64,000 bases of DNA from a virus, in IMG/VR virus record IMGVR_UViG_3300050821_003843, positions 8,918 through 72,917 of that record; one strand, given 5' to 3'. A model generated the notes under the pieces. The model was not told the origin of the DNA and did not search any database. It worked only from the letters and a program-made list of their open reading frames with translations. Below are positions 1-64,000 of the stretch, piece by piece. Both the position numbers and the translations under genes were made by a program. How positions within the stretch are numbered: position 1 is the first letter of the stretch; each line of letters begins with the position of its first letter.

Positions 1-2
1 GG

Positions 3-923
3 TTCGAATATACGGGGTTAGATGCTTCGAAGTGGGTGTGTAATTATCTCAATAAGAAGTTCAATGTCGAGGCGATTGCCGGTAGATTTGAAGATGTTGA
101 ATTCGAGTCACGTCAATTTGATTTGATACTGGCTGCGCACGTGTTGGAACATATTGTTGATCCAATCAGTGCTCTCGAAAAGATGAAACGTCATTTGTCA
201 CCAACAGGACGAATCATACTGCTTGTGCCAGAAGGCACAGACCTGATTAACCCCGATCACGACTGCTTCTTCACAGTGGAAACATTGAGTAACTGCATTC
301 ATCAGGTAGGATTGTGTATTCAACTCATTACTACAGTTCAAATCGTGGAACATGAACGCTTTATTTATGCCGTTGTCAGTCCTATTGAGTTCCCTCGATT
401 TGCGCCGGGTGTTTCGGGAGCAATCTATACCACCTTATCAGAAGAGGGGATGCTCACTTACTTGCTACCCAAAAATGGGACGATGTTGGAAATTGGTTCG
501 GCTAACGGGGGTACTGCGCATCAAGTTGCAATTGCCCGACCCGAAGCGTCAATTGTGTGTATTGATGCCTTTTGTGATCCCATAGCGACGTATGAGTACT
601 GGCAACGGAACCAACGTGAGAACATGGTTCTTTTCAAAGGGTACTTTACCGACTACTTGAAGCATGACAGTAGCGCCAGTTTTGATGTTGTCTTCATCGA
701 TGGGGACCATCATTACGAAAGTTGTTTAATGGACATTTATGCGTCTGTTGAGTTACTTAAAGAGGGTGGATTCATTGCAGTCCATGACTATGGTGATCCT
801 AACCATCGTGACGTAACTAATGCGGTTCATGCCTTCTGTATCAAAACCCGCTGGCAGTTCTACACTGTTACAGGCTCACTTGCGGTATTAAGGAATCGTG
901 ACCATGCCACACCAAACAGCTAG
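3..923 (+). CDS. Tandem class I SAM-dependent methyltransferase domains (5'-truncated by the window)
   Basis: FDLILAAHVLEH..DP motif, then LEIGSANGG and FDVVFIDGDH motifs; the frame is open back to position 3. Confidence 0.8.
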   Translation, partial: FEYTGLDASKWVCNYLNKKFNVEAIAGRFEDVEFESRQFDLILAAHVLEHIVDPISALEKMKRHLSPTGRIILLVPEGTDLINPDHDCFFTVETLSNCIHQVGLCIQLITTVQIVEHERFIYAVVSPIEFPRFAPGVSGAIYTTLSEEGMLTYLLPKNGTMLEIGSANGGTAHQVAIARPEASIVCIDAFCDPIATYEYWQRNQRENMVLFKGYFTDYLKHDSSASFDVVFIDGDHHYESCLMDIYASVELLKEGGFIAVHDYGDPNHRDVTNAVHAFCIKTRWQFYTVTGSLAVLRNRDHATPNS

Positions 924-1716
924 AGGAATTGTAGTTTGTGTTGGGTTTGATGATCTATTAGCAATCACACTACCAAGGAACATGAGATTTCTATCTGAAT
1001 GTGTTGTTGTGACCTCACCCGATGACATTAGAACTCAAGAGCTGGTAAAGAAAATACCAGATTGTCGATTACACATCACCGATTCCTTCTATGCTAATGG
1101 AGCCAAGTTTAACAAGGGACTTGGAATGGAAGAAGGTTTTGATGTGTTAGGTCGTGATGGTTGGATTCAGATATGGGACGCTGACATACTGTTCCCAGAG
1201 CATTTCAAACTACCCGACTTGAGTGTGGGTATGCTCTACGGGGCGCAACGGTTGGTACTCAATGACCCCAAACAATGGAAGCCAGAATTTAACTGGCTGA
1301 GTCTGAAACCCGCCAACGATGCGGAACGGGTGTCAGGTTACTTCCAGTTATTCAACGCCAGCGATTGGCACATCCTTCAAAAGCCGTGGTATGACGTATG
1401 CTTTACCCATGCTGGAGGTTGTGATGGTTATTTCGATTCACGCTGGCCACGTAACCGTACACAACGTCTGCCATTCAATGTACTCCATTTGGGGCCAGTT
1501 GATGCGAATTGGTTCGGCAGAACACAAGCCAGAGTAGACGGACAGCCAATTGGAGGTAATCCAATGACATCACGTTTACTTAATCAGCAGTATCGCGCTT
1601 ATAAAGGTTGGAATACCTTACATCCACCAGTGAAGGAATTTCAAGAGGTGGTGGAAGTACCGGGTTATCAACCAAGTGGGTTTATCCCACGTGCCTCGAT
1701 CAGGAAAACACACTAA
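904..1716 (+). CDS. GT-A-fold glycosyltransferase-like protein (paralog 1)
   Basis: VCVGFDDLL start, FNKG, DAD (DxD), GYFQLF, LHLG..NWFGR; ATG at 904. Confidence 0.65.
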   Translation: MPHQTARGIVVCVGFDDLLAITLPRNMRFLSECVVVTSPDDIRTQELVKKIPDCRLHITDSFYANGAKFNKGLGMEEGFDVLGRDGWIQIWDADILFPEHFKLPDLSVGMLYGAQRLVLNDPKQWKPEFNWLSLKPANDAERVSGYFQLFNASDWHILQKPWYDVCFTHAGGCDGYFDSRWPRNRTQRLPFNVLHLGPVDANWFGRTQARVDGQPIGGNPMTSRLLNQQYRAYKGWNTLHPPVKEFQEVVEVPGYQPSGFIPRASIRKTH

Positions 1717-2360
1717 TGGATGCTATTTTGGTGTCAGTGGATTATGGTGATTATCTAAGTATCTGCTTACCGTACAATCGTCGTCACTTTAACCGGGTCA
1801 TGATCGTCACTACACCAGACGACGCGATAACTCAACAACTCGCCAAACAACACGATTGTCAACTCTATATTACCAAGTGCTTCTACGAAGATGGTGGACT
1901 TTTCAATAAGTATCGAGCATTGGAGGCAGGACTTGACGCATTCATGCCACAAGACTGGTTAGCAATTATGGACTCAGATGTGTTATGGCCAAAAGCGATT
2001 GACAACACTCAGTATCAGATCGGTAAACTCTACTCACCATTACGTAGGATGTGTAACAACACCAATCACGTATCACCAGAATCAGAATGGTCGAACTACC
2101 CTTATCATTCACTTCACAACAGCCCCACATGGAAAGATCATTGTAGTGGCTACACACAAATTCTACACGTGGGTGATATAGTGTTGAGATCAAAACCGTG
2201 GCATCGACTCGACCTACCCACGGCGCAAGGCGGTGATACCCACTTCCAAGACAAGTGGAAAGTAGAGAATCGAATTCGCCCCAACTGGGAATGTCTACAC
2301 CTTGGACCACCACGTCAGAACTGGTCAGGTCGAGTATCACCGCCCGTCAAGTTTGATTAG
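1716..2360 (+). CDS. GT-A-fold glycosyltransferase-like protein (paralog 2)
   Basis: TAATG overlap start; VSVDYGDYL, FNK, DSD, GYTQIL, LHLG..NWSGR align with paralog 1. Confidence 0.65.
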   Translation: MDAILVSVDYGDYLSICLPYNRRHFNRVMIVTTPDDAITQQLAKQHDCQLYITKCFYEDGGLFNKYRALEAGLDAFMPQDWLAIMDSDVLWPKAIDNTQYQIGKLYSPLRRMCNNTNHVSPESEWSNYPYHSLHNSPTWKDHCSGYTQILHVGDIVLRSKPWHRLDLPTAQGGDTHFQDKWKVENRIRPNWECLHLGPPRQNWSGRVSPPVKFD

Positions 2361-2368
2361 TACCAACG

Positions 2369-2405
2369 AAAAACCCCTACCAGTTTTCAGGCTGGAGGGG
2401 TTATT
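2369..2405. terminator. Probable bidirectional intrinsic terminator
   Basis: AACCCCT(A)CCAG..CTGGAGGGGTT hairpin flanked by an A-run and TTATT, between convergent genes. Confidence 0.6.
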
Positions 2406-2497
2406 GTGTGTTTTGGTGGTTTTTACGCCATTTCGAACAAAATACAGGGTTTCGTACCAGTTTTAACAACTTGGCGGCAAAACGCATTTAATCGCGT

Positions 2498-2758
2498 TTA
2501 CGGTCGAGCGTACCAAGGTGTGTACTTCTGTTCAGTTTTCTTGCAATGTTTCATAGTTCGACCGTTCGTACCGTCTTCTGCGGTTTCATGCTCGCAATCG
2601 TCACACAACGGAGCGCCACAGACTAGACCCATTGTTTCATTACATCCATGTGTTGCAGGCTTGCCACATGAGTCACACTTAAGATCAGCGTGTTCCAAAC
2701 AAGTTATCTCGTCTGGGACATCACACTTTCCAATCCATGCTCGAATATATTGACACAT
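2498..2758 (-). CDS. Cys-rich (Zn-binding) hypothetical protein
   Basis: CDSC, CxxxC and CDDC motifs; GAAAGTTGA upstream of the ATG. Confidence 0.55.
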   Translation of the reverse strand: MCQYIRAWIGKCDVPDEITCLEHADLKCDSCGKPATHGCNETMGLVCGAPLCDDCEHETAEDGTNGRTMKHCKKTEQKYTPWYARP

Positions 2759-2771
2759 ACCGATCAACTTT

Positions 2772-3161
2772 CTACTTCTGGTTGCGGGTGGGCAGGTACT
2801 TTGACCCTGTTTTCGGTCGTCGTGGTAAGGCTGGCTTGATTGCCTCGATCACTTCGACTTCATCGGGTGTGGGTTCGTCGACTGGTTGTACGGTCAACGC
2901 TTGGAACTGGGTGAGTCGATCAGCGAACACCTTTTGAGCGCCATTGATAAATCCATCACAGTAGGCTTCAGCAGCAGCAACCCCGTCTTGCTCGCCGTTC
3001 GATTGCACCTGATTCAATTCAGGCTTGGCGAGTCGTTTCGAGAAAATTCCAACAGCAAATCCAAATACGTTCATTCTATGTTCCTTCGAAAATTGACCTA
3101 ACGCGAAGTTGCGTCCTACTCGCCAGTCCGTAGGCAACTGGCGGTAAGGAAGAAACTTCAT
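2772..3161 (-). CDS. Hypothetical protein
   Basis: ORF packed in the leftward early operon. Confidence 0.5.
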   Translation of the reverse strand: MKFLPYRQLPTDWRVGRNFALGQFSKEHRMNVFGFAVGIFSKRLAKPELNQVQSNGEQDGVAAAEAYCDGFINGAQKVFADRLTQFQALTVQPVDEPTPDEVEVIEAIKPALPRRPKTGSKYLPTRNQK

Positions 3162-3349
3162 TCTTTACTAGGTGAGCGAAAATCAAGTTCACCACCATTG
3201 GGACATTCCACCCTTGCCATAGTGGCTCCAGCCGCAACAGCGGCCTTAGCAGCCGCAACGGCGTGTGACTTGTATGTGTACTTACGCGGAAAGAATCCAC
3301 TTTTGTAGAGTTTGGGAGGGTTATTGACTTGTACAGTGTACGTTTTCAT
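3158..3349 (-). CDS. Hypothetical protein
   Basis: AAGGAACA RBS upstream; overlaps the next gene by 4 nt. Confidence 0.55.
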   Translation of the reverse strand: MKTYTVQVNNPPKLYKSGFFPRKYTYKSHAVAAAKAAVAAGATMARVECPNGGELDFRSPSKE

Positions 3350-3454
3350 TTCATTGTTCCTTAGTTTAGTGATTGAAGCAGGATTTGAACTTGGCAGTCA
3401 GGTGATCGAGTTCACGTTGGAGGAGTGTGAGGAGTAGTGTCATAACGTCATCCC

Positions 3455-3655
3455 CTACTTAATGAATTCGTCAACCAGATTTGCAATTTGATCGTTATCG
3501 CTAACACCGGCCAGCAGCAATTTACCAATGAGGAGTTTCACGGACTGTGTTTTCAATGCTGCACGAAACCGTTTTTCTTCAACCTTGTTAGCGGCAGTTT
3601 TCTTGTAAACTCTTGGCGGCATGTTGGGGGAACCGAGTTCGATTGGATTGTTCAT
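3455..3655 (-). CDS. Hypothetical early protein
   Basis: GAAGGAACAGACAA-ATG leader just downstream of a promoter. Confidence 0.55.
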   Translation of the reverse strand: MNNPIELGSPNMPPRVYKKTAANKVEEKRFRAALKTQSVKLLIGKLLLAGVSDNDQIANLVDEFIK

Positions 3656-3696
3656 TTGTCTGTTCCTTCGTTTGAGTGATTGACCTGACACATGAG

Positions 3697-3726
3697 ATTA
3701 TACGCTCACTGGCCAATAAAGATCAA
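3697..3726 (-). promoter_or_regulatory. Sigma70-like early promoter
   Basis: TTGATC-18-TATAAT on the minus strand with an imperfect palindrome in the spacer. Confidence 0.65.
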
Positions 3727-3743
3727 GTAATTCCGTGAAGTTT

Positions 3744-3971
3744 TCAACTTTTCTTCAAAGTTTTCTTAACTTGTTTAATTCCACGGGGTTTGCCACGTTG
3801 AATCGGCTGGTAGTTTGCCTCAAAATGACGTAGGGCAGCTTCGGTGATGTCGTAATAACGTTTGCCCTGTACGACTTGATACGTGGCTTGCAACGTACCG
3901 CAGTCGATCAAGGCTCGCACACTACCGACTGAGCGATACCCTAGTCGTTTGGCAACTTGTGATGGAGTCAT
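3744..3971 (-). CDS. Excisionase/MerR-like HTH DNA-binding protein with AT-hook-like tail (paralog A)
   Basis: TPSQVAKRLGY..VR..I..G.L.A and a QRGKPRG tail. Confidence 0.7.
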   Translation of the reverse strand: MTPSQVAKRLGYRSVGSVRALIDCGTLQATYQVVQGKRYYDITEAALRHFEANYQPIQRGKPRGIKQVKKTLKKS

Positions 3972-4357
3972 TTTCGTTTCAATCCTTCAAAATCATTGCC
4001 ATCGAACCATTCACACATAATCGACCGAACAAGGTTGGTTTCATCATCAGTAAAGCCAGCAGCCTTACAGACAATCACGTCGTCTTCATTACACGGTAAG
4101 GCGAGTGTGCGCCAAGCTTCTTGCACCTGCATATTTTGCTCGGTGAATTCTTCAGCCGACAACTTTGCACCAATTTCAGCAATCGTCTTTTCACCGAGTT
4201 GGACAAGTAGCTTTTCACACTGTTCAAAACGAGCAACCCACTTGACTGGTACGGTCGCAGACACTTTAGGACTACCAGTGATCCCGTTCGGATAAGGTTG
4301 GTCACTATAGATTTCTTGAAACATTCGCAAGATGTTTGGAAAGGCTAAGAGTTTCAT
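3968..4357 (-). CDS. Hypothetical early protein
   Basis: AAGGAACAAACG-ATG leader. Confidence 0.55.
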   Translation of the reverse strand: MKLLAFPNILRMFQEIYSDQPYPNGITGSPKVSATVPVKWVARFEQCEKLLVQLGEKTIAEIGAKLSAEEFTEQNMQVQEAWRTLALPCNEDDVIVCKAAGFTDDETNLVRSIMCEWFDGNDFEGLKRK

Positions 4358-4398
4358 CGTTTGTTCCTTTGGTTGAGTTGCGTTGACTGACACACGAG

Positions 4399-4426
4399 AT
4401 TATACACTGTAACGGCGTTAAAGCAA
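4399..4426 (-). promoter_or_regulatory. Sigma70-like early promoter with spacer palindrome
   Basis: TTGCTT-16-TATAAT; TAACG-C-CGTTA at 4410-4420. Confidence 0.65.
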
Positions 4427-4455
4427 CTGTGGATCACAGAATTCCGAAATAATTT

Positions 4456-4698
4456 TCAAGATTTCTTCAAATTACTCCTTTTCATGGGTTTTCCGCGCGG
4501 TCGTCCCCGTTGGATTGGGTGGTAACTGGCGACGAATTCGGCGAGTTGTGATTCACTGACTGTGTATTCCTTGCGACCTGATGGCAATTCATGACACGTT
4601 GCAGGCATCACTCCAGCAACGATCATGGTGCGGACAAATCGTGAGGAGCGATAACCCAAACGTTTAGCAACTTGAGCGGGGGTGAGTTCAGGTGTCAT
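4456..4698 (-). CDS. Excisionase/MerR-like HTH protein (paralog B)
   Basis: TPAQVAKRLGYRS..VR and a PIQRGRPRG tail; clearly paralogous to 3744-3971. Confidence 0.7.
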   Translation of the reverse strand: MTPELTPAQVAKRLGYRSSRFVRTMIVAGVMPATCHELPSGRKEYTVSESQLAEFVASYHPIQRGRPRGKPMKRSNLKKS

Positions 4699-4746
4699 TA
4701 TGGAGTTCTTTACTTAAAAATGGACCAATTATTCCGTGTCTTTATA

Positions 4747-5118
4747 TCACTTCCACTCGGTCCAGCAGTTCAAATCGTAGTCGTAGTCCCGTGTCAGTTT
4801 CGCCAAACGACAGAATTTGCTGACGAATGTTCCGTCCGCATCACTGTAACTAACATTGCACAAAAGATGTTCGAACGGGAAATCGTAGTTGCTGAAGTCG
4901 ATCCTGATCCATCCGGTTGACCCATCGAACTGATTGCAAACAGCGTCACGGATTTGGTCTTCGAACGGATGGCCAAACACTTCTTCGATTTTGCCACAAG
5001 GGATATATTCCACTAAATCTGTCGGATTCAGATTTCCGAGTTCGTGGCGAACAGCTTTGAGTTGTGATTCCAGTCGAGCCACTTTCAATTCCAAATCGCG
5101 TTTCGTTGACTTGACCAT
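4747..5118 (-). CDS. Hypothetical early protein
   Basis: GAAGGGG RBS before ATG 5118; N-terminal coiled coil. Confidence 0.55.
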   Translation of the reverse strand: MVKSTKRDLELKVARLESQLKAVRHELGNLNPTDLVEYIPCGKIEEVFGHPFEDQIRDAVCNQFDGSTGWIRIDFSNYDFPFEHLLCNVSYSDADGTFVSKFCRLAKLTRDYDYDLNCWTEWK

Positions 5119-5170
5119 GATTTCCCCTTCAATTTGATTGCAAAGTATGTTTAACCCACCCGACAACAAC

Positions 5171-5198
5171 ACTATACACCCTAACGGCGTTAAAACAA
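5171..5198 (-). promoter_or_regulatory. Sigma70-like early promoter with spacer palindrome
   Basis: TTGTTT-16-TATAGT; the same TAACG-C-CGTTA at 5182-5192. Confidence 0.6.
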
Positions 5199-5302
5199 GT
5201 CTGGCTTAAAAGAAAATGACAAGTTTTTTCAAAATAAAAGAAAACCCCGCTCCAACGTCATGTCAGAACAGGGTTTAGGAAAAGTGAAAAAGTTTTGGAA
5301 TT

Positions 5303-6826
5303 TTATGTTGGTTGGATCAATCTTAACTTGGCTACGGGTACAACCTGAATTTTCCCCGCACCGGCAAATCCATTGTCGACGGTCACTTTGGCGTTTTTAC
5401 CGGCAAGGTCTTCAAGTGTGGCCGACCAACTGGCTTCAATTGGGTTTTCCACAATCCACACATGGTCCCCGGTCTTGATCGGTCGATGCAACTTGTCGCC
5501 ACGAACTTTTTTCTGTAGTTGCTTTTGTTCGGGTGTGTCGTCAACAATTTCCTCTGTTTCTGTTGCTTCTGGGTCAGTCTTCTTCGGTGAGCCCTTGTCG
5601 ATGGCAGAAATCAATGGCGTTTGTGACATGTCGAATGACTTCGTCCCTTCATCATCCATCGTGTAATCAGGCATGATCTTTTCGGAACTCAATGACTTAC
5701 CGGCACTAAACAGGTTCCATGATTTGACGATGACCGCCAATCGCTCTGGGCCACTGATCGAGTTAGTGTCCTTGGCAATTTCCGAATAGGCTTCTTTAAT
5801 TGGGAACATCGACTTTGCGCCGTTACCAATCGCCTCCCAGAACTTTTCCGCTAGATCTTTATGCCCCCACTTCAACATTCCATCGTTGGGGGTGTCACAA
5901 GCATTGTACTTCTCTCCTGTATCACCTGACGAACCCATGAGAAACATCAAGGCAGCGGCTTTACCCAGCGGCAACACACTACTGATCGACCCTTCACTTT
6001 CGGCTTCATAGATAAACCTCACACACTCCAACAGTTTGGCATGACGATGGAGGAACTCGATTTGTTCCGAGTGAGTTCGGTTCGGCGCAAAAGCATCTGC
6101 AAACGCTGCTGTACGATGACCTAGCATTCGGATGGCATGTTCCGCGACTTTGGCAACCTTGACACGTTCGGTGGCGACGAGTCCATCAAAGTATTGATGA
6201 TCGCGAAAGATCACATCGGCTAATGACCGGGGTTCTCCTGTATTGATGGTGTCGACGACTTTGGATGATTCACTGATCCCCGTGACCACTAAGCATTCAA
6301 TTGCCGGTTCCTGATCTTTCCATTCTGGCCAGTTACCGGCATTCTCTTTCCATTCCTGCCATGCGAGTACCAACCCTACCAGACGGTGCTGACAATCGAG
6401 ACACAACCCGGTACGACCGATGATCATCGTTTCGCCGTTGGGACCGTTACCCAACCCACCATTCCAACGATTATTGAGTACCTCTGATTCCCATGTGCGA
6501 GCTAATGCAGCCCGAAATGGCCGATTCGTAATGTTATTGAGTAACCGAATCTTGGTTCCATAGTTGTCCTTCAAATCGAAATCGAGGGGCGCATTATCAT
6601 CATCGGCGACTTCCGTCCAACCAAGTAGGAGTTTCGCTTTTTCTGCGATAAGTAATCCCAGTGGACCACCAAGCTCATAAAGCATGATCCCGATCTTCTC
6701 ATAAATCGTCTTGCGACCGTTACCATGATCGACTTCTGGCTTTGCTCCAGCCTTTTTCACTGCTGCTTTTTTGACCGGAGCCTTTGTGACAACTTCTTTT
6801 TTCGGTGCAACTTTCTTAACACTCAT
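5303..6826 (-). CDS. ParB/Srx-like (DGQHR-type) protein with Lys/Ala-rich N-terminus
   Basis: NITNRP..W..NGETMII..LDCQHRL..IDT-like pattern. Confidence 0.55.
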   Translation of the reverse strand: MSVKKVAPKKEVVTKAPVKKAAVKKAGAKPEVDHGNGRKTIYEKIGIMLYELGGPLGLLIAEKAKLLLGWTEVADDDNAPLDFDLKDNYGTKIRLLNNITNRPFRAALARTWESEVLNNRWNGGLGNGPNGETMIIGRTGLCLDCQHRLVGLVLAWQEWKENAGNWPEWKDQEPAIECLVVTGISESSKVVDTINTGEPRSLADVIFRDHQYFDGLVATERVKVAKVAEHAIRMLGHRTAAFADAFAPNRTHSEQIEFLHRHAKLLECVRFIYEAESEGSISSVLPLGKAAALMFLMGSSGDTGEKYNACDTPNDGMLKWGHKDLAEKFWEAIGNGAKSMFPIKEAYSEIAKDTNSISGPERLAVIVKSWNLFSAGKSLSSEKIMPDYTMDDEGTKSFDMSQTPLISAIDKGSPKKTDPEATETEEIVDDTPEQKQLQKKVRGDKLHRPIKTGDHVWIVENPIEASWSATLEDLAGKNAKVTVDNGFAGAGKIQVVPVAKLRLIQPT

Positions 6827-7042
6827 AATCTTGTTCCTATTGTAAAACGAATGAAACGGGTAAGGGGGTTACTTCGACAGGTTCTCGACTACGCAACTTT
6901 TTCTGTTTACGTTGCTTGGCTTCGCGCTCACTGGCACTTGCGCCTACGTCAACCCACGTAGGCCACCCTGACAACTCAGAGGCAGTAAAACTCGATTTCA
7001 TCCATGACGGTACTCTAACGGTTCTCATGTGTAACTTCCTTG

Positions 7043-7615
7043 TTATTGTTGTGGTTCTTCAAATTCTACTGACACGTTTTCCGCACCACTGGGTAGCTCT
7101 AAATCACGATAGATCTGTTCCCTCATCTCATCAATTGTTTGTAGTCGACGTTCTTTTTTCGACTTAGGCATGATCCGTCGTTCTTCGACAACTGGCCCCA
7201 ATGGCTGGTAGAGGGTTTCACCTGCATTGTTCTTACCTACGATGCGAAATGACTGACCACTGACGGCAATTCGTGGGTCGAGTAGGCGCTTGACAGGTTG
7301 CTTTTTCGAATGGCTCTGTTGACGCTTGTGGTTTGCGTGTTCGCGTCGTTCGGCTTGACGTGATCGGCGTAATGCCTCACGTTTTTGTTCCTTCATTTCA
7401 CGCAACTTTTCCTGTTCCTTCTCACGTGCGTTTTTCGTGGCGACGACTTCAGCAGCATAGAGTTCCGCTCGTGTGGGTACTGATTGCAACTTACCTTGAT
7501 CCCTTGAATCGACAAATTGACGATTCACTTCATCAACACCTGTCTGGTCCACTGATGGTTGCTCAACCTGTTCCTTCTTACCACGACTCGACCGTGATCC
7601 TCGACGAAATCCCAT
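7043..7615 (-). CDS. Basic, charged hypothetical protein
   Basis: GAAAGGA RBS; Arg/Lys/Glu-rich coiled coil. Confidence 0.5.
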   Translation of the reverse strand: MGFRRGSRSSRGKKEQVEQPSVDQTGVDEVNRQFVDSRDQGKLQSVPTRAELYAAEVVATKNAREKEQEKLREMKEQKREALRRSRQAERREHANHKRQQSHSKKQPVKRLLDPRIAVSGQSFRIVGKNNAGETLYQPLGPVVEERRIMPKSKKERRLQTIDEMREQIYRDLELPSGAENVSVEFEEPQQ

Positions 7616-7739
7616 TGGACGATCCTTTCAAACGAGACTAGAAATGGGGGCAGCACAACACCACCCCCTGAACTGACTTGGCTTGATGTTCCCTCTAAAC
7701 TGTGATGTGAAACCCGCGTAACCATTCGGCGGGGCGTGA

Positions 7740-7829
7740 ACCATAACCGAAACCGTTTGGCGATGCAACCCCACTGCAAAAGTATTTTTGCTGGCTGCAA
7801 TTTACACGATGTAAACACTGTGGTATGCT
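7740..7829. promoter_or_regulatory. Divergent promoter pair at the left/right switch
   Basis: Minus strand TTGCAT-17-TATGGT (7768-7740); plus strand TTTACA-17-TATGCT with TG extension (7801-7829); TTTACA-CGA-TGTAAA palindrome over the -35. Confidence 0.55.
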
Positions 7830-7915
7830 GAATGTATGGCCGTGTGTCGGCCGGAGGTGTGGACGCGTCGGCATGTCCCGCTCAGAAATGAGAACTGGCT
7901 GTTATCGCCACCGAC

Positions 7916-8012
7916 CAAAGGTAATATCCGTTACCTTTGAAAACTCGATTTTCCTTACCATTCAAATTCTGTATGGGAGGGGAGGTCGTTTTCAAAGGTA
8001 ATATCTATACCT
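7916..8012. repeat. CAAAGGTAATATC direct repeat with nested inverted repeats
   Basis: CAAAGGTAA-TATCCG-TTACCTTTG at 7916-7939; TTACCTTTGAAAAC/GTTTTCAAAGGTAA; second copy at 7993-8005. Confidence 0.6.
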
Positions 8013-8042
8013 CTAAAATAATATAAATAAAGGAATACAAAC

Positions 8043-8822
8043 ATGCCTCTACAGTTCACCAATGAAAAGAAGAACAAACCCACCTCTGCTGAAAAGCGAT
8101 TATGGCAGTTAATCAAGGAAATGGGTTTATGTCCATATATCCATCCCCAACACACGATAGGATGGTTCATTGTTGACTACCTGTTCGCGAATAAGCAGGT
8201 AATTGTCGAGTTAGACGATGGTAATTCTGATCATGAACGACGTGATAGATGGTTGATTGACTGTGGGTACACCCTGTTAAGGTTTAGAAGTGAACTTGTC
8301 TTCAATTCACCTGATGTGATTTTCAAGACCGTAGAGAGTTGTGAGCCTCCAACACGTACACCACACCATTTATTGATTCGTGCGCAGTCCAAACGACGCA
8401 TCGAAAAGGGATTGATGTTACTAGAAGAAGATAAAATCTTAATAGACGGTAGAATAGTATCGTTGGAATCACTCACAACTGCACAACAAGAAAACGCACT
8501 GTCCGGGGTGGTGTATGATGTAAAGTATGTACGACATGACAAATCAGTAAAGTGCCCGAAATGTAGTACTAAACTCCATCGTTACGATTGTCGCTGTGAG
8601 AACTGCTGTTCTCTAATTCGTTGGGGTTGGTTGGAAGATGCAGTCACATCAGCAAAGGAAGAACAAACTGTTTCTACAACCGTAAAAGTAGTGGAAGTGT
8701 CAAAGGGGCGGCAATTTACTGATGGCAAACGCTGTCGACCCAAATGTCCAAATTGTCAACGTGGCTTAGCTGGTACGTGGAAATGTTGTCCCGGTTGTGC
8801 GGCAACCATTGTATGGAAGTAA
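8043..8822 (+). CDS. DUF559/Vsr-like endonuclease with C-terminal Zn ribbons
   Basis: TSAEKRLW..Q..IG.FIVD..VIVELD..RD.WL..GY..LRF; CxxC pairs. Confidence 0.75.
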   Translation: MPLQFTNEKKNKPTSAEKRLWQLIKEMGLCPYIHPQHTIGWFIVDYLFANKQVIVELDDGNSDHERRDRWLIDCGYTLLRFRSELVFNSPDVIFKTVESCEPPTRTPHHLLIRAQSKRRIEKGLMLLEEDKILIDGRIVSLESLTTAQQENALSGVVYDVKYVRHDKSVKCPKCSTKLHRYDCRCENCCSLIRWGWLEDAVTSAKEEQTVSTTVKVVEVSKGRQFTDGKRCRPKCPNCQRGLAGTWKCCPGCAATIVWK

Positions 8823-8838
8823 CTTTCAGGAAAGGCGT

Positions 8839-9111
8839 ATGAAAAAAGCCAATAAGTATGGAGAAAAGGTAGAGCGTGTACGGATCATCAAACGGGTTGT
8901 GATTGCGTATCCATTCACCAAGTGGTTCAGTAAGCCCCAGATGGTGCTAAAGAAAGGACAACACTTTGGAATTGACGCGAAGCGATTTGCGCAACAGTTG
9001 AGAAATGAGGCGGGTGAACGTGGGGTAAAAATCGCGTTAAAAGTGTATGGAAAGTATATTGCTCTAACGGTATGGGATCGAGTTACAGGTTACTCACAGG
9101 GGAACAAATGA
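8839..9111 (+). CDS. Small basic putative DNA-binding protein
   Basis: YPF.KW motif; packed ORF. Confidence 0.45.
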   Translation: MKKANKYGEKVERVRIIKRVVIAYPFTKWFSKPQMVLKKGQHFGIDAKRFAQQLRNEAGERGVKIALKVYGKYIALTVWDRVTGYSQGNK

Positions 9112-9416
9112 TGAAGAAAAAAGTAGTTCTAGCAATGTATGCCGGAGAAGAGCCAGTGGTGTTCTCATGTGGGGATCTAACATTCGAGATTGGTTATACG
9201 GCAATACGTTTACTTGCAACTGAATTACAAATCATGGATACATCACAAATGTCTCAATCAACGAGGTTCCACGTTAAACGATTTGCGAAAGCGTTGGGCT
9301 TATTGAATGAAGAAACAATGAGGTTGACGCGATCAAAAACGACGCCTGAAGAAGATAAAGAGACGATGGAACGTTACCATCGAACCGGATTCGGTTGTGT
9401 TGCAGATGAATTTTGA
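9108..9416 (+). CDS. Hypothetical protein
   Basis: GGGAACAA-ATG leader. Confidence 0.5.
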   Translation: MMKKKVVLAMYAGEEPVVFSCGDLTFEIGYTAIRLLATELQIMDTSQMSQSTRFHVKRFAKALGLLNEETMRLTRSKTTPEEDKETMERYHRTGFGCVADEF

Positions 9417-9425
9417 AAGGAACAA

Positions 9426-9608
9426 ATGATGAAAGAGATTTTAGTCGCCATCAATGAAGAGCTTATGCGGTTGACAAGTAAGTTGTCGATGGAGCGAAGA
9501 TTTCCATCAAACAACCCCGACACGATGGATGAGAACATTCACGATTGTGAGGATCGTATCAAGGTTCTACGTGAAATTCGAACGAAGATTGAAGACGCGT
9601 ATATTTGA
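9426..9608 (+). CDS. Hypothetical coiled-coil protein
   Basis: AAGGAACAA-ATG leader. Confidence 0.5.
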   Translation: MMKEILVAINEELMRLTSKLSMERRFPSNNPDTMDENIHDCEDRIKVLREIRTKIEDAYI

Positions 9609-9618
9609 AAGGAAAATT

Positions 9619-10179
9619 ATGTTAAGTACAGTTGAACGTCGGAACCGAGTTGTATTTCCTGAATTTACTGGTGAGAGGATCTACATGCGTGAATTCAGGC
9701 AGATAGATGGACTACCTAGGGGCTTGGAACGCTGGCAAGAAACAGTTGACCAGATGTTGCAGGGGCTGAGAACTGAAAAATCTATCTTCATCATGGTGGA
9801 TCAGTCAAAAGTGATCGAAGGGCAACCACAGCGTAGACCGGGCGTTCACATTGATGGAGTTTGGGTTGCAGGCCATTGGGACAATGGTGGGTGGAAAACT
9901 GGTCAACACGATACCGGGGGCCACAGATTCATACCAGAAGACAACCAGTTGATCCTACTTGCATCTGATGTACAAGGTTGCGCCGCTTATGTCGGTGAAT
10001 ATGACGGTACGCCGGGTGAGGGAGGAGATTTTCAGCATCTTGACCTGTCACAACTTCAGAAAACTGAGTTGGAACCGATGTACTGTTACGGAGGTAATGC
10101 GATGACGATGCTTCACGAGTCATTACCAATGAGGAAAACAGTAGATAGAACCTTAGTTCGTTTAAACGTGTCAGTCTAA
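9619..10179 (+). CDS. 2OG-Fe(II) dioxygenase-like protein
   Basis: RRPGVHID (HxD) ... HESLP ... RTLVRL. Confidence 0.55.
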   Translation: MLSTVERRNRVVFPEFTGERIYMREFRQIDGLPRGLERWQETVDQMLQGLRTEKSIFIMVDQSKVIEGQPQRRPGVHIDGVWVAGHWDNGGWKTGQHDTGGHRFIPEDNQLILLASDVQGCAAYVGEYDGTPGEGGDFQHLDLSQLQKTELEPMYCYGGNAMTMLHESLPMRKTVDRTLVRLNVSV

Positions 10180-10207
10180 TCCCACAGGAAAATAAAGGAA
10201 ACTCAAA

Positions 10208-10750
10208 ATTCCATTACCAACGAAAAAGAAACAACTGAGTGATACGATATTTTTGGGCATCGACCCCGGTACAGGTGGTGGATTAGCAGCGATCATGCCA
10301 GAAGGTGAAATCATCTACACACCGATGCCAGAAACAGAAATGGATATTTGGAACTGGTTTGACGAGACTATGAATAGTCATGGAGGTAGTTCACTTCCAA
10401 TCAAAGCCTTGCTAGAACGTGTATGGGCTGCGCCAATGGCTGGACGTAAGCAAGGTGGATCGAGTATGTTCACCTTTGGACAAAACTTTGGTTCGATGCG
10501 CATGGCTTTAACGGCAATCGGTGCAGAATGGGAAACACCAACGCCACAACAATGGATGAAGGGGTTAGGAATTCCAGTTGTCAAAGATGAATCACAACCA
10601 CAACGAAAGGAACGATTGAGGGGAGTTGCTCAAAAACTCCTACCCAAACTTGAACTATGGAAAGAGCCTCGATCATTGGGTAAACAACGCGCAGTCGCAG
10701 ATGCACTGTTAATCGCGATTTATTGTCAACGAAAACACAACGGTCTGTAA
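10208..10750 (+). CDS. RuvC-like Holliday junction resolvase (probable AUU start)
   Basis: IFLGIDPG..GG, LLERV, SMFTFG.NFG, PQQW.K, ADALLIA; in-frame TAA at 10193 with no canonical start before TTG 10253. Confidence 0.75.
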   Translation: MPLPTKKKQLSDTIFLGIDPGTGGGLAAIMPEGEIIYTPMPETEMDIWNWFDETMNSHGGSSLPIKALLERVWAAPMAGRKQGGSSMFTFGQNFGSMRMALTAIGAEWETPTPQQWMKGLGIPVVKDESQPQRKERLRGVAQKLLPKLELWKEPRSLGKQRAVADALLIAIYCQRKHNGL

Positions 10751-10770
10751 CTTCAACTAATAGGAACAAT

Positions 10771-11040
10771 ATGTCCAAAGTCCATAACGACGCATTGAAA
10801 CTGGAACTGAGTAAACTCACACGTGAGGATTTAGAACGATTTGCATTAGTCCAAACGATTGGAGCTAGTATTGCTGCTAGCTTGAGTCCATTACCAGAAA
10901 TGATGATCCAATACAGGGTTAAAGAGGTATTGGAAGATGAGGGATTTTCACATGATGAAATTGAACTCATGTCAGATGTTTCGACTCGTGTTCTAACTGC
11001 CGTGATGCACGCGGATAAACTCCATCAGAGGAGGAACTGA
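10771..11040 (+). CDS. Hypothetical protein
   Basis: AGGAACAA leader. Confidence 0.5.
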   Translation: MSKVHNDALKLELSKLTREDLERFALVQTIGASIAASLSPLPEMMIQYRVKEVLEDEGFSHDEIELMSDVSTRVLTAVMHADKLHQRRN

Positions 11041-11294
11041 TGAGTGTCTATTACATTATAAAACCTTTGAAGTGGAAAAAGGTTAGCTTTGTCGAGTCTG
11101 AGTCTTCTACACCGCAGGGTATCTACCATGCTAGGTTACTAAGTAAGGAATTGGCAGACGCTTTTATTGTGTCTGAAAATGGACGTGATGGCAGTACAAT
11201 TGGACATACTGCAACACTAGAAGGTGCTAAACATATGTGTCAATTGGATTGGGAAAACTACTTAGTCACAAACTACTTGGAGCGTGTAGAATGA
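11040..11294 (+). CDS. Hypothetical protein
   Basis: GAGGAGG RBS; IKPLKW..LEGAK..Q pattern common in phage ORFs. Confidence 0.5.
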   Translation: MSVYYIIKPLKWKKVSFVESESSTPQGIYHARLLSKELADAFIVSENGRDGSTIGHTATLEGAKHMCQLDWENYLVTNYLERVE

Positions 11295-11830
11295 CCCCGT
11301 GGCAGCAACACGTAGAAAAATGGAGTACTTGTACTGATTGTGATGCGTGTCGAAATAGGAACAAGGTTGTTCTATTTCGTGGTTCAATTCCGAACTCTAT
11401 CTTGTTTGTGGGGGAAGCCCCCGGACCAAGTGAAAATTCGATTGGTAAGGTGTTTTGCGGTCCGGCGGGCAAGCTACTCGATGAATTGATCGAAAAAGCG
11501 TTCGAAGGGCGGCAAAACGTAAAATACGGCCTTACAAACCTAGTAGCGTGCCTACCGCAAGGTGACGAAAGGCGTAAATTCGGTGAACCTACCGACGACT
11601 CGATAAAAGCCTGTCAACCCCGCTTGGTAGAATGTATTGAGTTGTGCCAGCCGAAAGTGATTATCGCGGTGGGTAAATTGGCGGAAAAGTGGTTGCCCAA
11701 AATCACCAAAGTCAAGATCGTACCAATCATCCACCCGGCAGCGATCTTAAGATGTGACTTGTCACAACGTGGATTAGCAGAATTGAGAACAGTTACAACC
11801 CTACGTGATGTTGTGGAGAACCTTAAATGA
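11291..11830 (+). CDS. Family 4 uracil-DNA glycosylase-like protein
   Basis: CxxC, LFVGEAPG.SE, F.GPAG.LL, TN.V.C.P, IHPAAILR. Confidence 0.85.
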   Translation: MTPWQQHVEKWSTCTDCDACRNRNKVVLFRGSIPNSILFVGEAPGPSENSIGKVFCGPAGKLLDELIEKAFEGRQNVKYGLTNLVACLPQGDERRKFGEPTDDSIKACQPRLVECIELCQPKVIIAVGKLAEKWLPKITKVKIVPIIHPAAILRCDLSQRGLAELRTVTTLRDVVENLK

Positions 11831-12039
11831 TGGAATCAGTGGCAACAGATTGTGTCCAACTGATCGAGGCAGTACCGCAAGATGGAACATACAAAGGAAG
11901 GTGGGGCGGTTATGTTGTGAGGTTTACAGACGCCAATGGAAATAACTTCACTGCGAAAACTGTTAAAGGGATCAGAACCATCAATAGAAAAGTGAGTGTG
12001 ATTGTTCAAGGTAGTCTTATCACAGTTAAGACAGATTGA
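11827..12039 (+). CDS. Hypothetical protein
   Basis: GGAG RBS; overlapping start. Confidence 0.45.
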   Translation: MMESVATDCVQLIEAVPQDGTYKGRWGGYVVRFTDANGNNFTAKTVKGIRTINRKVSVIVQGSLITVKTD

Positions 12040-12041
12040 CT

Positions 12042-12230
12042 ATGCCTCTATCAAACAAGCGTAAGGCTGAACTTGCATCGAAATCTCATGATAAACTGAA
12101 ATATGGTCAACGATTCGTCTGTCCGTCCTGCGGCGCAGTACATCACTTCGACAGTCATAATGGATGTTTCAATCCAAGGTGTGGTTACAAGGGTTGGTTA
12201 GAACCAGAAAAGAAGGAACAAGCAAAATGA
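12042..12230 (+). CDS. Small Zn-ribbon protein
   Basis: CPSC..CFNPRC. Confidence 0.45.
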   Translation: MPLSNKRKAELASKSHDKLKYGQRFVCPSCGAVHHFDSHNGCFNPRCGYKGWLEPEKKEQAK

Positions 12231-12577
12231 TTGAAAGAGACAAATGGGAATGGTTTGGAATGGCAGGCCATTATGTGTGTCGACATCAATGCCAATTCCA
12301 TCTATGTACGGTGATTGGCGATTACATGATCTCGTCTGTTGGCGCTCGGGTAGAAACTCAAAAGAGTAGGGACTGGGTTGATATCGGTTCAGAACGCAAA
12401 TTCGAGACAATGGTGTTCAAGCTAAACAACCAAGAACGTTGTGCCGCAGAAGGGTGCTTGTGTGAAATGCCAATTGATTGGGATGGCAATCAATTGGAAA
12501 CTAGATGTTGTAACACTCCCGGCGAGTGTCAGAAACACCACATGGAACTATGTTTGAAGTATGCACAATTACAATAG
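12227..12577 (+). CDS. Cys-rich hypothetical protein
   Basis: GAAGGAACAAGCAAA-ATG leader; FETMVF motif. Confidence 0.55.
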   Translation: MIERDKWEWFGMAGHYVCRHQCQFHLCTVIGDYMISSVGARVETQKSRDWVDIGSERKFETMVFKLNNQERCAAEGCLCEMPIDWDGNQLETRCCNTPGECQKHHMELCLKYAQLQ

Positions 12578-12584
12578 GAACACC

Positions 12585-13793
12585 ATGCCGAAAGCTATCC
12601 AAAAACCAAAGACTGAGTTAGGTAAGAAACTACAAGGGAAACTCAAGCCAAAACAAGCCTTATGGCAAGGTCCAGAAGACCCCGGACCAATGGGCGGTAT
12701 CACTCAATCCATACTAGGTCGTTATCCGGGGGGCTGTCCTGAGCGATTTCGATTGAAGTATGTTGAAGGGTGGGAACGTAAGCGTGTATTCGACCATAAG
12801 ATAGAATACGGTCACATGTGGCACTGCTGTGAAGAGGAATTAGCACATGGTGGGAGTATTAGTAGTTGTTTAGGCGAGTTGAAAGTCTACGTTAAAGGAC
12901 TTATGGACAAGTACCGATTCCAACAAGAGGAAATAAATCACTGGTATCAGACGTGTATGGTCCAATTCCCTATCTACGTTGAACATTGGAAAAAACAACC
13001 TGACGTGTTGAAGCGGACACCGTTGATGCAAGAACAGGTGTTTCATGTGCCATACAAATTGCCATCGGGGCGCGCGGTGTATCTACGTGGTAAATTTGAC
13101 TCGGTGGATTTAATTGGTGGTAAGGGCAGTGGAATTTACATCCAAGAAAATAAGACAAAGGGTGATATTGATTTTGAACAGATGAAACGTAATCTGACGT
13201 TCGAAATCCAAACAATGTTCTATGTCTGTGCATTACAAGCAATGAAGGATGATAGAGAACCACCAACAGCACATTGGCAAGAACAGCCGATTAAAGGCGT
13301 CAGATATAACGTTATCCGTCGTCCGTTCAGTGGTGGTAAAGGCTCGATTCGTAAGCATAAAGCCAAAACCACTAAAAAGGATGGTAACATACCAGAAGAA
13401 TCAGATGAAAGTTACTATGGTCGATTACGTGATATCATCATGGAACCACCCGAACAAGGGCAAGATAATTACTGGTTTGCACGATGGAAGGTTGAGATAT
13501 CAGCGGCCGACATTCAAGCATTCAAGACACAATTCCTTGATCCATGTTTAGAGAACTTGTGTAACGACTACGGATGGTGGAAAGTTGCTTACGAAACTGG
13601 TCTAAATGCGTTTGACAATAAGTCACGACATCTACACGAAGTATTTGGACCACGATTCAATTATCATTGGCGTCTACCATTTGGCGTCTATAACCAACTT
13701 ATGGAAACTGGATCAACTGACATGGATGAATTGTTGAATGGAAATACGGTCGGATTTCAACGCTCAACAACACTCTTCGAGGAACTGGCGTGA
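12585..13793 (+). CDS. PD-(D/E)XK (RecB/Cas4-like) exonuclease
   Basis: CPERF.L.Y, G..WH, EQ.F, LRGKFD, ENKT, Q..FY. Confidence 0.75.
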   Translation: MPKAIQKPKTELGKKLQGKLKPKQALWQGPEDPGPMGGITQSILGRYPGGCPERFRLKYVEGWERKRVFDHKIEYGHMWHCCEEELAHGGSISSCLGELKVYVKGLMDKYRFQQEEINHWYQTCMVQFPIYVEHWKKQPDVLKRTPLMQEQVFHVPYKLPSGRAVYLRGKFDSVDLIGGKGSGIYIQENKTKGDIDFEQMKRNLTFEIQTMFYVCALQAMKDDREPPTAHWQEQPIKGVRYNVIRRPFSGGKGSIRKHKAKTTKKDGNIPEESDESYYGRLRDIIMEPPEQGQDNYWFARWKVEISAADIQAFKTQFLDPCLENLCNDYGWWKVAYETGLNAFDNKSRHLHEVFGPRFNYHWRLPFGVYNQLMETGSTDMDELLNGNTVGFQRSTTLFEELA

Positions 13794-14128
13794 ATCAACC
13801 ATTTATGTATTATTGGATGGAACAGGCAGTAAGGCAGGTTGCTGAGTTTAAAGAAAACACTTTAAGAAGACTTTGTTGTGAGGCGTGGGGTTGTCATGCT
13901 GACGACGTAATTTGCATGGCTCCAAACCACAAACTGGAATTAGTAACCGAATCAGAAAATAAGGAATTTGAGATCGTCAAAATCGACGGTGTTTCTTACG
14001 GTTACTTTATGAGTTATTTCGATCCAATTCGCATGTTTCACGTAATTGAATTTAAGCAATCCTATTTTGGAGTATCTAATGCCCCCAAGTATCAAGAAAC
14101 AGATACCGACAGCAAACCCCAAACGTAA
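13790..14128 (+). CDS. Hypothetical protein
   Basis: GTGA overlap with the upstream gene. Confidence 0.45.
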   Translation: MNQPFMYYWMEQAVRQVAEFKENTLRRLCCEAWGCHADDVICMAPNHKLELVTESENKEFEIVKIDGVSYGYFMSYFDPIRMFHVIEFKQSYFGVSNAPKYQETDTDSKPQT

Positions 14129-14945
14129 AGTAGGTGGGTCAGTCGTCGATAGAATCGGTGAATATGATTTCGATCAGCCCGAAGGGATCAAGATCCTCAT
14201 CTATGGTAAAAGTAAAACAGGTAAGTCAAGGACGATTGCGACATTCCCCGGTCCGATATTATGGATTATATGCTCGGGCGGTAACAAGTCAGGTGAGTTA
14301 CGATCAATTCCATTGGAGCATCGTAAAAAGATCAAGGCAGTCACGGTTAATAGTTCAATGGAGGTTCGCACACTCATCGAACATGCACGTGATAGTGGAT
14401 TGTATAAAACCGTGGCATTGGATCACGGTACGGGTCTGCAAGATCGTGTGCTGGCTGAGATCTTAAAGGTTGATGAACTGCCAGCACAGATGAAGTGGGG
14501 TACAGCATCACGAGACCAGTATATGGACGCGGGTACTCAATGCCGTGAGTTGTTTCGGATGCTGTTATCACTCTCGTGTAACGTGGTGATTGCAGGTCAG
14601 GAACGTGCTCCAAAGGACGTAGGCGACGATAACGAGATGTTATTACCAACTGTGGGGGTCGAGTTGATGCCGTCACTTGCCGGGTGGTTACATCCAGCAG
14701 TGGACTTTATCGTACAGACGTTTAAGAAACAGAAGACGATTGTCAAAACCAGTAAGATTAATGGAAAGGATGTGAATATAGAGGTTGCTGTACCCGGTGC
14801 TGACTTCTGTTTAAGGACTGGACCACACGGAATCTATAATACTGGGTTCCGTACACCAATCGACAATGCGCCTGACTACATCGTTAACCCGAGTTACGAT
14901 AAGATCATGCAGATCGTGAATGGAACTTACAAAGGAACAAAGTGA
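14079..14945 (+). CDS. AAA_24/Sak4-like ATPase (recombination)
   Basis: ILIYGKSKTGKS Walker A, TVALD Walker B, NPSYDKI C-terminus; lies between the exonuclease and SSB. Confidence 0.8.
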   Translation: MPPSIKKQIPTANPKRKVGGSVVDRIGEYDFDQPEGIKILIYGKSKTGKSRTIATFPGPILWIICSGGNKSGELRSIPLEHRKKIKAVTVNSSMEVRTLIEHARDSGLYKTVALDHGTGLQDRVLAEILKVDELPAQMKWGTASRDQYMDAGTQCRELFRMLLSLSCNVVIAGQERAPKDVGDDNEMLLPTVGVELMPSLAGWLHPAVDFIVQTFKKQKTIVKTSKINGKDVNIEVAVPGADFCLRTGPHGIYNTGFRTPIDNAPDYIVNPSYDKIMQIVNGTYKGTK

Positions 14946-15118
14946 TGGATGAGCTAATTAGGAAAATGATAATTGACGTATTGAACAAAGAACTAAAAGT
15001 TGAAGTCATAACAACGACAGAAACTAACAGTGGTGATACTGATCTGAAAACACTGGTCAGGATTCGTTTGGGGGATGATTACATTGATGAAGATTTTGAC
15101 GTAACAACGATTGGATGA
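14945..15118 (+). CDS. Small hypothetical protein (not in ORF track)
   Basis: AAGGAACAAA leader; MDELIRKM... 57 aa fills the gap. Confidence 0.45.
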   Translation: MDELIRKMIIDVLNKELKVEVITTTETNSGDTDLKTLVRIRLGDDYIDEDFDVTTIG

Positions 15119-15189
15119 CGCTATGGAATTGGTGATTGTCTTAGGTGTTGGTGGTTTGATTATTTGGAACGCTTTACAAGGAGGAAATC

Positions 15190-15390
15190 ATGCTCGTGTT
15201 ATCAAGGAGTCCCGGTGAATCAATTCTTATTGGAGATAACATCAAAGTCACGGTCACGCAAGTTCGAGGAGACCATGTGCGTTTAGGAATCGAAGCACCT
15301 GAAAACGTGAAGATACTACGGAGTGAAGTACCTGACCGTGGTAAATTACCTGCCGAGCAGTGTGGTACAATTGAAGTAGGTAGCGAATAA
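15190..15390 (+). CDS. csrA: Carbon storage regulator CsrA/RsmA (GGA-binding translational regulator)
   Basis: MLVLSR..GESI.IGDNI.VTV..V.G..VRLGIEAP..V.ILR.E. Confidence 0.92.
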   Translation: MLVLSRSPGESILIGDNIKVTVTQVRGDHVRLGIEAPENVKILRSEVPDRGKLPAEQCGTIEVGSE

Positions 15391-15425
15391 CTAATCAGTT
15401 CAACAATTTAATGGAGCGAAATCGA

Positions 15426-16664
15426 ATGGCAGCGAAAGTGGCAGTCAGTGCGTTGGGTAAGAAACTTGGGGCAAAGCTGGATACAGCCGTCAAGGCGCAT
15501 CGTAATGATGAGACGAAGGTTGGAGGCAGGGGTAAACTCCCTGACTTCGACAACTACATTGCCCAATTGGTGGATATGAAGATCGGGTACTATGAAAAGG
15601 GGGACAACAAAGGAGAACCATTCTTCTATGCGGCTGGAGCAATTCAGTTTCCGAAAAAGGTCAACGTCAATAAGACGACGGTAGTGGATGTTGAAGGTCT
15701 AAGAACTCAATTTGGACCAGAACCGTTGTGTGATACAAAAAACTCAAAGGGTGAAGTTGTTACACTGGATATGCACGTAGCGAACGTGCTGAACTTGTTC
15801 CGTCTACTTGGCGTTGATACATCAGATGTTGGAGGGGACGATATAGAACCCACCATCGAAGTGTTGAAATCCCAAGCCCCCTATTTCCAAGTGAGTGTGA
15901 GTACCAGTGCAGCAACTACACAGTATCCTAACCCCAAGACATGGGAAAATTGGGGTAAGGCTTGTGAGTACACACCAGATGGGGATACAGGCGTGGTGGA
16001 TGGTACAGGTGAAGAATTAGGGGGTGAATCAACAGAAGAGGAAGTGCAGGAACAATCCAGTGATGTGCCATTCGGTGACGACATTGATGACTTGGTTGGT
16101 ACTGCTAATGGTGAGGATGAGGATGCAGCAGCAGACGCTCATGCGAAGTTGACCGAATTGGCGAAAGCAGCAGGCAAAACGCAGAAGGATATTGACAATA
16201 GTAAGAGTTGGGAACAGGTCGGTGAATGGTGCCGTGAGGGTCAAAATGAAGGTGAGGCAGACGATGCGGTTGACTATGATGCATTAGGCGCAGCAGCCGA
16301 TGGAGGAGACCAAGAAAGTGCCGATAAACTCGATGAATTGCGTCAAGCGGCTGATGTGAGTGATGATGATTTCAATTCGATGAGTTGGATCGAATTGGCT
16401 GCGCACTTGAGTACGCTTGAAGAACCAGCAGCAGAGGAAGAAACAAGTACAACGCCAGAAGTAGGACAAGTGTGGAAGTACAAGCCAATTGAACTGAATC
16501 CAAAAACTAAGAAGATGGAGAAATCAAAGGTAGCGAAAGAACATGAGGTACTGTCTGTTGTGGGGGAGAAGGTGACACTAAAGAACCTCGATACGAACAA
16601 GACACTACTGAATCCAGCCACGAAAAAACCACTACTGATCCCCTTCGAAGAACTCGAAGAGTGA
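15426..16664 (+). CDS. Putative ssDNA-binding protein with long acidic region
   Basis: OB-like N-terminal half, DVPF motif in an acidic tract; follows exonuclease and AAA genes. Confidence 0.55.
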   Translation: MAAKVAVSALGKKLGAKLDTAVKAHRNDETKVGGRGKLPDFDNYIAQLVDMKIGYYEKGDNKGEPFFYAAGAIQFPKKVNVNKTTVVDVEGLRTQFGPEPLCDTKNSKGEVVTLDMHVANVLNLFRLLGVDTSDVGGDDIEPTIEVLKSQAPYFQVSVSTSAATTQYPNPKTWENWGKACEYTPDGDTGVVDGTGEELGGESTEEEVQEQSSDVPFGDDIDDLVGTANGEDEDAAADAHAKLTELAKAAGKTQKDIDNSKSWEQVGEWCREGQNEGEADDAVDYDALGAAADGGDQESADKLDELRQAADVSDDDFNSMSWIELAAHLSTLEEPAAEEETSTTPEVGQVWKYKPIELNPKTKKMEKSKVAKEHEVLSVVGEKVTLKNLDTNKTLLNPATKKPLLIPFEELEE

Positions 16665-16666
16665 TC

Positions 16667-16785
16667 AGGTGGTTACGAAATGAAGTCGACTAGGTGTGCG
16701 AGCGGGGGAACCCCACTTGGGAAACCTAGTGGCAAGTGTAGCGTCGCAATGACTGGTACAATAAACCGACAAAGCCAGTCCACCT
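16667..16785 (+). ncRNA. Putative structured RNA 1
   Basis: AGGTGG/CCACCT closing helix; ACTAGGT/ACCTAGT, GGGG/CCCC and GACTGG/CCAGTC stems; no ORF. Confidence 0.4.
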
Positions 16786-16796
16786 AACCTTATAAT

Positions 16797-16882
16797 CCCT
16801 CTAACCGAGTTGCTAACTGCTGACCTAGTCTGATGGCATGTGGCAGGGTATTAAATGGACTTATTACAACTCGGTTAGGGGG
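16797..16882 (+). ncRNA. Putative structured RNA 2
   Basis: 16-bp closing stem CCCTCTAACCGAGTTG/CAACTCGGTTAGGGGG around a 54-nt interior. Confidence 0.5.
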
Positions 16883-16893
16883 TTTTGATAATG

Positions 16894-16939
16894 CCTCTCC
16901 GTGATTCTGGTTGTTTGTTCCTTCCCGCTTCACGGGGGA
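16894..16939 (+). ncRNA. Hairpin with loop antisense to the AAGGAACA RBS class
   Basis: TCTCCGTGA/TCACGGGGG stem with G-U pairs; GG/CC-closed loop TTGTTTGTTCCTT. Confidence 0.55.
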
Positions 16940-16976
16940 CCACTAGCTGACAGACCTAGGGCAAAAGTCTGTCGAC

Positions 16977-17082
16977 GGAGGTATGGCGAAACTGGTAGAC
17001 GCGACAAGATAAGGATGGTTCAATTCCGTCTGTAACTTATTTTGTAATGGATTATTTGTAGGTTCGAATCCTACTGCCTCCA
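16977..17082 (+). tRNA. tRNA-like RNA (Leu-type D arm, possible CAA loop) with an abnormally extended anticodon arm
   Basis: GGAGGTA/TGCCTCC acceptor; GCGAAACTGGTAGACGC D arm; GTAGG-TTCGAAT-CCTAC T arm; 10-bp plus 5-bp anticodon arm with a 5-nt bulge. Confidence 0.7.
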
Positions 17083-17083
17083 A

Positions 17084-17189
17084 TGAGACTGAATTCCACT
17101 TGAAGAGTACAGTGGTGAATTATCTAGTGCGTGGAAGGTCCATACGTTCTCAGCATGTCGTCTAGGTAATGCTGTAACCCACAGTCTCA
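17084..17189 (+). ncRNA. Putative structured RNA 3
   Basis: TGAGACTG/CAGTCTCA closing stem around three internal hairpins. Confidence 0.45.
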
Positions 17190-17229
17190 ATTTTCTTACT
17201 CCAACTCATGTTTTAGAAAGTGACACAAG

Positions 17230-18006
17230 ATGCTGACAGACAGACTTGAAGGGGTGACGGTATGCGTTGAATATTCTGATTTCCTACGTGAAACACTGCC
17301 GTACAATATGCGGCACTTTGACCGTTATTTGGTCATCACGAAGGAAGGAGACCATGATACGATTGGATTGTGTCGTAAACTTGGGGTGGATTATCTCACG
17401 ACTAACTTGATGACAAAGGGAGATCAGTTCGCTAAGTCACGAGGTATTGATTATGGAATCGCAAACCTGACTGGTGACGGTTGGGTCATTCATGTGGATG
17501 CTGACATCTGGCTACCTCCACAAACTCGACACCTGATTAGTCACGTTAGCTTAGACCCAAAATGTATCTACGGTATCGACCGGGTGAACTGTATTGGGTG
17601 GGACAACTGGAAAAAGTTTATCAGTATGGACCCTCACTTGGAAGAGGCACATCAGTTCTTATGGCATTGTCTGATTGTGCCACCCCCATTTCCACTAGGT
17701 GGTCGATTATCCTTTCGTGAGTATGGCGGGTATGTGCCAATCGGGTTCTTTCAAATGTGGCATCATGGACAGTGCCCCAAGCGTTATCCACTAAATCATA
17801 GTGGCGCAGAACGAACTGACGTACTCCATGCGTTACAGTGGGAACCAGAAAATCGTAGACTACTCCCTGAACTCGTGGCGGTTCATTTGGAATCAGAAAA
17901 GTCAGAACTGGGTAAGAACTGGAATGGTCGTAAGTCGATGAAGTTTGGACCACACCATCATCAACATGAGAAACATCACGAACACCATCAGAAGTATTGT
18001 GATTAG
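17230..18006 (+). CDS. GT-A-fold glycosyltransferase-like protein (paralog 3), His-rich C-terminus
   Basis: VCVEYSDFL, DAD, GFFQMW, HL..NWNGR shared with the genes at 904 and 1716. Confidence 0.65.
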   Translation: MLTDRLEGVTVCVEYSDFLRETLPYNMRHFDRYLVITKEGDHDTIGLCRKLGVDYLTTNLMTKGDQFAKSRGIDYGIANLTGDGWVIHVDADIWLPPQTRHLISHVSLDPKCIYGIDRVNCIGWDNWKKFISMDPHLEEAHQFLWHCLIVPPPFPLGGRLSFREYGGYVPIGFFQMWHHGQCPKRYPLNHSGAERTDVLHALQWEPENRRLLPELVAVHLESEKSELGKNWNGRKSMKFGPHHHQHEKHHEHHQKYCD

Positions 18007-18072
18007 GTAATTCCCTATTACCTAAATTGAGGTAATTGTCCTTTACCTTTTGTAGTTACTGACTGAGTAACT
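18005..18072. repeat. Tandem AGGTAA-N7-TTACCT palindromes plus AGTTACT-N5-AGTAACT
   Basis: 18005-18023, 18030-18048 and 18054-18072 read directly. Confidence 0.6.
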
Positions 18073-18080
18073 TTGATATT

Positions 18081-18183
18081 CGCTCCGTGGCGGAAGTAGA
18101 CGCACTCGACAGACTGAGACAGATGAGGAAGTGGTACAGATTCCACACGATCTGTAAATTGCTGGAAGATCCAGCCGGAGCGA
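18081..18183 (+). ncRNA. Degenerate tRNA-like RNA with large variable arm
   Basis: CGCTCCG/CGGAGCG acceptor; GCG-GAAGTAGA-CGC D arm; ACAGAT/ATCTGT long arm; GCTGG-AAGAT-CCAGC reduced T arm. Confidence 0.55.
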
Positions 18184-18193
18184 TTTTGAAATT

Positions 18194-18301
18194 GACGTTT
18201 TAGATTAGCAGTAGTGGTCTACCGGGCGATATCCAGTCCACGTTCAACTCGTGGCATGCAGTCGGATAACTGGGGTTCGATTCCCACTATTCTAAAACGT
18301 T
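18194..18301 (+). ncRNA. tRNA-like RNA with long closing stem and two T-loop-like hairpins
   Basis: ACGTTTTAGA/TCTAAAACGT stem; GTAG-TGGT-CTAC; TATCC/GGATA enclosing CCACG-TTCAACT-CGTGG; GGG-TTCGATT-CCC. Confidence 0.55.
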
Positions 18302-18320
18302 ATTTAATCAGGAACACGAT

Positions 18321-18548
18321 GTGCCTCTAGCTATCAAAAAGAAACTGCTACAATCCCAAGTCATATTTCGGTTCGAACACTCACATGGACCATATGACAG
18401 TGGTAGTTTTTACGATGGTGACACCAAATTTGCACAACTCACGCTTATGCGGGACTGTGAAGCCGCAAAATCGCTTGTAAGCCTGTTAAAACGTCAAGGG
18501 GTACAAATCATCGTACCCACGTTCGAAGTCGCTAACGAGGTCAAGTAG
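18321..18548 (+). CDS. Hypothetical protein (tandem paralog 1)
   Basis: MPLAIKK..EH..GPYD..LM...AK aligns with the next ORF. Confidence 0.6.
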   Translation: MPLAIKKKLLQSQVIFRFEHSHGPYDSGSFYDGDTKFAQLTLMRDCEAAKSLVSLLKRQGVQIIVPTFEVANEVK

Positions 18549-18549
18549 C

Positions 18550-18765
18550 GTGCCGATTGCCATCAAAAAACAGGTCAAGCCCCAATCGACTGTAAAATAC
18601 ACGATGGAACACCAACATACGAATGGACCGTATGATAACTTGAACGTGTACGCAAATGGTGTGCGTGTTGGTCAAGTGATATTGATGCACAACGTAGAGG
18701 CAAAGGGATTTATCCAGTTGATAACCCGGTCAGGTGTTCAACTGGTTGTGGATACACATAAGTGA
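18550..18765 (+). CDS. Hypothetical protein (tandem paralog 2)
   Basis: MPIAIKK..EH..GPYD..LM...AK. Confidence 0.6.
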   Translation: MPIAIKKQVKPQSTVKYTMEHQHTNGPYDNLNVYANGVRVGQVILMHNVEAKGFIQLITRSGVQLVVDTHK

Positions 18766-18777
18766 AGGAACAAGAAA

Positions 18778-20877
18778 ATCTTAGGAATCGACACAGAGAC
18801 TTCTGGCGTTGACAAATACCACGGAGCAGCCCCATTCTTTGTAACTGTGTGTGACGATAATGACAATCAAACTTATTGGGAGGCTGATGTCGATCCATTC
18901 ACCCGCAAACCTTTATGGGACTCTTCTGACCTACGCAGTATAAGAAAGACCATACTTGTACCGGGTGAGATGAAGATAATCCACAATGAGAAGTTTGATG
19001 TACCGATGTTGGACAACATCTTACCCGGACTAATGGATGAATGGCCTTGGGATTATACACATGACACGCTAATTAGTGGGCACTTGATTAACTCTAACGA
19101 ACCACACGATCTAACGAGTCAGGTTCTAATCCACTTAGGTCTGAACATCAAGCCAGTGGAAGACAAGCTGCACGAGGCAACAGCAGCAGCCCGTAGAATG
19201 TGTCGAACAAAAGCGTTTATTGCCCAGTTCGGTCAGTGGCGCATTGCTGAAAAGGGTGAAGAGGATTTACCATCGGCAAAGGATGCGACTTGGCAGTTTG
19301 ACACGTTTCTGCCTCGCATGGTAGCCAAATACCAATGGGAAGCGAGTGATGCATATACTGCCTTAGAAAACAGACAACCATTATCCATAATAGAAAAAAG
19401 TAATGGTTGGGAATGGCGTCCTCCTTCAGAAGTCTATGAGGGGTATCATCCGTGGTGGACAGTATTGTCAGAATACGCTAACCCAGATAGCGGGGTGTTA
19501 TGTTACTTGGCAAAGGCGCATCACAAGTGCCTACACGCAAATGATCTGTGGTCTATTTATCTTGAACGAATGAAACTTGTACCACAACTGTGTGCGATGG
19601 AGTCACGTGGCGCAACGTTGCATCAAGGCAGAATGACAGAACTGGAGGAACGGTTTACTAAAGCGTCAGAAGCGGCTGGCCGATTGTGTAAGAACATTGC
19701 ATCAAGGTATGACAACTACAAACTTGAGTTGCCTAAGAACGGGATGAACAACTCATTAAGGGGTTTTCTCTTTGATACAATGAGACTGGAATCACCGATC
19801 AAAACGGATTCAGGTGCCCCATCGTTCGATAAAAATGTGATCGAGCATTTTATGCTGACGCTCCCCACTAAGAGCAAGGAATTGACCTTCGTGGAAAAAT
19901 TAAGGGAAAAGCGTAGCGCAGACACAGCCCTTGGATATTTGACCAGTTATCGAAAGTACATGCTGCCCGATGAAGTGATGGACTTTTACCTGATACATTC
20001 CAAGGTGAATCCAACAGGTACAGCCACATTGCGCAACTCATCACAAGACCCCAATTCCCAACAGGTGAGTAAGAAAGAAGGATTCAACCTACGTTACGTG
20101 TTTGGTCCGTTACCCGGTCGCGAATGGTGGTCGATTGATTACGACAACTTGGAGTTGCGCATCCCAGCCTATGAGTCTGGCGAGCGGGTAATGATTGATA
20201 TCTTCGAAAAGCCCAACGATGCGCCCTACTTTGGCAGTTATCACTTATTAAATGCCAGTATCGTTTATCCTGACTTGTTCTGGCCATTAGCCGAAAAGAA
20301 AGGTGCATTCAAGGAAAAATACGGTTCGACCTACTACCAGTGGATCAAGAATTTCGATTTCGCCGATCAGTATGGTGCAATGTTGGGATCAGGTACAGCA
20401 GACCTAGCAGCACATAAACCCGGTGCGCAAGCAATGGTCCAGGCTAGATTGAAAGAAAAGAACAAACTCAATAACAAGTACATTGACTTGGCTAACAAGT
20501 GGGGGTTTGTTGAGACCATACCCGATATCGAGGTCAATCCACGACGGGGTTATCCGGTCTATTGTTCGCGTTCAAAGTGGGGGCGAGTATCGCCAACGAT
20601 TCCTCTAAACTACCATGTACAGTCTACAGCGTGTTGGATAAAAATGCGTGCTATGTTTAAGGTAGAAGAATACTTGCGGGCAAACAAACTCGATGCCTAC
20701 ATCATCCTCGAAATCCACGATGAATTGATCTTCGATTTCCCATTTGTAAAGGATAAAGGAAATTTACATCACTTGAATGCAATTCGAAAGATCATGGCAT
20801 CTCTAGGCGATTGTGTTGGCATTCCGTTGACGTGTGGACTTTCCTACCATCCTCACAACTGGGCACAAGCGTCATGA
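18778..20877 (+). CDS. polA: Family A DNA polymerase with 3'-5' exonuclease (probable AUC start)
   Basis: ExoI GIDTETSG lies upstream of the tracked start; HNEKFD; T.T.R.SS..PN.QQ; motif A DYDNLELRI; motif C IHDEL. Confidence 0.9.
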   Translation: MLGIDTETSGVDKYHGAAPFFVTVCDDNDNQTYWEADVDPFTRKPLWDSSDLRSIRKTILVPGEMKIIHNEKFDVPMLDNILPGLMDEWPWDYTHDTLISGHLINSNEPHDLTSQVLIHLGLNIKPVEDKLHEATAAARRMCRTKAFIAQFGQWRIAEKGEEDLPSAKDATWQFDTFLPRMVAKYQWEASDAYTALENRQPLSIIEKSNGWEWRPPSEVYEGYHPWWTVLSEYANPDSGVLCYLAKAHHKCLHANDLWSIYLERMKLVPQLCAMESRGATLHQGRMTELEERFTKASEAAGRLCKNIASRYDNYKLELPKNGMNNSLRGFLFDTMRLESPIKTDSGAPSFDKNVIEHFMLTLPTKSKELTFVEKLREKRSADTALGYLTSYRKYMLPDEVMDFYLIHSKVNPTGTATLRNSSQDPNSQQVSKKEGFNLRYVFGPLPGREWWSIDYDNLELRIPAYESGERVMIDIFEKPNDAPYFGSYHLLNASIVYPDLFWPLAEKKGAFKEKYGSTYYQWIKNFDFADQYGAMLGSGTADLAAHKPGAQAMVQARLKEKNKLNNKYIDLANKWGFVETIPDIEVNPRRGYPVYCSRSKWGRVSPTIPLNYHVQSTACWIKMRAMFKVEEYLRANKLDAYIILEIHDELIFDFPFVKDKGNLHHLNAIRKIMASLGDCVGIPLTCGLSYHPHNWAQAS

Positions 20878-21074
20878 ACCACAAGTTAGAAGTCGATGAC
20901 GACGCAATAGTGAATAACTACTACAGGGTCACAATGAGAAATCCACTACTACCAACAGAGTCAGAACTGGCAACACTGCGCAGTAAGTTACCCCACGTCA
21001 ACTATCAAATGTTGAGTCTTCACTGGTTGGCGAATCGAATTACAGAACTCAAAAAAGCAGGGAGGTTAAATTGA
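20874..21074 (+). CDS. Hypothetical protein
   Basis: ATGA overlap with the polymerase stop. Confidence 0.45.
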   Translation: MNHKLEVDDDAIVNNYYRVTMRNPLLPTESELATLRSKLPHVNYQMLSLHWLANRITELKKAGRLN

Positions 21075-21403
21075 GAGTGTTCAAACAGCATGAACTGCGA
21101 GAAGCATACGCCTATGCTGAAGCCGGTGAGATAGCTGTCCATGTCCATTTTATGGTATTCGCTAACTCGCCAGCATGTTTCAAACGTGATATGAATCGTG
21201 GCTATCCTATCGCTCACGTATTAGGACAGGATAAGGAACACCTGATTGCGATAGCCCATGACTGTGGTGTTAAGAAAGTGGTAGTAGAATGCCAAGGAAC
21301 TAGACGACAGCATATTGACCTATGTGGTAAGCCGTTGATCCATTGTCTAACACAAATGGATGTGGATATAGAAGATTACACTTTGGAGAAACAAGGCAAA
21401 TGA
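21071..21403 (+). CDS. Hypothetical protein (DUF4031-like)
   Basis: AH....D...L...A...G...QHIDL pattern; GGAGG RBS. Confidence 0.5.
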   Translation: MRVFKQHELREAYAYAEAGEIAVHVHFMVFANSPACFKRDMNRGYPIAHVLGQDKEHLIAIAHDCGVKKVVVECQGTRRQHIDLCGKPLIHCLTQMDVDIEDYTLEKQGK

Positions 21404-21711
21404 AGATTAGATTGGTATGCCCCGAAGGGTGGAAACAGTGTGGGTTCCAACGTCTTGTGTGTGATGCGGTTGAATGTAGTTTGAACGATAAGGTACGAAT
21501 TGCCGACACACTCAAACAATGGATCAATGATGGAGTGATGGAAGCTGAATCGAACCCGAGTACTGGCTTTGCGTTTGTGGATGGAAATAACTTGTTTGTG
21601 GAGTCAGGTGAAGGGACGACGTTACATGACTTCGCTGACTCGTTACAAGATGCTTCGAAATGTGTGGTAGAATACAAGGATGCAGATGATGAAGGGTGGC
21701 AAGTATGTTAG
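21400..21711 (+). CDS. Hypothetical protein
   Basis: Packed ORF with ATGA overlap. Confidence 0.45.
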   Translation: MKIRLVCPEGWKQCGFQRLVCDAVECSLNDKVRIADTLKQWINDGVMEAESNPSTGFAFVDGNNLFVESGEGTTLHDFADSLQDASKCVVEYKDADDEGWQVC

Positions 21712-22565
21712 TTGAAGAAGTTAAGAAGTTGACACCGTTACAAAGACTCTGTTTTTGGATAACCGAAAGGGAATCAATCAGGTTGAAAAAAGAAGCTGGT
21801 GATCCTAAACCGTGGAGCACGAACGAAGTATTACAGAATTTCCGCTTCTGCAATGTGATTAGGAGTGATGACAAGGTTTCACAGTGGCTCATGAACAACT
21901 GGTACACAAAGGAAAACATTGAGAAGGGGAATTTGGTAACGGCTTGTGTACTGGCACGACAGATCAACAATATCGAAACGATGACGGATATTGGCTACCC
22001 TCATCCATGGAACCCGAAACGAGTCGAAGCGATTTGTAAAAAACGTGTAGCCGATGGGAAAAAGGTATTCAACGGCGCTTACATCATCACGGGTGGGTTA
22101 GGTGGTGGTACGAAGGTGGAACAGGTGATTCACCTTGTGGTTGATCCAATCCATAAAGCGAAGGTAGCTCCAGTCTATGAGTCACTTGAGGCAACACATA
22201 CTCGATTGATGAATTATGTCGGTATGGGGTCATTTATTGCGGGGCAAGTGGTGGCAGACATTAAATTAGCTCTAAACCATGAAAACTATTGGCTTGATAG
22301 AAACACATGGGCTCCTATGGGTCCAGGTTCAAAACGTGGAATGAATCGACTTCACGAGCGCAACCCAGACGAGAAAAAGAATCAAGCCAAGTTCACAAAA
22401 GAACTTCAAGAACTTAGATCACAACTAAGGAAGTTGCTACCAGCAGATCTTTACTTGCGCATGGAAGCGATGGACCTTCAAAACTGCCTATGTGAATTTT
22501 CGAAGATGGAGCGCACGTTGTTCGATAGCAAACGACCCAAACAACTCTATCCGGGGGTGAAATGA
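21696..22565 (+). CDS. aGPT-Pplase1 / 5-hmdU DNA kinase helical domain protein
   Basis: ERESIR.KK..G..KPW....LQ.FRFCNV.R.DD..S.W; F.A.QV..D; GPGS.RG; D.QNCLCEFSK. Confidence 0.85.
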   Translation: MASMLVEEVKKLTPLQRLCFWITERESIRLKKEAGDPKPWSTNEVLQNFRFCNVIRSDDKVSQWLMNNWYTKENIEKGNLVTACVLARQINNIETMTDIGYPHPWNPKRVEAICKKRVADGKKVFNGAYIITGGLGGGTKVEQVIHLVVDPIHKAKVAPVYESLEATHTRLMNYVGMGSFIAGQVVADIKLALNHENYWLDRNTWAPMGPGSKRGMNRLHERNPDEKKNQAKFTKELQELRSQLRKLLPADLYLRMEAMDLQNCLCEFSKMERTLFDSKRPKQLYPGVK

Positions 22566-23143
22566 TTATTTCACTCCGGGGGACAAATGGATCAGGCAAG
22601 TCCACTGTCGTGCGTAAACTCATGGAACGCTACAACGCACAACCTGAGAGCCTTGATTCAAAGGGCAGACCGATGAACTATGTAATGACGTTGGGTAATG
22701 GATCATCACTGTACGTTGTAGGCTGCTATCAGAATGCTTGCGGTGGTTGCGACGGTATTCACCCCTTTACTGAAATTTGGCCACGTGTAACGCGATTGGC
22801 AGCGTTGGGACACGTGTTATTCGAGGGGCTGGCGTTTACCAGTGGTTACGGCAACATCGGCAAGGATAGTGAAGTGTATGGTGATGATTTTGTTTTTGCG
22901 TTTATGGATACCCCACCAGAAGTCTGTATCCAACGGGTACTTGCTCGACGTGAAGCAAAGGGAACTGAAAAACCGTACAGCCCAAAAAACCTGATGAGTA
23001 AGCTAAGTGCGGCGCGTAGCAGCGAACGTAAGATAAAAGAAGTGTACGGTAGGCGAGTTGTTTCAATCAATCACCGTGCAGCAGTTCAGCAGATTTTAGG
23101 GATCTACTATAATGCAAAACGAATTGAATGCATTGGAGTTTAG
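22562..23143 (+). CDS. 5-hmdU DNA kinase (P-loop)
   Basis: LRGTNGSGKST, G.Y...CGGCD, VLFEG, C..RV..RR; flanked by aGPT-Pplase genes. Confidence 0.8.
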   Translation: MIISLRGTNGSGKSTVVRKLMERYNAQPESLDSKGRPMNYVMTLGNGSSLYVVGCYQNACGGCDGIHPFTEIWPRVTRLAALGHVLFEGLAFTSGYGNIGKDSEVYGDDFVFAFMDTPPEVCIQRVLARREAKGTEKPYSPKNLMSKLSAARSSERKIKEVYGRRVVSINHRAAVQQILGIYYNAKRIECIGV

Positions 23144-23906
23144 TCGACAACTAATTACATTGAATGACTTAGATCCAACGTATGTTGTCTTGTGGTATGC
23201 GCAACTAGAGCCTGAACTAAAAGCAAAATTTCTCCTAGCTTACTTGTGCTTTTATCATTTTGGAACGGCATCATGGATCTGTTCACAAAATAACTATTGG
23301 CAAGGGATGATGGATGCGGCAGCAACGAAAGAGCGACCTAGAGCAAGTGAGCGTCGTCATTTTCGAGGGGGGCAAGCAACTCGGGCAATTCAGGACTTAA
23401 TTGATTTAAAACTGACTCCATTACGCATCGTTCAACACTGGTCGAATGGTAAAATTAAACCAAGCGCTTTGGAGGTAATACAGCAAGTTAAAAACCATCG
23501 TGGGTTTGGTGATTGGGTGAGTTTCAAAGCGGCTGACTTATTAGAACGATTGGCAATAGTCCAAGTTCAATTCACACCGGATGATGTATTCAACATGTAC
23601 GAATCGCCACGACTAGGCGCAGAATTGATTGCTGCACAACATGACGTTCCAATGGAACAGGCTTGTCAATTTGCCTACAACCATTTGACAGCAGGATTAA
23701 AGGATCTACTTGCTCCGCCACGTTGCGAACGACGATTGAACATCCAAGAGATTGAAACCTGCTTGTGCAAGTACCACAGTTACCACAAAGGTCATTATAA
23801 ATTAGGACAAGATGTTATCGAGGTGCGCCATGCAATTGAGTTGTATGGTAGCTTGCCGATGAGTAAACGTCTATTTAATGCTGGTAAGAGTGGAGGGCTG
23901 TGGTGA
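23112..23906 (+). CDS. Amino acid:DNA transferase (aGPT-Pplase2/ADDT)
   Basis: DLDP.Y, LAY..FY, R..ERRHFRG, GFG.W..FK.AD..ER, QE.ET.LCK..S...GHY..G.D. Confidence 0.85.
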   Translation: MQNELNALEFSRQLITLNDLDPTYVVLWYAQLEPELKAKFLLAYLCFYHFGTASWICSQNNYWQGMMDAAATKERPRASERRHFRGGQATRAIQDLIDLKLTPLRIVQHWSNGKIKPSALEVIQQVKNHRGFGDWVSFKAADLLERLAIVQVQFTPDDVFNMYESPRLGAELIAAQHDVPMEQACQFAYNHLTAGLKDLLAPPRCERRLNIQEIETCLCKYHSYHKGHYKLGQDVIEVRHAIELYGSLPMSKRLFNAGKSGGLW

Positions 23907-24745
23907 AAGACGTAATTGTCATTGGAGCGGGTATTATTGGCGCTACGATTGCTAAGTCACTACAGACGCAGGGAAGAGACGTATTGGTGATTGATAGTAA
24001 TGAGTCACTGGCGGGGACAAAACCCTCTGGGGGCCATTTAAAGCCATCATGGTTTGGAGGGATGTCGAAAACTGAGTATGAACCTGCAATGGAACTACTC
24101 AATGAGACTTGGGGATTGATTGAAGAACAGTTTACTATCAAGGCGTTGGGAATCAGTACGGGCGTCACTTCAACGGTTTATCGAGTTGACACGGATAAGG
24201 TAATTGAGTTTCCAAGGGTTGTAGGAAGAGTGTGTTCATTACAGTTTTTGGATAACTACCCAAATGTTGTATGGAACAATGGTGAAAGTCAGGAACGTTG
24301 CCGCTTGTTGATTGTCGCGGCTGGAGTGTGGTGTGGAACGTTACTTCCACAACTTGCTTTGAAAATACAGCGTAAGCAGGGAATATCGTTCCGATATAAA
24401 GGTCAGTTGAAAGAACCATTTATCAATCCGTGGGCACCATACAAGCAGATTGTTGCGCATCAACAATCGTCGAATGAGATTTGGATAGGCGATGGGTCTA
24501 CGATACTACAACCAAACTGGACAGCTAAAAGAGAACTTGAGTGTCGAACACGATGTGAGAATAACTTACAGAAGATGCAGTACATTCGTTCTATTACTGG
24601 GTTGCGACCCTACTGTGAAAGTGGGAAAGACCCTTGTCTATTAAAACAAGTTTTCAACCGTGTATGGGTCGCGACAGGTGCGGGTAAGTCTGGGACCATT
24701 GCAGCGGGTTGGGTTGCTAGAAAGATCATTGATGCCACGAGCTAA
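23900..24745 (+). CDS. FAD-dependent oxidoreductase/lyase (DAO family)
   Basis: VIVIGAGIIG, IVAAGVW, GLRPY, TGAGK.G. Confidence 0.85.
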   Translation: MVKDVIVIGAGIIGATIAKSLQTQGRDVLVIDSNESLAGTKPSGGHLKPSWFGGMSKTEYEPAMELLNETWGLIEEQFTIKALGISTGVTSTVYRVDTDKVIEFPRVVGRVCSLQFLDNYPNVVWNNGESQERCRLLIVAAGVWCGTLLPQLALKIQRKQGISFRYKGQLKEPFINPWAPYKQIVAHQQSSNEIWIGDGSTILQPNWTAKRELECRTRCENNLQKMQYIRSITGLRPYCESGKDPCLLKQVFNRVWVATGAGKSGTIAAGWVARKIIDATS

Positions 24746-25607
24746 AATCACTTCAGTCAATTGGACCTATGGGTGTGAGTTAGAACTAGGTGACGTGAGC
24801 AGAGACATAGTAATTCCTCTACAATATGGTAAATGGGAGTATGCTGAGACGGATATTGTCAACATACTTCCTCCATACCGGCATGTTGCTTGTGACCCAT
24901 TGGGGTTGGAACCACCAATGGGGGGTGAGATCAACACTGTTCCAACAATTGGTTGGAAATCACAAATCAAATTGATTGAAGAATTGTTGAAATGGTTAAT
25001 CACTGAGGGACAATCACCAACAACAAATTGTATATCACACACACACGTACATATCCACATACCGAGACTAGTACGTGACATTGAACTACTCAAAAAATTG
25101 ACTAGGTATATAATGGAGAATCAAGTTAAATCTGTTGATAGTTGCCTTCAATTTGATTCTAGGCAAATGTCTGCAAAATTAGGGGCGGGATATTTGAAAC
25201 TCGATTGTGGAAGACTGATGCCTGATTGGATGGGTGAGAATATTATCAACATGGCAAACTCGTTTGATGATTTTATCCGTATCCAGTGCTGTGGTAAAGA
25301 TGGTGTCAGTCGTGGTAGACCGTTTCGATATGCGATCAATACATACTGCCTAAAGCACACACAGACAATTGAATTCCGACTATTTCGTAGCTCACTTGAC
25401 TTACTAGAGCTCTCTGACTGCTTTCGATTCGTGGAACAATTCATGTTGGCGGCATTGAATGATGGACCTTCAGTGGATGAGTTATTGAGGGTAGGTTATA
25501 AGTTTCCTCCGTTTCGCTACTCGCTACCAGAAGTCGAAGGCTGGCTAAAAACGAAGTGGGATAAAAGTAGGGGGGAGAAGAAACGTGAATTCATTCCAGT
25601 TACGTGA
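24732..25607 (+). CDS. Putative amidoligase (COOH-NH2 ligase, amidoligase_2-like)
   Basis: TYGCELE, GGEINT.P, HTHVH, RY..N...L....TIEFR.F. Confidence 0.75.
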   Translation: MPRAKITSVNWTYGCELELGDVSRDIVIPLQYGKWEYAETDIVNILPPYRHVACDPLGLEPPMGGEINTVPTIGWKSQIKLIEELLKWLITEGQSPTTNCISHTHVHIHIPRLVRDIELLKKLTRYIMENQVKSVDSCLQFDSRQMSAKLGAGYLKLDCGRLMPDWMGENIINMANSFDDFIRIQCCGKDGVSRGRPFRYAINTYCLKHTQTIEFRLFRSSLDLLELSDCFRFVEQFMLAALNDGPSVDELLRVGYKFPPFRYSLPEVEGWLKTKWDKSRGEKKREFIPVT

Positions 25608-26115
25608 AACAACTCGCGGAGAGTTTGTGACTGCTACGGGGTTGCATCCAGTTGCGGCTGACTCATTTGCTAAAACATTTCGCGCTAAAGCCGATGCATT
25701 TGACCTATGGCCGTGCCTAGGCGTATGGAATGACAGGCAGCAACTGATGGGGGCGATTATTTGGACGATTACACAACGGCAACCGCATATCGCAAATTTA
25801 CAACTACTTCACACGTTCGCCGAGTATCGTCGACAGGGAGTGGCGTCAAAACTGTGTGTGGAGTGTTTAAATCGCGTGAGAGGGCTTGGGGCTGAGTATT
25901 TGAGGGTGAGTAGTGAGCCTGAAAGCGTGGCGTTTTACAAGAGCCTAGGCATTCAATTTTTAGGTAGGCAAAAATCAGGTTGCTTACTGGCGATGGGTCG
26001 ATTAACGGGTACTGATGGCGATTTCAGACAACTTAATTACTCATTAGAACACGAGCCGATAAGAAAAGCAGTGTTCCGAAAGGGTAAAGGAGGTTGTGTT
26101 GAAGTGTTTAAATAA
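25585..26115 (+). CDS. GNAT acetyltransferase
   Basis: YRRQGVAS.L and A..FY..LG motifs. Confidence 0.85.
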   Translation: MNSFQLRETTRGEFVTATGLHPVAADSFAKTFRAKADAFDLWPCLGVWNDRQQLMGAIIWTITQRQPHIANLQLLHTFAEYRRQGVASKLCVECLNRVRGLGAEYLRVSSEPESVAFYKSLGIQFLGRQKSGCLLAMGRLTGTDGDFRQLNYSLEHEPIRKAVFRKGKGGCVEVFK

Positions 26116-26143
26116 AAATAGCCCACCGGGTTAGGGCGGGCTA
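26112..26143 (-). terminator. Terminator between convergent genes
   Basis: TAGCCC..GGGCTA hairpin preceded by an A-run (U-tail on the minus strand). Confidence 0.5.
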
Positions 26144-26171
26144 ATGAAGTCAACTTATCAGACCAATAATG

Positions 26172-26588
26172 TTATTGCTTGACCCACACATTTCCCCGCT
26201 TACCTTCGGTTGATCCGTAAGCAACTCGACCGTCTTCCACCATCAATTTCAAATGATTGACGACAGGACCACCCTCTTTTCCACCGGGTGTACGACCTAG
26301 TCCGACAACGATTTCACGTGAGGAGTAATCGTGACCCTTCTTCATGAACTTGAGGATTTGATTTTGGAGTTCGGTTGTGTCGGTTCGTGTTGCTCGTGGG
26401 GCTGATTCCTTTTTCACTAATTTCGCAGCAGCCTTTTTCGTAGCCACTTTTTTCACGGGGGCAGTTGACTTGGCGGCAACCTTTTTCACTGCCTCCTTTT
26501 TAACAGGGGCAGGTGATGCAGCAGCATTCACGGGAGCACCGGTGACCACGCCATCAATCACAGCGTTTCCAACAACTTTCTTAGCCAT
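26172..26588 (-). CDS. Histone-H1-like Lys/Ala-rich region plus winged-helix DNA-binding domain
   Basis: PVKK/AAK repeats; IL..M......SSREI...L ... HL..MV..G.V. Confidence 0.6.
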   Translation of the reverse strand: MAKKVVGNAVIDGVVTGAPVNAAASPAPVKKEAVKKVAAKSTAPVKKVATKKAAAKLVKKESAPRATRTDTTELQNQILKFMKKGHDYSSREIVVGLGRTPGGKEGGPVVNHLKLMVEDGRVAYGSTEGKRGNVWVKQ

Positions 26589-26620
26589 AATTCGTCATCT
26601 TTCAAACTAGAACTTGAGGG

Positions 26621-26679
26621 TATCTGCCATCATCAGACCACGTAGATAAATTCGTGGTGACGCCCGGAGGCGTTTCGGC
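26621..26679 (-). ncRNA. Type II hammerhead ribozyme
   Basis: GCC-GAAA-CGCC-UCCG-GGCG-UC^-ACCACG-loop-CGUGGU-CUGAUGA-U-GGC; loop UAUCU can pair with 3' AGAUA (pseudoknot). Confidence 0.88.
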
Positions 26680-26868
26680 TTAGACACATACAGGGTAAGC
26701 AAGGGCAGAAGATTTGTGATGACCATTGATTAACGATTGGAGTTGTTCAACCGTCGCATCATCAACTTTTTCGTTCGAGATCAGGCGAGTTACCTGAACG
26801 ATGTTTTCGCTGGCGTCAATTCGGACTTGGTAGACTCGACCATTCAATTGGATTTTGTAAGTTTTCAT
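26680..26868 (-). CDS. Hypothetical early protein
   Basis: GAAGGAACAAATC-ATG leader after a promoter. Confidence 0.55.
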   Translation of the reverse strand: MKTYKIQLNGRVYQVRIDASENIVQVTRLISNEKVDDATVEQLQSLINGHHKSSALAYPVCV

Positions 26869-26923
26869 GATTTGTTCCTTCGTTTCGTGTGTGTCATTTC
26901 GTTTCGTTGAACCCGACAACAGA

Positions 26924-26952
26924 AGTATCGTCGAGGAGTGGAAGTTTGTAAA
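26924..26952 (-). promoter_or_regulatory. Sigma70-like promoter
   Basis: TTTACA-17-GATACT with an AT-rich upstream tract. Confidence 0.55.
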
Positions 26953-27022
26953 GGAAATTCTGTGAACTTTTCTACGGAATTTTCAAAATAGTTCTGAAAT
27001 CCCTATTTTAGAGGAGTTTTCT

Positions 27023-27640
27023 ATGAGAGAAATTGTTCGGATTCTCGTTGACATGGACGGTCTGTTGACGAATTTTGATGACGCGGCGTGCCTCGCACAT
27101 GGCTTTCCGATCCAAATGTTACACGATTACAGGCAGCCGGGTGAATGGTCGCTCATCCCTATTTTCGCTCGAATGCGGGGCGAAATCATGAGTGTGGAGG
27201 AATTTTGGAGGGTGATTGGCGAACATGGTGAACTATTTTGGACCTCGTTGGCGCAAACCGAATGGATGGACCCATTGCTCCAATTGGTTAAAGAATTCAA
27301 CGGTAGTGATTGGCATGTGGTAACAGCCCCAAGCCATTGCCCCACGTCGTATAGTGGAAAGGTGAAGTGGTTGAAGTCACGACTTGGCAAGGAATTTGAT
27401 CGGGTACTGGCAACCCCGCACAAGGAAATTTTAGCCATGCCGGGTGTTATACTGATTGATGACAACGAACAAAACATACAACGGTTTAAACTGGCCGGTG
27501 GTAGTGGGATCTTGTTCCCAATAATGGGGAACTGTCTACATCACTTGGCAAATAATCCAGTGGCTTACGTGCGTGAACAGATAGAAGAAAGGCTGTATAA
27601 GGATGAATCTGAAAGTAGGGCAGATAGTCACGTGGCTTGA
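27023..27640 (+). CDS. 5'(3')-deoxyribonucleotidase (HAD, NT5C-like)
   Basis: VDMDGLL.NF, VTAP, GK..WL, K..LA, LIDD...N...F. Confidence 0.85.
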   Translation: MREIVRILVDMDGLLTNFDDAACLAHGFPIQMLHDYRQPGEWSLIPIFARMRGEIMSVEEFWRVIGEHGELFWTSLAQTEWMDPLLQLVKEFNGSDWHVVTAPSHCPTSYSGKVKWLKSRLGKEFDRVLATPHKEILAMPGVILIDDNEQNIQRFKLAGGSGILFPIMGNCLHHLANNPVAYVREQIEERLYKDESESRADSHVA

Positions 27641-27818
27641 ACCAATTCGCACACAGATTGAAAACCGTGGGAATATGTTGGGACCACGGATGATAGATCA
27701 GGAATTACACCACAGTGGTGAAGTGATTTCGATTGAGGGTGATTCGTGTACGGTACGCGATTCATGGGGTTTGATTTGGCAACTGAAAATTGAAAAGGAC
27801 AAGTTGACATGCATCTAA
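27603..27818 (+). CDS. Small SH3-like hypothetical protein
   Basis: LKVGQIV..GEVISI pattern. Confidence 0.45.
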   Translation: MNLKVGQIVTWLEPIRTQIENRGNMLGPRMIDQELHHSGEVISIEGDSCTVRDSWGLIWQLKIEKDKLTCI

Positions 27819-28945
27819 AGTATCCAAACGTAAATGACGCATTCCACGAATTGGTCTACGGAATTCATAATGGACACATTCCAACCGTGTCATCACCTAG
27901 TAGAGTTGGTGACGTGTTACAAATCCAAGAACCTGTGATTGTCACATATGAAAAGCCGCTAGAGAGGGTGCTGTTCAACCCTGCACGCGATGTTAATCCA
28001 TTCCTGAACTTGTATGAAACACTTTGGATGTTGGCTGGCCGTAATGACATTGCACCATTGGAATATTACTCTAAGAACTATGGTCAGTTCGTGGATGATG
28101 GTGATGGAATGCAGAATGCAGCATATGGATATAGGTGGAGACATGCATTACATAAAGAAATGGGAGATCCATGTAGTAAGTGTGGTGAGAGCGTTCCTTG
28201 TCACTGCGACGCACCATATTGTGTAGATCAACTCAAAGTTATTATCGACCATTTACGAAAGATACCAACGTCAAGACGTGTCGTGCTCCAAATGTGGAAC
28301 GTAGAAGATGACTTACTCAAGATTGAAACAACAAAAGATGTTGCGTGCAATCTATGTGCGTTGTTCTCGTTGAGACAAGCTAGTCGAAAAGAAATAGAAG
28401 AAGAGGCACATAACGGCTACTATCTCGATATGACGGTCTACAATCGCTCGAATGACTTGACTCTTGGACTTTTGGGGGCGAACGTTGTTCACTTCTCATT
28501 TCTACAAGAATACATGGCGAATTGCTTAGGCGTTCAGGTGGGGGTGTATAATCAAGTGAGTAACAATCTCCATTGTTACACATCACGTTGGGAACCAGAT
28601 AAGTGGTTAGCAGAAGGTGTGTGTGATGAGTACAGAAACCAACAGTGGAATCATGTACCGTTAGTTAAGGACCAACAGACGTTTGATAGTGAGTGTCGTA
28701 ATTTTGTGGCTATGAACTTTTGCGGTGGTGTAATCCACGATAACCGTTGGGAAGAACCATTTTTGCGAACCGTGGCGCAACCGATGATGAATGCCTTCCA
28801 TTATCACAAACATCGCAAATACTGGGAAGCGTTGAATCACGGTGTTGCGAACATTGCTGACGGCGCTTGGCAATTGTGCGCATACAGATGGATTGAGAAA
28901 CGACGACTGGCTTGGGAAGCGAAAAAGGAGACGAATGATGAGTAG
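27809..28945 (+). CDS. Thymidylate synthase family dUMP hydroxymethylase
   Basis: NPF....E..W.LAG.ND, AYG.RW, DQL, SRR.V..MW, catalytic ACN, RSND...G..N, S.NLH.Y; near the hmdU kinase and transferase genes. Confidence 0.85.
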   Translation: MHLKYPNVNDAFHELVYGIHNGHIPTVSSPSRVGDVLQIQEPVIVTYEKPLERVLFNPARDVNPFLNLYETLWMLAGRNDIAPLEYYSKNYGQFVDDGDGMQNAAYGYRWRHALHKEMGDPCSKCGESVPCHCDAPYCVDQLKVIIDHLRKIPTSRRVVLQMWNVEDDLLKIETTKDVACNLCALFSLRQASRKEIEEEAHNGYYLDMTVYNRSNDLTLGLLGANVVHFSFLQEYMANCLGVQVGVYNQVSNNLHCYTSRWEPDKWLAEGVCDEYRNQQWNHVPLVKDQQTFDSECRNFVAMNFCGGVIHDNRWEEPFLRTVAQPMMNAFHYHKHRKYWEALNHGVANIADGAWQLCAYRWIEKRRLAWEAKKETNDE

Positions 28946-29180
28946 AGAAGTGTTACGCATGGCAACGATGGTGGCGAATCAACGATTGAACTGTATCAAA
29001 CGAGTCAAGGAGTTAAACAATCAACTCGGGTTGTTGCCATCAATGAAGCCAGAAGAGGTTGACAAGTCATTGAGGGAACTTGGATTACAGATCCTGAACC
29101 TCGATAATCTCCAGTCAGAATACCAGTCAATGAAACTACAAGCGGAGAACAGTGGTGATCTACCAGCCAATACGCACTAA
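28935..29180 (+). CDS. Hypothetical coiled-coil protein
   Basis: AAGGAG RBS. Confidence 0.5.
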   Translation: MMSREVLRMATMVANQRLNCIKRVKELNNQLGLLPSMKPEEVDKSLRELGLQILNLDNLQSEYQSMKLQAENSGDLPANTH

Positions 29181-29719
29181 GACAGATTTTGTACGGAGGT
29201 ATTCCTAGCGGAGAATTTGGCAATAGGTCTCCCACATGGAACGGCTGGCTTGATTGGAATAAAGATCATCTAGGTTCTGATAAGTTTGAATTGTTTCACA
29301 TTCGAAATCGTGTTGCAGGTGCAATGACTTGGTATGACGTGCCCAAATTCAAAATGGCTGATACGTGGGATATCGCTTGTCAACACTTTAGCGTGGAACA
29401 GTTGTACATATCTGCTATGTGCCCTACTGAGTTGACACAAATCCAAGGTGAGGTAATGAGAACAGCCAAAGGACTGTATCTCTATTACTCAACCGTAAAG
29501 AAGCCGATGCGTCAATCATTGTTGGAAGGGGGTCAAGAAGCACTAGGACTATTTGCAGTTTCTTTACTACAATACTACATGGATCAAAACAGTTGGGAAT
29601 GGTTGAATCACTTACTCGATAGTTATGAAGATCATGTCGTAGAGTTTACAACGCTCTCCAAACGGTGGGGCGCAGTCGAAGGATATAACACACTATTTTG
29701 GGAGGTTAGAAAGTTCTAA
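29152..29719 (+). CDS. Hypothetical protein, probably assembled by a +1 frameshift at 29203-29209
   Basis: GGAG-RBS/GTG ORF (..KTDFVRRYS-stop) joins the +1 frame (SGEFGNRSPTW..WEVR). Confidence 0.55.
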
Positions 29720-30441
29720 TGGATATTAAACAGTACGAAGAAGCCAGCATGCGCACGATGGCAGACCAGAATGTGATTCGTCTACGTAATTTTGAAGGCG
29801 TAGATAAAAAAGGTAATCCACAATTTGGCGGAAAAAATAGTAGTACAGTTCTGACACAACTCGACAACGCTGCTAGAGGCATGGCTGGTGATGTGGGTGA
29901 GGTCAATACGTGTGTACAACAAGCATTGGAGTATGGTAAACTACTAGACTTGGTGAATTTGAAGGAAGAACTAGGTGATGTGTTATGGCGAATCGTACAA
30001 GCATGTAACGCCGTGGGGTTCACGTTGGAGGAAGTGATGCAAGCGAACATTTCAAAGCTGGCTATAAGATACCCCGACAAGTACACGGACCACTTAGCAG
30101 ATGAGGCAAATCGAAATCGTGAAGCAGAACGACAAGCAATCACGGTTCCACAACTAGGCGAACCTTATCCAGTTGGTCATACGAATGACGGTGGAGTGAT
30201 TGTAGAACCAATGTCACCAACCAGAACAGTAATGTCTCAAACTGGACAAGGTTGGGCAGAACCAAAAGAACAACGTGATACGGGACCGGGTCGATTGGAT
30301 CAAGAACTAGAATACCCAGTTTCCAATGCATTTGTGTCTGCTGCTGATGCCCCTGTTCGTAGATGTCGAAAGTGCGGGTTGAAGATCCATCGTAATCAAC
30401 CAAGTGATATCTGTTCAAGTTGCTTCAAACCTACAACGTGA
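29719..30441 (+). CDS. MazG-like dNTP pyrophosphatase with C-terminal Zn ribbon
   Basis: GE.....KEELGD.LW, N..KL..RYP, CRKC..CSSC. Confidence 0.8.
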   Translation: MDIKQYEEASMRTMADQNVIRLRNFEGVDKKGNPQFGGKNSSTVLTQLDNAARGMAGDVGEVNTCVQQALEYGKLLDLVNLKEELGDVLWRIVQACNAVGFTLEEVMQANISKLAIRYPDKYTDHLADEANRNREAERQAITVPQLGEPYPVGHTNDGGVIVEPMSPTRTVMSQTGQGWAEPKEQRDTGPGRLDQELEYPVSNAFVSAADAPVRRCRKCGLKIHRNQPSDICSSCFKPTT

Positions 30442-30481
30442 GGATAGTTGATGACTTATCAAGTATTAGTTAGGATGAGTA

Positions 30482-32761
30482 ATGCCTAAAGCGATTGAAC
30501 GTGACACACTTCCAGCGGGGTTGAAGCCCTTTCGGTTCCACGGTCTTGATTTGAGTTATAAGGATGGTGATAAAAATGCAACGTGTCTGTGCCCATTTTG
30601 TGGTAAGGAAGGGAAGTTCACAATCCTTGCTGAGACGAGTCAATGGAGGTGTTTCAGTTGTAATGAGGGATTTGAGAAGAAGGACAACAATGGCCATGCG
30701 AAGTCGATCAAGGGTGGTAATGCTACGGAATTTCTACGTCTGTTGTGGAAATACTGTGATGCAGAACCTTGTGACTACACCGAATTGGTAAAGGATCGCA
30801 CATTACTCAGCCCAGTGATGTTGGTGCGTTGGGAGGTAGTCAAGTCATTTCTAACGGGTGAGTGGCTGATGCCCGCGTATAACATCAAGGGAGAACTGAT
30901 CCAACTCTATCGTTACGTGAATTGTAAAAACCCCAAAACAGGTGAGTGGAAACGTAAGTTGATTCCCACACCCGAAGTGGGTGGTCATGGATTATTCGGG
31001 ATGAGTGGATTCGACAGTAAGCGACCGATCATTGATGTGTTCGAATCATGGAACGGTGTGGTCTATGAGGAAGTGATTAGTCAGATTGGTATGAATGCTG
31101 AGACTGAGAAGTGGGAGGAGGTTGGTAAGTTCAAGGATTCGTTGGGGGCTGAACGAAATGTGATTGGCTTACCCGGTTGCGCTACGTTCGATTCGAAGTG
31201 GATGCCATTGTTTAAAGATCGTGTGGTCAACTTTTGGTTCGATAACGATCATCCCCAAGTGAATGAGCGAAATGGGCAATCAACAACGGGGGCGGGCTGG
31301 CTGTATTCGTGTCGTAATTCCAGCACACTTTTGAAGGTGGCGAAATCGGTACAGGTGTTAAAGTGGGGTGAGCAAGGTTTCGACCCCGAATTGACTTCGG
31401 GTTACGACGTTAGGGACGCTCTGAAGGCCCATAAATCGCTTTTGGGGCGTTCGGCGGCATTATTTGACCTAAAGGTCAAGTTACAAACCGTGGCCGCTAA
31501 CGAGGTCGTATCGAGCGCAAATTCGGCAGCGGGGGATGTGAATACCAAGCTACGACCGAAAACGTGTACCGACTTCAAAACACTGGTCAATTCGTGGAAG
31601 AAGCCGATGCGCTGGCGACAGGAGATGGAGGACGCTTTAGCGATCTGTCTAGCGGTGGGTTTGTCAACGGAACAGGTAGGGGACCAGTTGTTTCTGATGC
31701 TGATCGCTGACGCCGGGAGTGGAAAAACTTGTTTCTGTGATGCGTTACTTGTGGCGGAAAATAGTTACCCGGTTGAGAACGTGACAGGCTTGTATTCTGG
31801 CTGGCAGGGTGGTGGCTTCAGCCCATTGGAACGTATGAATCGTAAAATGTGGATTACAGCAGAGGGGGACACGGTTGTACAACATCCCGCATTTCCTCAA
31901 TTCATGTCACAAATTCGACGCGCATTCGATGGAAAGGGCCATGCCACATTCAAGAACTCGAAAGAGGATCAGTTATTCGATGGTCTTAGATTTACGTGGT
32001 TGCTGGCTGGTACACCAACAATGATTGACCTGATGAACAATCAAGCCTCATTGGGAGACCGGTTCCTCAAATTCTTTATCGGACAACCGGACGACGATGA
32101 GCGTCGACAGATACTCATGAGATCGGCTTACTCAGCAAAGCGGGCAGTACAAATCAAGTCGGGTGATGATGCAGAACATCAACTCGATCCAGCGTTGTGC
32201 GAGGCGTACCAGTTGACGGGAGGTTATCTCAATTGGCTTAGATCAAATACTGATCTACTCGCCAAAGTTGAAATGGATGATGAGCGATTGATGCAATGCG
32301 CTGACTTGGGAGAGTTCACGGCTTGCTTACGCGCTCGACCGGGTAAGACGAAAACCGATGAAGCCCACGATGCGAAGGAAATGCCCACACGTCTAACAAA
32401 ACAATTTGTACGGGTGGCGATGTGCCTTGCTGTGGTGTGCAATCGAGGGTCAGTCGATCAGCATATAATGGACCTAGTGCGAAAGTTGACACTCGATACG
32501 TCAATGGGGGTCACACTACAGATCGTGAAGCAACTCTATGCAAAAGGGAATGAGGGGTTGTCATACGGGGCACTGGCGCAACTGGTGAGTATGACGAATG
32601 ACAAAGTCAAATCCATGTTACGGTTTTTACACAAACTGAAAATCGTGGCATGGTACGAACCGATTGATGAGGAAACACAAAAGAAGTTACCTCACAAATG
32701 GCGAGTGACGAAACACATGGCGGAACTTTACAAATCTGTGATTGTTGATTGGGGACAATAA
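30482..32761 (+). CDS. Primase-helicase (Zn finger, TOPRIM-like, AAA+ P-loop)
   Basis: CPFC..CFSC, FDND, G.D.RD, ADAGSGKT, LGDRF. Confidence 0.75.
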   Translation: MPKAIERDTLPAGLKPFRFHGLDLSYKDGDKNATCLCPFCGKEGKFTILAETSQWRCFSCNEGFEKKDNNGHAKSIKGGNATEFLRLLWKYCDAEPCDYTELVKDRTLLSPVMLVRWEVVKSFLTGEWLMPAYNIKGELIQLYRYVNCKNPKTGEWKRKLIPTPEVGGHGLFGMSGFDSKRPIIDVFESWNGVVYEEVISQIGMNAETEKWEEVGKFKDSLGAERNVIGLPGCATFDSKWMPLFKDRVVNFWFDNDHPQVNERNGQSTTGAGWLYSCRNSSTLLKVAKSVQVLKWGEQGFDPELTSGYDVRDALKAHKSLLGRSAALFDLKVKLQTVAANEVVSSANSAAGDVNTKLRPKTCTDFKTLVNSWKKPMRWRQEMEDALAICLAVGLSTEQVGDQLFLMLIADAGSGKTCFCDALLVAENSYPVENVTGLYSGWQGGGFSPLERMNRKMWITAEGDTVVQHPAFPQFMSQIRRAFDGKGHATFKNSKEDQLFDGLRFTWLLAGTPTMIDLMNNQASLGDRFLKFFIGQPDDDERRQILMRSAYSAKRAVQIKSGDDAEHQLDPALCEAYQLTGGYLNWLRSNTDLLAKVEMDDERLMQCADLGEFTACLRARPGKTKTDEAHDAKEMPTRLTKQFVRVAMCLAVVCNRGSVDQHIMDLVRKLTLDTSMGVTLQIVKQLYAKGNEGLSYGALAQLVSMTNDKVKSMLRFLHKLKIVAWYEPIDEETQKKLPHKWRVTKHMAELYKSVIVDWGQ

Positions 32762-32985
32762 TGCAATCTGTAGTAAACTCACTGAACGAAGAAGACGTAG
32801 TGGTGGACATTAGGCTCATCGCACAGTCGGAAGAGGAAGCTGATCTGTTGCATGAGTTCCATCGGCTGTTTAGCACGCTGGATGAGAATAAGACGCTGTT
32901 GGTCAACGTATGTGATGGTGTGGTGTCATTTGTAGATTATGCGGATGTCGAGTTTGACAACGGAGGCGATGATGCCTCTACCTGA
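32761..32985 (+). CDS. Hypothetical acidic protein
   Basis: Start overlaps the primase stop. Confidence 0.45.
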   Translation: MQSVVNSLNEEDVVVDIRLIAQSEEEADLLHEFHRLFSTLDENKTLLVNVCDGVVSFVDYADVEFDNGGDDAST

Positions 32986-33178
32986 CCTGACACCGAAAGA
33001 CAGTGACCCATTTCCATTTGGTCAGTACAAGAGCAAGCGTTACGATCAAGTACCAGCCCAGTATCTTGATTACCTGTTGGGTATGGAATGGATTGATTCG
33101 TGGCCTAGGGTCAAGATGTATATCAAAAAGAACAAGTCAGTGATTGATACTGAACTGAAGGAACAAGAAGATGAGTGA
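32969..33178 (+). CDS. DUF3820-like small protein
   Basis: FPFG.YK......VP..YL.Y motif; GGAGG RBS. Confidence 0.65.
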   Translation: MMPLPDLTPKDSDPFPFGQYKSKRYDQVPAQYLDYLLGMEWIDSWPRVKMYIKKNKSVIDTELKEQEDE

Positions 33179-33353
33179 AGGCGGTAAGAACAATGACATT
33201 CCAGCAACTGAGATTGTTACGAATCCAAAAGAGGCAATTGATCTGTTGAGATGAATGCTCGAAAGTCGTAATGCAAGTCGACGCGCAGTCGAGCGGGCGA
33301 TTGATGTATTGGATGACTACATCAAATCTGATAAAGTTGTTTGGAGAGAATAA
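33171..33353 (+). pseudogene. Small ORF split by an in-frame TGA (33252)
   Basis: MSEGG..IDLLR-TGA-MLESR..WRE in one frame; GAAGGAACAAG leader. Confidence 0.35.
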
Positions 33354-33574
33354 TGGTTGGAGCCAGACCGAAACTGTTGTGGGAAGTGGATCTACACAAA
33401 CGAATCATAGCTGCGTTGAAGTTAGGACCGTTGAGTGTGATGCAACTGGTGAAGCGTGTAGGGATGACCTATTCAACGATTCAAAGGATATTGGCGAGTC
33501 ATCCGGATCAGTTTGAAATCAAGGTCGAAAGAACGGCCGGTAGGGAAGGGGCGAAATGGGGATTAAAGAATTAG
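33353..33574 (+). CDS. Winged-helix HTH protein
   Basis: II.AL..GPLSV.QL...VG..YSTI.R.L. Confidence 0.6.
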   Translation: MVGARPKLLWEVDLHKRIIAALKLGPLSVMQLVKRVGMTYSTIQRILASHPDQFEIKVERTAGREGAKWGLKN

Positions 33575-33714
33575 GATTCTCTAATACAATACAAGATAAC
33601 CCTATGGGTTATAGGGGGGTGGGATTATCGCGCCTTCTGTATAATGTATGTTTGCATCCCTGTATAGGATGGTTTCATTTTTATTTTCACATTTTTTGAA
33701 AGTGACGTGTTTTT

Positions 33715-33954
33715 ATGGGTAAACCAATTGTGAAGAAAGTGGTGAAAAAGGCATCCACACCGAAAAAGGTGAAAGAACCTGTAATGGAGGTTGGCTCACT
33801 CGTGCGGGTGGTGACGGTGTATCGAGTCAAGCGTATGCCATCTCACGCTAACGGAGAACACTTGGCAACACTGATCGCTGTTGAGGATCAAAGGTTGGAT
33901 CGTGTGATCCACTTTCGTCGTGAAGAATTAGAACTTGTAAAGGTTGACGAATGA
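33715..33954 (+). CDS. Hypothetical protein, Lys-rich N-terminus
   Basis: GAAAGTGAC leader; first gene after an intergenic gap. Confidence 0.5.
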   Translation: MGKPIVKKVVKKASTPKKVKEPVMEVGSLVRVVTVYRVKRMPSHANGEHLATLIAVEDQRLDRVIHFRREELELVKVDE

Positions 33955-34361
33955 CACCAGAACAGACAAAAACCTACTTGGAATGGATTGATCGTAATCG
34001 TCATGTGATGGAAGGACATGTTGCGGGTAAAAAAGTAATACCGATACAGAAATCAAATGTAGGACTAAGATTTAATCCACATCCTGACTGCCCACAATGG
34101 AGTACATTGTGTGATTACAAAATAGAAGAATCACAACTACGGCCATTCGAGTATGATGAACTCCATAAATATGTTGGTTCATGTGTACTGAAGAATGATG
34201 GTACGCTGGAAAGGTATTTGATTCGTCATACGTTTACCACCGTATGTGACTCACCGGGAGGGTATGGGGTGGCATTAGAACGGAATGGTCTTACTTCCTC
34301 ATTGGAATTACTTGCTGACTATTGTTTCGTGGATGGATCACCTTGTGGAGTAGTGGGATGA
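33951..34361 (+). CDS. Hypothetical protein
   Basis: RPF...E..F.DGSPCG C-terminal pattern. Confidence 0.55.
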   Translation: MTPEQTKTYLEWIDRNRHVMEGHVAGKKVIPIQKSNVGLRFNPHPDCPQWSTLCDYKIEESQLRPFEYDELHKYVGSCVLKNDGTLERYLIRHTFTTVCDSPGGYGVALERNGLTSSLELLADYCFVDGSPCGVVG

Positions 34362-34525
34362 ACTACAGAACTCGACGTATGTTAGATGATACACTGGAGG
34401 GAATTAAGATGGTTGGATTTGGTGTATTGATCGCTAACATGTCCTGTCTTGTGTTAGGGCTTCTGTTCTTAGAGGTGTGGGGTATCTCTATCTTGTGGAA
34501 TTGGTTTGTTGGGAGTAGTCAATGA
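34358..34525 (+). CDS. Small membrane protein
   Basis: Hydrophobic segment; GGAG RBS. Confidence 0.45.
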   Translation: MNYRTRRMLDDTLEGIKMVGFGVLIANMSCLVLGLLFLEVWGISILWNWFVGSSQ

Positions 34526-34782
34526 TGAAACTAAAATCAATCGAGGAAGAATGGAATGATTTTACGTCTAAGGTGTTTGATGGTACGCAGTCTGAGATTC
34601 AGGTTGTGGAAATGAAACGTGCATTCTTCGCTGGCGCAACAGCGTTGATGTGTAATGTGATAGATATTGGTGAAGATGATTCAATGTCTGAAGAGGATAG
34701 TGTCAAGTATCTTGAGAGTGTGAATAATGAATTGGGAAAGTTTTGGAACGTTATTTCTGATGGAATTAGAGAGGGTGTGTGA
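34522..34782 (+). CDS. Hypothetical protein
   Basis: Q..EM.RAFFAGA motif. Confidence 0.55.
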   Translation: MMKLKSIEEEWNDFTSKVFDGTQSEIQVVEMKRAFFAGATALMCNVIDIGEDDSMSEEDSVKYLESVNNELGKFWNVISDGIREGV

Positions 34783-35030
34783 TGCTGAAAAAAGAAGAGA
34801 TTTCTGACCCGAATAGTTGTCTGAATCGGGCACTTGACGAAGAGGGTGTGTTTACATTATTAGAACGAGATAAGGCAGCACCTGATACGATCCGTTACTG
34901 GTGTCGTAAAAGGATTGAATTAGGAGAATCAACCTCTGAAAGTCCTGAGATTAAAAGCGCTCTACGTGATGCAGCACAAATGGAAAGTAGCCGTGACCTG
35001 ATTCGACAGAAGTTAGGGAAGATGTCTTAG
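34782..35030 (+). CDS. Hypothetical protein
   Basis: SCL..A..DE..F.L..RD..AP..I..W motif. Confidence 0.55.
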   Translation: MLKKEEISDPNSCLNRALDEEGVFTLLERDKAAPDTIRYWCRKRIELGESTSESPEIKSALRDAAQMESSRDLIRQKLGKMS

Positions 35031-35129
35031 AAAGGTTTTGAAACTTGAGAGGTATTTACAATGGGGTGATGTGGCGTTATGGTGTTCTGTTGTGTTGTTC
35101 CTATGATGATGTAAGAGAAGGCGTCTAAA

Positions 35130-35714
35130 GTGGGAAATAAAGAACTTGCTATTCGTCCATTAACTGCTAGACAGAAAGCATTTGTTAGAGAGTATGTGCT
35201 TCTGAATGATGGAACGAAAGCAGCGATTAAAGCAGGGTACTCTAAAGGTCGTGCAAGTGATGAGGCTAGAGAGCTCTTACAACACCCTGCAATCAAGCGT
35301 GAACTCGGTAAAGCACGAGCACATCTAGCTAAACAGTATAAGTCTCAATTGGACTTGGCAATTGGCAGACTTGTGAGTTGTATCACTCGTGTGGGTAGTG
35401 ATTATGTGGATGAACAAGGGCGTCCCATACCTCTCCATCAACTCTCACAACGCGCTAATGAAGCAGTCGATGGGATTGAGGTAACTCAGTTTGAGGATAA
35501 GGCCGGTAACGTCCACACCAAGACCAAACTGAAGTTGATGCCTTTATCCTCAGGACTGGATATGGCATTCAAGATTCAAGGCAGTTATGCGCCTGACAAA
35601 CATCAAGTCGTGACAGCGAATGTGGACTTGAGTGATTTGTACGACAGACCTGAGAATGTGTTGGATGAGGATGTGATTGAACTCGAACCTGAAAGTGACA
35701 CACAAGATGAATGA
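35130..35714 (+). CDS. terS: Terminase small subunit
   Basis: LT.RQ..FV.EY....GT.AAI.AGYS...A...A..LL..P.I. Confidence 0.85.
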   Translation: MGNKELAIRPLTARQKAFVREYVLLNDGTKAAIKAGYSKGRASDEARELLQHPAIKRELGKARAHLAKQYKSQLDLAIGRLVSCITRVGSDYVDEQGRPIPLHQLSQRANEAVDGIEVTQFEDKAGNVHTKTKLKLMPLSSGLDMAFKIQGSYAPDKHQVVTANVDLSDLYDRPENVLDEDVIELEPESDTQDE

Positions 35715-36054
35715 CCTCATTGGGCTGCTACTATGTAGTATGCTGATTGTAGTCTCAATACTCGCGTTACAGGCTGCAAACAGGCGAGTCAGGTACTTTC
35801 GACTGTACACACAAGCAGACCCCGTACGCCTCATCGTGAACGCTGTAGGCGATGTGAGTTGTGAGGGTCTGCACTTTCACAATATGAAGCTACAGCAGAT
35901 TGATTGGGATCGTGTGTTAGATGAGAGTAATCCATTTATGATCCAACCCGGAATGGAACTGACTGCGAAATGGGTGAGTTGTCAAACGTTGATGGCGGTC
36001 AGCGTGATTAGAAATCACAGTATTCCAATGGTATTGTCGTTAGAAGAGTTTTAA
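35707..36054 (+). CDS. Membrane-anchored hypothetical protein
   Basis: GAAAGTGACACAC leader; N-terminal TM segment. Confidence 0.5.
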   Translation: MNDLIGLLLCSMLIVVSILALQAANRRVRYFRLYTQADPVRLIVNAVGDVSCEGLHFHNMKLQQIDWDRVLDESNPFMIQPGMELTAKWVSCQTLMAVSVIRNHSIPMVLSLEEF

Positions 36055-36067
36055 GAAAGTGACACAG

Positions 36068-36379
36068 ATGAGTAAGCAGCCACATAAACAAGACTATCCG
36101 GGTGAAAACTGTTGTGGAGATTGTGGTTCTCCACTGAGTGAAGTAGATGAAAATCCAGTACTCGATTATCCAATGGGTCCGGGCTGGTACTGGTATCAAC
36201 ACCCTGACACAGTAGAGGATAATGATAAGGGTCCACAAAAGGTTGACCCCACGATGATGGAAATTGTATGTCGTGGTACGGAATTCTTGGGTATGTGGCA
36301 AGGGAACCTAGTACCTCTAACGGCAATGACTGGTAAATGGCAGCGGGCTAAGTTGTCAGCGTTTCATGGGGGTGAGTGA
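36068..36379 (+). CDS. Hypothetical protein
   Basis: GAAAGTGACACAG-ATG leader; PGWYW motif. Confidence 0.5.
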   Translation: MSKQPHKQDYPGENCCGDCGSPLSEVDENPVLDYPMGPGWYWYQHPDTVEDNDKGPQKVDPTMMEIVCRGTEFLGMWQGNLVPLTAMTGKWQRAKLSAFHGGE

Positions 36380-36600
36380 TGAAGATAATTAGAAAAGGGA
36401 CACCACCTTCTGAGACTCTATGGGTCGGTACTTGTCAATCATGTAACTCTGAAGCAGAGGCTAATCAATCTGAGCTTAAGAACATAGAGCACGATCAGAG
36501 AGAGGGATATTCGTTTTGTTGGATGACATGCCCAGTGTGTGGCGCTGGAGGTATGTGTCAAGGAATGTTGTTTTACCCCAAAAAGTGTGATAATCCATGA
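36379..36600 (+). CDS. Zn-ribbon protein
   Basis: CQSC..CPVC. Confidence 0.55.
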   Translation: MKIIRKGTPPSETLWVGTCQSCNSEAEANQSELKNIEHDQREGYSFCWMTCPVCGAGGMCQGMLFYPKKCDNP

Positions 36601-36884
36601 GTTCTAAAATCCCACAAGCCCCTCCTTGTCGTCAATGTGGTAAAGTTCCTCATATGAGAATGGAACGTGGGTCATGGATGCCGTATGGTTGTAACTGTAC
36701 AGGCACGAATAGACCCGATTGTGATACATCTTATGAAGAGTATCCACAAATTGACTTCACACACAGTATCAACGAAGACAATGAGATTGAGTACGATCCA
36801 AATAGGCGTTTGACATTTGTTGACGGTCTCATAGCTGGCTTCTTGATTGGGTTTGTCGTTGGACTATTGGTGGTGATGAAATGA
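36597..36884 (+). CDS. Cys-rich protein with C-terminal TM segment
   Basis: CRQC..CNC; hydrophobic tail. Confidence 0.45.
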   Translation: MSSKIPQAPPCRQCGKVPHMRMERGSWMPYGCNCTGTNRPDCDTSYEEYPQIDFTHSINEDNEIEYDPNRRLTFVDGLIAGFLIGFVVGLLVVMK

Positions 36885-37150
36885 GTAAACGGACTGACCA
36901 CATTAACCATCTTGCCGACTTGCTCAGAGAAGACTTTAAGCGATGGGTAACAACACTACCACTTGAGTCAGTTAGGATTGTTCATGAGCGTTTAGAACGA
37001 ATGACAGATGAAGACACATTGGATGACGTGTACACAGAACTCCATCTGAAGATCACTGGCACGATTCCACAATTCATACAGACAGTGGATGCTGCGATTG
37101 CACAGTCTGAAGCCGCACAAAGTAGAACTGTTAAGGAACGACTAAATTGA
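36881..37150 (+). CDS. Hypothetical protein
   Basis: Packed ORF. Confidence 0.45.
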   Translation: MSKRTDHINHLADLLREDFKRWVTTLPLESVRIVHERLERMTDEDTLDDVYTELHLKITGTIPQFIQTVDAAIAQSEAAQSRTVKERLN

Positions 37151-38730
37151 TAACAGTCAAACGTGAGGGGATTATTGACCCCTTGAAGTTCCAACAAAAG
37201 TTCTGGCCTGATATCACATTCTATGATAAGCAGCGACAGATAATCTACTCGACAATTGAGAATGATGAAACGGTATCACCCGCGGCAAATGTTGCGGGGA
37301 AGGATTTTGTCTCTGCCTTCGTTGCTCTCTACTTTTTCTGTTCTCGTGACCCTGTTCGTGTGGTCACAACCTCTGTAAAGGACGATCATCTTCGAGTGTT
37401 GTGGGGCGAGATCATGAATCTTGTCTCTAGTTCGAAGTACCCCATGAGGTCAAGTGAGGGAGGCAACCTTGTCTGTAATCATCATGAAATAAAGAAGATA
37501 GTACGTGGTAAGTTGTCAGAAAAGTCGTACATGATCGGCATGGTGGCTGCTGAAGGCGCAGCGCTCCAAGGTCATCACTTACCGCGGGGGAAGAACTTTG
37601 CGCCTCACACGTTGTTCGTTGTGGATGAGGCGAGTGGCGTCCCTGACTTGTACTATGAGATGGCGTCGACATGGTTCCATCGTGCTCTCATCATTGGAAA
37701 CCCTTGGGCTTGTAACAACTTTTTCTATAAAGCCGTGAAGGGTCGACCGGGCACAGAAGACCGCGGGGGAGACATTCCACGACCAGACGGCAACGGGTAC
37801 TATCGCAAGATCATTCAGATCAAAGGCACTGACAGCCCCAATGTGCGCTATGGTTTATTGGAACTTGCCGCGGGTAGAGTACCCACAAACAAGATCATTA
37901 CTCCAGGAGTTCTACCGTACTCGGAGTATGTGAAACGGCGTATGTTGTGGGATAAGGTGAAACAAACGGTATCCATTGACGGTGAATTCTATGAAGGTGC
38001 TGAGACAATGATGTTTCCACCTGAATGGCTGGCAAGGGCTGAAAAGATTGCAGCAGAGTTTGTTCCTTATACAACTCGAACAGGTAGAGCTATTGGTTGT
38101 GACCCCGCAGAGGGTGGAGATAGTTCGTGCTGGTCAGTCGTGGATGGTCATGGATTGATTAAACTCATCTCATTGAAAACACCTGACACGAACCTGATCC
38201 CTTATGAGACAATTCGACTGATGAAACTCTATAAGGTGGACGCTAAAAATGTGTGGTTCGACCGCGGGGGTGGTGGTAAACAACATGTCGATCGGCTGCG
38301 TTCAATGGGTCATGAGGTACGAACTGTGGCTTTTGGTGAACCGGCATCAGAGGCAGATTTGTTCAAACGCTATAAGAGGATGTCAGAGAAGCGTGAAGAA
38401 AAGGAAGATCGTACTGTTTACAAGAACCGTAGGGCCGAGATGTATGGTATTATACGTGAACTGATTGATCCATCGAATGAACCCGGCTTTGGGCTACCCG
38501 GCGAGTATCATGAATTGAGGCGACAACTAGCACCAATTCCATTACGTTATGGACGAGAGGGTCAAATGTATCTATTACCAAAACACAAGGAAAAGAGCGA
38601 TTCAACTGAAGAATGTCTGTATGACTTACTCGGTTGTTCACCAGACGAAGCAGATTCGTTAGCGTTGGCCGTGTTTGGTTTGATGATGAGTGACCGACCA
38701 CAAATCACAGTAGGAGCAGTTGATGTCTAG
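37147..38730 (+). CDS. terL: Terminase large subunit
   Basis: ANVAGKD Walker A, FVVDEASG Walker B, IGNP, GCDPA.GGD, N.RAEMY, SPDEADSL. Confidence 0.92.
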   Translation: MITVKREGIIDPLKFQQKFWPDITFYDKQRQIIYSTIENDETVSPAANVAGKDFVSAFVALYFFCSRDPVRVVTTSVKDDHLRVLWGEIMNLVSSSKYPMRSSEGGNLVCNHHEIKKIVRGKLSEKSYMIGMVAAEGAALQGHHLPRGKNFAPHTLFVVDEASGVPDLYYEMASTWFHRALIIGNPWACNNFFYKAVKGRPGTEDRGGDIPRPDGNGYYRKIIQIKGTDSPNVRYGLLELAAGRVPTNKIITPGVLPYSEYVKRRMLWDKVKQTVSIDGEFYEGAETMMFPPEWLARAEKIAAEFVPYTTRTGRAIGCDPAEGGDSSCWSVVDGHGLIKLISLKTPDTNLIPYETIRLMKLYKVDAKNVWFDRGGGGKQHVDRLRSMGHEVRTVAFGEPASEADLFKRYKRMSEKREEKEDRTVYKNRRAEMYGIIRELIDPSNEPGFGLPGEYHELRRQLAPIPLRYGREGQMYLLPKHKEKSDSTEECLYDLLGCSPDEADSLALAVFGLMMSDRPQITVGAVDV

Positions 38731-39021
38731 GTTTAAACTACCGCACTTTGATTGCCCCACATCTGAGTGCCTTTTGTATAGAATAGCTTATCGTCACAGA
38801 CTCCACAATCCTGTTGAAGAATACAAAAACCAACGAGACATTCTATCACGTCAAGAAGTGTACAGGACTAGACTCTCTGAAAGGCACGTTGGTAGAGTTG
38901 AACGGGCTGAGATTCAATACCACGGTGGTAGATTTCATAGTGGAGAATGGTGATGTCTAGGGTATTTTATTTTGGCTGTTCGTGGCCCCCACATGACTTC
39001 TTTACTCGAAAGAAACAAACG

Positions 39022-39282
39022 ATGTCTGACAAAATAACAATTATGGTTGGTGGTAGGCCAGAAGAAGTTCCAATGACCGACATTGAAAAGAACGAATGTC
39101 GTGACAGAACTGGTAAGTCTCTTATCTGTTGGGATACAGTCCGTTTTAGTGGCATGTCGTTTGACCATATTGACGTCATTCAGGATATTGCGTTTGATAA
39201 CGGACGTGTGTTACTCCACAATCATAAAGGGTTAGTCGATCCTAAAAGACTACACCTACTCAGAAGGGGCGTAATGCCATGA
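39022..39282 (+). CDS. Hypothetical protein
   Basis: DRTGK.L...D.V pattern; start position uncertain. Confidence 0.4.
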   Translation: MSDKITIMVGGRPEEVPMTDIEKNECRDRTGKSLICWDTVRFSGMSFDHIDVIQDIAFDNGRVLLHNHKGLVDPKRLHLLRRGVMP

Positions 39283-39599
39283 ATGAAACGACACGTGAAG
39301 AAAAACTAGCTGGAATGACTGTATTGGAACAACGTGAATTCGAGTTCCAAGGTAGAAAAGTCACCGAACTGATTGTACAGAATGGAGCGAATGACTATCG
39401 AGTTATGTGGGCGTTATCACCCTTCTTCGAAATGGTCATTGATGGTGTGCCGAATCCAATTGTGTCTTTTTCTTATCTCGCAGATAAACATACTGGTTAT
39501 GATTTTTACTCGTTCAAGTCTATTGCACGTCGTCGAGTACAAGAAATGTTCGAGGATACGTTGAAGAATCCACCAATGCATCTACTACCAACGGAATGA
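39279..39599 (+). CDS. Hypothetical protein
   Basis: Packed ORF. Confidence 0.45.
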   Translation: MNETTREEKLAGMTVLEQREFEFQGRKVTELIVQNGANDYRVMWALSPFFEMVIDGVPNPIVSFSYLADKHTGYDFYSFKSIARRRVQEMFEDTLKNPPMHLLPTE

Positions 39600-39603
39600 A
39601 CAA

Positions 39604-39900
39604 ATGAAAGTTGACGAACTGAAAGACCAGACTAAGAGGGTTGAGCGTGGAAGTGCAATTCAACAGACATTACAGCAGATCGCACAAGAGTATAAAGTAG
39701 TTTCTTCGGCGGTGTGGGTGTGTGTTGCTAGTAATGAAATTAGATACTCACCCTCAATAGATCCGCCAACTATAGGTTATGCGGTTGGTGGCATTCCATA
39801 TGAAGCAACCAAGAAGATGAGAGATGAATTGAGGCAAATTCTACTCAATCACCTACAGTCAAGAATCGACGCATTAAAAGCAGAATTCGACGCACTATGA
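39604..39900 (+). CDS. Hypothetical protein
   Basis: Packed ORF ending L..EF..L. Confidence 0.5.
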   Translation: MKVDELKDQTKRVERGSAIQQTLQQIAQEYKVVSSAVWVCVASNEIRYSPSIDPPTIGYAVGGIPYEATKKMRDELRQILLNHLQSRIDALKAEFDAL

Positions 39901-40190
39901 GAACAAATCCACCAGTATTCACAGATCGTTACTACGTTGACAAAATCCAATTTGAACATGATGAACCTATCTATATTGTTCGTGATTGTATCACAGAAGA
40001 AGCGTTCCATTGTTGGACAACTGTGATTGAAGATGATGCACAAGGCGAATCGGCTAAGTTCACTATTCCATTTTTCATGAAAATTGACGACACAAATCAA
40101 CATAGCATTAGAGGATGTGCGTTCTGTTGTGCAACACTAGGATCAGCGATCAGTCTACTCCACAAACTTCAAGATGAGGCGTCAGCCTAA
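39897..40190 (+). CDS. Hypothetical protein
   Basis: Packed ORF; stop overlaps the portal start. Confidence 0.45.
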   Translation: MRTNPPVFTDRYYVDKIQFEHDEPIYIVRDCITEEAFHCWTTVIEDDAQGESAKFTIPFFMKIDDTNQHSIRGCAFCCATLGSAISLLHKLQDEASA

Positions 40191-42691
40191 TGGAACAATC
40201 GAGTAACGGACATACAGACACGAATCAACAGCGTGCAGATGCGTTGAATAAATCTTTTCCATTCAGTGGTAGTCAACCAGTCAACAATGAGGATTATTCT
40301 GCAACGTCAATGGCCGATCAGTTAGTCGCCAATCACATCATGTCACGATTCAACTGGATGGCACAAATGTTGTTACCTGGTCGTGACATCTATAAAGAAT
40401 GTGGTTATCCTCCGTGTGGTGAGGCAATCCCCGCACAACTCTATCGTGACATGTACGACCGTGATGCCTTGAGCGCTCGTGTCGTGCAGGTATTACCAAA
40501 GGAATCATGGCAGGTACAGCCAGCGATCTATGAAGATGAAGACCCAGAAGTCGAAACAGCATTTGAAACAGCATGGCAGGAACTGCATCGTACACTGAGG
40601 GGTAATAGTCTGTATCAAGATGAACAGTGTTCTCCTATTTGGGATTACTTGTTACGGGCTGATATTCTGTCTGGTATTGGTCATTATGGCGTGTTGCTAC
40701 TCGGTATCGACGACGGCCAGCCCCTTGACCACCCACTTGAGGCATTCAGGGGTTTCGACTCACAACAACCCGGTACAGAGGGTTTACACGGTCCTGAACC
40801 ACTACGGGGCGATGCGCAAGGCTACGACACGTTCACCACGAAGCAACTTGATGAGCAGGGCGTGCCATCCTTTGCCACACCCGTTCCATTTAATGTGAAA
40901 TCAGCAACTAAAGACAGTACAGAGGAATCTGTTGGCGGTAAGGGCACAAGTAAACTTATCTATCTAAAGGTATTCGATGAAACGCTGGCACAAATCACTA
41001 GATATGAACGCGATCCACACAATCCAAGATTTGGCCTTCCCCAAATGTACCTACTCACGTTCAATGACCCGAGGAACGATCCTAGTGGTGGTGCTGGTCT
41101 GCCTGTTGCTTCTGCTCATTGTCACTGGTCACGTATCATTCACATTGCAGACAATACAGGCTCCAATGACGTCCTAGGCTACCCGAGAATGAAACAAGTG
41201 TTCAATCGCTTGTGGGACGCCTTTAAGACATATGGCGCATCAGGTGAGGGATTCTGGCAAATGGCTTTTGCCATGTTGTCATTGGAAACGAATCCCGCAT
41301 TAGGCGCTGACTTCAAAATAGACCAGGATGCATTAAGGGAACAATTACAGAAGTTGAGAAGTGGATTTCAACGTCACTTGGTTACCGCGGGGATGACAGC
41401 AAAAACACTGCCTCCCGCATTGAGTGACCCAACACCGTACATCAACATCTTCATTGAAGCAATTTGTATCTTTCTAGGCTGTCCTGTTCGTGTGTTTAAG
41501 GGGAGTGAGCGTGGTGAACTTGCTTCTACTCAGGATGACTCAAGTTGGAATGATAGGCTACGTCATCGACAGATATTCTATCTAACGCCGAAGATTTTAG
41601 TACCATTTATTGATCGTTTGATTACTGCTGGAGTGTTGCCTAAACCAAAAGGCTACTCGGTGGTGTGGCCAGACTTGGAAGCATTGTCGGATAAGGATCG
41701 TGCGACCATTGCACTACAGAGCACACAAGCCCTAGCAGCCTACATTGCTGGTCAGTGTGAAAACGCCATGACACTGTTGGACTTCTATGTCAACATCATG
41801 AAAATTCCACATGAACTAGCCGTACAGATTGTTGACTCAGCCCAAGCGGCACAAGATGCAGAAGAACAGCAGACGATTGAAGCAGAACCCACAATCGAGG
41901 AACAACAGGCACAGACAGACGCGAGTGTACCAACACATGAAAAAGAAGCAGCATTGACTGATGCTGGTGACACGCAAAATACAGAATTAGCGTTTAACAA
42001 CTGGGCTAAGTGGAATGCAGAACATCGTGGCAATGGCATTTCTGGTACGGCCATTCAACTCGGCGAGGTTGCCAAAGTTAAAAACACCAAAAAATCTCAT
42101 ATGGAGGCTGCTGAAGCGCACGATAAAGCCTCAAGTCAATTTCATAAGAGTGGCGATGAGAAACTTGCTAGGATGCATCATTTAGAAAAATGGAGACATA
42201 TAGATCACGTCAACAAAATGGACTCCATGCCAAAGAAAGATAAAATTAAAGGTGGCGTAGTCCATGTGACGGCTGAAAGGGCAATATCTCACACATTACA
42301 TGTAGGAAATGTAGAAGTTCCTAATGGTGAACTCAGTAAGATGGTTAAGTTACCATTAGAAGAGCATAAATTTGGCGGGGCGTCTATTGGTGAGCATGGT
42401 AATGGACACAATCATTTAAACTCGATGAAGACTCGTGCTACTTCTAAAGGTGTTCGAGACGCATTGATTGAACAGGGATGGCAACACACACATACGCACA
42501 ACCTACCTAGTGCCGCTGGTGGTAAGAACCATCAAGAGGGGTTTGTTAAAGGTGGTCATGTTCTAACAACTGTAGATGTCGGTTACGGAGACACAACCTT
42601 AAGAGTCAGTAAAAAACCAGCAGGGGTCCAAAATTATGACACAACACACGAGAAGGTATTAGCAGAACAAGATGGTGACACTCAAGAATAG
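40190..42691 (+). CDS. Portal protein (DUF1073-like) with His/Lys-rich C-terminal extension
   Basis: YDRD..A.RVV, FGLP..Y, HWSRIIH, P.R...GSERGELAS..D; position after terL. Confidence 0.85.
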   Translation: MEQSSNGHTDTNQQRADALNKSFPFSGSQPVNNEDYSATSMADQLVANHIMSRFNWMAQMLLPGRDIYKECGYPPCGEAIPAQLYRDMYDRDALSARVVQVLPKESWQVQPAIYEDEDPEVETAFETAWQELHRTLRGNSLYQDEQCSPIWDYLLRADILSGIGHYGVLLLGIDDGQPLDHPLEAFRGFDSQQPGTEGLHGPEPLRGDAQGYDTFTTKQLDEQGVPSFATPVPFNVKSATKDSTEESVGGKGTSKLIYLKVFDETLAQITRYERDPHNPRFGLPQMYLLTFNDPRNDPSGGAGLPVASAHCHWSRIIHIADNTGSNDVLGYPRMKQVFNRLWDAFKTYGASGEGFWQMAFAMLSLETNPALGADFKIDQDALREQLQKLRSGFQRHLVTAGMTAKTLPPALSDPTPYINIFIEAICIFLGCPVRVFKGSERGELASTQDDSSWNDRLRHRQIFYLTPKILVPFIDRLITAGVLPKPKGYSVVWPDLEALSDKDRATIALQSTQALAAYIAGQCENAMTLLDFYVNIMKIPHELAVQIVDSAQAAQDAEEQQTIEAEPTIEEQQAQTDASVPTHEKEAALTDAGDTQNTELAFNNWAKWNAEHRGNGISGTAIQLGEVAKVKNTKKSHMEAAEAHDKASSQFHKSGDEKLARMHHLEKWRHIDHVNKMDSMPKKDKIKGGVVHVTAERAISHTLHVGNVEVPNGELSKMVKLPLEEHKFGGASIGEHGNGHNHLNSMKTRATSKGVRDALIEQGWQHTHTHNLPSAAGGKNHQEGFVKGGHVLTTVDVGYGDTTLRVSKKPAGVQNYDTTHEKVLAEQDGDTQE

Positions 42692-42699
42692 GATAGCTG

Positions 42700-42858
42700 A
42701 TGTCTGAATCTGATAAGGCAAACTTAGACCAACAGTTAGCACAATTGAGGGATGGATTACCTCGATTCTGGTTTGCAATCTATCAGGGTTGTTTGGATGC
42801 TGGTTTCAGTGAAGCACAAGCAATGCTCATTGTGTTGGAGTTTGTTAGAAAGAATTGA
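42700..42858 (+). CDS. Small hypothetical protein (not in ORF track)
   Basis: AGGA RBS; Y.G...AGFSE.QA motif; fills the gap. Confidence 0.5.
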   Translation: MSESDKANLDQQLAQLRDGLPRFWFAIYQGCLDAGFSEAQAMLIVLEFVRKN

Positions 42859-42861
42859 CTG

Positions 42862-45081
42862 ATGTCTCTACTGGTTGCCAAAAAACCTAAACGTACTACC
42901 TCGAATCCTCTCAAGTACGACCCAAGTGGTACAGGTCAGATCCGTCGTCAATTCATGCGACAGATAGAAGCCAAGTTCAAGGAACTGAATCGTCGTGTCT
43001 ACCAACGGTTAGTCAATGAACATCAGTATGGATTAACACAGAACTATGATCCAGCACAACCACGAGTACCAGCGGGTTCGCCAGAAGGTGGGGTTGTTTG
43101 GAGTGTCGTCATTAACAATGTGAAATCAGAGTTCTATGGTTGGAACTATGAGATCGTAGCAAATTCTCCATACGATTTCCCACAGTCAGAAAACTACCTG
43201 TCTCAGTTCAAACAATGGTTACTGAAGCAGATGAGTGAGTTGTTCTATAATGAGGATGAGAATTCATGGTGGAGGGAATATATTGCAAAGGGTTGGCAAC
43301 TTGGCGCAGCGAAGGTGTATAACGCTTGGAAATCACCAAGTGAGTTTCTCAAGTCATCGTTTAACGTACCTGTCTCGGTCAACAAGGTAAAACTCCTCGC
43401 AGCACGAGTATTCACAGAACTGGAAAACGTCACACAAGACATGGCAACTAAGATGAGTCGTGAACTTGTGGATGGATTGATTCAGGGCATGTCACCACGC
43501 GAAGTGGCTCGAAACATGTCGAAGTCGATCGAGGGGATCAGTAAAGCACGAGCGTTAGCGATTGCTCGCACGGAAGTTGTTAGATCGCACGCTAATGGAC
43601 AATTGGATACGTTAGAGCAACTGGGGATGCAGCATGTGGGCGTTGCAGTGGAGTGGTCAACATCCGGGTTAGGGATGACTAGAAAGAAGAACCCAAGTCC
43701 TTGCCCAATTTGCGCACCGATGCAAGGTGTGGTGTTCACGCTCGAAGAAGCTAGAGGTATGATCCCTAGACATCCAAATTGTCTTTGTTCCCTGATTCCG
43801 GCCAATGTAGGGGAGGACGGTAAGGGTCAAATTCGCTCGTTTAAAGGCGTGTCAGCGGCTTTAGGCAAAAGTGTCAGGGCTGAAATACCCAAGCGGTCAA
43901 AACGCACTGTAGCGACTCAGGCGAAGTTATCACGATGGGCAGGTGCAACGGCAAAGGTCAGTAAATCACGACCTGAATCAATTTTGAATATGGAACTGAT
44001 TGATAACCTGAATCCATACCACGATGCACAAGGGAGATTCTGTTCTAAAGAGAATGCTGTCAACTGGCATGAGATTAAATATCAACGTACAGAACCTATC
44101 TACACTCGCCCACAAAGTAAGCACGTAGACGAAGTGACTCACAAAGCGTTGATAGATGCGGAACTTGCCCAACAGGGCGGTGGTATTGCTGACAAAGCAA
44201 ATATGTTTCGAAGTGAGATGTCAAAGCACAATAAAGAACTCGAAGTGATTCGACAAAAACTTGTTAAGGACGTTGCTAGGCATGAACGTGAAATTGCAAA
44301 GCATGGTGCTGAATTCAAACGAATCCTTGATGAACATTCCAAAGCATCTAACGTTGATGAGAAAAAAGCAAATAAGTTGAATCGTCAAGGTATCGCATCT
44401 CACAACCGACTATCAAAAGCACGTGAGAAACTGGAGTATGCTAAGGTAGAGGCACGTAACGCACTACTCGACCACATCGGTACAAAAGATCCTGCCCCAG
44501 TCAAATTATGGGGATTGGCAGCGATGCCCGAATCGAGTGCCAAACGTGCATTAGAGGCTGCTGAGTGGTATGGGCAAATTTTATCGAAGAAGGTAGTGAG
44601 TCGACCAGACAAGGGCTATCACAGTATCGACGCTTATCCAATTGAGGATGGTCGTTCCTTTGCACAAAACAAGTCTCAGAGTAAAGTTGATTTTGGTGTT
44701 GATCATGAAATCCATATGGCACACCATGCAGCAGTGGATATTCACATCCATGAGATTGGACATACAATCGAATTTGCTAATCCTAAAATCAATGACATGA
44801 CATTAGGCTTTATTCACCATCGTGTTCAAGGCGAATTACCACAACCGTATCCATACGGTGATAAAGACGAAGTAGGATTTAAAGATGAGTTTGGTAAATC
44901 ATTTTCAGGGCATGCTAACGCAATCTATGTTGGAAAACACTACGCATCAGGCGCAACTGAGATTCTAGCTATGGGGTTTCAGAAGTTGTACAACAATCCG
45001 GGTGAATTCGCCCATAAAGATCCAGAGTATTTCAAATTCCTAATTGGTGTATTAAGGGGGGATTTCAGTGAAAGGAAATAA
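42862..45081 (+). CDS. MuF/SPP1 gp7-like head morphogenesis protein fused to a C-terminal zincin metallopeptidase
   Basis: RA..IARTE, CPIC, IP.HPNC.C; later HEIGH and EILAMG. Confidence 0.85.
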   Translation: MSLLVAKKPKRTTSNPLKYDPSGTGQIRRQFMRQIEAKFKELNRRVYQRLVNEHQYGLTQNYDPAQPRVPAGSPEGGVVWSVVINNVKSEFYGWNYEIVANSPYDFPQSENYLSQFKQWLLKQMSELFYNEDENSWWREYIAKGWQLGAAKVYNAWKSPSEFLKSSFNVPVSVNKVKLLAARVFTELENVTQDMATKMSRELVDGLIQGMSPREVARNMSKSIEGISKARALAIARTEVVRSHANGQLDTLEQLGMQHVGVAVEWSTSGLGMTRKKNPSPCPICAPMQGVVFTLEEARGMIPRHPNCLCSLIPANVGEDGKGQIRSFKGVSAALGKSVRAEIPKRSKRTVATQAKLSRWAGATAKVSKSRPESILNMELIDNLNPYHDAQGRFCSKENAVNWHEIKYQRTEPIYTRPQSKHVDEVTHKALIDAELAQQGGGIADKANMFRSEMSKHNKELEVIRQKLVKDVARHEREIAKHGAEFKRILDEHSKASNVDEKKANKLNRQGIASHNRLSKAREKLEYAKVEARNALLDHIGTKDPAPVKLWGLAAMPESSAKRALEAAEWYGQILSKKVVSRPDKGYHSIDAYPIEDGRSFAQNKSQSKVDFGVDHEIHMAHHAAVDIHIHEIGHTIEFANPKINDMTLGFIHHRVQGELPQPYPYGDKDEVGFKDEFGKSFSGHANAIYVGKHYASGATEILAMGFQKLYNNPGEFAHKDPEYFKFLIGVLRGDFSERK

Positions 45082-45325
45082 AGAACTCGGGGTGGTGAAA
45101 AAGGGTAGTAGTAAAATCGTATGGACTACGGATGGCTGGTATAGTGAGGAAGATAGGCAAGCCGCTGCTTTCTTAAACGCTGCTGGTATAGGAACAGAAG
45201 GTGTGAGTTCTATCTCACCAACGGCCTATTCTGATATTCTCATACAAGCAATGAACTTGATTCACGGTGATGGATTCAAGTGTTTTGTGAAATCCAGTTC
45301 TCAACCAGTTGGCACAGTGTACTAA
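45068..45325 (+). CDS. Small protein, candidate immunity partner of the MuF peptidase
   Basis: Overlaps the MuF stop; positional inference only. Confidence 0.45.
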   Translation: MKGNKELGVVKKGSSKIVWTTDGWYSEEDRQAAAFLNAAGIGTEGVSSISPTAYSDILIQAMNLIHGDGFKCFVKSSSQPVGTVY

Positions 45326-45344
45326 CATGAAAGAAAGTTGACAC

Positions 45345-45746
45345 ATGTTTCGCTTCATTAGAAAACTATGGGATTTGTTTTGGCTGTGGTTTGATAGAAC
45401 TATACTGACTGATGATAAAGACCATGCTCGGATTGCTGAAGGAATGGTTGGGTATCAAGGCACAACGAGATCAGAAGTAGAAAAACAAACGCGCCTGTCA
45501 TTTTCACCAGAAGAACTAGCAACGGTTGAAACACAATCCTCGCAGCAGGATTTGATTGACGTTGAGGAAATGAAGCCAGTAAGGAACATGGGCTTCGGTG
45601 AACGTGTGATTTGCACAGCCCCCAACGGTGAAAGATACTGGGTCTACCCGAAACAGCCAGATGAAGAACAACGCTATTCACACAAGACCTATGAAGAGTT
45701 TATTCTTCAAGAATACCGACGATTAGGCTTAGAAAAACGAGTTTGA
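45345..45746 (+). CDS. Hypothetical protein
   Basis: GAAAGTTGACAC-ATG leader. Confidence 0.5.
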   Translation: MFRFIRKLWDLFWLWFDRTILTDDKDHARIAEGMVGYQGTTRSEVEKQTRLSFSPEELATVETQSSQQDLIDVEEMKPVRNMGFGERVICTAPNGERYWVYPKQPDEEQRYSHKTYEEFILQEYRRLGLEKRV

Positions 45747-45769
45747 AACGACACAAGTGGAGTATAGAT

Positions 45770-46030
45770 ATGTCAGTGACACACATTGCCGGTCCAACAG
45801 TCACAGTAGGTCAAAGGAAGATACAGAGATGTTTAGTTTGTGGTGAAAAATTAGCAGACAACATCGACATTCTAAAAGGAATAGTCGCGTCACCAGATGT
45901 ACCGCCAGAATACCTACAATGGCCTCCGGGTGACTTAGTCCAACAGGACGGTAATCGAACTTCTGTGATTCAACACGTTGATGGAACCGATTTGCCAGAA
46001 GATTGTTGTATTAACATGGTGGAGGAATAA
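45770..46030 (+). CDS. Hypothetical protein (CxxC)
   Basis: GGAG RBS; H.AG...QRCLVCG. Confidence 0.5.
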   Translation: MSVTHIAGPTVTVGQRKIQRCLVCGEKLADNIDILKGIVASPDVPPEYLQWPPGDLVQQDGNRTSVIQHVDGTDLPEDCCINMVEE

Positions 46031-46034
46031 TCCA

Positions 46035-46295
46035 ATGGCAAGAGATGAGAATGGATTCACACCGACACAAGCAAGGATCGTGAATGTACTCATAGATGGT
46101 ACATGGCATCCTAAACGTGAGTTACTCTATGCAGTCGATGAACTGGCAGATGATGACAATCTACTACAGTACCATCTAAAGAACATCAAACGTATCTTGA
46201 AGCCTCGAAACGAACACATTACGTTCCAAATTCATCCCACAATGGGCACGCTCTATATGCTGACTCGTGCCTTGTCTCCATCGAATATTGGTTAG
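46035..46295 (+). CDS. Winged-helix (OmpR C-terminal-like) regulator
   Basis: FTPTQ.RI...L.DG..H...EL...L..H...I.R.L...G..Y. Confidence 0.6.
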   Translation: MARDENGFTPTQARIVNVLIDGTWHPKRELLYAVDELADDDNLLQYHLKNIKRILKPRNEHITFQIHPTMGTLYMLTRALSPSNIG

Positions 46296-46355
46296 CGGTT
46301 CGCCGTAGTTTTTACAGACAGCTATTTCAACCGCCCGAAGTTACCTGTATCACTG

Positions 46356-46390
46356 GACCCCTAGTAGCTATTTTGCTCTGGGGGTTTTTT
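46356..46390 (+). terminator. Intrinsic terminator-like hairpin
   Basis: GACCCCTAG..CTGGGGGTT stem followed by a U6 run. Confidence 0.6.
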
Positions 46391-46391
46391 C

Positions 46392-49256
46392 GTGCAGATA
46401 CACAATTCAAATCCTGAAGGTCACAATCAGTATTCCAATGTGTCTAAAGTTGCCGCTAAAGACCATATCCATGATACTGGCAAAAATGGGGTGGTTAGTT
46501 ATCTAGTAAACAAGCCAGATAGTTATTACCACAGAAAAACCGGCACGTTAGAGGCAGTTAGAGGGGGTCGACTGCGTTTATTGATGCAGACTGAAGATAA
46601 GCACGGCAACAAAACTCAAACATCTTGGCACTTCTATCCACATGAATTGACACTTCACAAAGTCACTCCAATTACAAATCGAGAATTACCACAATTAGAA
46701 TATCTTGTACAGAACCTGTCTAATGCCAAGTATAGACATGAGACGCTAAACGGTCGTAAACACATCGTTGTCCCCATGACGATGATTGTTCCCGGAGTTC
46801 TCAACGGTTCTAAGGGTTCTTTATTTTACCCCGAAGAGGAAGTTGGTAAAGATCCAACACCTTGGAACGGGATGCCGATTACCGTCTATCACCCGATTCG
46901 TAACGGGAAGAACGTCAGCGCTAAGACTGACGGTATTCTCGATGAACAAGGGATAGGTGAAGTTCGCAAAGCCAAGACCGATGGTAAACTCCGTGCAGAA
47001 GCGTGGATTGACATCGACAAAGCGAATAAGGTTGACCCACGTGTGATTCAAAATATCCAACGTGGTTTACCAACCGAAATCTCGACTGGGCTCTATACCA
47101 AAAACTCGCCAGCGCCCAAGGGGTCACACCACAACGGCAAACCCTACGAATGGATTGCTCGTGAGTATAGACCTGACCACTTGGCGATTCTACCTGACCA
47201 AAAAGGAGCATGTAGTGTGAATGACGGTTGTGGATTGGGCGTGAATGCTGAAGTAGATGAAGAGCCAATTGACAACGATTGGGCTAAATCATTGTTCCCA
47301 ACAGGGGAGAAGGAGTTTGTCTTGAAGCGGTTAGAAACTAATTCCAACCCAGAGGGGCATAATCAGTGGACGCATGGTGGTGTAACTGTCCATTTTTCTG
47401 GTGACACCTTCAAAGCTAAAGCATCTTTGAAAGACAAGGGCTTTAAATACGATGGTGACAATAAGAGATGGAGTAAAGATTTCGTAAAGGGACAGCATCC
47501 ATTACATGTAAATTCACTCCATGATGCCAAAGGCAACTTTCAAGACACGCCAGAAGGTATGCATAAGACAATCAAGTATCTTGCCAAGTCAGATAAAGTT
47601 CACATGGAATTGGAGCATCATCCAGTGTCAAATCAAGAACTAGAAATTAACTCATTCTCAGATTACAAGTGTTCTGGCGCTGAATGCAAGATGAAGTCTG
47701 AAACGGCTAACGCTCACTCAGAACTCGCAGATAAGACCGAACGTGAGAGTGACCATGCGAAAGCTGCGAGGATGCATCAAGATGCCAGTGCAGCATACAT
47801 GAGTCACGAATCAGGTGCGAAGGTTGATAAAGCAGCAGAGCACAGTACAAAAGCCGCAGAACATGCTGAAAAGGCTGGTACTAGCTTTGTGTCGTACAAC
47901 GAAGAACACGAAGAAGTTGAGAATGGTGGTCCAGGTAGTGGCCCACATCCACATATTGCTCTAGCTGTAGCTCATGCAAGAACTGCTTTGAACTACACTA
48001 GCGGACATCATACTGATAGTGACGTCTATGGTGCTCGTCTAAAAAATGCTAAATCAGGAGTCAGCCTTTCTGAAGTCGCTCAAACAGCCTCTCATTCAGC
48101 CCTAAAAGATAAAACTAGCTTGGGACACGACAAAGCAGCTTATGCGCATAATGAGGCAATGCAGACACATTCAAAAGCAATGGTTTTGCATGCCGATTCT
48201 GGTGCAGGCCACAAAGAAGCCTATCTTGCTCATGAAAAAGCCAGAGATTCACATTCGATTATGAAAAAATTCCATAGAGGTGCTTCTGCTTCACTGTCAC
48301 ACAATTCACAGGAACCAGATATGGATTTTGCAAATAACGGTGGACCCGGATCAGGACCACATCCCGGACAGATACACTCAATCAGTCATTTAGCTAATGA
48401 GAAATCTACGGCGGCTGATAATGCAACAAACAAGTTCAGAGCTAATTCTTCTATTGCAAATAAGCAAACAGCAATAGAGCACCACCAGACCGCGTTGTCT
48501 CTTCATAAGATGTCAAAAGAAGGACATAAGGAACTTGGTAATAAAGGATTGAGGGAACATCATTCTGCACAGGTTCTTCATCACACAAAACAACTCGCAT
48601 ACTTGTCAAAAGCTCCAACAAACAATTCCGACGATCCTGAAGGTTCGTCATTTAACTCCAATGAAGAAGGAGAAACTATGGCGAAACTGACGGCCAATCA
48701 ACGAAGTCAGATTATCAACAAACTCACGTCAGACAAGGGGTGTGGTTGCTATACGGCAAACGATGCTGATTATCTGCAATCACAATCTGATGAACGACTG
48801 AACGAACTTGCTATCAATGCTGAAGAGCATTTGACACACAATGAAGAAAGGGAAGAGCCAGTGGCTAAGGTAATGACAGCACAAGAATACATGGACGCAG
48901 CCCCACCAGAAATCCAGCAGATCATTGCAAATGCGGCTGAGATCATGCGTACCGAAAAGGCTGGCATCATTGCCAAGCTGGTGGCAAACATCAGTGACGC
49001 AGCGAAGAAAGCATCAATGACCACGATGCTAGAATCGAAGACGTTACCAGAAGTTAAAACCTATGCCGAACTGGCTGAATTGGCTGCGCCTAAGCCTGTC
49101 GAAAATACGCGACGTACTGTCTATGGTCCATTGGGTAATACTCCAATCGTGACGGATAATGCTGGTAAGGATACCGATGCCGAAGAAATGACTCCATCAC
49201 GATTCGATTGGAATGAAGTGGCACGGATTCCCGGCTTGGCAACCTCCAAGAACTGA
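46392..49256 (+). CDS. Prohead protease (DUF2213-like) polyprotein with inserted modules and C-terminal scaffold
   Basis: W.G.PIT..HP, EISTG, PDHLAILP...GACS..DGCG; repeated SNPEGHNQ and GGPGSGPHP modules. Confidence 0.8.
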   Translation: MQIHNSNPEGHNQYSNVSKVAAKDHIHDTGKNGVVSYLVNKPDSYYHRKTGTLEAVRGGRLRLLMQTEDKHGNKTQTSWHFYPHELTLHKVTPITNRELPQLEYLVQNLSNAKYRHETLNGRKHIVVPMTMIVPGVLNGSKGSLFYPEEEVGKDPTPWNGMPITVYHPIRNGKNVSAKTDGILDEQGIGEVRKAKTDGKLRAEAWIDIDKANKVDPRVIQNIQRGLPTEISTGLYTKNSPAPKGSHHNGKPYEWIAREYRPDHLAILPDQKGACSVNDGCGLGVNAEVDEEPIDNDWAKSLFPTGEKEFVLKRLETNSNPEGHNQWTHGGVTVHFSGDTFKAKASLKDKGFKYDGDNKRWSKDFVKGQHPLHVNSLHDAKGNFQDTPEGMHKTIKYLAKSDKVHMELEHHPVSNQELEINSFSDYKCSGAECKMKSETANAHSELADKTERESDHAKAARMHQDASAAYMSHESGAKVDKAAEHSTKAAEHAEKAGTSFVSYNEEHEEVENGGPGSGPHPHIALAVAHARTALNYTSGHHTDSDVYGARLKNAKSGVSLSEVAQTASHSALKDKTSLGHDKAAYAHNEAMQTHSKAMVLHADSGAGHKEAYLAHEKARDSHSIMKKFHRGASASLSHNSQEPDMDFANNGGPGSGPHPGQIHSISHLANEKSTAADNATNKFRANSSIANKQTAIEHHQTALSLHKMSKEGHKELGNKGLREHHSAQVLHHTKQLAYLSKAPTNNSDDPEGSSFNSNEEGETMAKLTANQRSQIINKLTSDKGCGCYTANDADYLQSQSDERLNELAINAEEHLTHNEEREEPVAKVMTAQEYMDAAPPEIQQIIANAAEIMRTEKAGIIAKLVANISDAAKKASMTTMLESKTLPEVKTYAELAELAAPKPVENTRRTVYGPLGNTPIVTDNAGKDTDAEEMTPSRFDWNEVARIPGLATSKN
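48678..49256 (+). CDS. Nested in-frame scaffold protein
   Basis: Internal AAGGAG-N5-ATG; helical and acidic; typical nested-scaffold position. Confidence 0.5.
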   Translation: MAKLTANQRSQIINKLTSDKGCGCYTANDADYLQSQSDERLNELAINAEEHLTHNEEREEPVAKVMTAQEYMDAAPPEIQQIIANAAEIMRTEKAGIIAKLVANISDAAKKASMTTMLESKTLPEVKTYAELAELAAPKPVENTRRTVYGPLGNTPIVTDNAGKDTDAEEMTPSRFDWNEVARIPGLATSKN

Positions 49257-49305
49257 TTTCACCCTTTGTGGTTTTCTGTTTATTCAACTTTAGTAGGAGA
49301 TAACG

Positions 49306-49800
49306 ATGAAGGGTGCTGAAATCCTTATCAATGGGAATCAACCTAATGGGCGATTTCTTGAAGGTACTGTGAGTGGTACGCCTGCGCCGGGTACGTGTAT
49401 GGAGGTTCTGCCAGCCACGGAACCCGTCAATGGTCGATTTACTTATCGCGCGTGTACGTCTGGTAGTAACGGTGATTCACGACCGACAACGGTGCTACTC
49501 GAAGACGCACTACAAGGCGTGACCCCGGATATCAATGGTGCAAATACCTACGTTAATGGAGCACGGTGCTTCCTCTATGTCCCTGTACCGGGGGATGAAC
49601 TGAACATGCTGGTGGAAAACATTAGTGGTACTGGAGACAGTCACGCGATTGGTGACTTACTCATGATTGACCGTGCTACAGCCGGTAATCATGGAAAGTT
49701 GCTGGTCCAAGACTCGGCCGGTCATAGTGCCCCATTTACATGTATGGAAACGAGTACGGGACTGACTGTTGATACTTTGCTGGCTTGTCGATTCGGCTGA
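49306..49800 (+). CDS. Head decoration (cement) protein
   Basis: PG, ED.LQG, PGD..N.L and GD.L motifs; between scaffold and MCP. Confidence 0.7.
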   Translation: MKGAEILINGNQPNGRFLEGTVSGTPAPGTCMEVLPATEPVNGRFTYRACTSGSNGDSRPTTVLLEDALQGVTPDINGANTYVNGARCFLYVPVPGDELNMLVENISGTGDSHAIGDLLMIDRATAGNHGKLLVQDSAGHSAPFTCMETSTGLTVDTLLACRFG

Positions 49801-49852
49801 TTCCTTTGCGGGTTGACCGCAGTAAATTTCTCAATCCCTTAGGAGGTGTATT

Positions 49853-51088
49853 ATTCTAACCCAAGACTTTATTTTGAATGGGGAAACTCATGGTGAGTTT
49901 GCCGAACTGTTGCCAGGACTGCGATTTGACGTGGGTATGATGAAGCCCTTTTTCGACTCACGCAATCAACGGTGTGTAGTTGTGAATAGTGGTCGTAAGG
50001 TGTATTCTGAAACTTTGAAAGAATACGTCCCGATCTACGAAAAGAAACTCATCAAGGATCTAGTTGCGAATGGCATCGAATCACCAGTCTTCAACGATAC
50101 TACCTTGCGTAAGCAGGAATGGATTGAGTTGGATAAGGTGATTCTCCGTGCTGCACGATATCGGTTGCGAGCATGGGCAGACCTTGCGGCGCAATCGTCA
50201 TTCGGCGGATTCGACGGTATGTCGAAAATGGTTCTCGAACACGAAACCATGTCAGATCCCGGTGAAGCAGTTCAGGATATGGATGGCTTGGCGGATGGTC
50301 GTGCGGATACACCACGTTACCAACTGCAAGGCTTGCCACTACCAATTACCCATGCAGACTTTTGGTATTCCAAACGTCGCCTGATGTTGTCACGCAACAC
50401 GGGTACGCCATTGGACACCACGATGGGTGAGTCTGCTAGTCGTCGTGTAGCAGAAATGATTGAACGTAGCCTCATTGGTAACTCCACGGGGATTACCTAT
50501 GGTGGAGCTAACAATCCAAGTTATGGTCGTACATCCACGGTGTATGGTTATACGAACTTCCCCGCTCGATTGACGTACTCAGCAGCCCATGCGCCAACAG
50601 AAGGTTCATGGACTCCTGCGACGCTATTGGCTGACGTATTGGCCGTGAAGCAGTTGTTGATTAACAACAAATTCTATGGTCCATACATGATGTACACGTC
50701 AACGGATTGGGACAAGTATCTCGACAACGATTACTACGTCAGCATCACGTCGGGGGCAGTGGCACCAACCAAAACCTTGCGTGAGCGATTACGTGAGATT
50801 GATGGGATTCAAGACGTACGTCGTTTGGATCTGTTCTTCGCCAGTGCTCCAACGGCTGGTGGTCCAGGATATGCGAACTTGGGTTTGACCCTCAATCCAT
50901 TCACGTTCATTCTGGTACAGATGACACCAGATGTTGCCCGTGCGGTGAATGGTATGGATATCAGTACCATTCAATGGGAATCTCACGGTGGATTGAGATT
51001 GAACTTCAAGGTTCTGGCAATTCAGGTTCCACAACTCCGTGCTGACTATTACAACAACTGTGGGATCGCCCAAGCCACGGTAACTTGA
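49853..51088 (+). CDS. Major capsid protein (HK97 fold, linocin/encapsulin-like), probable AUU start
   Basis: TLR..EW..LD, PLPI.H.D, R.VAE..E, YGYTNFP, YGPY; perfect AGGAGGT 5 nt before ATT 49853. Confidence 0.88.
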   Translation: MLTQDFILNGETHGEFAELLPGLRFDVGMMKPFFDSRNQRCVVVNSGRKVYSETLKEYVPIYEKKLIKDLVANGIESPVFNDTTLRKQEWIELDKVILRAARYRLRAWADLAAQSSFGGFDGMSKMVLEHETMSDPGEAVQDMDGLADGRADTPRYQLQGLPLPITHADFWYSKRRLMLSRNTGTPLDTTMGESASRRVAEMIERSLIGNSTGITYGGANNPSYGRTSTVYGYTNFPARLTYSAAHAPTEGSWTPATLLADVLAVKQLLINNKFYGPYMMYTSTDWDKYLDNDYYVSITSGAVAPTKTLRERLREIDGIQDVRRLDLFFASAPTAGGPGYANLGLTLNPFTFILVQMTPDVARAVNGMDISTIQWESHGGLRLNFKVLAIQVPQLRADYYNNCGIAQATVT

Positions 51089-51139
51089 TCGAGTGTGCTT
51101 CTATGAAAGAAGACATATGTGGATGACTAGGAGAATGTA

Positions 51140-51340
51140 ATGAAAGAAAAGAAACTGAAAACAGACGCCAATGTAGTTGTAAGGAAGTTCAAATGTCTTG
51201 CAACTCACACGGAAATCAAGACTGATGAAGACGGGGATGAGACTCAAATCGACTATAAGATCGGTGATATCATCGAATCTCCAGTCGATTTGGTTAAACA
51301 ATTCCCCGGCAAGTTTGAGTTGGTAGAGGATAAGAAGTGA
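51140..51340 (+). CDS. Small head-associated protein
   Basis: Y..GD..ES..DL...F..KF motif, echoed in 51636-52130. Confidence 0.5.
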   Translation: MKEKKLKTDANVVVRKFKCLATHTEIKTDEDGDETQIDYKIGDIIESPVDLVKQFPGKFELVEDKK

Positions 51341-51516
51341 TGTCCAAACTCGTTTCCATCATGACGTTGTTCTGTGTCTTACTTGTGATGGTCCAAGCCG
51401 TTCAGGCACGTCATCATAAGCACAAACACCGTACCAGCGTGTACGTGACAACCGTTGCCCCTGTCGTGACGACACACACGACAACCACTTCGATTCGTAC
51501 GATGCGAATTCGATAG
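51340..51516 (+). CDS. Small secreted peptide (not in ORF track)
   Basis: Sec-type signal ending AVQA, then RHHKHKHR and a Thr-rich tail. Confidence 0.5.
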   Translation: MSKLVSIMTLFCVLLVMVQAVQARHHKHKHRTSVYVTTVAPVVTTHTTTTSIRTMRIR

Positions 51517-51532
51517 CTTGCCGTCCCAGCGC

Positions 51533-51595
51533 AGCCACTGACCTTTAAGCAAGGGCTTTGTGTCAACTTTCACCTAAGCTTAGGGGTCAGTGGTT
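51533..51595 (+). ncRNA. Long hairpin with loop antisense to the GAAAG(T)TGACAC RBS class
   Basis: 18-bp stem with G-U pairs; AGG/CCT-closed loop GCTTTGTGTCAACTTTCA. Confidence 0.6.
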
Positions 51596-51635
51596 TTCTA
51601 ACAATGAAATGTGACAAATACACTAAGGATTCAAA

Positions 51636-52130
51636 ATGACAGCTACTATGCAACGTCCTATTCCTCACAATGTCGAAGGTCGTCCCCTCTACAAGTTCCG
51701 CTGTAACATTGGTCAATGTGTGGCCGTGAACAAACTGGGTGAAGCAATGATGTACGATCAAGGCCAACGAATTGAAACCCCTACGCATCTCACTAAGAGA
51801 TTCGGTCAGGAAAAATTTACTCGCCTGAGTGATAGTGATCCAGTTGATGAGGGTCGATTGTTCGTGGCAGAAATGGACGCTAAAGCCCTTGAAGATCTGA
51901 ACAAGGATGATACAAACGAGTATCGTCATCACACGCCAGAAGCCCCACCATCTCCATTCGATGAGGATCGGGAATCGGGTATCGCGGCAACTTATAAGAG
52001 TATGTCGATTGATGACCTGACGAAGATTGCTCGTGATGAGGAGATTCCTTTGGGTACTGCCAAAACCAAGAAGGACATCATCAACAAGATCATGGATCAT
52101 AACAACTTGGCAGCGCCACAAAACCAATAA
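51636..52130 (+). CDS. Head-associated protein with C-terminal Rho_N/HeH-like domain
   Basis: MSI.DL..IA....I......K.DII..I. Confidence 0.6.
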   Translation: MTATMQRPIPHNVEGRPLYKFRCNIGQCVAVNKLGEAMMYDQGQRIETPTHLTKRFGQEKFTRLSDSDPVDEGRLFVAEMDAKALEDLNKDDTNEYRHHTPEAPPSPFDEDRESGIAATYKSMSIDDLTKIARDEEIPLGTAKTKKDIINKIMDHNNLAAPQNQ

Positions 52131-52168
52131 TTTGGTTATTCGCTCCGCAAAACCAGTGAGGTTCGTTG

Positions 52169-52561
52169 ATGTCACGTACCAGTCCCACAGCAGTACAGAA
52201 CATCCTTGGCACAGAATACGACGTGACGAATCGTCCATCACTCAATGGATTCATCGACACGGCCTCAGCAGACGTAGATGACGTATTGGCTAATGATGTT
52301 CAAGGATTGATGACACCCAATAGGCTGGAACTTATTGAACGTTGGCTGGCGGCACACTACTACCAGATTAGTGACCCCGGATATAAGTCAAGGACGACAG
52401 CGGGGGCAAGTGGTTCGTTCAATGGGGAAACCACAATGGTATTTATGTCAACTCGGTACGGTCAACAGGCATGCGCAATAGATTCTACTGGTTGGCTGGC
52501 GAAACGAAGTGATGAAGTCACTAAGGGTTCACGTCGAATGGTCCAGTTCTTTGTAGGATAA
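52169..52561 (+). CDS. Head-tail adaptor
   Basis: IE.WLAAH, ST.YGQ.A...D..G.L. Confidence 0.7.
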   Translation: MSRTSPTAVQNILGTEYDVTNRPSLNGFIDTASADVDDVLANDVQGLMTPNRLELIERWLAAHYYQISDPGYKSRTTAGASGSFNGETTMVFMSTRYGQQACAIDSTGWLAKRSDEVTKGSRRMVQFFVG

Positions 52562-52566
52562 CAATT

Positions 52567-52917
52567 ATGAATCGTCGATCATTTGTTGGTTTGTGTGTGT
52601 CTGCTATTGCTATGCTTCCATTGACTGGCTTAGCAAGTACTCCGGATAAGATGAAATTAACAATCCATCACGAACCAGAACATGGATGGACTAGAGTTAC
52701 TGGTTCTTTTGAAGCCAAAAAGAAATTCCATCATGTCTGGCAAACCAAACTTTGGCCAGAATGGCAACAGCATATGCGTCCAATGGAAGAACGAACTTCT
52801 TTTCTATGGAACATGATGGAAGGCTATGATGCTTTGTTTTCAACGCGATCAAAAGAGTGTGCTAGTGCTCTTGAGTTTGCGATTAAAAATTGTGGTTGTG
52901 TAATCACAGTTATCTAA
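52567..52917 (+). CDS. Tat-signal protein
   Basis: MNRRSF followed by a hydrophobic stretch. Confidence 0.55.
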   Translation: MNRRSFVGLCVSAIAMLPLTGLASTPDKMKLTIHHEPEHGWTRVTGSFEAKKKFHHVWQTKLWPEWQQHMRPMEERTSFLWNMMEGYDALFSTRSKECASALEFAIKNCGCVITVI

Positions 52918-52927
52918 TGGATAAACT

Positions 52928-53293
52928 ATGCCACCCTTAGAAACTTGTGACTTGAGACAGACTGCCGTGTTATGGAATGTAACGGGGCAGGATCGACATG
53001 GGAAACCAACAGTTTCCAATCCTATTCAAATTCGAGTCAGGTGGGTGTTAAATGACAGTCAAGTTGTTGATCCATTTGGGAACACTGTGGCATCTAGTGG
53101 AACTGTCATCACTGACCGTCCCATTGATAACATGGCTCTTATGTGGTTAGGTAAGTTAGTCGATTTACCATCACCTCCAACGGATATCCATCAGGTGATT
53201 AAGGTGAACACCACACCAGACATCAAGAATCGGAATACTCGATTCGACTACATTCTGATGCGATATGCACAAGCCCTACCAACGACGGGTTAA
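52928..53293 (+). CDS. Head closure/stopper protein
   Basis: Q.AV.W...G.D..G.P....P..I..RW. Confidence 0.65.
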   Translation: MPPLETCDLRQTAVLWNVTGQDRHGKPTVSNPIQIRVRWVLNDSQVVDPFGNTVASSGTVITDRPIDNMALMWLGKLVDLPSPPTDIHQVIKVNTTPDIKNRNTRFDYILMRYAQALPTTG

Positions 53294-53296
53294 ATC

Positions 53297-53740
53297 ATGG
53301 AAGTCAAACTTGATCTACTGGGTAGTGACAGTCTCAAAAAGAAGTTGTTAGCGATTGCGCAAAAGTATGGTCAACCCGATCAAGTCAGCGTGACAGTTGG
53401 GTTTACTCAACGCTATGCAATCTACGTACACGAGGTACAAGCGAAACACGTAGTCGGTCAATGGAAGTACCTTGAAACACCCGCTAGAGGGATGACTCGA
53501 CAAACTTGCCGCACGATTGAAACAGCATTACGTAGAGGAGCTCCTATGCTCCAAGCCCTGATGCTGGCAGGACTGGGGATTCAACGTGCTGCACAGATAC
53601 TGACGCCAGTCGATACAAGTGCACTAAAAGCAAGCGCCTTTACCTGCCCGACACAAGATGTAGAGTCAGTCAGTCAAGCGGCTTTTCAAACATCAGAACA
53701 GATTCGACTCGCCCAACAGAGTACAAAACCTAATCCATAG
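53297..53740 (+). CDS. Neck protein (HK97 gp10-like)
   Basis: YAIYVHE, KYLE.P, PVDT..L..S. Confidence 0.7.
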   Translation: MEVKLDLLGSDSLKKKLLAIAQKYGQPDQVSVTVGFTQRYAIYVHEVQAKHVVGQWKYLETPARGMTRQTCRTIETALRRGAPMLQALMLAGLGIQRAAQILTPVDTSALKASAFTCPTQDVESVSQAAFQTSEQIRLAQQSTKPNP

Positions 53741-53750
53741 AAAGTGACAA

Positions 53751-54164
53751 ATGGCCGGAGTTATTAACGGACAAGCAACCGCGATTGCGAATAGACTGAG
53801 TAGTGAGGATAACACCAAGTTCCCTATTGCTCTCATCATTCCAATCGCATCACTCTTACTCCAGTTCTTGGGTGATTGTTGGAAAAATGCTCCTCCAGCG
53901 GGTGTACCGGGCAGTATCAACCCGAGTGATTACATTCGAGATCACTACGATCCAGCAACCGATACCTTCGAGGATGTGATTGTCGGGCAAGTGAGAGGAC
54001 AGACACGTCGTTCTATCAGAATCAATGCTCGCACAAATGGTTCACCACGATTGAACACATTCACGCAAGACGAAATCAATCAACTCAGTGTTGAAGCATT
54101 GAAACAAGTGATGAATACTCCACAAGTCTCTGCCAGTTGTTTGGCAGAAATTGATAACCACTAA
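53751..54164 (+). CDS. Membrane-associated hypothetical protein
   Basis: GAAAGTGACAA-ATG leader; hydrophobic segment ending in Cys. Confidence 0.5.
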   Translation: MAGVINGQATAIANRLSSEDNTKFPIALIIPIASLLLQFLGDCWKNAPPAGVPGSINPSDYIRDHYDPATDTFEDVIVGQVRGQTRRSIRINARTNGSPRLNTFTQDEINQLSVEALKQVMNTPQVSASCLAEIDNH

Positions 54165-54183
54165 TTAAGAAAGTGACACAAAC

Positions 54184-54501
54184 ATGGATCATCCAACCGT
54201 TACAGTTCAGTCAGGGACACCAGAAGCCCCCACAACACAAACGTTTGTCATCAGTCCAGCCAACATTGCCTTGATTCTACAACAATTGATTAGTGCAGAA
54301 CCTAAGATCGTAGCGATCATGTCAGAACTCGGTCCATTCGCTGCTGTACTACCTGCACCGTTCAATATTCTGAGTAATCCACTAATTCAGGAAGCCGCTA
54401 GTGCCCTCCCTACACTACTGCCTCTATTACAGAACTTGGAAAATATTCTCAATCAAATGGCTCCTCCAGTACCCGTCACACCACCCCCAGTAGCGACTTG
54501 A
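54184..54501 (+). CDS. Hydrophobic Pro-rich hypothetical protein
   Basis: GAAAGTGACACAAAC-ATG leader. Confidence 0.5.
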   Translation: MDHPTVTVQSGTPEAPTTQTFVISPANIALILQQLISAEPKIVAIMSELGPFAAVLPAPFNILSNPLIQEAASALPTLLPLLQNLENILNQMAPPVPVTPPPVAT

Positions 54502-54539
54502 TTGAGTATCTCGTTATTCAGAAAAAGAAAGTTGACAAA

Positions 54540-55409
54540 ATGATTGAAACGACACCCGCCATCCAAACAACTCCGACCCCATTACCAACGTGGGTACAAG
54601 GACTAATTGGTGTATTGATTGCCATTACGGGGGTTTTAGCAGGCCCACATGTACTGCCTAACCTCCAACCTACGCCAAAACCCCCCATAATCACGCCTAA
54701 CGTCACGCCAGTACCAAAACCGAACAATACCCCAACCCCTACACCAATGCCCGCAAAAGCGATTGTAGCGACTGTAAACGGTACAGTTGTACACGGTTTA
54801 GTCGAAGCGGGACAACTTGTCGTGGTGAAGGGTGAAGGCGGTCTGAAAGTCGCTGCAACGTCTTATCCACCAAGTAGTGCCAGTATCCATAAGTTTTCAG
54901 TAGAGGAATTAGCTTGTGTCCTTAAACCCGGTGCAACGCTCCAGGTGGTCGGTTATGAGAACGACTCTGATCCGATCACGATGTCAATTGCAGCGAATCA
55001 GGCACCACAACCTCCACCAGTTAATCCACAACCTAATCCTCAACCACAACCAACCCCTCCAACACCAGTCGATCCAAGTCCTACACCAGTACGCACTGGC
55101 AAGGTACTGATTTCGATTGTTGAAGATCCAAATAATAGACCGCCAGAACTGGCGATGCTCCTATCCAATTTCACCACATGGAATAAGTACAAGGAAGCAG
55201 GCAATGAATGGATCTTGTTTCCACAGAACTCGAAGGAAAATCAAGGTGTTCTCGCTATCAACGCATTGGCAACAAATAATGTATTGGTCCCCGGCATCGT
55301 TATTCAGGATTTGAGTACGAAGGTTGTACTCTATGCTGGTCCTCTCAAAGGGAAAACGATTAAGGATGTAACGGCATTAGTTAATCAATATACGGGAGGA
55401 AATCTATAA
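54540..55409 (+). CDS. TM-anchored Pro-rich protein with thioredoxin-like C-terminal domain
   Basis: TM segment, two Pro/Thr linkers; GAAAGTTGACA leader. Confidence 0.5.
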   Translation: MIETTPAIQTTPTPLPTWVQGLIGVLIAITGVLAGPHVLPNLQPTPKPPIITPNVTPVPKPNNTPTPTPMPAKAIVATVNGTVVHGLVEAGQLVVVKGEGGLKVAATSYPPSSASIHKFSVEELACVLKPGATLQVVGYENDSDPITMSIAANQAPQPPPVNPQPNPQPQPTPPTPVDPSPTPVRTGKVLISIVEDPNNRPPELAMLLSNFTTWNKYKEAGNEWILFPQNSKENQGVLAINALATNNVLVPGIVIQDLSTKVVLYAGPLKGKTIKDVTALVNQYTGGNL

Positions 55410-56257
55410 TGGAAGAACTGACTCCAGTCATTGATGGTAGTGGTGAGGAACGTCGACTCGGACTATTGATGCCAGACGAAACAAACGTCTGCGCAGCCCC
55501 ATTCCTCGAAGACTCGATCCCTAACAACATTCTGACCGATGATCAGATCATGCAATTGATTACTGATCCCGGTCGTACGGCTGCTGTCGACATTTTCGAT
55601 GAACATTGGGTTAAGGAAGGGGACCAGAAGCAACATGGCTCGTGTAATGGTTGGGCTGCTGGTCAACTATTGAGTAAGACCCGATTTAAGCGAGGATTAC
55701 AAGACGGTATCGTGATGTCTGGTAGTTACGTGTACTCGTGGATCAATAATGGGCAAGACAATGGATCAGCATTAGATCGAGCAATGGCCGAACTTCAATC
55801 ACATGGGGCTCCACCAGCCTCGATGTGTGATGCGAATAAGATCTATCGAAAAGACACTCAACAGTTTGATGCAGAAGCGATGAAACACTTAGGCTTTGAT
55901 GCCTATGCGATCAAGACCAAACGTGGATTGGATAGTGCCTTAGCGTTAGGCTTTATCGTGGGGGTCGCGGTACAGGTCAACAACGCGTTCATGAATTACA
56001 AGGGGCAAGGATTGATCCCTGTCTCTACTGGTAACGGTAATCATGCTATCCATGCTGATGATATTCGCTGGAACCCAACTACTAAGCAATATGAGTACAG
56101 ACCAGTCAATAATTGGAACGTGACATGGGGCAATCGTGGTTGGGGCTGGACGACATTCGCTAGTTTCCAACAAACTATGCTACGTAATGAGAATGGTCAA
56201 CAATCAGGCGTCCACCAGTTCTACACCATTGTTTCGACGCAAGAGGCAGGAATGTGA
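55409..56257 (+). CDS. Papain-like (C1) cysteine peptidase
   Basis: DQ...GSC.GWA, GNHA, N.W...WG..G. Confidence 0.85.
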   Translation: MEELTPVIDGSGEERRLGLLMPDETNVCAAPFLEDSIPNNILTDDQIMQLITDPGRTAAVDIFDEHWVKEGDQKQHGSCNGWAAGQLLSKTRFKRGLQDGIVMSGSYVYSWINNGQDNGSALDRAMAELQSHGAPPASMCDANKIYRKDTQQFDAEAMKHLGFDAYAIKTKRGLDSALALGFIVGVAVQVNNAFMNYKGQGLIPVSTGNGNHAIHADDIRWNPTTKQYEYRPVNNWNVTWGNRGWGWTTFASFQQTMLRNENGQQSGVHQFYTIVSTQEAGM

Positions 56258-56258
56258 A

Positions 56259-56753
56259 ATGTGGAAATCTTACTTATTGGACTATTCTTCGGGTTTGTGG
56301 CAGGCGTCACTACTGCTGTTGCTATTGCCGCTCTCGTCGAATACACGCGCAAATGAGCCAATCTTTAAACCAACTGGCATCTATGCTGAAAAGTCACTTG
56401 CTGAACAATTTGTGGAAAGGATAGATGCTGTAAAAAAGTATCAAGAAAAAGAAGCTAAGAACGTCCCTCTAACAAGTATCGACCAATCACTTGGACCACA
56501 GTCAAGAAGACCAAAAGAAAATTATCACGCCTATAGTCCTTGGTATGTTGATGGACACAACACTTCAGACAGTCACTTGATCCATACGCACGGGGTGAGT
56601 CCTGAAACACTCAAGGGATTAACTCAAGATGAAAAGAATCGACTTCATGGGAAGATGCACGGTGAACAGGCTCGCGTATCAATGCCAATCGTTCGACAGA
56701 CACAATCAGGCGGATGCCCCAATGGCGTTTGCCCCTTAAATCGAAGGAGATGA
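56259..56753 (+). CDS. Secreted protein with His-rich motif and GGCPNGVCP tail
   Basis: Signal-like LLLLLLP; HL...HG ... LH...H. Confidence 0.5.
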   Translation: MWKSYLLDYSSGLWQASLLLLLLPLSSNTRANEPIFKPTGIYAEKSLAEQFVERIDAVKKYQEKEAKNVPLTSIDQSLGPQSRRPKENYHAYSPWYVDGHNTSDSHLIHTHGVSPETLKGLTQDEKNRLHGKMHGEQARVSMPIVRQTQSGGCPNGVCPLNRRR

Positions 56754-57088
56754 AAGTGACAGATCCAACTCCAACTCCATCAGGTACGGGTAACGGTGGC
56801 GTTAGTCCAGTAGCGTTCTGGTCCGCGATTATCACGTTACTCGGTAGTACGATTATTCTACCAATGTGGCAAATGTGGTTGTCTAATCAACACGAAATCA
56901 ATCGAGCGGAACAGGCAAAGGCAACCACAGTCGCCGTTGCGAAGGTACTTGACAATCAAGAACAGACGCATGAAGCCATCAAGGAAGTTTCCATGAAACA
57001 AACTGAGGCTGCTGAAAAAGTAGAAGAAGTTAAAGCGGCAACAAACGTTTTAGTAGATAAAGTTGACACAGCAAAGGGAAACAAATGA
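56750..57088 (+). CDS. TM plus coiled-coil protein
   Basis: One TM segment; EV..KQ..AAEKV.EV shared with 57311-57835. Confidence 0.55.
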   Translation: MKVTDPTPTPSGTGNGGVSPVAFWSAIITLLGSTIILPMWQMWLSNQHEINRAEQAKATTVAVAKVLDNQEQTHEAIKEVSMKQTEAAEKVEEVKAATNVLVDKVDTAKGNK

Positions 57089-57297
57089 CAAATATGTTAC
57101 TACTCGCCCAAGGGGGCTTTGGAATTATGCACTGGATCATCATTGTGATCGTGATTGCTGCTTGTGTGGGCATCATGTACGTTGCTCTTAATCAATTTGG
57201 TATTGCCATTCCGAATTGGGTCATCCAAATATTCTGGATCTGTGTTGTGGCCTTTGTAGCAATCCTCGCAATCAAATTTCTGATCGGTCTCGCGTAA
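57085..57297 (+). CDS. Two-TM holin-like protein
   Basis: Two long hydrophobic helices in 70 aa. Confidence 0.5.
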   Translation: MTNMLLLAQGGFGIMHWIIIVIVIAACVGIMYVALNQFGIAIPNWVIQIFWICVVAFVAILAIKFLIGLA

Positions 57298-57310
57298 TCG
57301 GTATATTTGA

Positions 57311-57835
57311 ATGGAGTCGGTGATGCTACTTGCTGCGATTGGACCAGATGGTTGGGTACTGATTATTGGAGCAATTGGACTAGCTCTAACGAATATTATC
57401 ACGAGTACCGTACAGATCATCATCGGGTATTTTCAAGAAAAGAACAAAATCCTACGTGAGGCGTTGATTGCACAACGGGTCAACGAAGTCGCTGTTAAAC
57501 AAGATCTAGCTACGGAAAAAGTAGCGGAGGTTTCTACTAAGCAGGATATCGCAGCCGAAAAGGTTGCAGAAGTTGCTACGAAGCAGGCGCAAGTCACGGA
57601 AGATACAAGTCAGATCCATCAATACTTGGTGGATAAGGTCGACAAAGTTGAAGAAATTGCGATCAAGACTCAAGCCTACGTGAACGGTGCTACAACTGTC
57701 CATTTGAAAAAGTTAGCGGAGGCACTGCATCGAGTTGCCCAACTGACTAAATCAGCATCAGATATCCATGCGGCCGACTTGGCGCAACAAGAGCTGGAAA
57801 GACACTTAGAAAACCAACCGAAAAAGGAAGCATGA
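57311..57835 (+). CDS. TM plus coiled-coil protein with 14-aa repeats
   Basis: V.EV..KQ..A.EK repeated three times. Confidence 0.55.
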   Translation: MESVMLLAAIGPDGWVLIIGAIGLALTNIITSTVQIIIGYFQEKNKILREALIAQRVNEVAVKQDLATEKVAEVSTKQDIAAEKVAEVATKQAQVTEDTSQIHQYLVDKVDKVEEIAIKTQAYVNGATTVHLKKLAEALHRVAQLTKSASDIHAADLAQQELERHLENQPKKEA

Positions 57836-58113
57836 TGACTGAAGAATCTGGGACGGTTAAGCATAAAGAACCACAATCGTTTACAGATAAGATCATCTTC
57901 GCTCAAAAGGTAAATACGGCTGTTACTGGTGGAGGCTTGCTGGTATTGACACTTGCCTTCATGGCACAAACGTGTGTTATCGCCATGCTCCATCAGACAC
58001 AGATGAACAAACTCGATGGACTGCAAGTACACCAGACAACGAACGTCGAGCGACCTAGAACAAATGAAGACAATGCTTATTCTATTCTCAAAAAACAAGG
58101 ACTAGTTGAATGA
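57832..58113 (+). CDS. Single-TM protein
   Basis: Hydrophobic central helix; AAGGA RBS. Confidence 0.45.
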   Translation: MMTEESGTVKHKEPQSFTDKIIFAQKVNTAVTGGGLLVLTLAFMAQTCVIAMLHQTQMNKLDGLQVHQTTNVERPRTNEDNAYSILKKQGLVE

Positions 58114-58346
58114 CTTGTGATGAAATCAATGCCGCTATTGCAGCCAATCAGGCACTTGTTACCGCCATCACTGCCACAATTTTAGCGGATGACGCGGCGG
58201 TAACAGCAGCAGGAGCAGCGGCTACAGCAGCAATGACCGCCTACAATGCTGCGATTACCCAATACAACAGTGATGTGACTCTACTGGGTTCTTACAATGG
58301 AATGATTACGATGTATCAATCTATGCTGTCAATGCAGGGTTGCTGA
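58110..58346 (+). CDS. Ala-rich helical protein
   Basis: Terminal Cys residues; Ala-rich coiled coil. Confidence 0.45.
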   Translation: MTCDEINAAIAANQALVTAITATILADDAAVTAAGAAATAAMTAYNAAITQYNSDVTLLGSYNGMITMYQSMLSMQGC

Positions 58347-58348
58347 AC

Positions 58349-58555
58349 ATGGTCACAATGACAACGAGTGGATTGATACTCACCGTGTGTTGTATCATCA
58401 TTGCTATTTGGGATTTGATTGCCGTTAAACGTTATGGAGTGAAGTACAGTGTCAGTTATTACATCCAACAGACTGGCGTCACGCATCCCACGTTGATATT
58501 TGCAATGGGGTTTTTGTGTGGCCACTTTTTCGCCGGAATGTCAATAAACCAGTAG
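58349..58555 (+). CDS. Two-TM holin-like protein
   Basis: WD....SVS...P...F..G.L.GHFF pattern. Confidence 0.5.
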
Positions 58556-58571
58556 ACTAAACAAAATCTCT

Positions 58572-60182
58572 ATGCCAGTTGCCACACTAATTCCAGCGAT
58601 CTTACCAAATGGTACTCCACCATTATTGGCCGCACCAACTGTACCTACAGTCAATGGGCAGTATTGGTCGTGGAGTACTAGTCTGAACTCGTTCGTTGTT
58701 ACGAATCCTCCCGTCTCACCAGCTTGGGGGTCGATCACAGGCACTCTGAGTAATCAGACTGACTTACAGAATGCGTTGAATGCAAAAGCAAATAGTTCTG
58801 CAATTTCTGCTGTTGGCTTCAGTGGTGCCTATTCTGATTTGAGTGGAAAACCTTCTCTTGCAGCAGTTGCAACATCCGGAGCCTATTCCGATCTGAGTGG
58901 AAAACCAACATTAGGCTCACTCGCTGCCGTGAGCAATCTCACAGGTCCGGTGACATCGACAGGCGCAGCAACAGCTATTGCCAATGGTGCAATCAGTAAT
59001 GCGATGTTGGCGAATGGGGCAGTAGCGAATCTATCTGGTACGAATACAGGTGACCAGAATCTTGCACTCTATGCACTTCTCTCAGGTGCGACATTTACCG
59101 GCGAAGTGGCAATCAACAGCGGCACAATCACCACAAACATTCCAGCATTAAGTATTACGCAGACTTGGAACAATTCAGCCACGACATTTGACGCTCCACT
59201 GCTGGTGAATGTCACCAATACGGCAAGTGCGTCCGGTTCGCTGTTGATGGATTTGCAGGTTGGTGGGACGCCACAATTCAGTGTTGATAAAGCTGGGAAT
59301 CTCGCCCTAACAGGCGGATTAAAACTCGTCAATGGCACAGCAAATATCACAAGCCCATTTGCAGCAGCATTTACACTGGCACTTGGGAACAGTTCTTCCA
59401 AGATGTATTCGCCGGGTACGTTGGGGATGACTGTCGGAACTGGTGGTGATGGCTCATTTGGAATAGGTAACTCGCTTGAAGGAACACCGACAACGGCATA
59501 TCTGTATGTGCCAGCAAATAACATCTTAGCAATGCAGAATGGTGCAAATGCACAAGAAGCCCGTTGGTACGAAACCTACACGTCGAGTACATCCTACGGC
59601 CGATTCGTCATCCGTACAGCGGCTGGCAATTACACGATTGGCAGTGAGCAAGGTTCAGGCGGTGGGACTGCAAGAGGGGTAAATATCCAGTCGGCTGGTG
59701 TGACTGCGATTGCGATTGACACGAGTCAGAACGTTGTAATCAATGCTGGGGGTCTAGCGTTATCGGGCTATCCTAAGGCTTTCAATCTTCAGACTGGTTC
59801 AAATAGCTATATGTACAGTGACGGCACAAATAATAGCTATTATTGTGACGGTACACATTATTTTTCAACTCCGGCAGGGTATGGAAAAAGCAATGTAGAT
59901 GCGGGTCAATTCCGCCCATCAGCAACTCAAACAGTCGTCAGCGGAGCAACAAGCGGCAACGCAACATTCAGTCAGCCGTTCGCAGGTACGTCCTACAAAC
60001 GTGTCGTCATCTATTGCAATGCTTTACTTGGGGCAGCAAGTTACACGTTCCCTGTTGCATTCACCAATACGCCCGAAGTGCTGAGTCAATCACTTGGTGG
60101 AATTGTGACGACGGTTAGCAGTACCGCAGTCACCGTGACAGGCACGACATCAACGGGTTTCATCGAACTTTCAGGATATTGA
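58572..60182 (+). CDS. Fibre/receptor-binding-like protein
   Basis: WG.ITGTLS.QTDLQ.AL.AK; [11 protein letters not shown] twice; Gly/Thr/Ser-rich; TFP.AF...P C-terminus. Confidence 0.7.
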
Positions 60183-60185
60183 AAT

Positions 60186-60671
60186 ATGACATTCGCACTA
60201 ATCCCAGTCCAACTAGATCAAGATGTTGTCACCGAATGCAACAATCTGATGAACATTTTCAACGGGTACGCCCAAAATGATGAAGTACGCTTCAAACAAG
60301 GTTGGGAGATATTTTGGGCTTCAGACCGTGATGTGACTCGAATGCAAGCCATCTTGGACACATTCGCCACGCATACTTATATCGACCCGGCAACAGGATT
60401 GACGGTCAACGCTTTGACAGCTTACTTTACAAAGGCACTTGCTGAAATTGCAGATGTCAAACGCGAATTGCCGACAGCGTTCTCGGATGCAGTCTATGAA
60501 GTAACGGCAGTAATTACGAATGGTGTTGTCAGTGGAGCAACAGCTTTGCAACCAGACGGTACACTATATCAGAAATATCTATTTCCGGGGTGGTATTACA
60601 CAGTCGACAATACAGGACGCATGATTGTTAGTGGACCCGTTGTGTACGGAATCTTAACACCAGTCTCTTGA
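60186..60671 (+). CDS. Hypothetical protein (possible fibre chaperone)
   Basis: Directly follows the fibre gene. Confidence 0.45.
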   Translation: MTFALIPVQLDQDVVTECNNLMNIFNGYAQNDEVRFKQGWEIFWASDRDVTRMQAILDTFATHTYIDPATGLTVNALTAYFTKALAEIADVKRELPTAFSDAVYEVTAVITNGVVSGATALQPDGTLYQKYLFPGWYYTVDNTGRMIVSGPVVYGILTPVS

Positions 60672-60682
60672 AAGATTTGACA

Positions 60683-60925
60683 ATGAAAGAACTAACGGAC
60701 GAGCAAGTGAAACAATTTCAAGACACTGCTGACGCAGAACAAGTTGAAGAATCAAAATCTGACAGACTTAAACGTGAGTCTATGGAAGATAAGCGCGAAC
60801 GTGAACGTGAATTCACTGAAATTGTGAATGAAGCATCAAAACGCTTACGTGTGGCAATGATCCCAAAGATGGATATTGTTGGTAATACTGTAAGTTCAAC
60901 GATCATTATTCAGGCGCAAGACTGA
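60683..60925 (+). CDS. Small coiled-coil protein
   Basis: GAAAGATTTGACA-ATG leader. Confidence 0.45.
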   Translation: MKELTDEQVKQFQDTADAEQVEESKSDRLKRESMEDKREREREFTEIVNEASKRLRVAMIPKMDIVGNTVSSTIIIQAQD

Positions 60926-61758
60926 TGACAGTCCATACAGATGTACGCTACATTTCTTCGGCCACGGTAACAGCACAACCCTACTTAGGGTCTACTGCTG
61001 TTGGTTCCGCATTATCTACTTCTAAATTTGCCGATGATGGAGCTACTGCGCGTTTTGGAGTTGATTTAACGTCTGTGAACACATCTATTGACTCAGTGAC
61101 CTTCATTGTTGGTGGTAAGGGGATTGGAGATTCAGATGTTGCATGGGACGGGGTCAAACTCGTCACGAACATCGTCTTACAAGGTGAGATTAACGGTGCT
61201 GTAGGGTCTGGTCCAAATACGATTTTAGTGACTGTCAAGGATGGAAGTGGAAATCTTTTAACGAATGCTTCTATCTCTGCTAATTCAAACGGGGTTAAGG
61301 TTGCTTCTAATAAGACAGACAATACAGGGACAGCCCCACTGTTCATTAGTAATGGCACTTTTCAAATTGCCGCATTATGCAGTGGCTTCAATGGAAACTC
61401 ACAGACAATCACAGTCAGTTCAAATCAGAGTATAGAAATTGATCTGACACAGTTCACACCTGAGATTAGTGCTACCGGGTTGGTGACTGGCTACTTGACC
61501 TGTTATGACCAATCTGGTAATCCACTTAGTGGAATTGTCCATACGCTGGTAGTAGTAGAACTACCAATTGATGCGGTAGGACTGTCAATCAATGTGGGTA
61601 CAAGAACCATCACATCAGGGAGCGGAATGAACAATGTCCAATTTGCTGACTTAGTACCCGGAGGTCAATACTCGATTCAACGTGCTAATGGAGTTCCTAC
61701 CTACTTTGAAGCTCTTGAAACGAACTTTCCCATTGCGATTTCCGGGGCTGTTACATGA
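60925..61758 (+). CDS. Ig-like/carboxypeptidase-regulatory-like domain virion protein
   Basis: VTVKD..G..L..A.I ... TD..G.A ... G.F pattern. Confidence 0.55.
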   Translation: MTVHTDVRYISSATVTAQPYLGSTAVGSALSTSKFADDGATARFGVDLTSVNTSIDSVTFIVGGKGIGDSDVAWDGVKLVTNIVLQGEINGAVGSGPNTILVTVKDGSGNLLTNASISANSNGVKVASNKTDNTGTAPLFISNGTFQIAALCSGFNGNSQTITVSSNQSIEIDLTQFTPEISATGLVTGYLTCYDQSGNPLSGIVHTLVVVELPIDAVGLSINVGTRTITSGSGMNNVQFADLVPGGQYSIQRANGVPTYFEALETNFPIAISGAVT

Positions 61759-62243
61759 CGTTACTCCTCGGACAATTCAACGATTCACCGGCGGATGTGA
61801 TTGCACAACTGCTAATCGACTTGGGTTATGTAGAAGATCCAAATTTGGCAGGTACGGCAAAGTTGATATGGCCTGTCAGTGTCGATTCAGAACTTGCATC
61901 CCCCGACGATATCGTATGTATCACTAACACAGACCCCGTAAATAGCGGCAGAGTACAAGTCACGGGACAGATGAGTGAACTCTGGGGTATTCAATTCAAA
62001 GTACGTGCAGTTGACCCACAAGTCGCCTATCGAAAATCGAATCAACTTGTTGTTGCTATGGATCAGGAAATTTATCATCAAACCACCATCATCCATCCGA
62101 CCGCCACAACGTCAGGTGGTACATATTTTGTGGGCGCAATCACTCGAAAAAGTGGACCACTGTCTCTAGGTAGAGAAGCCAGTGCAACAAAGCGAAGTCT
62201 ATATACAATCAACGCGATTGTGGACATTATTCAAACCGCCTGA
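61755..62243 (+). CDS. Tail terminator/completion protein
   Basis: SPA......L...G, PD......T, Q..VRA, LG......R..Y..N; just before the tail tube gene. Confidence 0.7.
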   Translation: MTLLLGQFNDSPADVIAQLLIDLGYVEDPNLAGTAKLIWPVSVDSELASPDDIVCITNTDPVNSGRVQVTGQMSELWGIQFKVRAVDPQVAYRKSNQLVVAMDQEIYHQTTIIHPTATTSGGTYFVGAITRKSGPLSLGREASATKRSLYTINAIVDIIQTA

Positions 62244-62259
62244 TTAGGAGAAATGGAAC

Positions 62260-62742
62260 ATGGCTGCTCCAACCGCCAATGCAAGATCCACACCAACAGC
62301 ACAGAAGGTCGATCAGGGATTTAAGATCCTGATTTCGAACTCTGCAAATCTAGCTGTCAACTTTTGGGAAATTGAAGTCACGCCCCAAGGTGTCGACGGC
62401 GGTGACCCAATCAACACGAGTACTCAATTCAATAACAAGTATCACACGAAGCGGCCTAGAGCGTTGATTAACGCAATGGGTGGCAAAATGAAGGGTCAAT
62501 TGTGTGCCGGTACTCGCCACGAGGCAGAGGCGATGATTAACATCGAAGGGACCATCACGGAACACTACCCCGATGGTTCAACCTACGCCTACTATGGGTA
62601 CTTCAAAGACGTGAAATTCGATGCATTCAAGGAAGGTGAAAAGCCAACGGCTGAGATTGAGATTATCGAAACCGATTGGGACTATGTGAACAGTCTTGAG
62701 GCTGGACCAACCTATACGGCTGCTTCTGGTACTGCTGGTTAA
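62260..62742 (+). CDS. Major tail (tube) protein
   Basis: DGGD.I.T, T..YPDGS...F/YG; canonical position. Confidence 0.75.
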   Translation: MAAPTANARSTPTAQKVDQGFKILISNSANLAVNFWEIEVTPQGVDGGDPINTSTQFNNKYHTKRPRALINAMGGKMKGQLCAGTRHEAEAMINIEGTITEHYPDGSTYAYYGYFKDVKFDAFKEGEKPTAEIEIIETDWDYVNSLEAGPTYTAASGTAG

Positions 62743-62800
62743 TCAGTGGATAGTGACCCAAGGATGGGATTTTCTTTACTTATGAAAGTTGACACGAACA

Positions 62801-63256
62801 ATGAAAAAAGAACTAAGTGAACACGGTGAAATCGACCCAGAATCTATACCTGTTATCACAGAGGAAATGGAAGATATAAGTCTTGAACTGACAGAAGTCA
62901 AGGTCAAGTTGAACGGTAAGCCCCACATCATTGTCAGTGCTGACGGTGAGACGGCGACAGAATACCGCAACATGGCGTTGAAACACGTCATTATGCGTGA
63001 CAGTCAAATCGAGGGTAAGTTGCATGGACTGGCAGAATCAGAACCATTCTTGGTGAGTCGCTGTGTGTTTTTACTTGGTCCCAAGGATGAGCGTACTCCC
63101 TACACTTTGGACGTAGTGAAAAAGTGGAACAGTTCAGCTATTAAGAAACTATATAACAAGATTCGAGAGATTAGTGACCTCGAAGAAAAGGGCTTAGAAA
63201 AAGCAAAAAACTCGCCAAGCGATACGAAGGATGGATCTGGCTCGCATTTAAGCTAG
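62801..63256 (+). CDS. Tail assembly chaperone (G-like)
   Basis: Follows the tail tube gene; ends with slippery A-AAA-AAC. Confidence 0.7.
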   Translation: MKKELSEHGEIDPESIPVITEEMEDISLELTEVKVKLNGKPHIIVSADGETATEYRNMALKHVIMRDSQIEGKLHGLAESEPFLVSRCVFLLGPKDERTPYTLDVVKKWNSSAIKKLYNKIREISDLEEKGLEKAKNSPSDTKDGSGSHLS

Positions 63257-63570
63257 GTCATATCGGTCCACTACGAATCCTCATGAAGCGGATTCCGTAT
63301 CGCGAATATCTAATGTACATGGCGTGGCGGGAACAACAGTGGGAAAAGCCTTCACGTACCGATAACTACATCATGTCATTGACTAATGTGGTTCAAGGGA
63401 TTTTTGGTAAGGTGGAAGCCACACTCGAAAATTTCAAACTTAAGTTTGTACCTACCACGAAACCCATTGACCCCACTATCAAGTCCAAAGCCTACATCGA
63501 AGATCGTAAACGGGAAGCAGCAGCGAAGGCACGTCAACCCGGCAGACCTGGACCCCGACCGGGTATGTAG
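63205..63570 (+). CDS. -1 frameshift extension of the tail assembly chaperone (GT-like)
   Basis: A AAA AAC at 63205-63211; the -1 frame is open (LAKRYEGWIWLA..) into the ORF ending 63570. Confidence 0.8.
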   Translation, partial: KKLAKRYEGWIWLAFKLGHIGPLRILMKRIPYREYLMYMAWREQQWEKPSRTDNYIMSLTNVVQGIFGKVEATLENFKLKFVPTTKPIDPTIKSKAYIEDRKREAAAKARQPGRPGPRPGM

Positions 63571-63590
63571 TTGAATAGAATGGAGTGTGT

Positions 63591-64000
63591 ATTACGAACG
63601 AACAGGAAATAGAAAGGCTCGTGATCCGTTTAGTTGGTGATTCTGTTCAGTTCAAACAGATGATTAACGAATCCACCTCCATCGTTGATCGTTTCGCCAA
63701 TTCCATGAAACAGTATGGAGCACAGATTGCAGCCGGGTTAGGTGTGATTGGATTACTCGGTACAGCCCAACATGCGATTCATTTGGCAGCGGAACTTGAA
63801 TCAGTATCCATTAGTTTTGAAACGATGTTGGGGAGCGCAACCAAGGCAAAGGAAATGTTGGTTGAGATTCAGAAGTACGCATCTGCAACTCCATTTGAAC
63901 AGGCTCCATTGAGGGGTTCTGCGCAAATGTTGATGAATTATGGAATTGCTGCTAATCAGATCATGCCTACTTTGAGGATGTTGGGTGATGTGTCGGCAGG
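63591..64000 (+). CDS. Tape measure protein N-terminus (3'-truncated; probable AUU start)
   Basis: EIERLVIRLVGD, F.TMLGS...A..ML, A..TPFE, L..LGDVS; GGAG 5 nt before ATT. Confidence 0.85.
   Translation, partial: MTNEQEIERLVIRLVGDSVQFKQMINESTSIVDRFANSMKQYGAQIAAGLGVIGLLGTAQHAIHLAAELESVSISFETMLGSATKAKEMLVEIQKYASATPFEQAPLRGSAQMLMNYGIAANQIMPTLRMLGDVSA

Follow-up and report, generated by a model that had tools for sequence, protein, structure and literature searches.

Probable AUU and AUC start codons on the capsid, resolvase and DNA polymerase genes of a soil phage

Three genes of a soil phage, encoding the major capsid protein (MCP), a RuvC-like resolvase and a family A DNA polymerase (PolA), most likely start on weak ATT or ATC codons, largely as had been predicted from the sequence. 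We put the probability that MCP (AUU), resolvase (AUU) and PolA (AUC) are translated from these near-cognate codons, and the tape measure gene probably from AUU, at roughly 75%. The sites are new instances of an already known mode of initiation. The phage has a complete genome of 72.9 kb (CheckV, 100%) with ~119 ORFs, assembled as a contig with a terminal repeat, and the window analysed here is a 64 kb stretch of it. The initial annotation had reported recurrent AUU starts on four essential genes, an observation that is largely real. It stands for MCP and the resolvase; PolA carries ATC at 18778 in place of the implied ATT, and for the tape measure gene ATT is no more than favoured. The observation is thus partly confirmed, and the interpretation placed upon it partly supported.

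MCP, resolvase and PolA share one arrangement. No canonical codon lies at or ahead of the conserved N-terminus, the AUH codon coincides with Met1 of the homologues, and a Shine-Dalgarno (SD) sequence lies 5–8 nt upstream. The reading frames open only 9 (MCP), 4 (resolvase) and 4 (PolA) codons ahead of the ATT or ATC, and the next ATG, GTG or TTG falls within conserved sequence. All three genes are full length and intact, with coverage of 90–100% against homologues. The motifs and spacers are AGGAGGT with 5 nt (MCP), AAAGGA with 8 nt (resolvase), GAAGGA with 8 nt (PolA) and GGAG with 5 nt (tape measure), and only the SD of MCP is strong. All duplex energies given below use a generic anti-SD drawn from general knowledge and not that of the host.

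The MCP gene (49853..51088, + strand; 411 codons if read from ATT) scores 35.4 bits with PF19774 (DUF6260, an HK97-type family), above the curated cut-off of 26.6. It has 1819 homologues; among the 120 matches listed most carry a precomputed PF19774 assignment, and tblastn matches in phage records are annotated as 'major capsid protein'. The frame opens past a TAA at 49823 and holds ATT codons at 49850 and 49853. SD spacing and alignment with Met1 point to the second of these (49853..49855, +) as the start. AGGAGGT at 49841–49847 leaves a spacer of 5 nt, and the extended SD, AGGAGGTG (49841..49848, +), is 8 nt long and ends 4 nt ahead of the ATT. The homologues begin M[FLY][TV]QDF[IV]LNG, and the closest among the matches listed (90% identity) begins MLTQDFILNGETHGEFAELLP, as does the window when read from 49853. 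P0001/P0517, with an MCP 90% identical, begin MLTQDF... with a canonical M; for P0005, a relative at 85%, the gene call is truncated. Using the generic anti-SD, the duplex at the MCP SD reaches -14.1 kcal/mol and ranks first of 116, the median at the MCP starts of 115 relatives being -8.0 kcal/mol. AGGAGG occurs six times on the + strand, the MCP SD included. The initial annotation had located AGGAGGT, the ATT at 5 nt and a TTG at 26 nt correctly, and its claim that MCP has no usable canonical start agrees with the SD-led ATT occupying the Met1 position of the homologues.

The first canonical in-frame codon of MCP, TTG at 49874..49876 (+), was rejected as a start: it lies 26 nt from the SD, and its use would remove the conserved MxxQDFI including the invariant D5. 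The duplex at this codon is -0.7 kcal/mol with the generic anti-SD. A 9-codon mini-ORF, from TTG 49813 to TAG 49840–42, terminates within the MCP SD.

The resolvase gene (10208..10750, +; 180 codons from ATT) was assigned by an AlphaFold model and Foldseek. Downstream of TAA 10193 its frame is open from 10196 and contains no canonical codon until TTG 10253. An SD-like AAAGGA (10194..10199, +), with a duplex of -5.6 kcal/mol under the generic anti-SD, is separated by 8 nt from the ATT at 10208..10210 (+), which frame and Met1 alignment suggest as the start. Read from there the protein is (M)PLPTKKKQLSDTIFLGIDPG, the homologues beginning MPK...[YF]LGIDPG. A canonical start lies at least 2 residues ahead of the G of GIDPG in 71/71 resolvase relatives, and the window has none there. 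The model (pLDDT 89.7) has an RNase H-like RuvC fold in which strand beta-1, residues 14–19, closes with D19 of GIDPG, which we take to be the first catalytic Asp. Foldseek returned MOC1 and RuvC resolvases at E values of 2.5e-8 to 6e-5, the best match being MOC1 6jrg_A (E 2.5e-8, TM 0.67/0.73) and the RuvC matches 4ld0_B, 1hjr_A and the phage protein 4ktw_B (E about 5e-5). Searched against Pfam, the resolvase matched no family at E <= 0.001, RuvC PF02075 included; PF02075 appears on distant homologues only. TTG 10253 encodes residue 16, the L in FLGIDPG, and was discarded as a start since translation from it would cut beta-1. Its duplex is -5.8 kcal/mol with the extended and -2.2 kcal/mol with the core anti-SD, both generic. 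An ATT at 10208 led by AAAGGA, with the TTG falling inside the catalytic strand, had been anticipated by the initial annotation and is borne out, the strand being placed by the model.

For PolA (18778..20877, +; 699 codons from ATC), PF00476 is matched with 101.3 bits (E 7e-29), and 1016 homologues were found. The protein has an N-terminal 3'-5' exonuclease motif. Its frame is open only from 18766, reading R N K K I L G I D T E T S G, and the homologues begin M-x-x-x-D-T-E-T-T-G. D5 and E7, the D-x-E exonuclease motif and presumably 'Exo I', are invariant in 32 aligned sequences. Frame and Met1 alignment suggest ATC at 18778..18780 (+) as the start. Ahead of it, at a spacing of 8 nt, is an SD-like GAAGGA (18764..18769, +; -5.7 kcal/mol with the generic anti-SD) that overlaps the in-frame TGA at 18763–65. 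The first canonical codon, GTG 18847, is downstream of D5 and E7 and has a duplex of +0.2 kcal/mol with the generic anti-SD; it was rejected as a start because the invariant residues would be lost.

The tape measure gene differs in that a canonical codon is available. Its 5' part (63591..64000, +) leaves the window and resumes at the contig start, giving an ORF of 748 codons across the circular junction that is placed after the G/GT chaperone ORFs. The assignment is putative: the 136 aa inside the window score 25.1 bits with PF20155 (TMP_3), below its cut-off of 41, and the homologues number 13030, of 500–1000 aa. The start region (63582..63593, +) comprises GGAG 63582–85, GTG 63585–87 and ATT 63591–93, with an in-frame TAG at 63576, so that GTG lies two codons upstream of the ATT. 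Met1 of the homologues falls on the ATT position in 15/89 and on the GTG position in 1/89, and the distance from Met1 to the G of GxxGD agrees with the ATT reading in 14/71 and with the GTG reading in 0/71. The duplex is -6.4 kcal/mol for ATT versus -1.6 for GTG, again with the generic anti-SD. ATT 63591 is favoured on homologue lengths and SD and is the probable start. The initial annotation had the coordinates right, but the ATT is no more than favoured, a canonical GTG being available at 63585.

The start-codon census that had been proposed was carried out across relatives. Loss of the canonical start was found in 0/261 orthologues (115 MCP, 75 PolA and 71 resolvase), confining the ATT/ATC state to this phage's own genome; the state is a derived one. 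A real start-less N-terminus was likewise seen in none of ~184 conserved ORFs from five relatives with complete genomes, compared with 2/44 here; the flags remaining in that census were either the GT frameshift ORF, which has no start of its own, or cases that overshot by 1–3 residues. Fisher's test gives p = 0.037, or p = 0.007 once the resolvase is included, values that are indicative only because the genes were chosen for looking odd. All three changes are at the third position (AUH), a type that can still support initiation. Were each drawn at random from the one-step neighbours of ATG that are non-canonical, 7 in number, the probability would be (3/7)^3 = 0.08. A scan for an SD and gap across the ~119 ORFs gave no further convincing non-canonical start. 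Conservation of starts was checked for ORFs with homologues in the five relatives, with ~60 ORFs that lack such homologues falling outside. One candidate, ATA 15387, was dropped as a relative supports ATG 15426. The share of ATG versus GTG/TTG starts showed no difference from relatives in what is a crude and noisy estimate, to which we attach no weight.

We propose that the SD–anti-SD duplex 5–8 nt upstream would position the 30S subunit, after which the initiator tRNA could pair with the codon's A and U while a third-position mismatch is tolerated, AUU and AUC being codons that IF3 would disfavour without excluding. Each ATT or ATC is presumably one third-position step from an ancestral ATG. 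As every sampled relative keeps ATG, the changes would be recent, lineage-specific, tolerated substitutions and not an old conserved regulatory device; conserved in no relative, they give no sign of selective value. For the resolvase and PolA, a weak codon with a modest SD probably just keeps output low, and these modest SDs, a point against the proposal, contribute little on their own. For MCP the loss is probably offset by the extended SD of 8 nt, which few in the genome match in strength and which fits compensation for a weak codon. The sequence itself shows that canonical starts are lacking, that the codons align with Met1, that the SDs are suitably spaced and that the letters are reproducible; use of these codons by ribosomes, its efficiency and the cause of three such changes in one genome are inferred. 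Outputs reported for AUU and AUC starts are poor. S. aureus reporters gave ~10% of the AUG level (PMC13009471), a phage hydrolase with a start of the AUU/AUC type gave 5% in E. coli, and E. coli extracts gave 28–74% (PMC5499595). Such values are hard to square with the amount of capsid protein needed, and the initial annotation had called a poor start on the most abundant protein paradoxical. The paradox is softened by the SD of MCP, whose strength exceeds that in 115/115 relatives.

Could the codons instead have arisen in assembly, or be mutations that are lethal or nearly so in a non-viable variant, with downstream TTG/GTG starts in use or the genes dead? This genome alone has the state, MCP has a TTG 7 codons downstream, and database gene finders picked downstream codons. 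A contig from an RNA library, run X1, was compared over 44001–64000, a range that covers MCP, with the resolvase and PolA outside it. The contig spans 49551–49953 with 0 differences and reads ATT, so that the ATG by which the initial annotation could have been refuted does not appear at MCP, with the proviso that an RNA library can contain DNA. Two differences from the window were seen in run X1, both G>T (n = 2), the same kind of change as ATG to ATT. On contigs of 72917, 73031 and 60544 bp, which represent this phage in the present and two further assemblies, the MCP calls begin at the TTG or at a GTG (V27) and never at M1; on the 73031-bp contig the PolA and resolvase calls are truncated as well. 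These three assemblies, from two archives, and run X1 may share one site or campaign and are not fully independent. We nevertheless regard sequencing error as unlikely, and reject it at MCP on the exact run X1 match and the truncated calls on three assemblies. Moreover, three start-codon changes with zero frameshifts or stops in the 1290 codons of these genes are unlike decay, the downstream starts have no SD and would delete invariant residues, and the genome is complete with its terminal repeat. An artefact or a defective genome is thus very improbable. More far-fetched still is an alternative N-terminus, made by stop read-through, by frameshift fusion with the upstream ORF or by termination-reinitiation after a short uORF. 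In-frame stops do occur 12 nt ahead of two of the codons, a TGA for the ATC of PolA and a TAA for the ATT of the resolvase, and the mini-ORF ends in the MCP SD. However, the preceding genes end 53, 29 and 230 nt ahead of the three codons, the homologues begin exactly at the aligned Met so that no extension is necessary, and reinitiation would still require AUH as the start codon. All three stop codons are in normal use (TGA 34, TAA 22 and TAG 11 among well-scoring ORFs), recoding is not apparent, and an alternative genetic code or read-through was rejected on this ground.

A different question is why one genome should hold several such codons. The host or infected cell may have relaxed third-position discrimination, through a lax IF3, blunting of IF3 by a phage protein or an odd initiator tRNA, in which case AUH would be efficient and ATG-to-ATH changes nearly neutral. 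This would be a cause behind near-cognate initiation and not an alternative to it. It would accommodate 3–4 AUH starts in ~119 ORFs against 0/261 orthologues and 0/184 conserved ORFs, including one for the protein most abundant in the virion. In ordinary prokaryote lineages a switch from AUG to AUU is very rare, with 1 in 61,358 reconstructed AUG starts (PMC5622118), and AUU/AUC starts are said to be frequent in Mycoplasma gallisepticum (PMC5499595). Against it, a search of genome collections for a host returned only 3 whole-phage contigs binned into MAGs, the phage has neither an IF3 homologue nor a tRNA, and ATG versus GTG/TTG usage is ordinary by the crude comparison above. The very strong MCP SD, too, suggests that ATT carries a cost. 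We consider a relaxed host unlikely and are slightly more reserved about the fuller claim that phage and host form a natural system in which loosened proofreading, in the host or the infected cell, makes AUU and AUC efficient enough for MCP. If that were true, ATG-to-ATH changes would drift in freely, and gene finders would systematically truncate genes both in the lineage of the host and in the phages that infect it. The deliberate gate suggested by the initial annotation, an infC-like sensor of IF3 whose output rises as IF3 is titrated during infection, fares worse and is improbable as stated. AUU initiation is IF3-sensitive in E. coli, and extracts supplemented with IF3 lost nearly half of their activity on AUU-mRNA (PMC5499595); ccpN output from AUA shifts with growth medium in S. 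aureus (PMC13009471). However, the codons are unconserved across the orthologues even at 90% MCP identity, and the genes lie in separate modules (replication 10–21 kb, virion 49–64 kb), which a single timing signal fits poorly. No phage factor touching IF3 was found in a search limited to the IF3 families, which yielded no IF3_N or IF3_C, and the genome has no tRNA or tmRNA; a minority of the ORFs is annotated, the wider Pfam scan having covered 10 proteins.

Near-cognate initiation, our preferred reading, has known counterparts. Such starts are usually regarded as very rare and restricted to low-output regulators. The classical AUU-initiated genes are infC and pcnB of E. coli. Like the phage sites, infC has an SD-led AUU; it restrains output and is selected against by IF3 (PMC5499595), traits that pcnB presumably shares. 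The AUU of infC is phylogenetically conserved and autoregulatory, whereas the phage codons recur in 0/115 MCP, 0/75 PolA and 0/71 resolvase orthologues, sit on replication and virion genes and form no evident loop. In S. aureus, cvfC1 (AUU), ccpN (AUA) and infC (AUA) combine a weak codon with an extended start-proximal SD that directs its selection, like the phage MCP (PMC13009471). The S. aureus set consists of regulators made at low output, and their codons are conserved and have been mapped by Ribo-RET, whereas MCP is abundant, its codon is unconserved and its start is predicted from sequence; the resolvase and PolA, unlike the S. aureus genes, have short SDs only. Among phages, vB_CcoM-IBB_35 of Campylobacter has ATT, ATC and ATA at 4.2%, 3.1% and 8.2% of annotated starts (PMC3322345). 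These rates are a statement of annotation, in contrast to the present sites, which are fixed by homologue N-termini and a lack of alternatives. Belinky, Rogozin and Koonin (2017) found sub-optimal starts to pair with stronger or better-conserved SDs, as at MCP, but their study covers GUG/UUG and annotated starts, with AUU rarely allowed, and the phage sites are AUU/AUC (PMC5622118). A literature search that did not extend to subscription journals and supplements found no paper on an AUU-initiated phage capsid gene.

The phage offers three essential genes, the capsid gene included, whose probable non-canonical starts are well supported by comparison with homologues, and the sites allow both the rescue of AUU by an extended SD and the strictness of host proofreading to be tested. 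They also bear on annotation. The corresponding database proteins are all truncated: MCP has 404 or 385 aa against 411, PolA 676 against 699 and the resolvase 165 or 151 against 180. Missing from them are the invariant Asp of MCP, the exonuclease D-x-E of PolA and part of the catalytic strand of the resolvase. Pipelines that admit only ATG, GTG and TTG will keep truncating such genes.

The reading frame of the major capsid protein (MCP) is open after TAA 49823 and contains ATT codons at 49850 and 49853. Ahead of these lies the Shine-Dalgarno (SD) sequence AGGAGGT at 49841–49847 (AGGAGGTG counting one base more), whilst the first canonical codon (ATG, GTG or TTG), TTG 49874, is 26 nt from the SD. 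The layout described by the initial annotation is therefore present as claimed. Comparison with the best 120 of 1819 homologues showed that nearly all of these begin with M[FLY][TV]QDF[IV]LNG. P0001, the closest MCP among the matches listed (90% identity), starts MLTQDFILNGETHGEFAELLP, as does the window when translated from ATT 49853. Moreover, Asp5 is invariant in a 40-sequence alignment and would be deleted by a start at TTG 49874. ATT 49850 lies just 2 nt from the SD and would add a residue that is absent from all homologues.

The RuvC-like resolvase frame is open from 10196, after a TAA, and carries AAAGGA followed by 8 nt and ATT 10208. Its homologues begin MP(K)...[YF]LGIDPG, and the only canonical codon, TTG 10253, encodes the L of FLGIDPG. 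No Pfam family was matched, although Foldseek relates an AlphaFold model (pLDDT 89.7) to MOC1 and RuvC resolvases (E 2.5e-8 to 6e-5). In this model strand beta-1 comprises residues 14–19 with the GID Asp at its end. TTG 10253 is residue 16 and would fall inside this strand, in agreement with the earlier proposal of ATT 10208. The frame of the family A DNA polymerase (PolA) is open only from 18766, after a TGA, and translates as R N K K I L G I D T E T S G, with GAAGGA, 8 nt and then ATC 18778. Homologues begin M-x-x-x-D-T-E-T-T-G, and an alignment of 32 sequences shows no variation at D5 or E7; both lie upstream of the first canonical codon, GTG 18847. Thus PolA does lack a canonical start at its N-terminus, as had been claimed, but the candidate codon is ATC and not ATT. 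Calculated with a generic anti-SD, which may not be that of the host, the MCP SD duplex (-14.1 kcal/mol) is stronger than those of all 115 relatives (median -8.0, best -13.3) and among the three or four strongest of this genome, and those of the resolvase (-5.6) and PolA (-5.7) are modest. Low output would therefore be expected of the latter two, which is plausible for enzymes.

Consensus error at all three start codons is very unlikely. Exact look-ups recovered this phage from two archives, as contigs of 72,917, 73,031 and 60,544 bp. Part of the region is also contained in a single public run, X1, a soil metatranscriptome library available as contigs. All 17 X1 contigs placed on 44001–64000 were at least 99% alike, and one of 403 nt spans 49551–49953 with 0 differences, so that the proposed MCP start reads ATT, and not ATG, there too. 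Of the three starts, this check covers that of the MCP. The assemblies and X1 are not fully independent, since they may come from one site and DNA can be present in an RNA library. Just two differences from the window were seen, both G>T (50148 and 56987) and each from one low-depth contig. Public gene calls for all three proteins are shorter than their homologues. The MCP is called at 404 aa (TTG 49874) or 385 aa (GTG 49931, Val27), never from residue 1; PolA at 676 aa (GTG 18847), with the same truncation on the 73,031-bp contig; and the resolvase at 165 aa (TTG 10253) in the 72,917-bp assembly versus 151 aa (the later ATG 10295) in the 73,031-bp one.

We then located the conserved N-termini in the DNA of relatives and sought a nearby canonical start. 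For the MCP, 161 loci collapsed to 123 non-redundant entries, among them the window itself and 7 that were not assessable; all 115 assessable relatives have a canonical start (100 ATG, 11 GTG, 4 TTG), the window being the sole exception. PolA yielded 80 loci and 75 non-redundant relatives, 74 with a canonical start within -25 to +4 codons and the last with an ATG further out, at 52 codons upstream, within a basic extension that is open throughout. The resolvase (80 loci; 1 relative without the motif) has a canonical start at least 2, mostly 4–5, residues before the G of GIDPG in 71/71 assessable relatives, and none in the window. No relative in the three sets therefore lacks a canonical start. 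Across five complete relatives, 184 conserved ORFs gave 4 flags, all overshoots of 1–3 residues or a single spurious match, and under a second criterion the flags were confined to overshoots of this kind and a start-less tail chaperone ORF attributed to -1 frameshifting. Of the 44 conserved ORFs of the present genome, PolA and MCP are the ones that stand out (Fisher's test, p = 0.037; 0.007 once the resolvase is added). These values are no more than indicative, as it was their odd appearance that led to the choice of these genes. The conservation check covers the ORFs with homologues in the five relatives, which about 60 ORFs lack; scanning the full set of ~119 ORFs for SDs and gaps gave no further convincing non-canonical start. 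Separately, P0005, an MCP relative at 85% identity, is called at 392 aa with the start MRPFFD, whilst its 90% cluster mates P0518 and P0519 start MFTQDFILNN; P0005 may be a second MCP without a canonical start, or contain a local error.

The tape measure protein (TMP) frame reads TAG AAT GGA GTG TGT ATT, so the evidence is weaker than for the other three genes because GTG 63585, a canonical codon, could serve two codons 5′ of ATT 63591. Its SD, GGAG, lies 5 nt ahead of the ATT but overlaps the GTG, as initially annotated, with duplexes of -1.6 kcal/mol for the GTG and -6.4 kcal/mol for the ATT (generic anti-SD, possibly not the host's). The N-terminus is reached by the alignments of 89 homologues, and in these Met1 falls on the ATT position in 15, on a position 1–3 residues further into the protein in 64 and on that of the GTG in 1. 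Met1 is separated from the G of a conserved xxGD motif by 12–15 in 59/71, matching the ATT reading (15) in 14/71 and the GTG reading (17) in 0/71. Taken together, these features lean slightly towards a start on ATT 63591, which is favoured and not established.

The ATT/ATC state is derived, since canonical starts are present in all relatives, even in MCPs at 90% identity. Each codon is a single third-position step from ATG, and all three would fall in the AUU/AUC/AUA (AUH) class with a chance of 0.08 if the non-canonical neighbours of ATG were struck at random. This pattern, with intact full-length frames, fits retained function better than decay. The SD duplex would position the 30S subunit and initiator tRNA would pair with A and U, the third-position mismatch being tolerated; IF3 is described as requiring Watson-Crick pairs at positions 1–2 with leniency at position 3 (PMC10158994). 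In E. coli extracts AUU mRNAs reportedly reach 28–74% of AUG, lower with added IF3 or competition, and a phage hydrolase 5% in vivo (PMC5499595). Staphylococcus aureus AUU/AUA starts are given as ~10% of AUG, all with extended SDs (PMC13009471), and the MCP site resembles these in combining a putative weak start codon with an extended SD. AUG-to-AUU switches are put at 1 in 61,358 in the annotated prokaryote genomes surveyed (PMC5622118).

SD placement and mismatch tolerance alone leave three changes in one lineage unexplained. Laxer start-codon proofreading in the host or infected cell is the obvious candidate; however, we found no IF3 homologue or tRNA gene in the phage genome, and a crude comparison of ATG with GTG/TTG use revealed nothing special. 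No host could be inferred from a genome-collection scan. L162–L164, whole phage contigs of 64–74 kb with this capsid family, sit inside MAGs labelled Opitutaceae and Dehalococcoidia, probably as binning artefacts, and are therefore no guide to the host. The initial annotation suggested either a deliberate gate or a host with relaxed initiation. A gate in the sense of a conserved IF3-sensing device of the infC type is not supported, as the codons are not conserved in relatives and the genes sit in different modules; in contrast to E. coli infC, no conserved IF3-sensing codon is indicated here. We file the putative phage starts under already known near-cognate initiation, established for E. coli infC and pcnB and S. 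aureus cvfC1, ccpN and infC, and said to be frequent at AUH codons in Mycoplasma gallisepticum (PMC5499595, PMC13009471). ATT/ATC starts are sometimes listed in phage annotations (PMC3322345), and no capsid gene initiated at AUU was described in the literature searched, in which most subscription journals are not covered. What is unusual here is that the phage genes concerned are essential and highly expressed, and that three or four such putative starts occur in one genome.

The window comprises bases 8918–72917 of a single 72,917-bp contig (45% G+C) whose ends share a 27-nt repeat, and in the collection it is classed as viral, with direct terminal repeats and a completeness of 100%. The + strand carries almost all genes, and all stop codons are ordinarily used (TGA 34, TAA 22, TAG 11 in well-scoring ORFs). 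Pfam and homology identified the portal (40190–42691), a Mu-F-like protein (42862–45081), the MCP (PF19774/DUF6260), PolA and the TMP. Directly 5′ of the capsid module, an ORF of 954 aa (46392–49256) has no Pfam match and contains the internal repeats NSNPEGHNQ and NGGPGSGPHP twice each; given where it lies, it may be a prohead protease or scaffold fusion. A mini-ORF of nine codons (TTG 49813 to TAG 49840–49842) separates the MCP from the gene before it; its stop overlaps the MCP SD, and it could pass terminating ribosomes to the ATT. Just 5′ of the TMP is a tail assembly chaperone pair (62789–63256 and 63178–63570). The conserved part of the second ORF, …KKLAKRYEGWIWLAF…, lacks its own start codon, a state kept in 5/5 complete relatives, as expected of a putative programmed -1 frameshift (G/GT) product.

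Follow-up and report, generated by a model that had tools for sequence, protein, structure and literature searches.

We found that the RNA hairpin behind the major capsid gene of an uncultured soil phage displays, in an open loop, the exact complement of a motif that recurs immediately before a subset of the start codons of the same phage. Our tentative reading is that this element is a candidate anti-RBS loop of terminator type, carried on the capsid mRNA, which would lower translation of the motif-tagged genes as capsid mRNA accumulates. The window, meaning the whole stretch of 64,000 nucleotides that was analysed, comprises bases 8918-72917 of a 72,917-bp IMG/VR record that has direct terminal repeats and a completeness rating of 100%, and the + strand carries nearly every gene past window position 8000.

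The hairpin behind the capsid gene

The capsid block and the elements around the hairpin are arranged as follows.

40190-42691, portal gene, upstream of the hairpin
42862-45081, MuF-like gene, upstream of the hairpin
46392-49256, gene for a 954-aa head protein, upstream of the hairpin
49874..51088 (+), major capsid protein gene (phrog_771 virion structural protein, Pfam DUF6260)
51140..51340 (+), 66-aa ORF P0121, 3' of the capsid gene (ORF list, translation)
51340..51516 (+), putative 58-aa ORF with a hydrophobic N-terminus, the last before the hairpin (sequence read)
51534..51550 (+), 5' arm of the hairpin stem (RNAfold; inverted repeat I8)
51555..51572 (+), 18-nt apical loop GCTTTGTGTCAACTTTCA (RNAfold, sequence read)
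51560..51571 (+), anti-motif inside the apical loop, exact reverse complement of GAAAGTTGACAC
51578..51594 (+), 3' side of the stem (RNAfold; inverted repeat I8)
51594..51599 (+), TTTTCT, short U-tract directly 3' of the stem (sequence read)
51606..51618 (+), GAAATGTGACAAA, a motif-like sequence within the leader of the 164-aa gene, matching GAAA and TGACA only
51636..52130 (+), 164-aa gene P0122, 3' of the hairpin, with its own AAGGA ribosome site at 51625-51629

By tblastn, the capsid protein shows 31% identity to the protein annotated as major capsid protein in Brevundimonas phages, and a protein search returned 1983 homologues; no close cultured phage was found. Behind the capsid gene, the start of the putative 58-aa ORF overlaps the stop of the 66-aa ORF, and this last ORF, for which the homologue search gave no match, lies 18 nt from the hairpin. 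The 66-aa product and the 164-aa product encoded past the hairpin share a similar 17-aa stretch (E 0.002, a weak similarity), and the C-terminal part of the latter has weak PHROG matches.

Folding of 51520-51610 with RNAfold gave, for the + strand, a hairpin at 51534-51594 with 17 pairs, G-U pairs included, between 51534-51550 and 51578-51594, at a minimum free energy of -35 kcal/mol (z -4.47), and none of 200 shuffles was as stable. The minus strand of the same sequence reached -27.5 kcal/mol (z -1.72), with 11 of 200 shuffles equally good, and because it folds worse we assign the structure to + strand RNA. An earlier note on this DNA, made from the letters alone, had described an 18-bp stem and had chosen the + strand from its G-U pairs; the strand, the hairpin itself and the apical loop are all borne out by the folding, and only the number of pairs is corrected. 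The stem is extended by 3 bp (51552-54 with 51573-75) below the 18-nt apical loop (51555-51572, written out in full as GCUUUGUGUCAACUUUCA). This loop is accessible, 13 of its 18 bases having an unpaired probability of at least 0.9 and four bases forming a tiny 2-bp helix.

The hairpin is one of three long intergenic hairpins within the window. Rfam assigned no family to it, C4 or other, the best match there having a meaningless E of 9.3. The only match at the gathering score in that scan was a tRNA, elsewhere.

The start motif and its match to the loop

The motif, GAAAGT(T)GACAC, occurs in a T form and a TT form. Exact copies of the 12-mer GAAAGTTGACAC are present at 32481, 45333 and 62784 on the + strand and at 51571-51560 on the minus strand, the last being the hairpin loop, so that the description of the loop in the earlier note as the exact reverse complement of the start motif holds; the backwards control had 0 matches. 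For the pattern GAAAGT{1,2}GACA, the whole genome contains 11 copies on the + strand and one on the minus strand, and nine of the 11 end 0-5 nt 5' of an ATG that opens an ORF (17216, 35691, 36055, 45333, 53740, 54169, 54527 and 62784, with the ninth 1246 nt before the window). The copies are listed here with their predicted loop duplex energies, together with one exact copy away from a gene start.

17216..17226 (+), T form, 3 nt to ATG 17230; -17.2 kcal/mol with a bulge
32481..32492 (+), exact motif within a 759-aa ORF, off gene start; in-frame ATG 11 nt on, at 32504
35691..35701 (+), T form, 5 nt to ATG 35707; -17.4 kcal/mol
36055..36065 (+), T form, 2 nt to ATG 36068; -17.4 kcal/mol
45333..45344 (+), TT form, abutting ATG 45345 of a 133-aa ORF; 13 nt complementary to the loop; -20.2 kcal/mol
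53740..53750 (+), T form with last base A, abutting ATG 53751; -11.2 kcal/mol
54169..54179 (+), T form, 4 nt to ATG 54184; -17.2 kcal/mol
54527..54538 (+), TT form with last base A, 1 nt to ATG 54540; -15.9 kcal/mol
62784..62795 (+), TT form, 5 nt to ATG 62801; -22.3 kcal/mol

The 62784 copy also has a 13-nt loop match when the preceding T is counted, the first G of the 53740 copy is the final base of the upstream stop codon, and a further + strand copy, at 56752, has an overlapping ATG on its 5' side. Weaker forms of the motif stand before ATG 27809, ATG 33715 and one gene within the first 9 kb of the record. The sites that had been listed in the earlier note are therefore of unequal quality: 45333, 62784, 17216, 35691, 36055 and 54169 carry the motif in full and 54527 and 53740 carry it with one mismatch, but 27801 (GTTGACATG) and 33698 (GAAAGTGACg) are partial matches only.

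Enrichment of the motif at starts, proposed beforehand as a check, was confirmed: 12 of 119 ORFs (a count that includes one doubtful minus-strand ORF on the hairpin itself) have GAAAGT{1,2}GA[CT] within the 22 nt that precede a candidate start, compared with 0.28% of random 22-nt background windows. Often the stop codon of the upstream gene adjoins the motif or runs into it (TAG-AAAG, TAA-GAAAG). Given this arrangement and the lack of any other SD-like element at the tagged genes, the tag appears to behave as an extended ribosome-binding region, in which GAAAG is the sole part that could be a Shine-Dalgarno variant. The evidence supports the view that the TGACAC half differs from an ordinary Shine-Dalgarno element; we make no claim of pairing with 16S rRNA. 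A second class of starts, AAGGAAC(A), is found before 14 of 119 ORFs, most of them early genes on the minus strand.

Tagged genes are dispersed over the replication, small-gene and structural regions, and a PHROG scan of ten of them named one, a thymidylate synthase that has a partial tag only. No clean temporal logic is evident in this dispersed set. A promoter reading of the tag (TTGACA as a -35 element, or a -10-like box) was rejected because the tag lies 0-5 nt from the ATG and the inferred transcript would begin inside the ORF.

Two other readings of the motif copy in the loop bear on these positions. In one, the motif would be a double-stranded DNA site for a phage or host protein, and the hairpin copy a roadblock or regulator site at an operon boundary. 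A single reverse copy among many forward ones would be permissible for such a site, and the authors of the mycobacteriophage Cluster K study consider extended repeats of the comparable SAS motif to be DNA-binding sites (PMC3203893). We nevertheless regard this as improbable, given that the copies sit 0-5 nt from ATG codons in packed operons, often overlapping the upstream stop, which fits a translation signal; that 10 of the 11 strict copies share one orientation; that the spacing appears to exclude a promoter role; and that the reverse copy falls exactly in the single-stranded loop of a strand-specific RNA hairpin. In the other, the loop would display the ribosome site of a small gene on the opposite strand, for which an open frame with the motif at its 5' end does exist.

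51573-51379 (-), ORF of 64 aa from GTG, or of 57 aa from TTG 51552

All neighbours of this frame, however, are on the + strand, nine of nine tagged starts are ATG whereas the frame offers only a motif-overlapping GTG or the TTG, and the minus-strand fold of the hairpin is the less stable of the two. The frame is also antisense to a + strand ORF, which is itself without homologues in the search that covered it. We therefore consider a minus-strand gene very improbable.

The match between loop and starts was assessed by comparing every + strand k-mer with the reverse complements of the 22 nt before all candidate starts, minus four doubtful ORFs and positions merely opposite minus-strand start regions. 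The loop proved to be the only + strand site at which the complement of an 11-mer (three genes) or a 12-mer (two genes) is common to more than one gene. At k=10 it was tied, at three genes, with 62355 (coding), 16914 (in a second hairpin) and 38059 (coding), as well as with three early-region sites on the non-coding strand. Under a first-order Markov model 0.008 occurrences of the anti-12-mer are expected on the + strand, and the 10/11-nt core was present in 54 of 400 simulated genomes. In our judgement a full-length match within an 18-nt loop is unlikely to have arisen by chance; a core match alone would not be unusual. The loop complement TGAAAGTTGACACAAAGC also fits the bases flanking the core (GACACA, GACACAAA) at several sites.

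Calculated from the true starts, the loop duplexes with eight of 11 tagged start regions have energies of -15.9 to -22.3 kcal/mol, and those with three untagged regions -7.7 to -9.6 kcal/mol. The TT form gives 11-13 contiguous pairs with the loop, and in the commoner T form one A has to bulge out. A ranking of the loop against all leaders, another of the checks proposed earlier, did not come out as the trans-acting reading had anticipated, start regions being no better than random windows. For the 28-nt loop region, duplexes of -16 kcal/mol or below were found at 5 of 119 start regions and in 120 of 3000 random windows, and duplexes of -18 kcal/mol or below at 3 of 119 and in 41 of 3000, showing no enrichment in a ranking that used longest-ORF starts and missed four tagged sites.

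It is quite possible, if short of probable, that the hairpin is a plain terminator or mRNA-stabilising stem-loop of the capsid unit, its loop match being a functionless coincidence selected from many windows and loops. The unenriched energy ranking agrees with this, and so does the ease with which core matches arise, both in the simulations and in the second 10-mer within coding sequence at 62355; with about 250,000 windows looked at, 1-in-1000 events are expected somewhere. What coincidence explains less well is that the full 12-mer, with so low an expectation, nonetheless falls inside the open loop of a long intergenic hairpin, that the complementarity reaches the flanks of the consensus, that another loop mirrors the other start motif, and that Cluster K1 mycobacteriophages have the same layout.

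The other loop belongs to a weaker structure.

16897..16937 (+), second hairpin, 8-bp stem of 16897-16904 with 16930-16937

Within its loop (16905-16929), positions 16914-16923 read TTTGTTCCTT and are complementary to AAGGAACAAA, the other start motif. From these two hairpins the earlier note had put forward a two-address code. The second hairpin and its anti-motif do exist, but its stability is the same as that of shuffles (z -0.05) and its loop is not unique, the 10-mer TTTGTTCCTT recurring in coding sequence at 38059. It adds a little weight, and we have downgraded the two-address code, which is not established.

Possible transcript end or separate RNA, and proposed action

In canonical Rho-independent terminators the loop measures 3-8 nt and the U-tract is longer than the one found here. 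In 3'UTR-derived sRNAs the terminator is common with the mRNA and pairing occurs in trans near ribosome sites, and in the known examples the seed usually lies upstream of the terminator, outside its loop. The hairpin at 51534 is like both in having a stable stem and U residues at an operon end, and its G+C-containing stem is on the transcribed strand, as expected of an intrinsic terminator. It is unlike canonical terminators in its oversized loop (27 nt between the main arms and 18 nt at the apex, where about 3-8 nt is the norm) and in its short U-tract, and unlike 3'UTR sRNAs in that the complementary stretch is in the loop and not upstream of the terminator. A consensus terminator scan for loops of 3-8 nt did not list it. 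The TTTTCT tail at 51594-51599, whose first T may pair, is shorter than the U6 of a terminator at 46351-46390. That element is a canonical terminator located elsewhere in the genome, and its loop has the usual short length.

The position, strand and tail of the hairpin fit an operon-end terminator or a 3'-end protector, and in this they agree with a plain stem-loop as well. So do the relatives, which have strong hairpins behind the capsid gene without the motif. Among 29 of 80 related loci, hand-picked for a full downstream flank, there were eight in which, of all 90-nt windows over the 700 nt past the capsid gene, the most stable begins no more than 15 nt from the stop, and several of these eight carry textbook terminators with long stems followed by U runs.

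The earlier note had inferred a trans-acting phage sRNA, but nothing shows a separate sRNA gene: a scan found no promoter-like (sigma-70-like) site before the hairpin, which in its position and its TTTTCT tail resembles an operon-end terminator. Because there is no promoter-like site in that scan, we read the hairpin as part of the capsid mRNA. Contigs from one soil metatranscriptome library represent parts of the late region and cover 48.6-51.7 kb at 99% identity or more, and one of them (50872-51714) bridges the hairpin with 0 differences, although such contigs cannot show ends or strand, and the gaps between them (e.g. 52005-52671) are uninformative on termination. If the bridging contig derives from RNA, termination at the hairpin is incomplete and there is some read-through.

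Read-through transcripts could also pair in cis, the loop meeting either GAAATGTGACAAA at 51606-51618 or the tagged starts 2-3 kb further on, which would tune the next gene or genes or form a termination-modulating pseudoknot. The motif-like sequence does lie only 12 nt past the stem, the contig from an RNA library spans the hairpin into the next gene, and the tagged starts at 53751, 54184 and 54540 are downstream on the same strand. Yet the duplex between loop and leader is weak (-9.7 kcal/mol) and outside the expected register, and the AAGGA site of the 164-aa gene would stay uncovered, and we accordingly rate pairing in cis as quite improbable.

According to our preferred reading, that of an anti-RBS loop on the capsid mRNA, the hairpin would close the capsid transcription unit as a structure of the intrinsic-terminator type or one that protects the 3' end. 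With no promoter of its own, the loop RNA would derive from the abundant late capsid mRNA, either staying attached as its 3' end or being trimmed off as a fragment. GAAAGT(T)GACAC(A) would serve as the ribosome-binding region of about 11 genes, and the loop would pair with these tagged starts, through 11-13 contiguous pairs in the TT form and through six plus up to nine pairs around one bulged A in the T form. The duplex would mask the GAAAG element through to the start codon and keep the 30S subunit off, and translation of the tagged genes would fall once capsid mRNA accumulates. We infer termination at the hairpin, pairing in vivo and, because the duplex would cover everything between GAAAG and the start codon, repression rather than activation. 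If the loop pairs in this way, about one tenth of the phage genes would be coordinated by one short loop on the most abundant late message; if the match is a coincidence, this would be an ordinary operon-end hairpin, and the private start motif would still be of interest.

Related phages and known systems

Capsid homologues P0001-P0007 reach 90, 85, 82, 80, 78, 77 and 76% identity in the protein search, and the relatives compared at the DNA level have capsid identities of at most 64%. A profile scan of IMG/VR matched 111 stretches, 84 of which encode relatives; 80 were kept, with a best identity of 64%. A scan of IMG/VR with the capsid protein gave one locus (59%), and JGI metagenome contigs gave two capsid loci, both G+C-rich and organised differently. 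A blastn search of 49800-52200 against GenBank phages returned no match. In 11 related records (at most 64% capsid identity) counts of the motif were at control level. None of the five relatives with whole records has a private recurrent start 10-mer, the maximum there being four genes and SD-based, and all five have ordinary AAGGAG-type sites. The two-copy gapped pattern of the motif was found in four IMG/VR stretches, two of them distant capsid relatives with the copies in coding sequence. Since the relatives lack the motif, the tag thus appears to be specific to the lineage of this phage, as judged against relatives of at most 64% capsid identity.

Both start-associated motifs and antisense loops that mask ribosome sites are already known, the latter from the c4 RNA of P1 and P7, as summarised in a review (PMC12197685). 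As described there, c4 is a structured phage antisense RNA whose loops are complementary to the ribosome-binding region of an mRNA and which blocks translation; it is a processed 77-nt RNA that has one target operon (ant) and governs immunity. Like c4, the capsid hairpin has an exposed loop with an exact complement of 12-13 nt to putative ribosome-binding regions. Unlike c4, it is an operon-end hairpin loop that would address about 11 dispersed genes, and it has no Rfam C4 match. The literature that we found consists of papers on SAS and on single-target antisense RNAs such as c4 and sar. We found no description in it of a multi-target mirror of a private start tag in an operon-end hairpin.

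The closest parallel is the SAS of Cluster K mycobacteriophages. According to Pope et al. (2011, PMC3203893), SAS is a 13-bp sequence located 3-7 bp before the start codons of 11-19 genes, and one reverse copy, unlinked to a gene start, is present in every K1 phage. A 2024 paper still describes the role of SAS as unknown and reports that late transcription of Adephagia starts between genes 92 and 93 (PMC11373665). We located the reverse copy of Anaya from GenBank records and found that it lies between gp96 and gp97, where a two-tier hairpin presents it in its 10-nt apical loop; the 121-nt fold as a whole (z -0.68) is unexceptional for a genome so rich in G+C. This anti-SAS hairpin has an invariant inner stem and loop in Adephagia and CrimD, the internal loop varies, and the outer stem has one change that turns a G-U pair into a G-C pair. 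The hairpin region corresponds to the intergenic region of Adephagia genes 92-93, the reported site of the late transcription start (PMC11373665). The right 41 kb of Pixie (K3) contain many SAS copies and no convincing reverse copy. Among the papers found by our search, none links the reverse copy of SAS to an RNA.

These parallels suggest a wider view, which we put forward as quite possible though short of probable: phages that mark genes with a start tag may encode a mirror of the tag in a hairpin loop of an abundant late transcript, as a genome-wide anti-RBS switch, in the K1 phages as well. The K1 mirror loop would be transcribed from the region where late transcription starts, and the switch would lower the tagged genes when late transcription takes over. 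If true, this would explain the long-unexplained mycobacteriophage SAS and would define a class of multi-target viral riboregulators within terminators or leaders. The K1 mycobacteriophages are genetically tractable and have the same layout, which makes the idea testable at the bench.

The motif described here is, judged by its consensus, an SAS-type analogue rather than a member of the Cluster K SAS family: the SAS consensus is GGGATAGGAGCCC, against GAAAGT(T)GACAC here, and phage family and host are unrelated. SAS is confined to non-structural genes, whereas tagged genes here are also found in the structural region, and the anti-SAS hairpin of the K1 phages is found in the region of the late transcription start, whereas the hairpin here stands 3' of the capsid unit, at its end. 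The likenesses are several. Both are private, asymmetric motifs of 11-13 nt, placed a few nucleotides before a subset of starts (11-19 there and about 11 here), with a strong preference for ATG and an upstream stop codon that is often within the motif; in both, an SD-like part is joined with conserved bases for which pairing to 16S rRNA does not account; and both keep a single orientation save for one reverse copy that lies off a gene start and, as in Anaya, in the loop of a hairpin.

Start-motif letters and small proteins around the main hairpin

Letters of the start motif GAAAGT(T)GACAC, which mostly lies 0-5 nt 5' of an ATG, also occur outside leaders.

Start-motif letters outside leaders
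32481-32506, +, exact copy within a 759-aa ORF; in-frame ATG at 32504, 11 nt downstream
56744-56762, +, AAGGAG followed immediately by ATGAAAGTGACAG

The ATG at 32504 could be an internal start yielding an 85-aa C-terminal product of the 759-aa ORF. At 56744-56762 a possible start has the motif-like letters as its first codons (M K V T) and not in its leader, and the same arrangement is found at 39604 (ATGAAAGTTGAC). On either side of the main hairpin (51534-51594, +), whose loop carries the reverse complement of the start motif, the products of 51140-51340 and 51636-52130 (both +) share a similar short stretch (8/17 identical, E 0.002), and both, as judged by eye, are like the product of the gene 3' of the capsid gene in two relatives (L005 and L008). 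The two small proteins may be paralogues.

Early region, terminator-like elements and a tRNA-like sequence

Regulatory and structured elements elsewhere in the window
3692-3720, 4394-4421 and 5173-5200 (approximate), -, repeated extended -10 boxes of the TGTATAAT type
7931-8001, +, long, very stable hairpin; stem of 14 perfect pairs, about 24 with its extension
16794-16885, +, 19-nt inverted repeat, 89% complementary, followed by GGGGGTTTT
16977-17082, +, tRNA-like sequence of 106 nt; 40 bits against Rfam tRNA
46351-46390, +, canonical intrinsic terminator; G+C-rich stem of ~10 bp, then six U

The TGTATAAT-type boxes share the context 'aacgccgtta...gtgtataat' upstream of minus-strand early genes, and are probably early promoters for the host polymerase. 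The hairpin at 7931-8001, for which a 171-nt fold gives -48.5 kcal/mol and a z of -4.5, occupies the divergent region between these leftward genes and the rightward genes. The ordinary form of terminator in this phage is exemplified by 46351-46390, directly 5' of the gene for the 954-aa head protein. With a structured 54-nt loop between its arms, 16794-16885 is a second large-loop terminator-like element, and it lies just 5' of the hairpin at 16897-16937 (+), whose loop contains the complement of the other start motif. In the tRNA-like sequence at 16977-17082 the acceptor, D and T arms are normal and the middle part is over-long; ARAGORN called no tRNA across the entire window, this sequence included.

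Counterpart in Cluster K1 mycobacteriophages

Reverse-oriented start-associated sequence
L089:34850-34895 (record 59849-59894), single copy in Mycobacterium phage Anaya; equivalents in L091 and L092 (Adephagia, CrimD)

In Cluster K1 phages, the start-associated sequence, a motif found before start codons, has a single reverse-oriented copy, and a conserved two-tier hairpin carries this copy in its apical loop. The hairpin lies in the intergenic region in which, according to PMC11373665, late transcription of Adephagia starts.
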